The notes beneath the pieces are model-generated. The model was not told the DNA's origin. It worked only from the letters and a program-made list of their open reading frames with translations, and made no database searches. Of a stretch of 64,000 bases of DNA, positions 1-64,000 are shown in pieces. Every line of letters starts with the position of its first letter. Position 1 is the stretch's first letter. The stretch lies in contig WELA01002782.1 of the NCBI GenBank assembly GCA_009602735.1, forward strand, positions 81,152-145,151, written 5' to 3'. A program made the position numbers and the translations under genes. The DNA is from Mesotaenium endlicherianum. Lineage: Eukaryota.

Positions 1-389
1 CCCCCCCCCCCTTCCGCGTTGTCGAAGTGCCAATCTCCACATGCATGCCTTGTGTTTGGCCATGGATGCACGCACATGCTCTTTTGTGCTCATGCCAGGG
101 ACACGTTTGTGCACGCTCGCACGCGCATACACACGCACGCCCGCTCGCACACGAACAGACACTTGCACAAAACACGCTGACTGCAGCCTGCAAAGTGAAG
201 ACCTGCACTCGTGTCCCGCATATTTTGAAAGCCAAGGACAAAGCCGATGCACGCCCGCACCCTCACCCACAAATAAACAAACACACACAAAGGTGCGCAG
301 GCGTGCAGAGCTGTTGCAAATGCTGACAGTGCAAAAGGCAGAGCACACGGGGCACTGACAGGACAGGTGGCACCCACCTGGTGGTGCAG

Positions 390-3300
390 CATCCGTGCAA
401 TGGGGCAAGATGGCCCTCCCCAGCGCCGGTGGGGAGACGCCCGCCGCCCGAGCCTATCACAGCATGACACGTGTCGGCAAGCGCCTGCTTCTCCTGGGGG
501 GCTATGACGGGAAGGCCACATTTGACGACACCTGGTGGCTCGTCCCCGACGGTCAGATCTCCCTCCCTCTCTCCCTCCCTCCCTTCCTCTCCCCTCCCTC
601 CTTCCCTCCCTGTCTGTACCCTCCCCCCACGCCCCTTTGCACGTGCACCTGCAGCTGCATGCGATTCGCTCGTTGTCATCATCGTCAGCATCATCATCAT
701 CATCATCATCATCATTCACCATCATTGTGCAGAAGGTGTAGCAGCAGCAGCGGTGAAGGTGGCGCTTTTTCTTGCTTGTCCTCAACCCCCCCTTCCCCCC
801 TTCACCCCCCCNNNNNNNNNNNNNNNNNNNNNNNNNNNNNNNNNNNNNNNNNNNNNNNNNNNNNNNNNNNNNNNNNNNNNNNNNNNNNNNNNNNNNNNNN
901 NNNNNNNNNNNNNNNNNNNNNNNNNNNNNNNNNNNNNNNNNNNNNNNNNNNNNNNNNNNNNNNNNNNNNNNNNNNNNNNNNNNNNNNNNNNNNNNNNNNN
1001 NNNNNNNNNNNNNNNNNNNNNNNNNNNNNNNNNNNNNNNNNNNNNNNNNNNNNNNNNNCCCCCCCCCCCCCCCGGTGTCCCCCGCTGATTACTTCTCGAT
1101 AGAGGAGCTCTGGCGGCTGCGAGTGCGCTTGAGGCCTGGCGGTGAGGTCCTCTAGCGAGTGTGCTTTCTTTTGTAGAAAATCAGTGCGAGAGGGGAGTGC
1201 CTAAAGCATAATGACCTCGAAGAAAGTGCTCTGACTCTTGCTCCTTCGCTGCAGCTGCTATCGCTCTCCAAGAATCTGTTTGGTCCTGTATGCCACGTGT
1301 GGACCAGGCACGCTGATGTCAGTCAGTACTTGAATTATTCTGCGCGCGTGCGTGCGTGCGTGCGTGCAGGGAGGGTTGGTGGGCGGAGGTGCATGTGGTG
1401 GCTTCCCCTCCCTCCCCCTCCCTCCCTCCCTGTGTGAAATCCCTTCTGATGCTGACTCGGCCAGGGATGCTACTGTGGCTGCGCAGACAGAGCAGCAGAG
1501 CCAGCAGCAGCAGCAGCAAGAGCAGCCACGACAGGTGGCGATGTGCCGCTGCAGCCGACAACGACCGGTGGTGCCAAGCACGGGGGGGCAGCAGCAGGAG
1601 GAGACGCCACTCCCTTGAGCGCTGAGCAAGCGCACGTGCCCAGCGAGGTGTGAACGCAACCCTGTCTCGTTCTCTACAGGATCTCGGGAGTGAGTGAGAG
1701 AACCAGCGCACGAGGGGCTCTCTGGGGGGGAGGGCGGGAGCTGCAAGTGGAGGCCCGAGTGTCACTGCTGCTGCGAGCGCTGCCAGCTGGCAGCCATCAC
1801 AGAGCTGTGCCCGCATGCCCTCACGGACCTCGCGTAGGGGGCACGCATGCTTAGGCTGTGTTGCAACAATATGAAAACCGGAAGGAGAGAGAAGCAGAAT
1901 TAAGACGGAGAAGGAAAAGAAGAAGAGCGGCAGCACTTGTCTGCAACTGGGGAGGGCGCTTCTGCCCGGCCTCTGTGCCTCTTCTCTGGTTCCCCCACTA
2001 GCCCTTCTCAAGAAACGTCCACCGTCGTCGTCAGTTGGCGCGCCTGCTCTGCCTCTCCTCTTTCCTCCTTTCTCTTGCCCTTGCTAGGGGCCAGGCCTTG
2101 TGGTGGCCCCTGTCGCTTTCATGTCACTGCTGCCGGGGATTCCCTCAACAATCTGCCTGTGCTTGTGCCCGTGCCCGAGCTCGAGCTTGTTTTCTCATGC
2201 CGCGCCTTCACTCACTACCGCCCACTTGCCACGCTTGCTCGTGCCCATGCCCATGCCCTGTGCCTGTGCTCGTGCCTGTGCTGCTGATGGGTGAGAGTGC
2301 GCCGCTCTGCTCTGCATGGCACTACTCTCCTGTGCTCTGCACCGCACCTCATTCCACCACTCAAGCGGGATACACCTTAATGAGACGGGATGCACTCCTG
2401 GAGGGGGGTGGGATGGGATGGGATGCAATGGGATGGGCCAACGACAGGCGCAGCGGCTGGCGGTTCTGCGCACCTCTCTGGGCCTCCCCGCCACTCCTCC
2501 GCCCCCGGCGCTGCCGTCTGCGGGCGCGTGCGACGCCCACGATGACCCCGACCTCGTCAGCCTCGGGCGCAGACTGCTTGCCCAGGAGAGCGGGCTGGAG
2601 CATGCAGAGAAGGCCTCCACCGCAGCAGCAAGCCCGGATGTGCGCACGAGCTTTCACTCACACGCATATACATGCACACATATGCACATGCAGACATACA
2701 CACACAAACGCACACACACAACAGACTCACGCACAGGGGCGCGCGTGGGCTTGCTCGCGTGCGCGTAACCATGCACACATGCAATGGCGTACATGCACAC
2801 GCACAGCGGGGGAGGGGGGTTGACAAGCTCAGAGGTGCGCGCGTGCATGCTGTCACTTGCACTCACGCGCTCACGCACAGAGAGAGAGGGTGAGAAAATT
2901 TCGAACACACACACGGAGGGAGGAGGGAAGAGAGGGCGGGCAACATCTTCTCCTGCAAGTATGTGCGCGTATAATGCAGCCCAGCCAAGATGAGAGAGGA
3001 GAAGGGACATCATGCTCGGACACAGGACTTGTTCCTTGTGCTTGTGGTAGTAACCTCAAGCCTCAATGTGAATTTTCGGCTCATCTTACTCATGTGTGTG
3101 TGAGTGTGTGTGCATGTATGTCTGTATAGATGAGTAGAATATACACACATATATGTACAGAGAGAGAGAGAGAGAGGTAGATCTCCCTACAACACGCGTG
3201 CCGGGCACAGGCGGGGCCTTATCCCGCGTGTTGTGCTGAGGTGGCAGGCGGCAGTGCAGGCTGCGCGGACGTACCTCATGAAGAGCGACGCAAAGCAGCT

Positions 3301-4559
3301 GCGCATGGCTGAGCTCGGCCCGCTGCTCTGTGACTATCGGCGCGGAGTGTCTCTTCTGCGCCTGCACTCTGGGTGTGCATTTGTCTCTCACTTCTTGCTC
3401 TTCTTCTGTCTGTCTCTTCCTCCTCACTTCCCGCCTTCCACTGTGGGCTAGTAGGGGGGCCAAGGGTACAATCTCCAATGACAGTGTGCCTTGCGTACCT
3501 GTAAGTGCCGCGGGCATCAGCATCGCGTCTGCAAACAGCCGACTGCTTGTCCCTCACACGCAATCACCCATTATATTGAACATGCATGTGGTTGTAAACA
3601 TTTATTGCAGGTGTGTGTGTGGGTCTGAGTGTGCCTGTATGCATATGCGTGGGGTGGGTGTGCGTGTGCATGGGTGCAAGCTTGTTCGTGAATGACGGAT
3701 TTGAATAAGGGGTGCGTGTGTCTCTGTTTGTGCATGTGTGCGTGTGTCCGTTCATGTGCGTGCATTCATTAATGTGCGTGTGTGTCTGTCCTTGTGCGTT
3801 TGTGTCATTGTGTGTGTGTGCGCGCGTGCGCGCGCGCGTGCATGCGTGTGCGTGTCTGCGTACGTGCACGCAAGTGTGCATAAATCAGTGGTCTGTCACT
3901 GCACCATTCAAATGTTGTTCGTGTGGGCTCCACACGCAGCCGCCTCCAGTTCCACTCACGGCGCAACTCTGACATGGCACTTCTTGGGAGTGTGCAGACT
4001 TGGAGGAGACAGGTCCTTGCAAGCGGAAGAGCGGCCGCAAGAGCTGCGCTACTACCACATTCACAGCCCCCAAGAGGTTCTCACTTGACCTCCCCGCCTA
4101 TCTCTAACTCTTTCTCTCTCTCTTCCCGCCCACATGTCCTGCAACACGAAGTCCAGATCTGTCGATCCTCGGGAGGAGCCTGGAAGGTTGAGCTTTCTGG
4201 AAGTTGAGGCTGGAGTGCCTCGGGTGTGTCACGCGTGCTTGTGCTCTGCTGTGCTGTGCTGGGCTGCTGCTGCCTACTATCTGGTGCTTTGCTGCAAGAC
4301 ACGTTGATGCCTTTGGTGCTCTCTCATTTTGGACGCAACAGACAGAGTTGCTGCATTCTTAACACCGTTCATGGCTGCCAGAACACCCTCTTCATTGGCT
4401 GCCAGATTGCTGGCCGTCCATGGCTTCTCTTAAGAAGCGCAAACCCTGCGAGCTGACGCTGGAGGGGTGCTCCTGTTGCAGCTGCGGATGGAAGACATCG
4501 AAGGGCTGCAACGAGAGTACACGCAGGTGCTGAGGAGTGGAGCTCAGAGCGTGCAATAG
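390..4559 (+). CDS. Kelch-repeat (galactose oxidase/kelch superfamily) protein, 3' exons only; resembles plant At2g36360-type proteins
   Basis: Exons with AG/GT boundaries: 390-551 ([34 protein letters not shown], a kelch repeat), 2448-2639, 3248-3372 ([16 protein letters not shown]), 3998-4076 ([10 protein letters not shown]) and 4482-4559 ([13 protein letters not shown]..., TAG stop). Phases are consistent from 2448 on. More exons are likely between 552 and 2447, partly in the N-gap. The 5' part lies outside the window. Confidence 0.8.
676..715. repeat. (TCA/CAT)n microsatellite in an intron
   Basis: Direct reading: tcatcatcgtcagcatcatcatcatcatcatcatcatcat. Confidence 0.9.
812..1058. other. 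Assembly gap (N run)
   Basis: Run of n flanked by poly-C. Confidence 1.
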
Positions 4560-7202
4560 CATCTGTGGGGTCATATCTGTTAGATTGCCAGCCAACTAGC
4601 GACGCATCTGCCACGAGGGGTATTTGGGCCGCCAGTGCCCAACAGCTCATGCATGAGATTGGAACCGACAAGTTCCTCATGCCTCATTGTTCTGTTGGAG
4701 TCCAGGATTTTGCCACTTGGCTACATGTTGTAAGGACACCTGTACATAATAACTTGCTCTCTTGTGCGTGGGCTGTTCCCCAAACGTCAATGTTTTGGCA
4801 CGCATCCTGGCTGCTCGAGCAACCATAACTCAAGCCTTTTCTTCTCATTAGTGTCAGGCTGCACTTGCACCTGCAATCTGGGGCATTTCACAGTCACCTT
4901 TGTTGTGCCAATGCCACGTTGCATATGTGGATGTGTGTGCACATTTGTGTATGTTTCAACACGTATGACAGTCCATATACATCAAGTGGTTTCCAACACC
5001 AAGTGTTGCTTTGAAACCATGTCACTTCATGTAGCTGCAAGTCCACTTATCCAAACACCTCTTTAAAGTTCTCTCGGCAGCCCTCAAATGATCTGCAGTT
5101 GGATGAATGTACCAGATATAAACACATGTTGAATGCTTCAGAGGCCGTGTATCGCTGCCACGGCTTTCAAAAGTACATGCTGAGAGGTCCACAACTAGCT
5201 TTCACTATCCCTCCTCTATGTGCATGCACAAACCAAAGGCCGAGAAAGTCGACGAAACCGCCTGCGCATGCAGTGTTGTATTTGCTGTCACTGGTTGTGA
5301 TAGTGTCTTGCATGAGCAGTCTAAGCACTTGCTGTGGGTGAGCTGCACAAAGGGGTGCGAAGCTTGGTACAAGAACTTTCAGCAACCAACCATGTCCGAG
5401 TCTTCTGTTGCAGCCATACTGCTCGTGCACAGCATGTTCTGTCACCATCTGCCAGGTGGCGCAGGCATGCTGCGTGGCTCTCCTTCCCCAGCGACAAGCC
5501 TCCTTCCTCTACTTCTCGTCCAATGTCGTGCGCCTCTTTTTCCTATTAGCATGCAACATCCTGTTCACAATGGCTTAAGCGTGATACCCGTCGACTCCTT
5601 AAGACCAGCTGGTGCAGTATGTTAGTGACTGGGAAAGGGCCAGGAGGGAGGAGAAGCTCCCGCAAAGAGCAGGAGGGGGAGCAGCGGGTTTGCTTTCACA
5701 TCATTTGCGGTGCTAGATGGTGCAATCAGACAAGCCTGCCAGCTGGGGCCTAACCGAACGTGCGTGTCGCCAGCTGTCGTCAGAATCTGAATTCCTCCTC
5801 AACCCCGAGGCATACACTTGTCAAGTGCTACGCTGGTTGGGTATGCTCTGTTATGACAAGGTCAAGCTGTTCAAGCGACAGGGGCTCCTAAGATTAGCAC
5901 TTTCTCATTCCCTCTCGAAGACCAAGGTGTTTTGGGACAAAATCACAACTGCCCGAACATGCTTTTATGCAAGAGCGCACAGGGCTGGCGCCACCTCCTC
6001 CCTGCGCTAGGAGCTGGGCCTCTTTCCAACATGGCCATCTTGCACCTTGTTCCCGCCCCCACAAGTCCCCACCCCCATAATTAAGGATAGCTGTGCCACA
6101 TGCCACCTGTCGATGCTCTGACAGCCCCCAAGTTACAAGAGTATGGACGCTTTCAAATGCCAGAGGAAGCTGCCGGCCTCGTGCAGGGAAACTACAAAGG
6201 AGTTTGAGAAGCTCAGTCATGAGGCATTCCCAGGCGTCGACAGGTGGCAGCTGCGAGCTGACCCAGAAGCCTTTCTTGCCAGCAGCTCGTGATAAGGCAG
6301 GAGGAGGCCATAAGAGGGAGCTTGGGGGTGGAGTTACTCTTCTCCCAGCCGAATAAGAAGTATTTATGTGAAGTAAATGCAGATGCAACTTGCACCTTAC
6401 CAGAGAGCCCCTCTGCGTCTGCCATTTTTTGGCGGAGGACGTACTGAAGCAGGATGTGCAAATTCGAGGTCAAGGTTGCTGAATTGCTTGATGGCATGCA
6501 GCATGGACCCAGGAACGAGTGTGTTCAACACACACTCTTCAGACTCTTATTGGAAGGGCAAGTTGCTCACCCACATGCAAGGTGCTGAGACGGCTGTCAA
6601 AAGTTCGAGGCAGCTTTCGTATGAGTAGAACATGTAAAGTCAAGCTGACCATTGTATGATACCAAGTATCGTAAACACAAGTTCTAGTTCCTCTCACCCA
6701 CTTAACGATAGCAACGCTTTTAAAATAAACAGAGTGCCGAACGTCCGAATTCGTGTGTAATGAGTAATCACATGCACATATATGTCGCTTATGAGCGATA
6801 ACGCACACGAGCCCAAACGATGAAGAAAGCTGCACATACATTTTTGCCGACAGCTGCATATACTAAAAAAGGCAATGCGACGTTTTCTTGCACTACTCTC
6901 ATTGTAGCTGTCAATCCACAATTGTCTGAAGGGTGCAACTCTTGGAAGGAAGATGAGGTGAAAGAATGTCTCAGAGTCAGCTGCATGGCAGCTGAAGAAA
7001 CGTTCAGTTTACAATTGAGCCACTCTTTTTCCTCCCAGTCCTACTTGGCGACGGCATTTATGCTGCCGCAATAAGACAAGTTTACATACTTCAGCGTACA
7101 GTCGCCTCAAAAATTTGATTCAAATAAAAAGTACAACAAGCGAGAAACCTGACTTCTAAGAAGTTACTCTTTAGGCTGCTCTTTGCTCCAGCTTTGAAGT
7201 AA

Positions 7203-10200
7203 ATGCTCGTGAGGGCATTCCCAGCTTATATTCCTTCACCTAAAAGTCTTTTTCTTAGTTTGCATATGCCAGGACTTATACTGAGCAGGCCCTTCCCAGA
7301 AACAGCCACAATCGTTACCTGTTCTTGGCTGTCCTTGACGACTAGAAGGAAGTATCAGGGTGTAAAATGGTCATGTCGTTATCTAAGAGCTGGAAACCTT
7401 GCATCCACATATCACTCTTCTGGCCTGCAAAGAGTGCCTGTAAGGGTCCCATCATATGGCCATGATTACGAGTCAAAGAGACGATATAGAGCCAACAGTA
7501 AGGGCCACGTTCAGGTTGAATGTGTCAAAGATGACCAATTTCTTACCCTCCACGAGGATCAGATGGGTAATAGGAGAGTTGCGGAAAAGCCAGGCTCCGA
7601 TGCAGTCTATCCTGCTGAAGGTTCAGCCAAGACTGCGTCAATTGCCGCCATAGCAAGCTGGCCAGAGCTGGAGTTTGAGGGGACAGTTCCCGGGGGACAT
7701 AAGAAGGCCCGTCTAGATGCGTTTGTGGCTCAGAGCATGCCACATGTAAGCAGGGCGCGGATCCAAGCTGCCATAAAGGAGGGGTATGTGCTGCTGAATG
7801 GCCGGTTGCAAACCAAGGTACCCACAAGTTCACAAGGGGAACCTAACACCACTTGGTATGCCTTTGCTTGTCCCATGCATTGTCACATTCTCCATCATCT
7901 TCACATCTCTGCCAGAGAGGTTCTTTGCTGCAGCTGCTGCTATTGCAAGGAAGAGAGTCATGGCCCATGGAGGCTTCTAAGCTACCTGACATAATCTAAC
8001 ATGATGTCCAGTAAAATCGTCTGACGTGAGCACCTGACATGATTTCCAGTCTCGACTGACAGCGACTGATGGGGTGGGCAGTGTGGGGTTTGAGTGGCAG
8101 GCAGGGCAGAGTGTCAAGGCAGGGGACGCCGTTGTCTGCAAGCTTCCCCCCCCCCCTCCCCTGGAGGCCGTTCCAGAGAGGATGGAGCTGAGTATTGTGT
8201 ACGAGGACGCGGACTTGCTGGTGGTCAACAAGCCCGCACATCTGGTGAGCAAGCATTGCCACCTGCTGCCGCTGCTGCTGGCGATGGTGGTGGCGGTGGT
8301 GCTTCTGCTGCTCTTCTTGGTGCTGTCGGTGTTGCAGTTGTTGCTGCTGCCACTGCTGTTGCTGCACCTGCTGGTGCCTCTTCTGCTGCTACTATTGGTG
8401 CTGCTCTTGGTGCTGCTGCTGCTGGTGCTGCTGCTGCTGCTCGCCCTCTTTATCCTGAATTTTTACCACCCTCCCACACCAGAAGAGGGCCTCGGCCTTC
8501 TTCCCCTCATCCTCAATGCTGTGGGGGCATGGGGGGAAGCTTGTGCCACGACGGAATGGCCTGCCATTGTGGGGAGCTTATTGTGGGTGCCTCAAGTCTG
8601 TCTGTATTTGTCTGTATTCATCCATCGTAAGGTAGGCTTGGGGCACTACCCTGCTTACCTTCTTCTGCTTTTCGTGAGGGTTAGCTTGAGACATAGAAAT
8701 CAGGCTGCGACCGGCTGCGCGACTGCGCACCTTCCTCTTCCCCTTCTTCTTCTTCTTCTTCTTTTCCGCCCGCTTCTCGCCTTCTCAAAGTTAAGATATC
8801 GAAGAGGGAAAACTTTTAGGCGAGAGTGGAGAGCTTCATCTCTGGGCTATCGTCTGTCGATGCTTTCTATCTCATTCCGAGCGGAGAAATGTCGGGACGA
8901 GATTCTCCGGAGGGGACAGCCACGCTCTGCACATATAGATACTGTGGGCAGTTTTCCATCTCCCTGTAGAGGAGGAGGAGACCCACCGAAGTGGACACTC
9001 ATTCCTACTTTTACTGGCGCCTCCCTCCTGCCTGTCCCTCCTCCTCCCCCCCTCAGGTGGTGCACCCCTCGCCAGGCCACTCAAGCGGCACGCTGGTCAA
9101 CGGGCTGCTGCACCACTGCAAGCTGCCGGCGATGCACATCCCACTCGGGGCCATGCAGTCTGCTGCTGGGGGCGCTGCCGCGCTCGAGCAGCAGCAGCAG
9201 CAGCAGCAGCAGGAGCAGGAGCTCCAGAGGAGCACTCTATCTGGCCTACCAGAGGGAGATGTTGGCAGCCACGGCAGCGAACGCCTGAAAGAAGCAGCCA
9301 TGGGTGCCCTCGAAGGAAAAGCGCCGGTGCAGGAGGAGGAAGAGGAGGAGGTGGAGGAAGAGGATGAGGAGGACAATGTGGGCCCGCTCCTCCAGGTGGC
9401 GCCCCTATATGGGCCGGCCCCCACCATCCGGCCTGGCATCGTGCACAGGCTGGATAAGGGGACAAGTGGCCTCCTCGTGGTGGCCAAGGTGGGCCCCCCC
9501 TGCTTACCCCTTGCTGCCCTTCCCGTTACATCTCTTTCTCTCTCTCTCCCCTTTCTTTGCACCCTCTTTTCTCTCAAACGATGATGAAGGGCGTCAGTCA
9601 GTCTATCTTTGTGTCAGGAGGCACAGCTCCATTCTCTCTGAGGGAGCATCGTGCCGACTGGATGACCATGGCGCTGGTGCTTCCACCTTGAGGGAGGGGA
9701 GGTACATGGAGGGGGGGGGCTTCACCCTGGAAAAGAGGTGCACACTTGACAGACGCACTCTACTGTGAGTGTGTCATGAGTTGCTGCTTCAGGGCCCTCT
9801 GCAGGACGAGTGTAGCAATGTAGTAACGCAGCGGTTTACGTCAGCCTCAGGACACCTGTCACACGCTGCTGCTGCCAGGTGGATGTGTCATGTATCCGTC
9901 TACCTTGTGCGCAGCGAGGAGCCACACTTTGAGCTTTGAATTTGAGAAACACGTAACTGTGCGTGTGAGGCCCCTACGTCAGTCAACTGGGTCAACCCTC
10001 GCGGCGGGTATCAATGCGGACAGACTGTTTGTTCGGTGGGCTTCTAACGACAAAGAGGCAGTCAGTGCTCTATGTTATGGGTTCTCCTCTTCCACCCTCT
10101 CTCCTCCCTCCTGCCTGGAAAGGGTGTTGTCCTATTGCCAGCATGAGGCGCATCCGTCTCTTCCCACAGCACCTTGCGGGCTCTCCGCCTGGTGTCACCC

Positions 10201-10246
10201 TCCTCTTTGACACCTGTCACCATGTGTTGGTAATCACACACCCTGC

Positions 10247-10284
<38 letters not shown>

Positions 10285-10569
10285 CTTTGTGTGTGTGCAG
10301 AACGAGCAAGCACATGCAAACCTGTGCGAGCAGTTCAAGGCCCGCACCGTGCGCCGTCAGTACCAGTCCATCACATGCAGTGTTCCGGCAATAGCTGTTG
10401 GGCGGGTGGAGGCGCCGATTGGGCGTGACCCGCGCGACCGCAAGCGCATGGCCGTTGTGCAAAGCTCTGGGAGAGGCGCTCCCCGCTCACGGCATGCTGC
10501 CAGCAGGCATGCCCCCCTCCGCCACCTCTTCTTCTTGCGCGCTCCGCCCTCTACCCCCCCCCCCCGGGA

Positions 10570-10617
<48 letters not shown>

Positions 10618-11928
10618 AGATACACAGACACGCACACACAGGCACTCACCCTGTGATGTATTCTCCCTTTGATTGGCCTGAGAAGCTCTGCTATGGACTC
10701 CGCCACTCTGATGCCCTCCTGCCGCCCGGCTGCCCTGCTCTCAGGCTTCAATCCTATCGTATCCCAGTGAGTGCACCTTGCTTGCCCTCCACCCCCTGGG
10801 CCCCAAGGGTCGGACTCAAGGGCATGATGGCAGATGCCAGTGCTCCTGGTGCTGACGCATGTCCCACCTGGCGGCGTGCGTGCAGGTACACAGTGAAGGA
10901 GGTGCTGGCGGGGGGCGGCGCCGCTCTCGTCGAGTGGCGCCTCGAGACCGGGCGCACGCACCAGGTCTCATTCGCTCTCCTCCCTCCTGCTCCTCCCCCT
11001 CCTGCTCCTCCCGCTCCTCCTGCCTCCCCCCCTCCTCCCCCTCCTCCTCCCCGTTACTGGCTCCTGCCTCTTTTGTGTGCACTAACTCCCGCCTGGGGAG
11101 GAAATTTGGGGAGGATGGGGGCGTCCCAAGTGCTCCGCGCGACTGTGCAGGCCCCAGCTGGCATGCTAGGACTGAGAGCCTGAGTTTCAATCTCTAACAC
11201 CTTATCATGCATGTCGTTGTTGCTTGCAACAAGAATTCCTTCAAGTGAGAGCTGGCCTGAGTGCGTAAGCAAACACACTCAACCCTGAGAGGCAGTGTGC
11301 TTGTTTTGCCTGAGTCTGTGCAAACATCCTTCTAGTGAGAGGCAAGAGCTAGTCTGAGTGAGCAGACACTTGGAGCCTGAGAGGCAATGCGTTTTTGCAT
11401 GGGCACATGAGTGTCTGTGTGCATGCGCATCCATGAGTTGTGCAGATACGGGTGCATGCCAAGTACTTGGGGCATCCGCTCTTGGGCGATGCCACATATG
11501 GTGGAGCGGGTGGCGCTGCTGAGGTGGCGCTGCTGCGGTCCCTGCCAAGGGAGCAACACGGCAAAGCCTCTCAGTTGGTGGCTGCGCTGCAACGCCCCTC
11601 CCTTCATGCACAAACTCTCGGGTAAAACATCCAGGAGCCTGCCTGCCTCTTTTTCTGATTTCTTCATATTTGGCAACAATTGGATCTTCTTGACCAGGTT
11701 GGTGTGAGCTAGGGCTACACTTTCACTGTTGCTTACATTTTGATTGTCACATAAGAGCACACGCCAGAAACAAGTGTGGCATCTGTTGAATGTCCTTTCA
11801 AACACTATTGCTCGTTTGTGACGTGCAGGTTTGTGCACCCACGCTCAAAAGAAGATCTATTTTTTCAAGTTGATGCCCCTGCTGACTTTGCCGACCTTTT
11901 GGAGCTGCTTAGAGAACTGCATCACTGA
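7203..11928 (+). CDS. RluA/RluD-family RNA pseudouridine synthase with S4 domain, probably organellar (long N-terminal extension)
   Basis: Seven exons: 7203-7817 (S4: RLDAFVAQSMPHVSRARIQAAIKEG), 8101-8244 (IVYEDADLLVVNKPAHL), 9057-9488 (VHPSPGH...GIVHRLDKGTSGLLVVAK, catalytic HRLD), 10301-10506, 10886-10964 (LETGRTHQ), 11446-11621 (IRVHAKYLGHPLLGDATYG...LHAQTLG) and 11829-11928 (FVHP...TGA). Intron phases are consistent. The exact start codon is uncertain. Confidence 0.92.
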
Positions 11929-12780
11929 TTAATTCCATAGTTGTAAGATTGTAGTTTAATATGAAGGGCTTTGTGTGAGCATGCGTCAGAATGTGTGGTA
12001 TGTTGTATTACAAGGTAGAAAGTGGTTGTTCCATGTCAGAGAGAGAGCATGTGCCAAAGTCATGTAACGTTTCAGTGAGTATATTAGTGCGTCGAGGCAA
12101 TGTTTGTAATGTACCCGCTAGGTGGCACACGCTTTTAGACGAAGAACATTAGTTCACCTCCTTACAACAACAAAGAAATAGTCATTAAAGTACGTCTGTG
12201 CAAGAAGTTATAGTGATGTCAACAACAGTACAACACGAGGTCTATTGATCATCAATGTGTTTAACACGAAGTATGATTAGGGCTCTCAATAAGCTGGCAC
12301 CTGTACCACGAAACTCACATTTTTAACAAACACTTAGTTTTTGCATTTTTTGACAATGCTTTCATGCACAAGGTTGTCAACCATGTTTCTCATAGTATTT
12401 CTAGTAATTTGTACTTGTGCAACAAAAGTCTCACGTCAAATTTGGCAAGTTGTCTAAGAAATGTCGTGTGCATTGTGAAACAGTTCCTACCTAATTTGAA
12501 GGTTTGCGACATGAAATGTCGCAAACCAAAGTTTGACAAGTGTTCAAATTTGATCGATTTCACACGTGCTGTGTCTCATCGACAAACGAAACCCTCATAA
12601 GGCTTCTCGTTGCAAAGAAGCCTCATTGCAGCAGGAAGGTAGTTGCTACACATACCCGCGTAGACATTGAATGCCGAGACTTACTCAAACAATCTTATGT
12701 CAGGCATACAAAATCGCTTGATAGAGTACCATAGATCCGCGAACACTCGAGACGCAGACGTGTTTGCTCACTTACGAGCG

Positions 12781-13716
12781 ATGACGGAGAGAGGTGAGGG
12801 AAGCCAGGGAGGCCCGAGTGACTTACGCAATGATGGCGAGTAGGTCAATGGCGAGCAGATTAACGACATCTGTAGGGCGAGAGTAGCGAGCCAGCTTACT
12901 GCTGACGAAATCGCCAAATTACATGCAGTGTTCCTTAAAGAGTACGAAAGCGAGCAGGCCGAGCTCAGCAAGGCGGAAGCGGCTAAGCTCAAAGCTGCGC
13001 AGCACGCTGCTCATCTTGAAATGGCCAAGTTACAGCAGGCAGTGAGCAAACTAGCGCAAAGCAAGGTCTCGCGAGCTCACGATGGCGAGGGAGCAGGGGC
13101 GGACGCCCTGCAGCAACTCAAGCGGCTCAAGAGGAAAAGTGAGGTTGCAGGTGTGGGCAAGTTGTCTGAGGGCAACCGCACCCAAATGAAGGTCATGAAC
13201 GACCTCGCGGAGCTGTGCCACAACGCTCACGATGCGCTAAACAAGGAAGACATTGAAGTGGCCCAAAGCGCGCTCACTGAAGGTTTGTCTTTGATAACTT
13301 TTCGGCAAAAGCAAATCATTTCCGCGGACTTGCATAGCTGGCCTGTGATTAATGAGGTTGTCAAGTCCATGCAAACTAAGGATGAGAGCGAGGATTAGGA
13401 AAATCGGGTCCAAAAGCAAGTGGCTAAGAGTAAGAAGGACAAAGAGGAGGAGAGGGAGTTCGATTTTAGTAACCGCAAACCACGGGCCAACCCGTATGCG
13501 TTTAAGGCTAACCCCCGCGCTCCTAGGATGTTTAGAAATGACTTAAGTTGCTGGCACTGCCACATGGTAGGCCACACATCTCGTGTTTGCCCTTTGGGGC
13601 CACCTAATGGCCCAGGCCCCCAACAGAGGCAGCCTTTGCTAGCACCTGCTCAGGTAGCAAACTTCCAGGGGCCTTATGGGCCGCCCCAGGGGCCTTATGG
13701 CCAGCCCCAGCGTTAA
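12781..13716 (+). pseudogene. DIRS gag-like ORF1 with CCHC zinc knuckle and two in-frame TAG stops
   Basis: ATG 12781, ORF 12928 and ORF 13420 share one frame. Stops at 12841 and 13396. Knuckle CWHCHMVGHTSRVC. Confidence 0.75.
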
Positions 13717-16352
13717 TAGCATTTTTTGTTATTTGGAGTGTGAGTAGTTGGACATTGTTAACCAGGCCTTTGGCCTCCATGGACAATATAAATTTTTTGG
13801 TATGAATATTTTTTATGATTATTTATTGGCAAAATTGTTGCTGCATTGGTTGGCCACCTAGGCCCCCTGGACATTTGGGTGCACATGCTCACGTTAAGGA
13901 GCATAACATTGTTGGACGTGGGTGGGATACCAGGCCTAGGAATCCACAAATATTTGGGTGTAATTATTGTTGTTATTGGTTATGTTTAATTGGTTGTTGA
14001 CTCGGTCCTTGCTTGTGGTCGCTGCATACATGATGGTGTTTGTTGTAAATATTTGTGGCTGTTTTGTTGGTTGTTATAGTTGCCGTTATGTTACTTTGCT
14101 TGTTGGGCACAATAGTAGGCGGATGATGCATGTCCCTCTCACCGAGGGACGTACGCCGCACGTATGGATGTGCGTGGGTGGAAGAAAGCCCCTTCAGGCC
14201 TCCTAGGCGCTGGCAGATTGCGCACAAATGAAGACCACTCTCATTGAGCTTTGGTTCTCGCGGCTGGTTTTTTGGTTTGTTGGCGTGTTGCCCCTTGCGC
14301 ACTGGCGCGTTGTATTGCAAGGCTGCTATAGGCCAGAGGAGTGTGGGCAAAAGGTTTTTAAAGCACAAATTGAATGCACGCGCACCGGCGCAAGTATGCA
14401 TGAAGGCTCCTGCCAGCCATATAGGCATTGGCAGTGGGAGCACGGTTGGGATCACTCCTATGGAATTTTTGGATCGCCGCGTATAGAGGGGCTGCAATGC
14501 GATGTCGAAAGGGTGCACACATGTGCCACACAAGTTGGTTGCCGATGCATGCATAGAGTACCTCGATGCTGCAATTGCGGAGCAGGGTAATGGTGGATGC
14601 CAATCAATCGTTGACACGTTCGAGGCATCGTGGCCAAGACTTACCGCGGGTATGCTATATCGTGTGTTGGGTCATAGGTAATTTCGTGAGCGACGAGAAG
14701 GATTTTGAACACGAACTCCAAGTGTACTTGGGGCGAAAATAAGAAGCCGTGCAGTCGGACGGCGCCGCACCGAAGGTACCACCGCAAGCAACCGTGGTTG
14801 CAGGAAATTTGGGAGCAAATATTGCTTGGTGGAAACGTTGGTGTATGTCTTCGTTAGTCCTCTCTACCATTGAGAGTGGCTACAAGTTGGTGTGGAACAC
14901 GCATACTGCACCTCTGCATCACCAGCACAACCATAAAGGTGTGGAGAAACACATACAGTTTGCCCGTGAGTCAATGGGGGAGCTAGTAGCCTCCGGGGCT
15001 GCCAGAGAGTGGACTCTCCCAGGTCTCCCACACTGCATATGCCCCTTGAACGTGGTCGAGGGCAAGAAGTTACGGTTAATTCATGACCTGTGCCACGTGA
15101 ACAAAGCTTTAAGAAAAGTAAAATTTAGGTATGAGGGGTTGGATAAGTTAGTCGATGTCGTGCACGTAGACGACTTCGTGTTTATCATTGACCTCAAGTC
15201 TGGCTATCATCATGTCAAGATGCACGAAGATGCACATACGCTCTTGGGGTTTGAGCTGGATAAGAAGATTTACACTTTCACATGTCTCCCATTCGGGTTT
15301 GCGATCGCACCTTACGTATTCACACGAGTGGTGAAAGAGCTGGTGGGAAGGTGGAGGCAGATGGGGAAACGAGTCATAGCAAATCTAGACGATTTTCTGG
15401 TGAGCTGTCCCAATGAGGACGCCCACGCGCGAACAATGCGGCTGGTGTTCGGCGAACTTGCACTAGCAGGATTCGTGGTGAATATGCAGAAGGCAGTACT
15501 TACGTGTTCAAAAATCACACAGTTCTTAAGCGTTGTGATAGACACTTGTAAACTTTGGGTGCACATCGGCAAGACGCGCAAGGAAAAGCTCCTGCTAACA
15601 CTCCTCCACGTTCGAGCTATGGCCCACAGGACCCGTAGCGTGCACATTAGAACGATAGCATCTTTAGCAGGCCAGCTAATTTCCATGAAGGTGGCTTTTG
15701 GGGGCACCGCGGGCATGTACACACGCCATATGTACACTGTCATCAACCAAGGGTTTACCTGGGATGACATGGTCCCCGTGACGGAAGGGCTGCTCCACGA
15801 GCTTGCTTTTTGGGAGGAGCACTTTGATGAGTTCAATGGTGCTCCCATTCGGGCCACCATGGCCCCTGATTTTGTCATGCACACCGACGCTAGCGTGACC
15901 ACATGGGGCGCAGTACTGAGATCGGTGGCCTCAGGGCAGACGTGGGAATTGCTAGGCCCACTCCCCGCTGCTAGCATTGGAGGATCGTCAACATTAAGGG
16001 AGATATTTGCCGCTAAGGCAGCGTTGGATAAAGCCATCCAAGTGATAGGCGGGCGACAAGTGCTCTTGCGCGTCGACAGCCAAGCAATGTATTATATTTT
16101 GAAAAAAGACGGCTCGTCTAAGGCAGATTTAGCAGATGCTTGTGCTCAAGTATTTGGTATTAGTCTTAGACACCAGCTCAACTTGTTCGTAGAGTGGATT
16201 CCTAGGGAATTGAATGCAGTGGCAGACGAGCTCTCTAAGCGGAAAGACTTGGATGATTTTTTCCTGCGACCGGAGGCCTTTCAAAGACTAGAAGCAGAGT
16301 GGGGGCCGCATTCAATCGATAGATTTGCCACAGCAAGCAACACGCGCCTGTA
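12781..16352 (+). mobile_element. Decayed, 3'-truncated DIRS1-like retrotransposon (tyrosine-recombinase class)
   Basis: A gag-like ORF is followed by a DIRS-type RT-RNaseH and the start of the Dam-like methyltransferase domain. No tyrosine recombinase or termini were seen. It ends abruptly at Gypsy sequence. Confidence 0.85.
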
Positions 16353-16353
16353 G
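14749..16353 (+). pseudogene. DIRS RT-RNaseH plus N-terminal part of the N6-adenine methyltransferase-like domain
   Basis: KLRLIHDL, IDLKSGYHHV, LPFGFAIAPYVFT, ANLDD (degenerate YLDD), RNaseH HTDAS...RVDSQ...WIPRELNAVADELS, then FFLRPEAFQRLEAEWGPHSIDRFATASN. Confidence 0.85.
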
Positions 16354-18988
16354 AGGCTATACTTGAGGCATCTCCAAGGAATATTTTTCTATTCCCTTGG
16401 GTGACAGTAGGCAGCCTTAGCCGCTTAACTAAGTCCTTAGGGATAAAAGTATGTGACGCCCGTCCGTCAACAAATGCCCTCACCTGCAATCATGCAATGC
16501 AGTAGGATAGGGGAGATTGTCTTTTCCTGACTTTCGCATAGTTCTCCTAACTTAGCAAAGTAATGTTGGACATCAGGTGGAACAAGAGCATCCAGAGTGT
16601 GCACTCTCTGGACGTCTATATTGCTGATGGTCTCCTTTATCTGGTTGTCAGGCATGCATAGTGAATCCAGTTCAGCAGGACCCATAATACCTGCTATGAG
16701 GGCAGCTAGTGACGACTCACTATCTCTAGCATCCTCACAGTCAGTAGACTGGATTATTGACTATTGCTGTCTTTTAAAGGCTGGTCTTTTCTCTCGACCT
16801 TGGGAAGGTGCTTGACTGGACACTGTTCTGTGTAGTGGCCCAACTGCTGACAATGGTAGCAAGTGGATTTTGCTGAGGCTGGTCTTGGCTTAGTCCTACC
16901 ACCACCCCTTCCATAGCCACCTCGAGAGGAACCACCTCTACCTCTAGACTGAACAGCGTTGTACTCATACTCATATTCATCACCCTGATTATCCTCAGCC
17001 TGGTCTCCTTCAATTGCATTCTAGGAACCGTGGGGCTTTTTGACAATCTTAGACACCAAAGCATTACTCTGGCGCTTGTGATTGAACTGCTGCTGATCCC
17101 AGGCGTCAGCATCCTGGTTCAAGTCAGCCAGTTTCTCATACTTCTTCTCAGCGAACTGACCAGAGACTTCGGATTTCAAGCCATACCTGAAGTATGCTAT
17201 CCTATACCATTCTGGCAAGTCTGGCTATTTCATCATGTTCTCCTGGAACTTTTGAGCAAACTCAGCAACTGAAGTGGTCTGCTTCAGTGTCAGGGAGATC
17301 ATTGCATAGATAGCTTTCTCCTGCTGGTTGATGACATCAAACTTCTCATGCAGCTTCTCGACAAACTCTCCCCACGTAGGGTCACCGAGTTGCTGAGCCT
17401 TACGCTCTCCTTTCCAGTAAAGCCACCAGTCTGCGGCACTGCCTTTCAGTAGCGCACCGGTGTGCCTGACCTTCTCGTAATCTTGCAGTTCTGGGTAGTT
17501 CTCCAGCCACTGCTCAACATCCGCGAGAAACTTGATCAGGTAATATTTTCTGTTTTCCTCAAGATCATAGTCCTACGGAGGTTTCAGCTTGGGCTTACTA
17601 GGCCCCCTGCCACCACTACCAGTGGTTTGAGAACCCAGTTGGTCTCTGTCTCGCAGTAGAGACATTATGATTCTTTTGTCCTCCTGTTGGGACTGGTACA
17701 TGGTTGCCATTTGCGACTGCATTTGAACGAACAATGCTCCCAAGTCTACCCTCTGAGGTGGGAGTCTAGCAAATGCAGCAGCAGCAATGGCATCTACTCG
17801 CTGAGTAGTGTCCTCAACCGTCCCTCTCGCTCCTGTAGCAGCAATTCCTGCCGCATTCAGCCGGTCACAAATTTGACCTAGGGGTACATCGAGTTGTACA
17901 GCAGGAAATAGGTTCAGAACATTGGCCCTTGATGCCATAGGTTCTTCGACAGTGCGCTCGTCAGCTGGCTGTCCTTCCCTCCTTTTTGTATCTTCAGCGG
18001 CCTTTGCCAATTGTTCAGCTTCTAATCTGGCTCTCTCCTCCTCCGCTTGCTGTGCTGCAACTGCGGCAATAGCAGCTGCCTCATCTGCAGCCTCTCTAGC
18101 TGCAGTATTTGCCACTGCTTCAGAATAGGTACGGGTTCTCGCTACATGGCTTTCAGCCTGATTTTCGACATTCTCGTTATCCTGGTTCTCCTTGTCTCGG
18201 GAGTTGCTAGTTTGAGACCTTGTCCTTACCATACAAAGAAGACTGTGATAACTGCTCCGATACCACTGAAATGAATCGACTTACCAAATAGGCGATTAAC
18301 AATTAATAAAGATCTTTATATCAGCAAGTAATCTTTATGTTTTTTTACCGTTAACTGATTAAACGGCAAAGGACAACAAACTATCAGTAAATAATACTCG
18401 TAAGTCAAATGCGAGTAAACTAGCATCGATAATGCAAATCAGTAAACTCATACATAAGCAAGGTTAGAAGACAGTGCGTATCAATGGCTTCTCGCCTTGG
18501 ATTCAGATCTCTCTCAGTAAGCTGCACAAGAGAGTTGGCCTCGTTTTCAAATGCCGAACTCGAAAGCAATGCCTAGCATATGTACATGGAATGAGTTTAC
18601 TGTTCAACGGCCAGTGCGATGGCACCGCCTACCCGGGAGTTAACCACGTTGGTAGGACCTCGGTTAACCAAATCCACCGCCATCTCCCATTATCCCGAAT
18701 CGCCATCCATCATAGGGATGTCATCTGGCCCATTCATCTAGCATACCACACTTAGATGCATATCGAGGCAATTCGCTGCTACCGAGTACGGAAGTCAGCT
18801 GGCTGTCAAAGAATGTGTCAGCAAGCTGACTTAAGTTGACTTCAGCCTGCTGCTTCCGGCTGAGTCCTTAAACAGATAATTATATAAAGTTCAGCAGACT
18901 CAATACTACATATAGTTCAGCAGGCTAAACTTAATTTACTATTATATTTAAATGAATATTATATATATCAATATATTGATTCATTACA
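16353..18988 (-). mobile_element. Truncated Gypsy LTR retrotransposon: 5' LTR, PBS, decayed gag, partial protease
   Basis: LTR 18267-18988 with inverted termini TGAAATGAATC...GATTCATTACA. tRNA-iMet PBS TGGTATCGGAGCAG (18265-18252). gag starts at 18232 and has stops and a frameshift (AADWW..., CCHC CYHCQQLGHYTEQC). Protease-like AFVDGRASHTFI near 16450-16480. Confidence 0.85.
18267..18988 (-). repeat. 5' LTR (722 bp)
   Basis: TG...CA termini with an 11-bp imperfect inverted repeat, directly adjacent to the PBS. Confidence 0.8.
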
Positions 18989-21540
18989 CCATCTCTCTTT
19001 CAAGAAGCTACCACTTGTGTTCGAAAATCCTTGTCTTGAATAAATAAAGTATTACATTTCACTAAGTACTTTATCTATCTGTTTTACTACATTTGTGCTT
19101 CATTTTAAGGAAGAACATAGCATTATGATTGACTACAGAGAGAGTTGACGCGGGTGGCATTTAGCAAAAAGTGCCATGGTCTTACCTTAAGTACGCTAAG
19201 CATTTGCAAATCCGCCAGTTTGAACAAGCGTGGTCGTCTCTGTGATGTACAATATTTGCTGCTTTTTGTCTAGTTAGGTTCGCCTACAAGTTTACACTAA
19301 CTTTTACTAAGAACATTGACGCTATAAGAGCGTAAGGAATAAGATAGAAGTTGATAGCACAGAGTTACAGAGGCGGGTTTTAACTTTTGTAAATTGACGC
19401 GAACGAAAACGAATCGGTACGTTTCAGTACCTCCTGCGCCAAAATCATGTGTCCGTAAATTTTCCTGCGCGTGTTGCATGTGATGAACCTCAAAAACTTG
19501 CAAAAAACCTCAAGCAGAAGTCCTCAACATACAAACCAAAATCAAATGTTTCATTTTATGATTCTTATTGCTTAGTTTGCAAGTTTGCTTGGTCGCAAAA
19601 ACTATGTATGTTATACATTCCAAGTATGTCAACAGAGCAACCAGGCATTGGCAAGGGGCACATTCTATAGTTAAGGGAGCCTGCTGCTGTCCCTCTCACT
19701 GTGTCCCGAGCTATCCTCCTACAAGCCCTGTCTAACTGAGGCTCAATCCCCTATAATGGAGCCTTCTTACGATTACTTTCCACATATGTAAGCTTCTCCT
19801 TCTCAATTTTTGCCTGTCTCTTATATTGACCATCGAAACTGTGCAGCGATCTCATGTGCCGAAAGTCCAGTTTGCTGTGAGGCAAAAGATCTCCCAAGGG
19901 AAGACGACTGGTTCTAGACTCAGCTCCTTCCTCTTGCTCCTCTTGCAGCTTTTATGTTCTTAATGTTGATCAATAATGTATTTATCAATAATGTATTTAT
20001 TAAACAAGTAGGAACATTGAGCAAAAAAACTTGAATGAGGTCAAAAAATCTTCAAATAATATACTATTTGTCTGGTATATTCTCATAATAATATCCTTGA
20101 GAATTGTCATCAAATAATATATGTTTGTTAATAATTACCAATAATTTAATGACATTTGATAAATCTTATTTTTTTTGGAGATGCTAGTATTTAACCCTCC
20201 AAAAGTGTATTTTGATCAAAATATACCTATAATAGATGTGTGTCCTTATATATGACATTATTAAGTACAATTTACATAATTAATACATGTGTGAGTCTTT
20301 CACGTCAAAATTTCACTCGCATGGAAGTCAATCTGTGTGAGTCTTACACATCGGATGAACCATTTTTTTTGGGTGGATCTTGAGAAATGTGCAGTTCAAG
20401 ACGTTCAAGACATTCAAGCCAGCCACTGAAATACACAAGGATAGAGAATTCATCACTATGTGTCTTTGGAAAGTGGATGCGATTTGGACTATCCGTTGCA
20501 ACTTGCACTCCCAGAGTCGATCCACGTTGAGACCTACCTAGTCAACATAGAAATACTATACAAATCAATTCTCGTCGACAAATTCAACCCATTTTGCGAC
20601 GTGTACAATTTCAAGATGCGCATATCATAAATGTCAATCTTGAGTTAGCATAACACGAAAATTGCTTACAAGACTTATTTACTTGTTGACTCCAATTGTC
20701 ATGTTGGACGTGGAAACAATATTGTTCATCCACGTGGTTATTTCTACTTAGACATGTGGACGTGCCACAGCAACTTTTAAGCATCAAATAAATGTTGTCA
20801 AAAATCTCCCTCTTGTCCAAGCTTTTTGCTCATTTCTGGCTATTGCGGAGGCTACTAGCGGAAGGCTACTAACTTTTTTCTGCAAACTTGTGGATAGTAA
20901 CCACAAATCTATCATGAGAAAATCAGCTTATTTTCAAGGTGTAAATACACAAGACCCAATTTGCGCGCTAAAAAGCGTCCTTAAATGGGTAACCTTCTTC
21001 GTCTCACTTTGCGTATTCCTTAGTGCCAGAATGCGTACCCGAAGGCATCCAAGCTTGCGTACCCAAGGGCGTCTCAGTTTGCGGATGCCTTCGTCCTACG
21101 ACGAATTCTGGTGCGTTAAATGTTTCCATGCATGATGAGTTGGGTGTAAGCGAGCTGAACGTATATGCGAACTTGTACGCGAACTGATGTGAACGGCCCT
21201 CGCATACCTAAAGGTCATTATCGAACGGCCTCCTTCTGAAGATACGTGAGCTTCCGGCGCCTCACGGTGCGAGAGAAGACAGACGTCCACACATCGCACG
21301 CACAATCAATGGTTGGAAGTCCCCAAATCTTGAAAAACCCTTGTGTCATCGTTCATCTTCAAGAGTCTTCCGATCTCACCTACTCTTGCATCCTATAGAA
21401 GGGGTAGAGCATGATGACACTAAGCAAAATGCAGAAATCAGATTGGATACTTCTCCGCAAGGGCTTTTACTTGGCCTGTTCCTTACATGCCTCTTACCTC
21501 TCGTGGTAGCCTCTGCTTATTGTAGGGTGTGAGCTACATT

Positions 21541-23937
21541 ATGGATGAGGAAGAAGTCATAGAATGGAGATCTCCAGGAAAGTCAATAAAGTCTCGTACA
21601 TACTATGATAAAGTCTACATACAAAGTCTAGGAGAAACATTTACGCTCCATGATTGTGTGTTTCTCCGCAATGAGGGAGGCGATGACTATGTTGGCCGAA
21701 TTAGAGACATGTTTGAAAAGTCCAATCAAAAGTGGGCGACGATTCGTTGGTTCTTCAAAGGTTGTGACATCAAAGTTCCTTTGCCCAGAGATCACGAGGA
21801 CAAGGAAGTGTACCTTGCCGTAGGAAATCAACCTGGTAACGAAGATGTAAACTCGCTGGTACTCTCTCTCTCTCTATCTCTCTCACACACACACACACCA
21901 CTGTGTGTGTGCATGTGCGTACGCGTGCACAGTACTCCCTCTCTCTCTAGACTCTCCACTCTCCTCTCTGTGTGTTTGAGTGTGTGTGTGTGTGCTCGTG
22001 CTTACGCGTGCAAACGCGAATCTCCAACATACTTGTCCTGCTTCTGAAGTGTTGCCTCTAGGTCAAGGTGGTCATGTAGGGACAAGTGAAACAGCTGCTG
22101 CTTACTGTCACATTTCGCTTGTTTTGACAGAGTGCCATAACCAGCAGGGCAAAAGTACTCTGCACATACAAAGATCCAAGGAACCCCCAGCCACTTCTAG
22201 AGGACATTCAGAAGGCTGACTATATCTACAGGCGATTCTGGAAACCATCAATTAGTAAGATCGTTCATCACCCACAGTCTGCAGTCCAAGAGCTGGGTGG
22301 TAAGTGCCCTCCCTGGTTTCACTGAAGCCAACACTTACACACTAGTTCCTTCTTCTCAACCTTAATTTGTCACCTGCTGGCTTGAACAAGAACGTGTCTT
22401 ATGTTATGCAATGCGGAGCAAATGGATGAGAGTGGACAAGAGGGTAGAGTGGATGTGGTTGAGGGTGATAGGTCCTTGGAGTTAGTTCTAATGGTGAAGT
22501 TCTAGCATCTTGAGAGGTTGTGTGCAGACCTTCCTGTCCACATCTTCTCAGAAGGGTGTGGAGCAGTTTTGGGGGGGCAGAACGATAAACTCTTCTGGTT
22601 GGTTTCGAATCCAAGTTCAACCTCGCAATCACCCCCTCTCTGAATATGGGGCCTGGGGTTTGGGGTCACGGGTCACAGTGGAGGGAGTATTCAATAAACA
22701 AGAATGGGTGACCCCCAAGTGGCCGGTGGAAGCAGCCAGACAAGCGCAGGTGCCAGACGTAGTTGATACTGGCCAGCCATCGGTGGGAGGTACTGTTGTT
22801 CCCTCTATTGCGCCGCAAGCCACATATGAGGGAGGCAATTCTGCTCATGGCTTTGCTCCCTTCAACGGTGTTCTAGTCGAATTAGGAGGTAGAAACTCTG
22901 TACGTGCTTATGGAGCTGGTGAGCCTTCAGCTGCTGGACGGACTACTGCTATCAGAGCCGAAGGAGCTTCTGCAGCTGCTGACAGGGCATTGCAGGAGGA
23001 AGAGGAGTGTCTCCCTCAAGAAATAGAAATAGGGCAGGAGGGAGAAAGAAGTCTTCTCAGTAAGACTCCTGGCATCCGTCATCACAGCGCAGCTGCAGGC
23101 GGGAACAGCTTGCCTCATCATGTGAATCCTGCAAAGCCTGGTGCGTCTCTTCTGAAGAAGAAGAAGAAGAAACTGTTAATACCTGGCAGCAGCTCTGAGC
23201 ATGAAGGTGCCCATGTGAGGTTTGGAGGCAAAAGGCAAAACGTGAGTGGAAGTGCAAGGGGGACTAGTGGATCAGCGGGGCATGCTTTGGCTGGCGAACC
23301 TGCTGCCACCACCGCCATCAACATGTTGCCCACCGCACATCCTCCCGTTCTAAGCAAGAAAATAAGGATCCTTAGCCCTCCTAGGTTGGGAGGGGGAACA
23401 GAGGCCGGTGCTAGTTGCTCCCCCTGGCCCAACGATGGAGTGAGTCAGCAGAACCAGGAGGCAGCTAAGTATCTGGGAGCAGCCAAGAGCAGCTTGGAGT
23501 GGGGCCCTTTAAAGAGAAGACTCGAGAGTGCCCAGGAGCCTGGAGGAGACAGGGGTTCCAAGAGGGCACGCACGCTGGGTAGTACCGACGGTGCCGATCA
23601 GATGCCCGGATCTGGCTCTGAAGCTCATGCACCCGCGCGCTCTGCGCAGGTTGCATGCGTCCTGCCCCCTACCGGAATTGGCCACTTCGGCGGGACTCAG
23701 AGCCCCCGGGAACCCTTGATGGTGGGGCCTGAGGCTTTGGAAAGGCGGAAATTGGGGCTTGATTGGGGAGTGGGGACGCCAAGGGCACCCCGCTCACAGA
23801 ATGGCTTCGCTTCTGCCCCTGCCTCCGCCCCTCCAAAGGCAGGGGGACAAAAGCAAGGCATGGCTGGAGCCGCTCGTGCTGCTCCTTCCGCTGTGAGGCT
23901 GTCCTGGGAGAAGAAGTTGAGAACAATCGGTGTTCCA

Positions 23938-23968
<31 letters not shown>

Positions 23969-26900
23969 CGCTGTGCGGTGTAGACTGGGGCGAGCCCCGG
24001 ACGTCAATGGCACAGCGCTTGTCTGCATCCGCTTCTGCACCTGCGCATGCGCCTGCTCAAGCACAACAACAAGCAGGCCTGCAAGACTGGGGTGCAGCTG
24101 AAGCTGCTGACATAAGAGGTATAACGCATCCGGTGGGTGCAGGGGTAGCACCGAAGAAGAAGCAACGAGTGGTCGACAGCCTAGCTCCAGAGCGTGTGCG
24201 TCCCGTGACAGGGTCTCAGAGCCAGCAAGCGGGCAAGGGGGGAGCCACTGCCCTTCCGACAGCTGTGGTAGGAGCCCGGCCAAGTCAGCAAAGTCAGGGG
24301 GGCATCATTTTTCCAAAGGAGGCTGCTGCTGACCTGAGCGCACCCCAGGGCGGAAAGCATCAGGTCCAGGTACAGGTCGGGAGAGGAAAGGAGGCGTCGT
24401 TGAAGGAAAGAGACGATGGGCAGGCTGGCAGACCCAGTGCAGCCGCCCCTGTCCCTGCTCTTCCTCCATTGCCTTCTTCTCCAGGATTGATGGCGGCGCT
24501 CCACTCCGAAATTCAGGGCAGCATCGGCATCAAGCTGGGGCAGCAGGGCTTGCAGGAGCACATCGGGTCTTTGTTGGATCGCTCCACATCTGGGCCTGCT
24601 GGTCACGCAGTGGGCGGTGCAGAGAGGACGTTGAAGAGGAGCTCAGAAAATGACGCAGCAGGCCCCTCTGTTCCTCTCGCTCTCGCTCCCTTTCCCCCTG
24701 CCAGAGGCAACGTGCTGGGGAGATCTCAAAGCTGCAAGGGAGTGGGTGTGCGGGTGGACCCTTCTCCTCGGAGAGGCCCCCAGAAGGACCTTGGAGCCCC
24801 TGCCATAGCCCCATCCGCCCTAGCCAGAGCCAGCTCAGACAGCAAGCTCTTTCAGCCGAAGGCTGCAGAGGTGGGGCTCGGGCCTGAGGGGAAGACAGCA
24901 GCTCCCGGCAGCAGCTTCAGCAGAGGGGGGCTGACAGCTGGCAGTTTGCGGAGGGCTTCGTTTCCCGCTGACCAGGGGCAGGCCCGTGCTGTGGCGGAGG
25001 AGGGAGCAGCAGTGCCACCGCGGCTTGCTCTAAGGCCAATAGCTACCTCTTTGCCCCCTCAATCTGAGACGCAGTTTCATCCTGCTGCTGGGCTTCAGTC
25101 TTGTCGAGGTGGCAGAGCAGCAGAGCATGTAGAGCACGAAGGAACAGGTGTACGCATTTCTAAGGTGGGTGTGACTTCTGAAGATGCAGTCAGTATTGGC
25201 AGCCGCCGCGGGCCTCCCAGCAACTTGGCTGCTGCTGCTGCTGCTCCTCATGTTCTTCCAGTAGGAGCTTCAAACAGTGCACAGGGCAGCTTGCCGCCCG
25301 GTTTGGGTTGTGCTCCACGGGGCAGCTTGCCACCCGGCTTCAGCCGTGCTCCTGCTTCAGGGCTCTTTTCACCACTGGCTGCTCCGCGTATGCAAAGCAT
25401 ATCGCCAGCAGCCCTACAGACGGGAGAGGGGGACTCGCCCAGTGGAGCAGCAGTAGCACCACAGGCAGTAGGGAAGGCAGTGGCAGCACCAGCAGCAACG
25501 GAGGAGGGTATTGTGCACGCCCCCATTGCCATACAGGACAAGGAGGAGCAGCAGCAGCAGGCGTCTCCCGCTATAGCTGCAAGTCCGACAGCTGGCCCTA
25601 CCTCTCCTCTCACCAGTGGTCCTGCAGCATGCCAGGTGGACACCCCAATTAGAGAAGCAATCATGGCCATGCTTGCCAAAATACCTCCGGAGGCCATTGC
25701 TGAGTTCCAGAAGCTCGCCAGGGAGGACCCCCGTGCAGGACACCTTGGCACCGGTACTGATCGCGCAACAGAGACCCGCGCTGTCGTGGTCTCTGCAAGC
25801 CACGCTGATGTGGCTGCCGCAGGTGGTGCTGATGTAGCTGCAGTGCGCAGGCCGCTCTCCCCTGCATTTCATTCGAGCTCGGAGCTAGCCCCTCCGGCCG
25901 CAGATGTATCAGTAGTAGGTAAGGGTGGCGTGGGACTTGAGCATGCCGAGAAGAGCTGTGCAACCCTGGATGTGGCTGGAGCAGCAGCACCCGCACGGCC
26001 CTCGCTCGCTGCTTCTGTGACAGCTGGCGTGGGATTGTTGTGTGGGGGGCCAGCTGTTGGAAGCGCCCTACTGGCACCCCCTCCTTGTCCTCGTTCTCCC
26101 TCGAGAAGCCTTCCTTTGCCTCCGCCACTGCCTCCAGCTCCGCTGCCATCAGCATCCACACCGTCTCCTCCACCTCCCCCTCCAGAAGCAACTCCGCCTT
26201 CTTCTCCTCCTGCGCCCCTTCCTGGTCCTCCTCCTCCTCCAGATTCTCCCCCTCACTTGGACCTGCCCCGTCCGCCATCGGCGCCTCCTCCTTCGCCCCC
26301 CCCGCCCCCTCCTCCTTTCCCCCCTTTGTTCGCTTCGTCCTCACTCCTGCCCCGCTTACCACCTGGTGCTGCTCGTGTAGCCCCTCCTGCTGCGCCTCTT
26401 CCATCGTGGCCTCCACCACGCCTCTCTCCCACGCCTCCCCCTCCTCCCGGCCCCTCTCCTGCACCGCCAAGGAGGGACGTTCTTCCTGCCAATGCTGCTG
26501 CGCGCCCTCCAGAGCCTCAGCAGCAGCAGCAGCAGCATAGACGCTCTATTTTCACGGTGTGTACCCCTGCTACTCCCCTTCATTTGTAGTCTAGCCCTCA
26601 CTCTACTCCCTTCACCGAGGCCCACTATGTCTGAGCGCGTGCTGGCAAGCATGCAGAAGGGACGACTTTCTTACGCACCTTGTGGTTCTAACTTCTACTT
26701 AAAAACCAGAGGAAGGAGAGAGGGGGGAGGCAAAGTGCGAGCACAGCCTTGCAAGCAAGAGCAGGAGAGGGAGGAGGGGAGCAGCCAGCTCTGGAGCTGT
26801 GGCTACTTGGTGACCACGCTGCTGACAGGCACTGAGTGGTGTGTTGGTCTTTCTTGGCCTACATCTGTCCGTCACGATTGGAATCTGGTTCTCGCGGCTT

Positions 26901-29900
26901 GCCTCAGTGGGAGTCGAGGCTGCTAAAGGCGCTGGAGCAGCAGCGGGTGCTGCAGCTGTCCAACCTCGACTCTCTCCTCACGTCGTCTGCACTCCAAGTA
27001 TGTGGCATATTTATCCTCTTTGCCTGTGTCCAGGTTCTATTCAGCCAGGAGGCTGTCTCATGCCCCCAGGCTTCTCAGCCACAGCCTGTCGTGGCTCTCC
27101 ACCTCGTGGGTTGTGTAGCAACAGCTTGCGGTGATTTTTGAGAGAGCTCGCCAGACTATATGTGGAGGCATTCTAGATAGATACATGCTGCTCCAACTTC
27201 TCTGGCATGGGGACTGTTCTGCATTCAAGCCAATGTTGGTTGTCTCTGGCTTGGTTGTCCGAGGAAGGCTCGGTGACAGACAAGGGGGGGGCTCAGTGGT
27301 TCAATTTCTCTTTCTTATTTTGTGGGAAGAAGTTTGCAGCACGTGATGCTTCATTAGTAGCAGCCCTGAGCATATGCAGGTCTCTGAGCCCGCCTGCAAG
27401 CTCCTCGTGCGCTGCTCCCTGGGTGTGTTTGCTTTCCTTGTGCGTGTCGTTTGTTGCCACGTGGCCTGTGCACGCGCAGAATGCGCTGGACCAGGTGTGC
27501 TCGGGCGTGGTGGAGGCCCGCATCATCTCCCATCGAGCTGCGTGGCAGCCTGACAGCAGTAAGCCGTGCCCATGCTGCTGCCTCACCATATTTTTGAACC
27601 TCTACTTGCTCTTCATCCCTAGTGCCCCAGCCGGCAGCCTCTCCTTCCCTTTCCTCCCTTCAACCCCTCCCTTTCAGAAGGAGGACAACGGCTGTAGGAG
27701 CCCTGTGCTTGGTTTTAACTGCTCCAGCCTTACCTGCTCTTGGTTTTAGCTGCTCCAGCCTTACCTGCTCTTTTGGATGTGCACACTGCTAACTGCAAAG
27801 TGAGCACAGTTTCTGAGCGGGTCGCCATCTTCCCTTACGACTTAGTACCCAGTCCATTAGAGCTCTTGGGCAGCAGCTTGACGGGGTGTTTCTTGCAGCG
27901 TTGGGGCAGCTTGCACAGGAGCGAATCAGTTGCTCTACTACTTATGACTTGTCCGCTCCCATGTCTTCCCCGCCCCCACCGGCTGCCTGCGGCATTTATG
28001 AGTTAGAGACAGTTGGCTTACTACAGAACATGCAGGTCATTGGCTGCCACAATGGAACCAGGTGTGTCAGTGCTGCACACTTGCACGTAATACCACTCAA
28101 TCCTAGAAGTGATTTTTTTGGTTGAGGGCGTTTTGGACATCAACATTGAAATGACTTGTGCAGGCAGCGGCCTTGTGGTGTTCACCACCAGAGAAGTGGC
28201 TCGTCAGGCACTTCATACGTTTACCTCACAAGTGCTTGTCCTTACTTATACCAACAGGTACTAGTCCCCTGTTTGCCCCCCTCTCTCCCTTTCTTTCTTT
28301 TTGTGTGTAAATGTGTGTGTACGAAGCTTTGTCTGGTAAGTTTTGCTTGGGTGTGGTTTTATGTCTGCTCAAGCGGCCATGTGTGCGTGCGTGTGCTAGT
28401 GAGGGGGCAGCTTTTGCACTCCTTTTTTTTCTGTCTCCTCCACTGGTTCTTCAAGGAGGGCAAAGTTTTGGGCTTAAAGGTATTTGTCTGGAACAGGCCT
28501 TTTGCTTGCACTCGCCACCACAAGAAGCTCCTACACATTTTGGTTGTGTGCACGCTGTGTAATACTAGCATCAATATCCTGCTCTTTCATGGGCATCACC
28601 CCCTTATTTTGGATGTTGCGGCTCACATACGTCTGCCTGCATGGTTACGCCTTATGGAAGTATGCTCAAGTCAGTTTGTACGTTAGTTTGCTATATTCGC
28701 TACTTCAGAAGTGACTTAGTGCGCGTGGTAGGCCCTTTGATTTTCCCGTTTATTTTGCGCACTACGTCATATCTTTTCAGCTTTTGCTTATGTTGAAGGG
28801 CTTACGAGCTTCCATTAGAAGCTACACAAAGTGCGCGTAGTAGGCCCTTTGCATGTGCCGTATTTTTTGGAGTATGTACAGCGTCATATCTCATCAGCTT
28901 TTGCTTGTAATGAAGGGCTTACTAGCTTCCACTAGGAGGTACACGTTTGTAGCACACAAGAAGAGTATCTCCCGCCTTCGAAATAAAAAAAATTGAAAGT
29001 ATGGGGTGTGGAAGTCCGCTCAGTTTGTTGTACGCGATTTGTACGCAAGCATACTCATAGGGCACTTTTCATGTATTGGCGCAACCCCGCCTGCCTCTTG
29101 TCGCTCAAGTGCTTCTTCTCACTTAAGTGTATGCTTTTGAGCTATGTAAATTTGTCTCCACCTTGTTATGTAGGCTTGACCTCCTTTGACTATAGAAAGG
29201 TATTGTAGCATGAGTGTTTCTTCCAAGCTTTGTGAGCTATGATACTTGAGAAATGCCTGCACTAAGAGCCAATCTTTTCCGTGCGACTTGAAATGGCAGA
29301 GTGTGAGTTTTTGTGCTCATGCTCCGCTCTACAAAGAGTGGGTAGGCAAAAGTATGCAATAAGTATGTCTTTGGTTTTTGAAGCCGTGCATGGAGGCGAT
29401 CCATTTTTTGATTTTTTTGATTGCACCGACTAACAAGAAAGAGTTTTGGTTGTTGATCAGATTGTGTCTAGCTTGGCCTTGCGAGGTCCTACTAGTACGG
29501 CTGATTCGATAAGCATTCAACATTATGGGTGACCTAGTGCTGACCACATTACTCTTGACCATTTTGCAGCAAAAAAATGTTGCTCTTCAATTTTAACTGT
29601 CCATGTGCATAATTTAACCAATCTGTGTTCATGTAGGCCTTGTGTGGTAAAGTTAGCGACAGCTTTCCCCGTGAATAGTGACATTCATCACTATGGCGAC
29701 ATAGACCTCTCCAAGTTTTGCACAAGAAACCATATGGACTACGTGCGTAACTATTTCCTCTTCTCTTTTTGTTGTCGTTTCCTCAACCTCCTAATTCATT
29801 TTGTGTTTGGTTTTGGTGTTAATTAAATAATGTATTGGAGTATGCCCGTATGAATCGTGTACTCGACCTTCTCGAGGACGTCCATTGTTGGATGATGTTT

Positions 29901-31156
29901 ACGTTTTTTTTAAACGTACAAAGTTGATCTCGCCTTGAATAAGTGGTGGGTTTAATGATGGTAAATAGTATTCGTCAACTTGACAAATCTCCTCTCTTTA
30001 GCTTGTGCAATTAACTTTGAAGATTCTAATTTGTGTTGCGACATAATTAAAGCTTCCAAGTTAAGCAAGGTTAGTGAGTACACGCTTCAGCGCAATTACA
30101 GTGCACCCTCTTGCATTGCTTTCATAATTCTAAAGAAAATGATTTTTTTGATGTGCTTTGTTAGAGACCATGGCATGAATAATAGTTTTCATTGAGGCAT
30201 GTCGTCATAAAAATAGGAGGATGTTATGGTGAGATAAATCATTGAATAGTTAATTGTTTCAAACAAGACATGTCACAATGACAATGGGAGGATGTGGTGG
30301 TGGAGGCGGAGGATACAGAAACAGGATTTAAAAATGATGCCATGTTTGATACAATCTTTGTCCTCGTGATAACTTTAAGTGTATTGGTAAGATTGGAGTA
30401 AGACATGTTACACATTTTTTCCTTATGCACGTGCCAACATACAGCTATAATGTTCTAGTTTTTCCTCATGTTGAGTGTGTTGCAATATTACAGGAAGACA
30501 CGGTGGCAACATCTCATGCAGCACAGCCCAACACAATTGAGTTTGAGATGGGTACTCAATGGCGTAAGCTTCAACGACAACATGCCCTACAACTCTCCAT
30601 GCTTCTGAAGGTGAGTGCACCACCTAGTTAAGGAGTATGTATTTGGAGTCTTGGTATAATAAGTCACAACTACGTCTTGGCATTAGATGTGTAAGTTTTG
30701 AAATATGTGTGCAATATACTTTTCCAAGTTCTTATACAATTCGGCATACTATCAAAACAATCTGAAAATTGTTTTGAAGACAATTGGTTGGAAATGGTAC
30801 GAAAATCAAATTGCTACACCCTGTAAGTGTGAATATTTTACAATCGTCACATTTTTGGATCGCGATTGTGGAGATTTTTAAATTGTCAAAAATGCATGTC
30901 TTGTGAGTTGTTGCTTTTGAGTCATACTATAATATTCTTCTCAGTTATTTTGAAAATATGTGCAAGATCAATATTTCATATGAAGGTCGATGGACGAGAT
31001 ATGGAGCTTACGAGCACCTACAAACTTGAAATCTTGCATTGTCGTGGGCCAATTATATTGCTCAAGTTTTACTATTCAAATTTGTATTTTGTGTCTTGCT
31101 TTGAGTTGGAGATGCATGATGGGCAGGAACAAGAAATGGAAATGAGGGAGATATAG
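21541..31156 (+). CDS. ASI1: ANTI-SILENCING 1 (ASI1/IBM2/SG1)-like BAH-RRM protein
   Basis: Exons: 21541-21858 (BAH: FTLHDCVFL..YVGRIRDMFE..IRWFF..KEVYLAVG), 22131-22299 (VLCTYKDPRNPQP..ADYIY), 22679-26556, 26908-26997 (WESRL..VLQLSNLD, start of RRM), 27480-27558, 28164-28257 (GLVVFTTREVA), 29637-29742, 30494-30610 (VATSHAAQPNTIEFEMGTQW, the ASI1 C-terminal motif) and a tentative last exon 31127-31156. Confidence 0.82.
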
Positions 31157-34100
31157 CCCTTGCTTACGTCAAGAATTTGTCATCCTCTGCATCAAGTGCC
31201 ATCGCTTTTGGTTTGCATGTAGATGCAAGCAATGGCTGAAAGTTGTTGAGTGGCAAACCGTCTGACCCTAGAGAGATCGAAAGATGGTTGACTTGGGAGA
31301 AGGATGAAGTCAAAGAAGTGCCACTGGTTCGACCAATATATGCGAGACGTGACAAAAATTGGGGGGTTGGTAACTCCATTGTCGGCATAGTGACCAGTAC
31401 CACATTTCACAAAGTTAAATGGACAAAAAGACACGGCAATTCCTAGAGAAGATTTTGGTATGGTATTGTCCACAAAAAGTAACAACAAACAAAGACAAAT
31501 AAGATTAAGAGAGTTGATCTTTAGAAAAAATAGACAATCGAAAAATAAATTGAGAAGTCCAATGTATGTGCTCATTGTGATTGAGCCGGGAAGAGAGGAG
31601 TTAAAGAAGGTGTAAGTCTATGGTGAAGCTTTGTTATGAGAGAAAGTACTCCTTAGAAAGCAAAGGGTGATATTGGGAGGTAAAGTATATTGAGGTTGAC
31701 CAGGTAATATGAGTATAACTTTAGGTCATTTTAGAGAGATGGAGGGTGGGAGAACGAGTTGATGCCAATCGTTTGTGCCCCCTTGGCGCACATGCAAGCA
31801 AAGGCCGTCTTAACAGAGTTAGTATACACGCTCTAGGATACCAGACGGTTGGAGAGTGTACGTTGCTGGTTCATGGGGCCCAATAGAAGAGGCCTAGTAG
31901 GTTTCGCACGTTCGTTTGCTTGCTTTGACCGACTCCCTAGCGTGAGCTGGTGGGTGAGGGGGCCGAGTGAGTTTGGGCCCAATGGGGACAAGCAAGCTCG
32001 TGCACATGCTTATGATAGCTCGGTGTGACTTCAGCAGCGAGTGCGAGTAGGTGAGGGAGACCGAGGGATTAGAGGGACGACTAGGGCTCACAAGCTCGCT
32101 TGCTTGCTTGCAAAAGGTCTTCTTGTGTGTGTTAGCGGCAAAAGTTGGTGACTTCTTAAGGTTGAGTGGCTTCGGCGGAGCCAACGTATAAGATGCTCGT
32201 ATTACGCGATTAAGAGTGGGGTCATGTGCCCAAATATGAGGGACTTGGGAAGAAATGTGGGCTTCAAAGCGAGATGTCGAGGACTAAAGGCACAATTCTA
32301 GGTGAAGGTAGTCAACTCAAAGTGGACTTACATTAAGGGGGGTCTGAGCGCGAGGGGGGTTTGAGTAGGTGGAAAAGACGATCGGTGGCAACGACATACA
32401 TACTTGCTCTATTTAATGATAAGCATGCGAGAACAATCAAGCGTAGGCCAAAAAATGGTCTTCGGTCAGGTTTGTATGGGAAAATCAACACCTTATGCTA
32501 GGTGTGAAAATCAAGAGCTTGTTTCAAATTATGATCAATTCTTTAAAACTAATCAAGTGGAGAATGTTATTAGATTTCGATTATGCCAATTTAAGGAGGT
32601 ATTTTTCAACTTCAATGCAGGCACATATATAGAACAATGATCCAAATACACAAGAAGAAAACGTCATTTCCATATCCAAAGGCAAAAAGAAAGCTTGGTT
32701 CGACGCTCCGCAAGCGTAGAAATTTCATCACCACATCCAATCCCCACTCGTATTTGTTTAATTTAAATCTCAGAATGTGGAAGTGGTTAAAATTTTTCTT
32801 TCTTTCAATAATTTTCTCATTGACTGGTGAAGAGTGCGCTCCCTGGCTTAATAACGTTATGGTAGAATGATAATTTAAGAAATGACAATAAATAATGTGA
32901 AAACATATCCGTAGTTCTTTAAAGAGCACATAGTGGTCGTCAAAGATTTTCTTATATTTGGTTCCTTATGGGTTCATGTCTTTGTCACGAGCAAACAACG
33001 TTACTCTGATTTTAACACTTGGACACACATTCATAAAGTTGGCTTCATGTCAAAATGCGTTTCCTTTTTGGCCAATTTGACAATTTGGCAACACAATTCG
33101 AAGTCTAGTCTTGCCCTTCGCGATTGGTTGTCTTTACAGTGCAAAATCCGACCAATTGATGGCACATGGGTTTTCATGGACCACTAAAAAGCACAATATT
33201 ATTTCACATATACTAACAAAAAGATATCCACCACATCCAATGGGATTAGAAGGGGTGAACCTCGTACTACCAAAATGGCTGTGCCTCCTCTCTGTCCTCA
33301 AAGATGTCAAGACTTGAAAGCTGACGACACGTCCATCACTCCGTTTATTAGGGCGGTTTTTCAGATGTAAGAGTTCAAAATCCTAATTCATATGAAAACC
33401 TGGCCGTCCTAGAACTTCATCATCCATAAGATAATCAGACCGTATTTCGCACGTGGAACAGATTGTTGCTTTTGAGTAATAGTTTCACTTTTACCGCAAA
33501 CGTAGGTAAAGTAAAGGATTGCGGACAAATCTCAATGGAACGGAAGCCTTTACAGAGACGAATTTGTCATATTATTCACGCAATAATGCGCTTTGATTGC
33601 CCGATCTTCCCAAAGATTGCATGTGCATTCAAGCGCAGAATGAGGTGGAATTTTCCCACGAGGATTCATCTTCGCTTGTTCTACACCTGCTCTATGCTCC
33701 AGAGGTCCACTCAAGAAGCAAAAAAATGATCCACTCACGTCTTGTACCAATTGCAACAAATTTTGCTTTCTTGTTGGATTTGTTTCAGAATGTATATCAC
33801 AAACACAAATTGAGGTAGACTTGAGTAGATGCTTAGCAAGAGCCTATCGGTAAGTTGCAATTGTAAAATGAGAGTTGATGATGTGAATGAAGATGAAGTT
33901 CAAGATAGGCAAGTTTGCTTACTCGTCACAAGGTTCTTCTTGAAGTAGTGCAACTAGCGAGCAGTAAGAAGGGTTCACTGTTTGCCCATCCTTTGTCTCT
34001 AATTGAGGCAAGATTTTGTTGCAAGTCCAATTGAACGGGAGAGAATGTTCTGCACAATCTATCATATTGAGCTAAATTCAACGTCCAACGACAAAAAAAT

Positions 34101-35278
34101 TGACTTAATGTGTGTTATTACTTTTGAACGCATCTAATCCTGAATATTGCAAGAGCGTCCTAGTCCAACATCGTGCACCTGTGGAAGTGAATGTTGACGC
34201 TTACACGTAATTGTCAAATATATACTTACAATTTGATTGGTAGAGGAGACAAAAACATATACATATGGTTTTTTGTTTTATATTTTTTGAGTACGTCATT
34301 GCCACATGACTATTTCTATTTTAATCTATATATATCTTTAGGGAGATTATAAGATATAACATAGTGATGTAACATATAAATAACAAATAGGTATCTTGTC
34401 TTGAATATGTATATTGACATCATATGATGTCACTGTGATGACATCATATGGTGTTGTGAGACTCTTTGAAATCACCAAAAGTTGCATGATTAATAATTTG
34501 CATGCTTTGGAGATACATGTCATTAGTCACACTTTTGTTAAGCAATTGACTCGATGATGGTAGACTACTACACAATCACCAAACGGTCGTCTGCATGTAG
34601 GTGTCCGACAAGGTTACAACGTACGACGTACGAGTCCCAAACAATTAGTCAAATTAAATGACTTGATTGCGTATAATACTAAGCAAACTTGGATACGACT
34701 GAAGTAAAAAAACAAAATGATTGGAGGAGGTGAGTTAAGAGTTTGTATTTAAAGGATGGTGGACCTTCTTATTGGTGGTTTAGACCTTCAAGTCTCTCAA
34801 AAAATTCATTCCAAGTAATGTTGCACACATGTCGTACTATAAGGAGCACATTGAGATACATATTAAGTGTACTGTGCTCTAGCAAACTTAGCAAAGTAGA
34901 ATCTAGCGGACGTATCAAACTAAGGGTATTAATGTACGGCGTAATCTTGATATCCAATTTGTCTCCTACATAACACTTTTTACATAGGTGCCCTAGCAAG
35001 TATCTTGAAGTACTCAGCGCTTTATGTTGACAAGTATATATTTACTTGCACGGTCATTGTGAATGCAACTCTCACAAGTACCTCTTCTATCTTGGGTTTG
35101 CATCTTTGTCAATTCATACAGGTTATATTGAATACATTGCAAAAGTCTTCTTAGAACTAGTCAATTTCTTATATTGCTACAGTAATCTACATTTATTAAG
35201 GAAGCTTACAAAAACGTCGACTATAAAAAACTCATTGACATTTGATCATTTTTTGCATTCTTTGATTTTCACTAAGAA

Positions 35279-36423
35279 TGTCGTGCGTTACGAGGTCGAG
35301 TGCGCAACATAGGTATAAGCAACACATCATAAGCAAGTAGGCTTTGCTGCAATGAAGTCTATAATACATGTGGCTTTATAGCCAAAAAGGGAGTCAAGTC
35401 TAAAATGTTTTAATTAAGGAGTGTGTACTCTCCAGAGTGAGCACCTCAAGACTGTTATCTGGTAGGAAAACAACTAATGAAGTTTGGCCCAAAAGATCAC
35501 TAGAAGCACATCATGATCTTCAAGAGGAGTTCCATGCAAGGGATTAAGCTGTGACTTTGCTCACCACTTGTGAAGTTCTTCAAGTGACTGGAAGCCAGGA
35601 GGGCTTGCTCTTCACAAGAGAGTAACTAAGTGGTCCTGAAAACATAACACTTAAAAGTGTAAGCTTTACTGATAATCTCTGTTACTTACAGTTGGCGTAA
35701 TGGGACTTCTAAGAGGATATTCCTCTAGGGACATCTCTAGTACTTATACTCCTCAAAACCCGGCGTCGTATGCGGCGGATCCGATGTATGCGGTCACTCT
35801 AGGAGGCTCTCCAATGTCCACTGATGTGTACAAGGCATGTACTAGCACTCCTATAGGCTAAGCATAATTCAAACCAATCAAAGCAAAGCACGTGGAATAT
35901 GCTATGTGTCTCTCATTGGTGGAGCTTACCTTGGGTGATTCTACCTAGACAGCGCCTCAAAAGTGAATCTGGAACTTGAGGAAGCTTCCTCTAAGAGTAG
36001 GTGATGCAATCACCAAGTTATAGCCTCAATGATGCACTTATACTATGGAAATGCAAGATTAATGTAGTCTAAGGGACTTGCGGATTTGTGCGTACAAAGC
36101 TAGGGGTCCTTGGAGTCACGAATAGCCAACAATGTCACCTTTGGGTACATTGAGTCACAAGTTGGCCATTTGGTGTGATTCCGTTAGGGGCCAAACGGGA
36201 TGCGGACTAGATCGCGCCTATCTCGCTCGATACTTAACCAAATGACGCGAAACCGGTACCGTTTGGAAGATGCTTCGACGCGCTACACTTTGGTGACTTG
36301 GAAATCTAAATAAAATCAACATATAGACGCGTAAGGTCAATGCAAAGTCGGTCTTCCTAGGTTGCTGGTTCACACGAGTGTGTTCGGTTTTGTACGTCAA
36401 CCTCGACTCAATAAATCATGACA
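35279..36423 (-). repeat. Probable 3' LTR of the DNMT-carrying Gypsy (about 1145 bp)
   Basis: Inverted termini TGTCGTG...CATGACA. Lies downstream of the poly-G PPT. The partner LTR is not in the window. Confidence 0.65.
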
Positions 36424-36575
36424 GTTGTTGTACGTTACGAGGTCGAGTGCGCAACATAGGTATAAGCAACACATCATAAGCAAGCAGGCTTTGCTGCAAT
36501 GAAGTCTAGAACACATGTGGCTTTTTAGCCAAAAAGGGAGTCAAGTCTCAAATGTTTTAATTCCCCCCCCAGCTC

Positions 36576-39500
36576 TTAGCCTTTAGCTGATGGGCTGTGT
36601 ACGCTGCCTAAGGCTAGCTCAAAGCAGTCACCGCAAAACCAGTCTCCAGCTGGCACGCGAGCCAGCGGCGGGTCGAGGCAGCTGATGTGGAAGCCGAGAT
36701 TGCAACAGCTGTCGCAGAGCAGCATCTTGGCCTCCTGGCCAGGACTGTGGCAGATCTAGCACGCCCAGTCCTTGGGCGGGCGCGCGTCGCGGGGACGAAT
36801 CTGCAAGTCAAGGTTAGGAAGGTGGCATGGTCCACAGTCCTTCGTGTGGTCCTTGTGAAGACGGCCATCTGCGCCTTCCAGCTCCAGGACTCTGACGCCA
36901 AGACGCGCTTGACGCGCAGGATGACCGGCGAGCTGCTGGTGTCGAGGGTGTTCTTCGTCTGACGTCGCAGGTACACGAAGTCACCTGCGGAAAATTGCAA
37001 CACCCGCGGACGATACGCTCCTCCACGAGTCACGGCATACCTCAGCGTATCGCAATGCTGTGCGAAGCTGAGGTTGTCCATGGCCATGGGCATCAAGCGC
37101 TGGAATAGCTGCGCACTGTAATGAATCAGTTCATTATTTATTTAATTAATTACATGTATAAATACAACACTAAATAAGTACTGTGTCAATATACTCACAT
37201 GTGCGAGTTCATTTACATGAATGTATGTCGATATAATGCGAGTTTACTTACTATATCAAAAGGTCAGCAGGATGACTTTTATATCGTAGTGTAGTTTGCC
37301 GACTTTGATGAAAAGGGCAGCACGATGACTTTTGAATCATAGTATAGTTTGCTGAGATTTATATATCAGTTATGTATAGGATATAATATCAGTAGGTTGA
37401 CATATAGTAAGCTCGCTTAATATTAGTCAGTACACTTAGCTTCAGCACGCTGAGGATAGATATATTCATTCAGATTATTATTGTAGATTGGCACATGTGA
37501 TCGTAGTATATTGAAAGTCGAGAGGTTGACTGAGATTTGGTAAACCGATGGCCTACCAGGGTGGTTAACTCCTGGGTAGGCGGAGCCGTTGTCAGTCAAC
37601 TGAACAATTAGGACATCAGTCAACCGACCAATTAATATGGTCGTTATACCTAGATCCGTGGGTCCCATCTTAACGGGTTTCCCACAAAACGGCGCACCTT
37701 GCGCCGTGGTCAACCAAGTGGTCACTAGGTACATAGCAGGCTGGGATCTCGGGGTCCCACATTCTGGACAATCGGCTTTACAGTCGGATTTCTACTTGCA
37801 AGTCATGTGTGCACTTTTGGGGTTTGTTCTAATGACCAGCCTTTACATTAATTGACATGGCTGCTTTGTCTGTGCTTCAAATGGAACGAACTAGAACTTT
37901 TCAAAAAGGTCTCGTCAAGATGCATCCGATGCTGTTGAGTTTGCTCAATTTGGAGTAGTATTGACAGAGTTATGACCTCTGACATTTTGGGGTCACACAG
38001 CAGACAGATTCCATGGTTTTGCACCTAAGTCAGTGGGATGTGTTTTAGCTACTTTATGGTCATCTGAATGAGAGCGCCTTTGCTATTCAGTCCCTTGATG
38101 TTTGTGTATGTGCTTATACATGCTTGTATGCCTGGTAGGCAAGAGGCCGTGAGTTTCTAAAGGAGAAGCTCTAGTCCTCAAGCTCGCCTCTTTCTTGTGC
38201 CTTGTATTAGTGTGCAACTATGGCACACTACGGTAAGTGAGTCAAGGGTTATAGATGAGTAAACAGAATTCATTATAAGGGCAAAGATCGCTCCCCGATT
38301 TCACACGCTTCCACCTATCTTTGATCTTATATATTTAAACGATACATATTAATCTTGAATAAGCAAGATTCATTACACGCACGCTGCCCGATAAGAACGC
38401 TCCACGTCTCGGGACTGTCCAAGTCCAAGACGTTCTCGGCCACGGTCCTGGCTGCGACAGGCAGGACTGGCTGGCGGCCGTAGAGAAGGAAGTAGGGAGA
38501 GTGCGAGGCCAAGGAGGCCTGCTTATTGAACCTGTACCCCATAGCCAACCACGGGAGGGCGTCGTTCCAGTGGGTGCTGTCGTGGGCAAGGCAATACTTT
38601 CGCAACCCAAGCTTGACGATCTGCACCATGCGCTCTGCAAGGCCGTCAGCCTGAGGAGGTGCGGTGGTTGATCATAGAGCGCTCCAACGGCTTCTGAAAG
38701 CTGCCCTGGAACTCCTTGCCCTGGTTGGTCAGCACCTCAGCGCAGCCCCAAAACGGCTAAGGACCTGATCGAGGAAGGCCTGAGCGATCCCCTCACTGGC
38801 CTTGCTGGGCAAAGGCACAAGCTCAATCCACTTGGACATGTGCTCAATCATGTAGAGGTAGAGGTAGAGGTTGCCTCGGCGAGACTTGGGCAGCTCCCCA
38901 GCCAAGTCAAGCGACCACTTGTAGAACAGCCCCTGAATAGGGAGGGGGCTGAGAGCGACGGTGCGGGCTATGAAGCTCGAGCGCACACGGTCGCAGAGAG
39001 TGCAGCTGCTGACAACGTCGGCGACGACCTTAGTCATGCCAGACCACCAGTACTCGGCGTGACAAAGGCTGAGCGTGCGCTTGACACCGAAGTGTTCCAG
39101 TGCCTCGTGCACACGGCGCACCAGCTGGCTGCGTATAGCAGGCTCAGGAACCACCAGGACGGAGCCGTCCGCCATCACTCGGCGCACGCACCCCTCCATG
39201 AAGACGAAGTCGCGGCTGCGCTTGAGGACGCGCTCGCGCTCCCTCGGGGTGACGCCTGGAGCCATCACCTTAGAGGTGACATAATGCAACACTAAGGCGT
39301 CCTCCCAAACATCATCGGGCCCCCGCTGCCAGCTGTCCTGCTCCTCTGCTGCTGCCAATGCCAAGCGCCGCGTGTTGACAGTCACTATGGCCCGGCTCGT
39401 GAGCCCTGCGGGCCGCACCTTGCTGTCCACAGTGAAGGCCAGGAATGCCGCTGTGTGCCACACCACAGGCTCATCCTCGTCATGGCGCGCCATACTCAGG

Positions 39501-40871
39501 TCCCTCGACGATAGAAGAGGGTTACGGCTGAGGCCGTCGGCGTCCATGTTGGTGGACCCAGAGCGGTGATGCACGTCAAAGGTGTACTCCTGCAAAATGA
39601 GCGCCCATCGTACGTACTTGCCTGTCAGGCGCTCCGACGTCATGAGCCACTTGAGTGGCTGATGGTCGGTGACTAGGCGGAAGTGGGTGCCGTAGAGGTA
39701 ATGCCTGAAGTGCACGATCGCTCAGACTGCGACCAGGCACTCCCCCTCGTAAGAGCCGTAGTTGCTCTCGGCGCGGTTGTTACGGCGGCTAGCGTAGGCC
39801 ACCACGTGCTTGAAGCCCTCATGCTCCTGCACCAGCACAGCGTCCAACCTTGCCTGCGACCAATCGGTGAGGAGGATGAAGGGCTTCTTGTAGTCGGGCC
39901 GCCGCAGCACCGGTGCGCTCACCAAGAGCTCCTTGAGCTTGTCAAACGCCGTCTGCTGCTTTGGCCCCCACACATAAGCAACACCCTTCTGCAACAAGTC
40001 GTTGAGCGGCTTGGCCAGCTCGCTGAACCCTGGCATGAAGCGCCGATAGTAGTTGGCAATGCCAAGGAAGGCCCTCAGCTGCGAGAAATCCGTGGGAGGC
40101 GGAATGCCCGTGATGGCTGAGATCTTGGCCAGTTGCGGCGCCAGACCGCTCGAAGAGAGCAGATGCCCGAGGTAATCCACCTCTCGAGTCCCAAACATAC
40201 ACTTGCCGGGATGGCACTTGAACCCCGCGGCCTCCAAGTGCTCCAACATGGCAGTGATGTGGGCCACGTGCTCCTCAAACGTCTCACTGAAGACGAGCAC
40301 GTCATCGATGTAGCACTAGGCGAAGGGAAGCCCTGACAGCTCCTTATCCATGACCCTCTGAAAGGTGGCCGGCGCGTTCTTCAACCCAAAAGGCATTACA
40401 CCCACTCGTAGAGGCGTTGTGCCCCCCAGAACGCCATTTTATGCTGATCCTCCTCGGCGATGGGAATCTGGTTGAAGCCCTGGCGCAGGTCCAGCACTAG
40501 AACCAAGTGCAGGTGCCAATGTCATCAAAGATCTCGTTTGGCGTCGGCATAGGGTACCTGTCTTGCTCAATCACCTCGTTCAGCCGACGATAGTCACCGC
40601 ACATCCTCTCCTCAAACCAGTTGCCCGAGGCATCCTTCTTGGCTGGCATGACCGTGGGCGCGGCGTAGCAAGACGATGACTCCCTGATGAGCCAATTGTC
40701 CTCCAGCTTGCCTGTCTGTGCGCCGATCAGACCATCCTCAAAGTGACTGTAATGATATCTCTTGAGGAAGATAGGCTCCTTGGACGTGAGAGAGATCCGC
40801 ATGGGATCCCCCTTATAGCGCCCGAGGTCGTGCATGCCGCTGGCGAAGCTGACGTTTCGTCTCCCATCCAT
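36576..40871 (-). pseudogene. Gypsy pol: RT, RNaseH, integrase and C-terminal PHD finger, with frameshifts and stops; split by a solo LTR
   Basis: RMCGDYRRLN, MPFGLKNAPATFQR, YIDDVLV, RAFLGIANYYRRF, LTDWS, LVTDHQPLKWL, integrase HHCC (HEALEHFG..CTLC), WSLDLAG and a PHD C4HC3 pattern. Confidence 0.9.
37117..38377 (+). mobile_element. Solo LTR (1261 bp) inserted in the integrase
   Basis: Termini TGTAATGAATC...GATTCATTACA. Perfect 5-bp TSD CGCAC (37112-37116 and 38378-38382). The integrase frame continues on both sides. Strand inferred from motifs shared with other LTRs in the window. Confidence 0.9.
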
Positions 40872-41369
40872 CAGTGTCGTCAGCTGTGCCGCCTGGGCGT
40901 CAGTGAGAGTCCCCCCCAGCTTCTATGTGGGCGCAGCTAGTGAGGGCTCCTGCCTTGCAGCCGGCTCCTCCTGCCCTGCTGCTGGCGTAAGCTGTGGCGC
41001 TGCGGGTGTCACCTGCCTTGCAGCTGTCTATGCTTGGCCTGCGATGGGTGCCTCCTCCTTGGCAGCTGCTGCCAGCTGCATTGCACCGCCTGCCTGAGGT
41101 TGCGAGTGAGGAAAAAGAAATGGCGACCGAAACTCCCTGGGTCGTTGTGAGGCCTCCTCTCTCTTGCGTCCCCCACCAAGCGATCCAAAATTGTCACGGG
41201 CCGGCGGCGGGGACCAAAGGCGTGCGCGAGCTTGCGGGGCAGGTCTTTCGCGCTAAGAAGGCCACGCAATCTCGGGCGGAGCCTAGCCGTCATTGTCAGG
41301 GGAGTCCTCGTCCATGGGGATAGCAGGCCGAGGCAGCTCTGGGTGGCGTGCCTCCGCGTAAAGAGGTGC

Positions 41370-42330
41370 CAAGGCCTGTGTCTGAAGCAGGATCCATGTG
41401 AGGACGTGGGCGTCAATCGCCTGTCCCAGGAGGCGAATGCGGTTCACCTCTGTGAGACCGTTCAGCTCCGTGAGGTGCGGCGAGAAGCCCATGTCGCGTT
41501 CCATCTCCGTCGGGCGGGGCCTATCGAACATGCCAGTCTCTGGGTCAATGACCATCCCGCGCTGAGCGCCCAGAAAGGCATTGCTGTCGTAGCGGCTGAC
41601 AAAGGTGGGGAGCGCTGGAGTAACGTCGTGAAGGACCTCGCACTGCGCCTGCGAGGGATGTGGCAGCACCGTCACCCGCTGCGCCAGCCGAGGGGCATCG
41701 AGGATGGAGTCGACGTTGCGCGTGTGGCGCGGATGGGCGGCTGCCAAAGCCTCAAGCGTGCCCGGCATTGCCAGGTTGGTGAAGTAGGCGTGGACGCGAT
41801 GCGCAAACGAGCCAATCTGGGCAGCGTCGATGACGGCCTCCCGACCGACGTAGCTGCTGGAGAGGGCAAAGTCAGCACTGACGTTGGGCCTGTGGTTGTG
41901 GCGTGCGTCCACGTTCTCCAGGACCCATGCAAGAGTGTGCGGCGGCTGACGATCCTCCAGCATGTTGAGGACGCGGAGCGGGTGCCAGAAGAGGGTCACT
42001 GAGTGCTCTGCCACGCCCAGCTCTGGAAAATTCTTGGCACTCCCAACCTGCAATGATGAGATCGTTGGGCCCAAGGCGAGTGACATGCTCGACAGTAATG
42101 TCGCGGATGTCCATGGGCCAGTCCGTCTGTGCGCGGCGGAAGGCGTGCGCGAGAAGGAGGTCTGGGAACCGCTTGTGGCACAGAGCCATTTGCCGACGGG
42201 CCACCTGCTGAGCCTCGGGATCGGGGTCCACATAGACGTAGCGGCGTACGGGAATGTCGGCCTGCAAGGTTGCTAGCAGCCCTGTGGCAAACCCGGCAAA
42301 GAGCTCAACGAGCACGATGCCGCCGGGCCG
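41370..42330 (-). pseudogene. DNMT3-like C5 cytosine DNA methyltransferase domain within the retrotransposon pol
   Basis: Motif I VELFAG, II YVDPD, III DIRDI, IV IAGWECQEFSRAG, VI VLENV, VIII FAHRVHAYFTNL, IX PTEMERDMGF, X RLLGQAID. One frameshift near 41992 joins ORFs 41872-42627 and 41283-42233. Confidence 0.9.
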
Positions 42331-45300
42331 CTCGTTGAGCGCGTCGGCACAGATGGGTGTCGGCAGCGGGCGGCACCCCATGGCAAGATTTCCAGGCTGC
42401 GCGGAAGGCGGATAGGTGCGCTCGAAACTGTGCTGATGTGGCGCCATGCGGAGTGCAGCCATGGCGCGCTCGGCGTAGTCGCGCGTGAGACCTGGGATGC
42501 GGTCCGCAATGGGCAGGGGACGCCCCTCCCGAGCGTGGGCCTGATATGAACGCCACCTCATGTGGGCGTCTTGCAAGGCCTCCGGCGGCACAGCGCGGGC
42601 CTGACGTCGGGCCAGGTGAATGCACAATTGCTGCCATCAGCCACGCTGAGCGAGGTCGTCCTGGTGCAAGGCTGCATGGGCCAACTGGTCCAGAACGGAC
42701 CGCTGAGGCAGATAGGGATGCGGATCAAAGTAGGCGCGCTGGCGCTCACGCATGGCCTCAGCGGGGACTGTGCCGACAGATCGTTTGGGGCTGTCAACCA
42801 CCTGCCGTGGCCAAACGAGCTGGCGCGGGGCCAGTTGGACTCGCGGGCGGGACTGCCCTCGCAGAGCTAGCTCGACGTGGGGATGCCGGAGATGCGGCAT
42901 GAGCTCTGCTCGCGTGGCTGCTGTAAACGGGTGGCGAGGGAGCGGCCCGCTCCTGTGCGCGCCACCTTCTGAGGAGGCAATCCCGAGGGGCCGTCGCCTG
43001 CGGTGTGGCTGCGTGGGACGCCGGCGCGTCGAGCCACAGGGTCGAGGTACAGGGCGTAATGCGCCTGTAAGGAGGAATGCGTGTCGTCGCAGTCTGGGAG
43101 TGGGCAAAAAGGTGGCGTGCCTCCTCGCTCCCAAGTGCCGTCGTACGGGGGCGTGCGCTCCCTGTCATCATATGGCGGCGTGATGGAGCAGACCCGCGGC
43201 TCGCGAAGAGGAGTGACCTCTCGTGCCTCACGCAGGGCCGTGAGCAACCGTGAGCGCCTCGTCTCGCGGAGAGGAGTGGTCTCTCGGGCAGGCTCAATGG
43301 TCGGCCTGGTGCGGTGGGCGTATGGCAGGGGCGGATGGGCGCAAGTAGCCGGGCCTGCGCGCGGCGGATCGCGGATGCTGCTCCGAGGCTCCAGCTGGCA
43401 CACGAGAGGTGTGGCAATGCTGGAAGAAGCAGCTGTCGCGTGGGCGGAGGCAAACAAGTGCCTGACGCGGCACTCGTTGCTCGTGGAGCAGTCATGGGAC
43501 ACGGGACGGCCTGGGTCCAGCTGCGGCGGCACGGGCCCAGCTGGACCGGGTCGCGGCCTCTTGCGGCAGGTTGTTGAAGCGGGGCGGGCCCGTAGGCGTG
43601 CGTCGAACGTGCGTCGTGGGCGTAGGTGGCCGAGCCTCCTCTGATGGCTGCGCGAGGTACTCCTCCGCAGACTCCTCGAGAAGCTGCTCCCACTGCTCCT
43701 CCTCCTCCTCGTTGCTGTCAAGGGTTAGGTTGTCGGACTCGCCAGGATAGGCGGCCTGCCGCATGGCCTCCTTCTCTGATGCTGTGATGCGTGGCCAGGA
43801 GTCGCCAGTCTGGTGCAATGCGCGCTGGGATGGCGGCTGAGAGTCCATACTGTACTGGATGGCCACGCAAACGGGTACGTCGTAGCGTACACGGACGTTT
43901 TTCCTTGCTGAAGGTCCGCTGCAAGACGCCGAGGCCGTGGCATCGGTGGGGGTAGCCACCGCTAAGTCACGAGCAAGGACTACGGCAGCGACGGCGGTAC
44001 GGGCAACGGCAAGAGCCTCGGTGGCATCCTCCGCCATTTGCCGCACCGTGGCGCGGTGCGCTACGCAGATGCGTATTTGCTCCCGTGCCTGGGCTGCCAC
44101 GACATCTGCCTGCTCCTGTGGTGTGAGGTGGAGCTCTGCGCTAGGCAGGTCCGGCTCCTCATCCTACAGCTCAAGCAAGTCCTCTCCCACAGAGATCTCC
44201 TCGTCCTTGGGCCCTCCCTTATCAGTCTGGACTACTGGCCGGCCGCCGCCCAACCCCATGAAGCCGTAGAGAGCGGACACTGCTGGGCGGCAATCGACGA
44301 TGTCGAGGGGCAAGGACGCCGTGCGCGTCCCTCCTGACTGTCAGTCAGTTCAATAGAAGACATGCTCCGCCCAGTTGCAGGGTCACGCCGTACGCTTGTA
44401 CGCTTAGTTCGACTAATACGCTAGTTCGCTTGAATCGGTGTTCAAAAAAATGGACTAGTTCGCTTAATACGCTTAGTACGCTAACGTCACAACGGTGTCG
44501 ACGTCCAGTACTACGGCGTCGACGTTTCATGATGGTCGCACGTGTAAAATAACCACGTCGTGTCAGACTGTTTATTTCGTTCAAAATGGCAAGGTTTTTT
44601 TTCATGCAATTTTGGACTTTTCTCTGCCCGCTTTGCAGCTACAAGTCGCAAAAAGTATTTGTAACTTCGTCTAGTACAGGACGTCGGCAAGCGGGTTTGA
44701 ACACCAGCCACCGGGTGCAGGGATAGAACAATACCCAACGTGCCATGCATGTTTCACTGTCGTATATCTATCGGGGTTGTTTATGAAGCTTATGAGTCAG
44801 ATATGTTGCAGAAATAAATGGTGGAAAACAATTTCAAAAAAATTAAATTGCTGTTGGCTTCGGGCGCCAGTCGACAGTCTTGAACCCCCGCCACCGGTTG
44901 TAGGGAACGACGCCTTACCAATGTTTCATATTATGCAATCTATGTTGAAAGGGTTTCGCGTTTGTCTAATATTGATTGTTTTAATTTACTGCTTTTCCAT
45001 GTACAATCCGACGACATCAATCATGCCAAAGTTGGGAGGGCCGCTTAGCAGAGCTGTTTTTTGTACTTCCTAACTTATTTCTTAGTTGAATTAGGACATT
45101 TAGGAGTATCATTACTTCTTAATCGAGTAGAAGAAGCTTCAATGAAGAGGTATAGATATGATTCAATTTTTTAGCAAGCATGTGTAAGAAGTAAGAAGTT
45201 CTTATAAATGCCACATTTAAGAATGACTGAACTTCGACTTAGAATAATTTTCATACGCACCAACACTGGAAGAACCGCTTAGCAGAGCATGGTTTTTTGT

Positions 45301-45616
45301 ACTTTCTAACTAGCTGATTGATTCAACAAAATAGCTTAGGAGTATCATTGCTTCTTATACCAGTAAAATAAGCTTCAATGAAGACAAACATGATTTAAGT
45401 CATAATGCACCAAATATTAATTTCAAATGTATTCATTTTCTCAACTTCCATTCTCTTTAATATGTACATGCTACCTTTAGAACATACAAGTTAGCTGACC
45501 GACACATCTAGTAACCAATTGCTCTTTGCCTTCTTCTTCCTAGAGCTGAAACACTAGGTCGCTCCTCCAACTCCTCTTCCTCTACCTCCTCTTCCTCTAC
45601 CTCCATCTCCTCTTCC

Positions 45617-47904
45617 TCACTCAACGAGGCATGCATGGCAAGATTGAGACCCTCCTGTTTCTAAGAACTCCGCTTCTTCAACCCATGGAGTGACGCCGAC
45701 ACTTGGTCCAAGGAAGTCCAAACTCTTATCCTGAAGTCTCAACATAGAATGCACATACACTAACTTCTTTGCTCTAGTAGGGAGCAGCCTATTGCGAAGT
45801 GGACTATGAACAAACCCATACTCAGACCAATTTCTCTCACATGCAGCTGCTGAACCAGGTTGCGACAATATTCTCATAGCAAGAAGTTGAAGATTAGGAC
45901 AATGACTTCCATATGTTCCCCACCACTTGTGAGCAGGCATCATGGTCTTATTAGCCTTGCAAACATCATCGCCAAAAATGTCACCGCTCCGCCGGTAGAG
46001 CGCCAACTCTCGATCCACCAACGCTCGATCAAGCACACTTCCTCCAACAAGGGTGTTCCGCACGTTGGACCAATCAGTTAGTAGACACTTCTCAACTGCC
46101 CAAGACTCATGGTCTTGGAACTCGGGGTCCAGATAGTAGCCTGTAGCCAAACAAAGTCAAGAAGCAAACTCAATATATGACAACACAATGCACTTCACCA
46201 AAAAGAGAGCAGTAACAATAGCAAGCACAATAACAAGAACAATGACCAACACACAATAACAAGCATGCAAGAGAACAACAGCCGCCGAGCAAGAAAGGTG
46301 AGCAACGTCAAAATAGACTTTTACCCGCAGAATGTAGGGGGCTGTGAAGCTAGTCCCAGCGAGCCTTCACGTCCTTCTTAACTTGGGTTCTTTGTGCCGG
46401 TTTGAGTCCTTCAACCTCAAGCACATGCTCTTTAATGGCACTCATGCGAGCCCAGATCTTCCCCAGAGAAGGNCAGAGAAGGTTGTAGAGAGTCGACTAG
46501 TCGAAGGAGAACTACAATCGGCTCACACACGTCTACCCATACCTTCACTCGCTCCCAATGTTCATCGTCACGAACTAGGTCTCTAATGTTTGTAGCCTCG
46601 CCTAAACAACCATTCATGGCCGCCCACTCAAGCCACCTACTGTCAAACACCATAGCTTGTAAGGTATCCCTCACAACGATGAGTCTTTGCAAGCAAAAGA
46701 AGTTACTAACAAACCTTGTGGGTCTTGGCTTCAACAACTCTAGTTTATTATTTAGCCTGGCCCCATGCTCACGTTAAAGAGCGTGAGGCATGTGGTGATT
46801 TGCAACAAATTGGACCAAGTGCTTGAAGCTATCGATTATGCCCTCTAGCTCTTTTATCTTTCCTAGGTCTTTCAACAGCAGGTCCAAATTATGAGCAGCA
46901 CAAGGCGTCCAATCTATGTGCGGGTGCTTCTTGCGAACCACATTACAACCAGCTACAATGTTAGCTGCAGAGTCTGTGCAAAGCTGTACGACATGATCAG
47001 CCCCTACCTTCTCCACGGCCTCAAGCAGGTGATTACCAATGTAATCACCCGTCTTCCTAGCACCCTCAATGTTGATAGCATCCATGAACATCTAAGTGCC
47101 TCCCACAACCATAAGCACGTTAAAAAGAGGATGCCCGCATGGATCGGTCCACCCATCTGCTACAATGCTACAACCCGTCAATGGTAGTCCTTTTTTCTGT
47201 TTCTCCTCCCAAGCTTCTATCTTCAAGACCTCTTTATCTAGTAGGGTACTTCCGAGAGGCTTATCCTTCATAGGGACATACACTGAACCAGTTTCTTGAG
47301 TGTACTTACTGACAGCAACCAACATGTTCCTAAAGAACTCACTGCGAGCAACATTGAATGATGAACCAATACCATAGAAGAAGCGAGCGACAATCTCATG
47401 GACATTCTCAGCATTCATCTTTTGGAACATGTCACTTAGAGAGGTCTGCCCTGTCTTCCTGCCTAAGGAAAGGGACCCCCCAACACTTGCACATGCTGAG
47501 CCACTAGCACCAGTACCCCATTCATGCACACGCTTTCGTGCAGCTTGTATGGTACTCTTCCTACGTCGCATTCCTAATAGAGAACTAGCCATACCCTTGC
47601 TACGGCTAATCATGAGATCTAGAACTTCATCGAGAACCTTCTCACACTGACTAACATCCTTACAGCCTCCCGTGAAATGGCCACGAATCCGCGTGACTTC
47701 ACCAGTAAACTCCCTGGGGCAGTAGTTGCACTTCACCTTTGGATATGAATTCTTGAACTTGGCTTCCACAACGATGGTCACATGGCCCCACTTTGGATCA
47801 GACCTTGCAGCAACTCCTCTAGAGGGCAAACGAGCGGTCAAAGCTCCAGTGAACACCCTCATTCCAGATAGCGTTGCTCCGGACGAAGTGGATGGTTGAG
47901 ACAT
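45617..47904 (-). pseudogene. hAT transposase (BED finger, DUF659-like core, dimerization domain) with premature stops
   Basis: KWGHV..KCNYC..RIRGHF, SIVADGWTD, WTPCAAHNLDLLLKD, RPTRF, HSPLHSA|GYYLDP across a GT-AG intron (46324-46141), WWGTYG..LAMRILSQ..CERNWS. Stops at 47092 and 46774. Confidence 0.9.
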
Positions 47905-47932
47905 GATACGCGTGAAACCTGCAATAACGGAG

Positions 47933-50900
47933 CAGGGTTACGTCGTTCGCTTGTTCGCTTAGTTCGCCAAGTTCGCTAGTTCGCTTAGTTCGATGTTCAA
48001 AAACGAAGGTTAGTTTGCTTAGTGCGCCAAGTCACAACGCCGTTGACGTTACGTAAGCTTGACGTCGACGTTCCTTGGTGGTCGCACGCGCAAAAGTACA
48101 ACGTTGCGGTTGTCACGTTTTTTTGTTCAAATTGGACTTTTTTTTTGGTGGACTGTTATATTTTTTCGGGCTTCCCGGCATGCTTGAAGGATTCAGAAAA
48201 AAGTATCTGCATTTTCTCTATCAAGCCGGCCAATGGCAGGCGGATGTGCACCCCCGCCACCTAGTGTAAGACGCAAAGCCTAACCTCAGTGCCAAATAAG
48301 TATTCTCTCAAATGCGGGGGTGCTGTTAATTAGTGACCTATAATTATTGTCAACCAACCCTTTTTATCCGCTAGCAGAAAATGGGCATTATTGTATGGTA
48401 GTACAAATCACATGTGAGTTATGAGTTACCTAATAGGTATGTGACAATGTGTTCCTTGAATTGTTTATGTCACATGTCTAGAATATGTCGCTCATATGTT
48501 TTGTGAAGAGACTTTCTTTGAACTAATTGAATGAGAAACTATGTCTATCAAGTTCACAATGGCTCTTATTATTTATGTATTAGGCAACAGCAACAAAACC
48601 ACGTGATACACCAAATTATCCTCATCTCATCGTCATAAACTCTACACCATCACACATCATGCAACATTGCAATAAGTTACCAAAAATTGATTCAAAATGT
48701 GTTCACTTCCTCAACTTCCACTTTCTCTATTATGTACATGCTAATTTAGTTATATACATGCAAACTCTATTATGTCGCACCTCCTCTGACAAGGTTCTTA
48801 ATGCACGTGAAGCCACTTGGTGAGTACACACTTGTTGACGGTCCAGGAGCAATAGCTTGAAACTCGGGGTCGAGATAGTAGCCTACAGCAAAAAAAGGTG
48901 CTTACAAATGAGAATATACAGACATAACGCATTTTATTTCCTTCCATACAAGATGCAGAGTTGACAGCATAATGAACATCGAGAAGAAGAAACAGCACCA
49001 GTAACATAAGTAAAAAATGCAACGCAACAAATTTCGAACTATGCTTGCACAAGCCCTCGCAGGCTGCGCATCTGAACAGAAACCCTAAGCCCTCAACCGC
49101 TGACCTCAGCCCTTCCTAAAACTTGAACTTCACTACGCACCAGTAGAGAGACACACGCGGCCCTCCTCAGCTTTCGCCTGGTGCTGGAATCAACCCACTC
49201 TGCACTTCTCTTCCTAAGCTGCACCTGGACCCTAACTAAACCCCTGAACTTGAACCTGACCAAAAGCCCCCCCGCTACCGCGCATGCAGGTGGAGGAGGC
49301 ATGCAGGTGGGAGAGGCAGAAGAGGCAGACAAGCCCAATGCAGCAGCAAGGTTACCTCAGAGGAGGCGAGCCAGGTGGCGGCACCTGACGTGGGGCCGAC
49401 AGACGGCGGAGGCCAACAGATGGCGGAGGCGAGGCCACTGCTGACACTGCGCACCCTTGGCCCCAGCTGGTCTGCGTGTCCGACGACATCTGCACCTGTG
49501 GGCTGGCAAGAGTGGCTGTGGGTGGAGGGGCAGGCTGAGCTGGGGGTTGGTGACGCGCGTGCAATGCGTCTTACTGACAGCTGCGGGCGTACATGTGTTT
49601 TCTGTGGGGGGGAGGGAAGGGGGGTGGGGGTACAGAGAGTGAACACAAACGCTGACAGCATGGCCGAGCTGTTGGAGGAGACAAGACGCTGCAAGAGAGA
49701 GATGGAGAGAGAGAGGGGGGAGAGGGGGNNNNNNNNNNNNNNNNNNNNNNNNNNNNNNNNNNNNNNNNNNNNNNNNNNNNNNNNNNNNNNNNNNNNNNNN
49801 NNNNNNNNNNNNNNNNNNNNNNNNNNNNNNNNNNNNNNNNNNNNNNNNNNNNNNNNNNNNNNNNNNNNNNNNNNNNNNNNNNNNNNNNNNNNNNNNNNNN
49901 NNNNNNNNNNNNNNNNNNNNNNNNNNNNNNNNNNNNNNNNNNNNNNNNNNNNNNNNNNNNNNNNNNNNNNNNNNNNNNNNNNNNNNNNNNNNNNNNNNNN
50001 NNNNNNNNNNNNNNNNNNNNNNNNNNNNNNNNNNNNNNNNNNNNNNNNNNNNNNNNNNNNNNNNNNNNNNNNNNNNNNNNNNNNNNNNNNNNNNNNNNNN
50101 NNNNNNNNNNNNNNNNNNNNNNNNNNNNNNNNNNNNNNNNNNNNNNNNNNNNNNNNNNNNNNNNNNNNNNNNNNNNNNNNNNNNNNNNNNNNNTCCTTCC
50201 CTTGCAGCCTACCTCGCTCCCATCCTCTCCCCCTTCCTCTCCCCCACCCTCTTAGTCATCCTATCCCCATTCTCATTCCCCTCTACAATCCTTGCCCACT
50301 TGGCCTCCCTCCCCCAACTCTTGCTCATTATCCCTCCCTCCAATGCTACCTCCTTCCCTTGCAGCCTCCCTCGCTCTCTTCCTCTCCCTCGCTCTCTTCC
50401 TCCCCCTCTCTCTCGTTCCTTCCCACTCTTGCTCCCTCTCTATCTCTCTACTCCATATTCCTCCCCCCTCCGATGCTTTCCGCTCCCTCCGTCCACCCCT
50501 CGCTCCCTCTCTCGATTCAACCTCTTCCACCCTCCCCCTCCATGCTCTCTTGAATTCCGCACTCCGTCCTCTCTCCCTCCCTTGCTCCCTCCCTCCCTCC
50601 CTTCTTGCCACCTTTTCTTTTTTGCTTCCTCCTCACCTCCCTTCCTTCATCTCTCCCTCCCTTCTCCCCCCATCCTCTCTCTCCCTCTATCCCTTCCCAA
50701 TCTCCCTCCCAATCTCCCTCGCCTCCCGTCGTCCCTCGCTTTTCCTTCTCCCTCGCTCACTCTGCCGCTCCTCTGTCGCTCCCCTAATCCCTGCTTGCTC
50801 CCTCACTCGGTCCCTCCAAACCTTCTTCGTTTTGCTCCGTCCCAACATCCCTCCATCTGTCGCTCCCTGCCTCTTACCCAACCTCCCTCACTCTCGGGTT

Positions 50901-51240
50901 TGGTGGCTACAATTGAATTTGTGCCTCTGCGCAGTGAACCAAAATCCATCAGCAACTACAAGGCTGCAAGCGAGCGTTATTGGTTTTGCAATTTCTTGAA
51001 GTTCCCGTTGTTGCAGCAAAACTGCCACATTGTACTAAAACATTCCAATCGCGTCAATCGATACGTTTTTCACACTCACAAGTGGAAGAACCTCGACGCT
51101 CACGCACATAAAGAACGACGAAACGTTCCTGGACGGCACGCACGAGTGAAACAATTCTCGTCCGCTTAGTTCGGCGAATCGACTCAGTTTGCTTAATAAG
51201 CGTACGAAGGTCGGTCAGTTCGGCGAACGGCATAACCCTG
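47933..51240 (-). mobile_element. Non-autonomous internal-deletion derivative of the same or a closely related hAT family
   Basis: TIRs CAGGGTTACGTCGTTCGC and GCGAACGGCATAACCCTG. TSD TAACGGAG/AAACGGAG (7 of 8 match). Keeps a transposase remnant GYYLDPEFQ (about 48858-48885) and subterminal blocks similar to 44378-44720. Confidence 0.82.
49729..50193. other. Assembly gap (N run) in a GA/CT-rich low-complexity tract
   Basis: Run of n followed by a pyrimidine-rich tract to about 50895. Confidence 1.
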
Positions 51241-51329
51241 AAACGGAGAACAGCAACCAGTAAGAGACAAAAGAATATGCCAGTCAAACAAGCAGAAGAG
51301 CAACAATAGGCAAGCAAGAGAGCAGGAAG

Positions 51330-53678
51330 CCCCAACAAAAGCAAGCAAGGGGTTGGAAGCATACCCCCACTAAAGCCCTAAACAGCAAGCAAAGGCAAGC
51401 TAGCCTGCCCCGACTATAACCCTAAGACAGCAAGCAAGCGACTGGCAGCCAGCCCTGACAAAAGAAAGCAAGGGGCTGACAACCAGCCCCGACAAAACTC
51501 AAAAGCAAGCTCGAGGCTAACAGCCAGCCCCGACAAAACTAAGCAAGGCGCTGGCAGCCCGCCCCCACTAAAACCCTAAACAGCAAGCAAAGGCAAGGCA
51601 ACCCGCCCCGACTAAAACTCTAAGAGAGCAAGCAAGGGGCTGGGGGCTGACAACCAGCCCCGACAAAACTCAAAAGCAAGCTCGAGGCTAACAGCCAGCC
51701 TCGACAAAACTAAGCAAGGCGCTGGCAGCCCGCCCCCACTAAAACCCGAAACAGCAAGCAAAGGCAAGGCAGCCCGCCCCGACTAAAACTCTAAGAGAGC
51801 AAGCAAGGGACTGATAACCAGCCTCGACAAAACTCAAAAGCAAGCTCAGGGCTAACAACCAGCCCCGACAAAACTAAGCAAGGCGCTGGCAGCCCGCCCC
51901 CACTAAAACCCTAAATAGTAAGCAAAGGCAAGCCAGCCCGCCTCGACTAAAACCCTAAGAGAGCACGCAAGGGGCTGACATCCAGCCTCGACAAAACTCA
52001 AAAGCAAGCTCGGGGCTAACAGCCAGTCCCGACAAAACTAAGCAAGGCGCTGGCAGCCTGCCCCCACTAAAACCCTAAACAGCAAGCAAAGGCAAACCAG
52101 CCCGCCCCGACTAAAACCCTAAGACAGCAGGCAAGGGACTGGCAGCCAGCCCTGACAAAAGCAAGCAAGGGGCTGAGAACCAGCCCCGACAAGACTCAAC
52201 AGCAAGCTCGGGGCTAACAGCCAGCCCCACAAAACCAAGCAAGGGGCTAGCAGCTCGCCCTGACAAGAGCATGCAAGGGGCTGCTGCAGCAAAGCAGCGG
52301 CCAGCCCGCCCCGACCAGAGCATGCAAGGGGCGGCTGCAGCACAAAAGACAGACTGCCCCGACCAAAGCACGAGACTAATGCGCAGGGGAGGGGGGGGAG
52401 ACCTGAAACACTTGTTGGAGATTGGTTGCGTGTGGATTGGCGCAAGGCCTGCCGACTCGCTCGTTTTGAAGTTGGGCTGCTTCACACATAAGAGAAGGGA
52501 CAATTTACACACATATAAGATAGACAATAGCACACCAGCAAGGGCACGGTGCTGCAGCCAGACAGCCCCAACCAAAACAAGCAAACGGCAACTGTAGCAC
52601 AGCAGCAGCCAGACAGCATGCCAGACAGCCCCACTCAAAAAAGCAAGGGGCGAGCGGACGCCACTACCAGTAAGAACAGGGCAAAGAGGGAGAAGGGAGA
52701 TAGGGAAGGGCATGGCACCTGATGCACGTGCCGGAAGACGTGTGGCACCAATGAGGGGTGAGTCTGGTAGCTTCTTTTTCACGCCTTCCTCACTGACACA
52801 AGACACACAGAAGCGCATAGCGTCGTCAAAACAGAAGCAGCAACCCCAATCAAGCAAGCAAGGGGCGAGCTGCTGCAGCACCACAGCAGCCAGACAGCAT
52901 GCACCAGACAGCATTCAAAGGGCGGCTGCTGCAGCCAGACAGCAGGTAGGCAGCCTGTCCCACCAACAGCAAATAAGGGGCTGGCAGCCAGTCCCAACAC
53001 AAGCAAGCAAGGGGTTGGCAGCCCCCACATAAGAAAGCAAGGGGCTGGCAGCCAGCCCCGACCACAGCAAACAAGGGGCACGAGAGAGAACGGGGAAGAG
53101 GAAGGAGGTTTAAGGCACCTGTCCACGGGTCAATGTCGCTCACGCGTTAATGGGCACACGTGGGGTAGGCACAAGGGGGGTCTACTCGCTCCTTATTGTC
53201 TTGCCTTGCTTCACAAAAGACAAAAAAGGAGACAAAGCTGTAAAAAGATGCAACAGACAGCTAGCCCTAATCTACAGGACACAAACACGCAAGCACGAGG
53301 GAGAAAGTTCACAATCAGCAGAACAACAAATGTGCAATGGGTGCACAAAAACAGCAGCCCAGTTAGAAAAGGAAGGAAGCAAGAATGAACAACACAAGCA
53401 CAGCAGGTTGCAGATAGAGCTGGTGCAAATGTGGACTAAAATCTCAAAATTGTAAGCAAGGGGATGCCAGCCAGCCCCGTGAAAATCGAGCAAGGGGTTG
53501 GCAGCCCACCCCCACTAAAACCCTGAAACAGCAAGCAAGGGGCTAGCTGCCAGCCTCGACAGAAGCAAGCAAAGGGGCACAACAGCAGCCAGCCCCAATA
53601 AAAACCCTGACTTAACAAGCAAGAGGCTGGCAGCCCACCCCGACTTAAACCCATTGCAAGCAAGGGGCTGGCAGCCAG
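51330..53678. repeat. Minisatellite (about 33-40-bp monomer with palindromic core) including a ~165-bp higher-order repeat
   Basis: Monomer GCAAGCAAGGGGCTGGCAGCCAGCCCC. Higher-order units begin CCCACTAAA(A/G)CCC at about 51365, 51564, 51735, 51899 and 52062. Partly interrupted by unique sequence. Confidence 0.85.
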
Positions 53679-54409
53679 TGAAAGGGGCAGAGTGCCCTAG
53701 TGGAAGCGTAGTGACTCACGAGGAAAGGAACTAGTTGCCATCATACTAGAGAGTGCAGCGGCATATCACTAACAAAACTTAGGAAAATTACTCAACATGT
53801 TGAGTAGCAGGAAACTGCTCACAAATGATGTAGGATGAAAGGCCTTGTCATTACAAACCCGTAGAAATTTACAGAAGTGAAAACTGATAAGAAACAAAGA
53901 AGTTATGCCTATTTATAATTTTCTGCCTAAGTTCTCCTCCCTAGGAGGAAGCTACGGATTTTCCTAAGTGTTCGTCAAATCGTCCCTTCCAGAATATTCG
54001 TGAGTAAGCCAGATCAGTCTAATCTGACGTGTCGGGCCGAATTGACGTCCACATACATGCATCGACATTACTAGAATATTCTATCTTAGACGCGCTAGGC
54101 TAAACCGAAACTTCTAGGTAAATCGACCTAGTCGGCACTCCGCGTCAGCCGAACTTACGTGAAGGTTCGAGTTCATTCTAACGGGCCAGATCGCTCGACG
54201 CTGTCGGTCAATCCGACGGTCGCGCTCACCGCGAATTAAGGACAGTCGTCAACCGACCTCAAAACTAATTAAACTTCGGAAATCCATAACTCTCTCAATA
54301 CTTGACCAAATTCGATGAACTTTATATCAAAATGACCACAAAAATGCACTCTACACTACTATACAATCAAAACATACTTTCATGATACTCAAAAATGCAC
54401 TTCATAAAC

Positions 54410-57400
54410 CTATGACCTTACATCATCCCCCTTCTCAAGATGCGACGTCCTCGACGCATTCTGCAGATAACGTCTCAACTTACTCTTACAATGAGTCAAG
54501 TTGGCCTCTGGCTCCCAAGTGTTGTCGTCCGCATGGTAGCCTTTCCACTTGACCAGATACTCTTGGACAACTCGTTGACCTCGCTTGACTCGTCGATCGC
54601 CGACAATCGCCTCCACTTCATACTCCAATACATCATCGATCTCGACCGGTGGTGGCGGTGTAGGTAGTCGTCCTGGATGTCCTTCATTCGGGTCAACGTA
54701 TGGCCGTAGACAACTGACATGGAACACATCATGGATACGCCATCCTGGAGGAAGTTCCAACTTGTAGGTCACTAGATTCACCTGCTTGAGCACTTCAAAG
54801 GGACCTGTAAACCGTGCCCGCAGTTTCCTCTTGCCTGTGAAAGGTAGGTTCTCTGTGGACAAGAGTACTTTGTCGCCCACTTGGAATGTCACTTCCCTCC
54901 TGTGCTTGTTAGCATGCTTGACCTGCTCTTGTTGTGCCTTCCGAATACACGTCTTCGCCATATCCCAAGTCTTGGCCATCTGCTCCATAAAAGCTTGTGT
55001 AGTAGGAACCTGAGTCTCCTTGGCCTTCTCCAACAAGATGTTCCCTGGATGATATACTTCTCTCCCATAAACCATAGCGAATGGTGACTGCTTGGTCGAT
55101 CCCTGCATGCTGTTGTTGTAGGCAAACTCCAACCCTGGTAGCTTCTTGTCCCACTCTGAAGGGTCTTCCATAGTGAAACTCCTGAGCACCTCTTGCAGAG
55201 TTCTGTTGAGCCTCTCACTCTGCCCATCTGTCTGAGGGTGATAGGAAGTGCTCATACTCAGCTTGGTCCCCATCAAAGTAAACAATGACCGCCAAAAGTT
55301 GCTAGTAAACCTTGGATCTCGATCTGAAACAATCACCTTCGGCAACCCATGTAGCCTAAAAATATGATCAAAGAATAGCCGTGCCACATCTGCTGCCGTA
55401 GAAGTCTCCTTCATGGGAATGAAGTGAGCCATCTTGCTGAGTCTGTCAGACACTACCCATACTGCATCGTGCCCTTGACCACTGACTGGTAACGATGTGA
55501 TGAAGTCCATAGCAATCTGCTCCCAAGGATACTCTGGAATAGGCAGGGGTCGCAATGTACCTCCCTTCTTTTGATTTGGTGTCTTGTTTCTCTGGCACGC
55601 ATCGCAACTCCTGATCCACTCCTCGATGTCCTTGTCCATATTTCTCCAGTAATATTCCCGCTTCAGCACGCTTGCCGTCTTCTCGCTTCCAAAGTGTCCA
55701 GCATATAAGCAGTCATGATGCTCCGTAAGTAGTAAGTCTCGTAGCTCCTTGATGTCAGGTACCACCACTCTCTTGGAATCACCATAATACCATATGCCGT
55801 CCTTCTTCTGCATACTCGAGTTGAACTCAGCTGCTCCACCATCAGCAAACTCTGGGTCCTCCTCATAACCTCTCTGAAGCTTCTCCTTGAAGTCCATATT
55901 CTCCTTGATGACTGAGACAGCTGCAAGGTCACACCTCCTGGATAAAGCGTCTGCAGGGTTGATCTTCCCAGGTAAGTACTCAATCTTGTGGTCGAACTGT
56001 TGCAGAAACTCCATCCACCTTGCCTGTCTTGGTGTCAACGTTGGCTGCGTCATAAACTTCTCCAAGCTCTTGTGGTCGGTCTTGATGAACACCTTCCGGC
56101 CGTCCACATAACATCGCCAAATCCTCAAAGCCTGGATAATAGCCAACATCTCTCGCTCGTGTGCTGCATAGTTCTGCTCCGCAGGACTCAACTTCCTGCT
56201 CTCATATGCCACAGGCTGCAATCCTTTGCCCTGGTCCTGGAGAAGAATGGCTCCCACTGCAAAGTTTGATGCGTCCGTGATGATGGTGAAAGGAAGCTCT
56301 GGACTGGCAATTGCCAACACAGGTGCCTGTGTTAACAGCTCCTTAATCTTCTCGAAGGCTTGCTGCTCCTTGTCACCCCATAGCCACTTCTCCTGCTTCT
56401 TCAACATGTCCGTGAGCGGTGCACACACCTTGGCAAATCCTTCAATGAAACGTCGATAATAATTCGCCATGCCGAGGAAACTCCTGAGTTGATGAATATC
56501 AGCAGGTACCGGCCAATCTCTGACTGCTTGCACCTTCTTCTGCTCCACCTTGACTCCTTCAGCTCCCACTATGTGTCCAAGAAACTCGACCTCCTTGAGA
56601 CAGAAGTCGCACTTGCTCATCTTCCCATACAGCTTTTGATCTCTCAAGACCTCCAACACCTTCCTCAGATGCCCCACATGCTCCTCCAAGGTCTTCGAAT
56701 AGATCAGGATGTCGTCCAAAAATACCACCACAAACTGGTCCAAGTAGGGTCTGAAGATACTATTCATGAGTCCCATGAATGTAGCAGGTGCATTAGTCAA
56801 TCCAAAAGGCATGACTGTGAACTCGAACAAACCATAGCGAGTTCTGAAAGCAGTCTTCTGAACGTCTCCTTCCGCAATCCGTACCTGGTGATAGCCACTC
56901 CTCAAATCGATCTTCGAGAAATACTTCGCCCCGACAAGCCTGTCAATCAACTCGTCCACTCGTGGAAGTGGGTACCTGTTCTTGATGGTGACCTTGTTGA
57001 GTGCCCGGTAGTCGACACACATCCTCATAGTCCCATCCTTCTTCTTCACAAATAAGACTGGCGCTGCAAATGGAGACTCGCTGGGTCGGATGAATCCCTT
57101 CTCCAATAACTCCGTCAGTTGCTTCTTTAACTCATCCAACTCCGCAAACGATTGTCGATAGGCGGGTCTCACTGGTGGCTTGCTCCCTGGTTCCAACTCA
57201 ATCTTGTGCTCCATAGCTCTCTGTGGAGGTAATCCTGTAGGTAGTTCCTCAGGAAACACGCACTTGAACTCCTCCAACAGCGCCTTAATTTGGGCAGGCA
57301 TCTCAGCAGGCTTCTTCTCTTGAGCAGTTGGGCTCTGCTCCTTCTGAGCAAGGGGATCAGACACCACTACTTGCTCCTCCGGCGATGTACATTCGCCCAG

Positions 57401-58093
57401 GCTGTTAGGATTCACGCTTGCTCCATCTGATGACCTGGCCAGGGCCACCGAAACAAGGTACATCTCCTTCACCTGATTCGCCCTGCATAGCTTCTTAACT
57501 TGCAGGCTCGACAGAAGACAGTTACTTGTGGTCGTATCTACCTCCACCTGTTTCGCTGTCTCCATTCGACCATCACGCCCTTGGACTTTCACTTGTCCTG
57601 TGCTCCAGTGCACTTGAGGGTTGGCTTTCCTCAGCCATGGTCGGCCCAATATCACCTCATGGTGACCCAACTCTGCCTGCTCCATAACTTCCTTACTCCG
57701 GTGCCCCGCTACTTCCACGTGAATAGCTTCCGTAGGTGCACCACACTTGAGTCTCTGCCCATTTGCCAAAATTGCCTCCTTAGGCTCATAATGCTTCTGC
57801 ACAGGGACTCGCCACTCTTTCACCAGCTTCTTGTGCACAAAGTTTGCACTTGCGCCACTGTCGACCATACACTTCGCATTGTTGCCGTCGACCACTCCTT
57901 CCACGATGATAGGCTTGTCAACGTCTCGTCCTTTGCTTCTCGGCAGGCTCCTGGGGATAACCTCCTTGTGAGTTCTCGTCTTCACGCCAGTAGACACCCC
58001 AGAACGACTTACTGGCGTCCTCCTTTTTCCTGCTGTTGAGGTTGCTTCGCCTTCACATGACAGTCTCGAGCCAGATGTCCAAGCTTGCCGCAA
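54410..58093 (-). CDS. pol: Chromovirus Pol (PR-RT-RH-IN-chromodomain), in the -1 frame relative to gag
   Basis: [39 protein letters not shown] motif and chromodomain [24 protein letters not shown]. Open for 1227 codons; the stop lies inside the 3' LTR. Confidence 0.96.
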
Positions 58094-59040
58094 CTATAGC
58101 ACGGTCCTCTCGGCTTGAAATTCTGCTGCCTGCGCTGGTACTGCACAAGTCCCAACTCCATGGGTACTGGACCTTGAACACTCGTGCTTGGCGCTTGAGA
58201 TCCAAAGTGTCGATATCCTCCAAAGTTGTGGCTGCCCCACTGCCTCTGACTATACTCCACAGCGTCGACCCTTGTTGCCAATGCCATCATTTCTCCAAGA
58301 CTGGTAGGGTCCTTGAGCGCCACTTCCTTGGCCACAGTTGGCTTGAGTCCCCTCTTGAACTTGTCCATCATCTCCGACTCGTGCATGGATGGACATTGAA
58401 GCACCAGCTCGTTGAAGCGCGATACATACTCTTGAACGCTTGCTCGTTGACGAAGGCGCACCAATAGATCTCGAGCGGTAGCCTCGGGTGCAATAGGTTG
58501 AAATTGCCTCTTCAAGCCTTCAAATAGCTGATCAACAGTAGCAGGAACTCCAGACAGCTGCTCTTCTCGTTCATACCAAGCTCCAGCACTCTTCTGCAGC
58601 AAAGTTATGACAAAGGCGACTTGCCTGTCGGGCGTGAGCGCAGAATACTCCATAAACTTCTTCACTCCAAAAATCCATTGATGAACAGGCGGCGATCCAC
58701 GCTCTCCAGTATAAACTTCAGGCTTAGGCGCACGCACTCCTGATGCGGGTGGAATAACTGGTTGCACCACTGGGTTAACATGAATCGGTGGTACAACAGG
58801 TGCAGGTGCCGAACTCGTCGAAGCGGCGTTCCCCATAACAACTCGCACCATTCTCTCCACCTCCGCGCGCATATTTTGTTGAAACTGGGTGTAGACTTCT
58901 CCTCCAATTGCATTTGCCATTTGTCTTAGCATCGCCTGCATCTCTTGTTGCTCTCTGGTCATTGTTGGTGCTGCCTGCTGCCCCGCGCGCTCAACATGCT
59001 CGACATGTTCGCCTCCTCCAGCTGCCGGCTGCGACTCCAT
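58009..59040 (-). CDS. gag: Chromovirus Gag
   Basis: 343 aa. [51 protein letters not shown]. Confidence 0.93.
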
Positions 59041-59821
59041 AATATAATATGCAAACTAGCCCTGCTCCGATACCAGATGAAAGGGGCAGAGTGCCCTAGT
59101 GGAAGCGTAGTGACTCACGAGGAAAGGAACTAGTTGCCATCATACTAGAGAGTGCAGCGGCATATCACTAACAAAGCTTAGGAAAATTACTCAACATTTT
59201 GAGTAGCAGGAAACTGCTCACAAATGATGTAGGATGAAAGGCCTTGTCATTACAAACCCGTAGAAATTTACAGAAGTGAAAACTGATAAGAAACAAAGAA
59301 GTTATGCCTATTTATAATTTTCTGCCTAAGTGCTCCTCCCTAGGAGGAAGCTACGGATTTTCCTAAGTGTTCGTCAAATCGTCCCTTCCAGAATATTCGT
59401 GAGTAAGCCAGATCAGTCTAATCTGACGTGTCGGGCCGAATTGACGTCCACATACATGCATCGACATTACTAGAATATTCTATCTTAGACGCGCTAGGCT
59501 AAACCGAAACTTCTAGGTAAATCGACCTAGTCGGCACTCCGCGTCAGCCGAACTTACGTGAAGGTTCGAGTTCATTCTAACGGGCCAGATCGCTCGACGC
59601 TGTCGGTCAATCCGACGGTCGCGCTCACCGCGAATTAAGGACAGTCGTCAACCGACCTCAAAACTAATTAAACTTCGGAAATCCATAACTCTCTCAATAC
59701 TTGACCAAATTCGATGAACTTTATATCAAAATGACCACAAAAATGCATTCTACACTACTATACAATCAAAACATACTTTCATGATAATCAAAAATGCACT
59801 TCATAAACCTATGACCTTACA

Positions 59822-60982
59822 GCCAGCCCCAACAAAAGCAAGCAAGGGGCACAACAATAGCCAGCCCCGACTAAAACCCTAAACCAGCAAGAGGGGCTGG
59901 CAGCCAGCCCCAACACAAGCAAGCAAGGGGCTGGCAGCCAGCACCCCAAAAAGCAAGCAAGGGGCTGGCAGCCAGCTCCGACACAAGGAAGCAAGGGGCT
60001 GGTTGCCAGTCTCGACAAAAGCACGCAAGGGGCTGGCTGCCAGCCCCCTTAAGAGCAAGCAAGGGGCTGGTTGCCAGCCCCCCAAAAGCAAGCAAGGGGC
60101 TGGCAGCCAGCCCCAACACTAGCAATGAAGGGGCTGGTTGCCAGCCCCGACACAATGAAGCAAGGGGCTGGTTGCCAGCCCCGACACAGGCACGCAAGGG
60201 GCTGGCTGCCAGTCCCCCTAAGAGCAAGCAAGGGGCTGGTTGCCAGCCCCCCAAAGGCAAGCAAGGGGCTGGCAGCCAGCCCCAACACAAGCAATGAAGG
60301 GGCTAGCAGCCAGCCCCAACATAAGCAAGCAAGGGGCTGGCAGCCAGCCCCGACTCAGGCAAACAAGGGGCTGGCTGCCAGCCCCGACACAAACAAGCAA
60401 GGGGCTGGTTGCCAGCCCCCCAAAAAGCAAACAAGGGGCTGGCAGCCAGCCCCGACACAAGAAAGCAAGGGGTTGGTTGCCAACCTCGACAAAAGCACGC
60501 AAGAGGCTGGCTACCAGCCCCCCTAGGAGCAAGCAAGGGGCTGGTTGCCAGCCCCCCAAAAGCAAGCAAGGGGCTGGTAGCCAGCCCCAATACAAGCAAT
60601 GAAGGGGCTGGTTGCCGGCCCTGATACAATGAAGCAAGGGGCAGCCAGCCCCAACACAAGCAAGCAAGGGGCTGGCAGCCAACCCCGACACAGGCAAACA
60701 AGGGGCTGGTTGCCAGCCCCGACACAAAGCAAGCAAGGGGCTGGCAGCCAACCCCGACACAGGCAAACGAGGGACTAGTTGCCGACCCCGACACAAGCAA
60801 GCAAGGAAATGATTGCCAGCCCCCCAAAAAGCAAGCAAGGGGTTGGCAGCCAGCCTTGGCACAAGCAAGTAAGGGGCTGGTTGTCAGCCCCGAAAAAAGC
60901 ACCGAGGGGCTGGCAGCCAGCCCCCCTAAGAGCAAGCAAGGGGTTGGCAGCCAGCCCCAACAATAGCAAGCAAGGGGCTGGT
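59822..60982. repeat. Continuation of the palindromic minisatellite
   Basis: About 30 tandem units of the form AGCAAGGGGCTGG(CA/TT/CT)GCCAGCCCC-N. Confidence 0.92.
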
Positions 60983-62328
60983 CGCAAAGAGGGCAAGAGG
61001 GGATGGACGCACCTGAGAGATGTTGGTGGTGAGGCGCGTGAGCGTGAAGACGGCGCCACCTTGTAGTACAAAACGGGCTTGAATCACGCCGTCCACTCCA
61101 GCTTTGGCCCGTCCGCTGCTGGCCTGGATGTGCTACAGCCTGAGGGGAGGGAGCAGCCGATAACAAAAGGGCAGCTTAGATCAACTTGTGAAAAAAGCAA
61201 ATGCAGCCCGTGGAGGCAAGGAGCAGCTAGCGCTTGCAGACGAGCTGTGCCTACGCCTATGCCCTCCAGCCCCCCCCTCCCCCCTACCTTCACATGCCCG
61301 CACAACAAGAAGGTGCAGGCTTGGTTGCTGCAAGAGCATACCTGAATGTTGAAGTTCAATGGCAAGGCAGGAAGAACAATCGCTGTCGTAGCCTTAGAGC
61401 TTCTTCTAAACCCTTGAAAATGCTGGAATAAGAAATAAAATAATAGCAGAACCGTTAGGCATGCCTAGTAGTAGTAACACATGCTAGATATGTCCCCAAA
61501 CACAATATTTACATAATGTGGATTTGCTAAATACGAACCTAGCAGGCCATTGAAGAAGAACAGGTCTCCTGAGGAATCTGAATAAAGGAGGGACAGAGAA
61601 ATATGGGGGAACTTCTCAACCTTAAAAAATAGCCGACGATACCAGGTGCAACCAGCCACAGCCTCGTGTGAGGTTCCCTGAATACACACGAAGGGACAAT
61701 GTGAGACATAGTAAGCACAACGTACGGGATCAACAACAGAGAGAGGACGTGAATGAATAACATGTAGCCACCTACTCTTGCAAGCAATTGGTATCATACA
61801 AAATCCAAGGTTTCATGGAAGAAACCTTATTACAGTGTACAAAGAGGAATGCAAGGCTAGCAAGGTCCTAAATGCAAAAGTAAGAAAACTTACGATGAAT
61901 AGCAGGTGCAAAATGCAAAGAAAGGCGCTAGAAGTCTCTTAAGTAGGCTCCGCAAAATTGGCCAAAAGGATTGTAGCTTGTAAGAAATGCAGCAACTCAA
62001 GCAGATGTACGTTCAAGAGTTGGAGGCAAAAATTGAAATGGCTGGTGGCCAAAATATTGGTGAAAAGGCTAGTGACTTTTTTTTAGTTCCCGCCGTTGCT
62101 CCACAAACCTGTTAAGATGCACTTGGTAGTTTGAATCCCGTCGATCGACAATGTATGCAAAGTCACGAGTGAAACAGAGCGTGCGGTGGCGAACGTGAAG
62201 GTGTCAAAACGTTGCTGGGCGGCGCGCACGAATAAAAAGTTAATTGTACGCTTAGTACGAGCGTACCGACGCAGTACGCTTATTTAAGCGTACGAAGGTT
62301 GGCCAATACGGCGTACGGCGTAACCCTG

Positions 62329-63994
62329 CCCAGTTGTCGACCGCGGCGCCGATGGGAAAGAGCACGTCCTGCCCTAGTAGTACGTCAAAGGACTCTGAAG
62401 AAGTGACGAGCGCGTGCCAATCGATGGTCGTCTCGTCTGCAGTGCTTGGGCGGATAGTGAACCGCAATGCCAGCCTTGTGCGACCTGTGACGGACTTGGA
62501 GGTGCCGGCCGCGGTGTTGATGCGCGTCGGCGAGTCCTCCAAGTCGGCCGAAGAGAGTCCCAGCCGATGGAAGTAGCGCAGGCCGATGAGGACCGGCTGC
62601 GCGCCCGTGTCGAACATGATGCGCTGCGGCGCCTGGGTGTTGACAAGCACGATCCCCTGCAAATTATCCAAAAACGCGACGTTAGGAGTGATCATTCTGC
62701 GCTCATGCGCAAGGCGTGCTGGAGCAGATTGCACCGCGGTTGCGGCATCGACTGTAGGTCTGCCAATGGCAGCGCGCACAGTGTCTGCGCGTGACCGGAG
62801 CAGCAATTGAGCGGCTTGCCTCGTCGCCTCCAAGGAAACGCCGAGCTCCGCAAAGGAGACCGCCGACATGCGGTGCAGTGCCAGCGAGATGACTTTGACG
62901 CTGAGCTGCACCGTCGTCATCGGCGAGGCGAGCGCGTGTGACGCGGGCTCCGTTGGGGCTGCTGGCGTCTCCAGCACGCAAAACAAACGGGGCAGGCGCG
63001 GCGCCTCCTCCGTCCGTTGACTCTGGTCTCGCCCGTCGCGCTTCTGCGGCGCTGCATGCCGGCCGGCTGGTGCCACAAACGTGTGCTCGCGAGTAGCGCG
63101 ACCGATCGCAGGGCGGCTGCCAAGAGGTTGCGTACGTGCGCAACAGGCCAAAATGGCAGCCGCTGGCGTAGCCTCAAGGCCTGCCGCGTAGCTTGATGCA
63201 CAGTCTGTCGCAAGGCCTACCACGCCGCCTGCCGCGCAGCCTGCCGCAGGGCTTGCCGGGAGGCCTGCCGCAGAGCCTGCCACAGAGCCTGTCGCAGAGC
63301 CTGCCGCAAGGCCTGGCGTGGCGGCTGACGTTGTCATGGCGACTGGCGCGTGTGCGGACGCCGGCACACTCGCATTTGCAGGCGCAAGTGCATGCGTAGC
63401 AGCCGGAAGCGCAGCGATTGTCGAATGCGCAGCTGCAGGATTGGCTCCAGCTGCTGGCGAGCACGCGGCTGCCGAGAGGCTGCCACGTGGCGCCTCTTGG
63501 TGGCTCCTGGAGCCGAGGGGTTGCATCGTCAGACCGGTGTTGACGCAGTCTCGGCTCCCCCGTGCAAAGCTCGTGGCGCCCTTCCCTTGGTGCATTCGCT
63601 TGCTGGAGCCCCTGCAACGCAAAATGCGTTGTTGCCGGGGTTTTCTATGCAGCCAGGGTTTAAGCCCTGGCTGTGCGCAGCCGTGTTGGCGCCGTCGAGA
63701 CCCCGTACGGCAATCTGGGCGCAGGGCGCCGACGGGGTAGCCCCCCCCTGATTGAGGATGGCGGTCGCGGCCGCCAGATTTGCGCTGGCTGGCTGAGCTG
63801 TGCGCGCGTGTCAAGTGGCGGCACGTGTGCGCCTGGAATAAAACCCTGGTTGTACGCAACTGCGGGCGCGCCGTCAGCGCCCTATCCGGGGATCCGGCCA
63901 CACAACGCAATCGGGGTTGCCCCCCCCTGCCTGAAGATAGCGGTCGCAGCCGTTGTCTCTGCACTGGCCGTGCCGGGCTGCGTGTGCGCGCCAA
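62329..63994 (-). pseudogene. Gag-side linker and aspartic protease of the DNMT-carrying Gypsy
   Basis: IMFDTGAQPVLIG...FDVLLGQDVLFPIGAAVDNW. Removing the hAT and one TSD copy joins it in frame to AEHVFY*TD*QSGG at 44369 and below. Confidence 0.8.
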
Positions 63995-64000
63995 GTGGCA

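Follow-up and report, generated by a model that had tools for sequence, protein, structure and literature searches.

A decayed Ty3/Gypsy retrotransposon with a DNMT3-like domain inside pol and permuted ends that suggest circle integration

We report a decayed Ty3/Gypsy retrotransposon on the minus strand of a 64-kb window (the whole stretch of DNA that was analysed, 64,000 nucleotides), with a DNMT3-like cytosine methyltransferase (DNMT) domain inside pol. This copy is dead, as had been claimed from stops and a frameshift near 41992; we place the frameshift near 41994 and find the stops in the linker between the DNMT and the reverse transcriptase (RT). Judging from sequence conservation, the DNMT domain of intact members is likely an active cytosine methyltransferase. 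We consider it reasonably probable that this enzyme methylates the element's new DNA and that integration uses end-joined circles of that DNA, opened by a cut in an internal palindrome; circle integration on its own seems to us about equally probable.

The domains of the window element follow the order PR-DNMT-RT-RH-IN-PHD (protease, DNMT, RT, RNase H, integrase, PHD finger; Table 1). A Pfam domain search of the element and its relatives recovered the Gypsy order PR-RT-RH-IN with a DDE integrase and no tyrosine recombinase of the DIRS/Ngaro type, Integrase_H2C2 and rve being found instead. The chromodomain of chromoviruses is absent from the window element, in which a PHD finger follows the integrase instead, and the frame in gag position had no gag match in Pfam. 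The 5' end falls beyond the window, and the element's own target-site duplication (TSD) and left segment A are outside the sequence covered. The protease, 41% identical to that of the relative P0003, has been cut in two by a hAT-type composite, which parts its body from the remainder of pol and contains nested hAT remnants and a chromovirus. The original prediction of a DNMT between protease and RT stands for the order and for the reality of the protease, but the catalytic motif FDTGAQ lies far off, past the composite. The span then proposed (41283..42627) does contain the DNMT, but only about 41370-42360 is the domain itself and the remaining span is linker. A search of the protease-DNMT linker against 201 stored proteins gave no match. 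Three features go beyond what had been predicted: the permuted ends, the division of the protease and the PHD finger.

Table 1. Features of the retrotransposon and its insertions in the 64-kb window.
Feature	Coordinates	Strand	Remarks
Open frame in gag position	62744..64000	-	Upstream of protease; 557-aa frame 62330-64000 continuous with protease
Aspartic protease body	62329..62743	-	FDTGAQ 62597-62614; Pfam gag-asp_proteas E=5.9e-9 to 7e-8
hAT-type composite insertion (~18 kb)	44378..62328	.	TIR CAGGGT(T/C)ACG; perfect 8-bp TSD CCCAGTTG on both sides; hAT Pfam matches
Protease C-terminal tail	44296..44377	-	Takes up the P0003 alignment at the point reached by the 62329 piece; on its own E=0.6, position given by TSD
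Protease-DNMT linker, long, frameshifted	42361..44295	-	~640 codons, whereas 30 relatives have 70-312 aa; multi-copy in DNA contigs
DNMT3-like C5 cytosine methyltransferase domain	41370..42360	-	Frameshift near 41994; motifs I ELFAG 42292-42306, II 42226-42240, III 42097-42111, IV GWECQ 42034-42048, VI ENV 41910-41918, VIII 41790-41804, IX 41496-41510, X 41412-41432
DNMT-RT linker	40923..41369	-	In one frame with DNMT C half and N-terminal part of RT; window copy has four TAG stops
Reverse transcriptase, broken	40160..40922	-	YIDD 40301-40312; Pfam RVT_1
RNase H	39500..39970	-	Pfam RT_RNaseH and RT_RNaseH_2
DDE integrase, HHCC and core	38383..39150	-	Pfam Integrase_H2C2 E=8e-15, rve E=0.004
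Unrelated solo-LTR-like insert in integrase	37117..38377	.	TGTAATGAATC..GATTCATTACA; 5-bp TSD CGCAC; other copies join across site
Integrase tail and PHD finger	36612..37111	-	PHD 36624-36755, Pfam PHD E=2.2e-10; matches P0013 and P0015
Polypurine tract (G8)	36563..36570	-	Directly before B1
Repeat B1, 137 nt	36426..36562	-	Ends in CA
Decayed internal attachment-like palindrome	36417..36432	-	CA, 2 nt, TGTCATG
Segment A, ~1 kb	35416..36423	-	First bases TGTCATG; run X15 shows a loose poly-T end at 36388
Repeat B2	35279..35415	-	Start identical to B1 start after the polypurine tract; ends CACGACA at element 3' end

As predicted, the C5-MTase motifs of the window copy lie on the same strand as the Gypsy genes, intron-less, unpermuted and in canonical order, with motifs I-IV and VI-X in separate frames on either side of the break. 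The catalytic Cys (motif IV, GWECQ) and Glu (motif VI, ENV) are both kept; the RxR of motif VIII has been lost at its second position, a site that differs in 98% of the depth in other copies. The Pfam DNA_methylase profile, suggested earlier as a check, left the N half below threshold (14.6 bits against a cut-off of 22) and did not match the C half, but DNMT3 was the top match for both halves in a PDB sequence search (N half, E=8e-6; C half, E=0.018). Likewise, tblastn with the intact relative P0003 covered both halves at E=5e-51, far beyond chance. A profile of the family scored DNMT3A at E=9e-27, whereas a DRM-type entry reached 2e-13 and HhaI 9e-10, and the predicted model of the intact P0003 domain (pLDDT 96.8) matched the fold of DNMT3A (E=8e-19), so that the DNMT3-like assignment is borne out by both sequence and fold searches. 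The human DNMT3A/3B catalytic domain (PDB 6w89, 2qrv) is closest on both counts; identity is about 22%, the element domain lacks PWWP and ADD, and it reads GWECQ where the human enzymes have GSPCN.

The 3' end of the window element has the layout PPT-B-A-B, with PPT the polypurine tract, and its TG..CA termini meet at an internal palindrome. B1 and B2 show 7 differences in 137 nt. The palindrome, decayed in the window, is intact (GACAGCTGTC) in loci L007, L017, L026 and L036. Relatives have the layout A-coding-B-A-B with 4-bp TSDs: L036 is a complete A-coding-B-GC-A-B copy flanked by AAGG, and the rearranged L028 by CACA. Of 18 loci examined, 6 had an attachment-like site; several loci of this set stop short of the position. 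It is this layout with its 4-bp TSDs, together with termini meeting at an internal palindrome, that suggests integration of end-joined circles. The RNA would start in the left A and end about 38 nt into the right A, reverse transcription would yield B-A-coding-B-A, and joining of the ends would create an A|B junction. One staggered cut by the integrase in CA-NN-TG could then generate both processed ends, and A-coding-B-A-B would be inserted with a 4-bp TSD. Foamy virus integrase is described as cutting a palindromic circle junction with the same two-nucleotide loss, and a single cut in the 2-LTR circle, with two nucleotides between the CA ends, was proposed to give both processed ends (PMC1180852). 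In foamy virus, as described there, the palindrome is the end-joined junction, whereas the window-type palindrome lies inside the repeat, so that insertion gives a permuted copy. The mirror layout A-B-A-coding-B, which a circle bearing two of these palindromic sites could also yield, was not seen in any copy. Self-priming through an 8-nt match between the start and the end of A in L036 was discarded, as it has no counterpart in the window.

Alternatively, the ends could represent an A-B LTR of the usual kind with B duplicated, or the outcome of tandem insertion and recombination, with normal integration of linear DNA. We regard this as rather unlikely but deserving of weight, since A-B2 of the window does start with TG and end with CA, and since L010 and L016 terminate at B with no A-B beyond, so that the full layout is not universal. 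However, the polypurine tract abuts B1 rather than A in the window, L002, L007 and L036; all eight distinct 5' ends begin at A with no B upstream, B being found neither before nor after A at the left ends of relatives; and distant relatives of either domain order have the palindrome as well.

Turning to the enzyme, the catalytic Cys is present in 150 of the 150 best matches, and the RxR of motif VIII in at least 137 of them; across 67 aligned sequences, Glu-Asn and both Arg fall in columns that hardly vary. Motif I varies among the best matches, and the commonest motif IV form is ECQ (89/150), with Glu in place of Pro, as in the window copy; Pro precedes the Cys in 50/150. To our knowledge, this Pro is near-universal in active C5 DNA methyltransferases. 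The prediction that GWECQ keeps the catalytic Cys was correct, and WEC is a lineage trait, in line with the suspicion then raised; the relatives P0061 and P0193 both have GWECQ. dN/dS was 0.03-0.34, below 1 as anticipated, in the 12 unsaturated pairs of 78 (nine between WEC domains; the 66 saturated pairs were excluded), all from relatives rather than from the window's own family, which points to purifying selection on the DNMT of the relatives.

These patterns bear on whether the domain is instead retained as a module that does not methylate but binds or traps DNA containing cytosine, the change from PC to EC marking lost turnover. The replaced Pro and the variable motif I would fit such a module, as would the absence of CG depletion as a trace of self-methylation: CG observed/expected is 0.81 in the element's pol, against 0.62 in a DNMT-less chromovirus and 0.48 in a host ORF. 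The Klebsormidium domain, moreover, was inactive in yeast, a result called inconclusive by its authors, while Symbiodinium retrotransposon Dnmt3 domains produced CG methylation there (PMC5890265). We nonetheless judge the module improbable in view of the invariant Cys and the nearly invariant Glu-Asn and Arg columns, and because EC and PC forms are mixed within a 90-tip RH-MT-IN group of the DNMT tree, which suggests interchangeable loops.

If active, the DNMT would, in the reading we prefer, be packaged with Pol and methylate the double-stranded copy, giving it on arrival the same marks as host DNA; the choice of a chromatin target would fall to the PHD finger. A slightly fainter prospect than the module is that the active enzyme acts not on cDNA but on host DNA at the insertion site, through integrase and PHD finger. 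In 69 of the 150 best matches the domain indeed follows RT/RNase H, adjoins the integrase where the sequence is long enough and often occurs with a PHD finger, and the lack of CG depletion also agrees with a host target. Yet the DNMT precedes RT in the window clade, and the stop after the DNMT in WPC loci (10/10 linkers) would tie the DNMT to gag levels, which suits coating of a packaged copy.

A chance insertion of a retrocopied host DNMT3, or of some other segment, into the window element alone is hardly credible: the protease-DNMT linker is far longer than in relatives and Pfam is weak on the window copy, but the segment has no flanking repeat or TSD of its own, many copies in DNA contigs of the same organism, and a contig of a second organism at ~84%, cover the domain, 311 clusters (at 50% identity) match it at E<=1e-30, and intact single-ORF relatives already refute such an event. 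Those relatives also confirm that the DNMT is part of Gypsy pol: a single ORF spans gag-PR-DNMT-RT-RH-IN in P0061 (2188 aa) and in P0193 (2138 aa), and DNMT-RT-RH-IN in P0007. Since DNMT and RT share one ORF in these three clade-mates, and since three of the four TAG stops in the window's DNMT-RT linker are private, differing in 89-100% of the depth in other copies (among 40 of 110 majority differences listed), we do not assume a conserved leaky stop after the DNMT for the window family, although its linker may carry a family-wide stop at another position. Summed contig depth, which is not a copy number, was 18,776-35,885 in DNMT bins and 27,022-51,835 in RT/RH bins. Among ~28 million reads taken from three RNA runs, a single one fell on the DNMT region; as the presence of the host in these runs is not established, the count does not bear on expression. 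The viral contigs searched gave no match, a word-index search with the DNMT C half confirmed none of 5897 candidates, and a recent phage donor is unsupported, phage methyltransferases reaching only 26-29% over a quarter of P0001 among the matches listed (10 of 99).

The RT-RH tree, which had one outgroup and included no Klebsormidium RT, placed 60 of the 62 elements with a DNMT in one clade (support 0.998). The DNMT tree, built without a host DNMT3 outgroup, contained a group uniting all PR-DNMT forms (0.84), and the window copy stands apart in a WEC clade, together with Closterium proteins.

The concept itself was known, as the original prediction acknowledged: KnitGypsy-Dnmt3 of Klebsormidium nitens likewise has an intron-less, unpermuted Dnmt3-like domain in Gypsy Pol (de Mendoza et al. 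2018, PMC5890265). Its repeats are described there as a DIRS layout, A-coding-B-A-B, of which the window shows the 3' B-A-B and the relative L036 the whole. Our family profile recovered the K. nitens protein GAQ93363. The window-type and Klebsormidium domains differ, however, in motif IV (WEC against FPC), are 33% identical across 177 columns and belong to different clades, and the account of KnitGypsy-Dnmt3 in the sections of PMC5890265 that we cite gives no PHD finger, palindrome or end mechanism. SymbioDIRS-Dnmt3 has in common Dnmt3 in Pol, two domain orders, split repeats, purifying selection and no CG depletion, and its CG methylation was demonstrated in yeast (PMC5890265). DIRS elements use a tyrosine recombinase, whereas the window element has a DDE integrase and a protease, with 4-bp TSDs in relatives, so its split repeats merely resemble those of DIRS/Ngaro. 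EpiLTRs and DAM-LTRs are also Gypsy-like with a methyltransferase and a chromatin reader, but their DNMT is sister to DNMT4 and accompanied by a DAM domain and a chromodomain; the same preprint, as far as cited here, keeps streptophyte Gypsy-DNMT3 separate from them (bioRxiv 10.64898/2026.05.21.726589).

In the literature searched, a Gypsy-DNMT3 element was reported from one alga; the type now extends to a clade of 311 or more clusters (50% identity), in which the domain occupies either of two positions, the catalytic loop takes three forms and one branch probably has a leaky stop. Going further, one might speculate that the methylase and circle cutting are linked: a large, old green-lineage Gypsy clade would have moved its integrase site away from the cDNA ends to an internal palindrome, with 2-LTR circles as the normal substrate, and its own DNMT3 would methylate the circle, including CAG/CTG and CG sites of the palindrome, blocking one of two sites at insertion and protecting the intact site retained by every chromosomal copy against its own integrase. 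We think this doubtful, but if true it would constitute a restriction-modification-like pairing within a retrotransposon. The intact natural members make testable the question, raised in 2018, of how a transposon profits from encoding a DNMT itself, and the ECQ loop offers a natural test of the need for the motif IV proline. If the end layout does reflect circle integration, these elements would be a natural case of a route long regarded as a dead end for LTR elements.

A Gypsy element carrying a DNMT3-like cytosine methyltransferase (DNMT) is genuinely present in this window. As originally predicted, all eight C5-methyltransferase motifs lie in canonical order on the minus strand, from 42306 to 41412, and the frameshift was recovered as a single frame change within the domain, near 41994. 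The Pfam DNA_methylase profile proposed for confirming the domain served less well, the N half of the window copy scoring under the cut-off and the C half giving no match, but an intact relative (P0003) aligns across both halves (E=5e-51), and DNMT3 was the top match for either half in a search of solved structures. In the window copy the second Arg of motif VIII is changed; 98% of the depth in other copies reads differently there.

RT, RNase H, a DDE integrase and a PHD finger lie downstream of the DNMT. The predicted placement between protease and RT holds for domain order but not for adjacency to the protease: since a hAT composite with TIRs and a TSD now separates two protease parts, the original order was gag-like frame, PR, DNMT, RT, RH, IN, PHD. 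The 5' end of the element lies outside the window. The chromovirus nested in the composite is younger than the DNMT element; its LTRs differ at 3 of 300 positions, and the B repeats of the DNMT element at 7 of 137.

Features of the window and their positions
Feature	Position	Remarks
Protease, catalytic part	62329-62743	
Protease, tail	44296-44377	
hAT composite, 18 kb	44378-62328	between the two protease parts; matching TIRs, perfect 8-bp TSD
Further hAT ends	47933; 51240	in hAT composite
GC-rich tandem arrays	near 51300-53600; 59800-61000	in hAT composite
Chromovirus	53679-59377	near-intact; nested in hAT composite
Chromovirus gag	58009-59055	
Chromovirus pol	54410-58093	includes chromodomain
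Solo-LTR-like insert		within integrase; 5-bp TSD; absent from other copies
RT-RNase H open frame	14743-16353 (+)	536 aa; Pfam RVT_1 E=3.5e-20; DIRS-like by eye
Intron-rich host gene pieces	359-800; 7200-10700; 21526-26589	Kelch repeat; pseudouridine-synthase-like gene (by eye); BAH exon preceding 1363-codon low-complexity exon

The DNMT segment could have been a private insertion, missing from other copies, yet 11,789 pieces from DNA contigs of organism A map to 35000-45000 with all bins covered, and a contig of organism B spans 41436-42504 at ~84%. No joint deleting exactly the whole domain occurred among those listed (15 of 332 in one set, 11 in another). A profile search returned 311 clusters (E<=1e-30); among the best 150 matches, 109 also carry PR, RT, RH or IN and 41 the methyltransferase alone, named members coming from Klebsormidium, Mesostigma and Closterium. 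In a midpoint-rooted FastTree of 122 DNMT domains (no host DNMT3; matches lacking companion domains and, P0019 excepted, rows with >35% gaps left out), the window copy groups with a PR-DNMT-RT clade bearing WEC at motif IV and including Closterium proteins (support 0.95), while Klebsormidium FPC forms and WPC forms constitute distinct clades; deep branches are weak. It is nearly certain that the element belongs among the Gypsy elements carrying a DNMT3-like domain.

The concept was already known: KnitGypsy-Dnmt3 has an identical design (PMC5890265), and a 2025 paper (PMC12344493) and a 2026 preprint (bioRxiv 10.64898/2026.05.21.726589), in their accessible parts, mention such elements of streptophytes solely by citing it. 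Mostly non-subscription literature, covered largely at the level of listings and excluding the main 2018 supplement, yielded no account of an ECQ clade, of the PHD finger, of an internal palindrome or of a second position for the DNMT domain. In this second architecture, RNase H and integrase flank the DNMT; it occurs at loci L017, L019-L026, L031 and L039 and in 69 of the best 150 representative matches. L025 is an open frame of 3609 codons.

All 10 WPC linkers examined have a conserved stop behind the DNMT, but it is absent from the WEC relatives P0061 and P0193, each a single gag-PR-DNMT-RT-RH-IN ORF with GWECQ. The window copy has its DNMT C half and RT start in one frame, interrupted by four TAG stops, three of which differ in 89-100% of the depth in other copies (40 of 110 rows listed), the fourth lying in a thinly covered stretch. 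A single ORF, rather than a leaky stop, appears likelier for the window's family. In the ten WPC linkers, from L001, L002, L003, L005, L007, L011-L014 and L016, the stop is an in-frame TAG or TAA, followed by CAR in nine; those of L001-L003 match the UAG-CAR-YYA readthrough context.

The PHD finger is followed by a G8 polypurine tract (PPT), repeat B1, 2 nt, the 1-kb segment A (beginning TGTCATG) and B2 (terminating CACGACA). Locus L036 has the complete layout A-coding-B-GC-A-B, flanked by TSD AAGG, and in its subfamily 8 of 8 distinct left ends start at A, with unrelated flanks. B begins at the PPT, the starting point of plus-strand DNA; the A|B joint therefore resembles two ligated cDNA ends. 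The junction palindrome, GACAGCTGTC, occurs in L007, L036 and two second-architecture loci, L017 and L026, with a one-base variant in L002; one staggered cut after CA there would yield both processed ends, a single-cut route also proposed for foamy virus circles (PMC1180852, accessible part). The KnitGypsy-Dnmt3 figure legend notes DIRS-like repeats and gives no mechanism (PMC5890265). In run X15, 3 contigs have a loose poly-T end 38 nt inside A, which weakly hints at the RNA end. Against circle integration, L010 (11768-11880) and L016 (6945-7057) finish at B directly after the PPT, without A-B, and the mirror layout is absent among the loci examined; the ends of L010 and L016 may stem from circles with one LTR, from linear DNA cut twice or from post-insertion recombination between B repeats. 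On balance, we somewhat favour integration of the cDNA from a circle.

The catalytic Cys is kept in 150 of the 150 best matches. Glu precedes the Cys in 89, Pro in 50 and other residues in 11, so WEC is not decay. Across 67 aligned sequences the motif VI Glu-Asn is almost invariant, as are the two Arg of motif VIII, and the natural P0003 domain, when modelled (pLDDT 96.8), best matches DNMT3A and DNMT3B. As anticipated, dN/dS lies below 1 (0.03-0.34 in the 12 unsaturated of 78 pairs of relatives), slightly higher for DNMT than for RT where both were measured. At 40880-42120, 22 C-to-T differences from most other copies (40 of 110 rows listed) comprise 11 CHG, 8 CG and 3 CHH, a CHG enrichment (p=0.005) consistent with host methylation of transposons at CHG. 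Together with the neighbours of the window copy in the tree, this CHG-biased decay makes a streptophyte alga or bryophyte the likely host. The element's CG o/e of 0.81, versus 0.62 in the neighbouring DNMT-less chromovirus, counts against heavy self-methylation at CG. According to the accessible part of PMC5890265, an active DIRS Dnmt3 likewise lacks CG depletion and the Klebsormidium domain had no detected activity in yeast. The predicted enzyme would be likely to methylate new copies of its own element.
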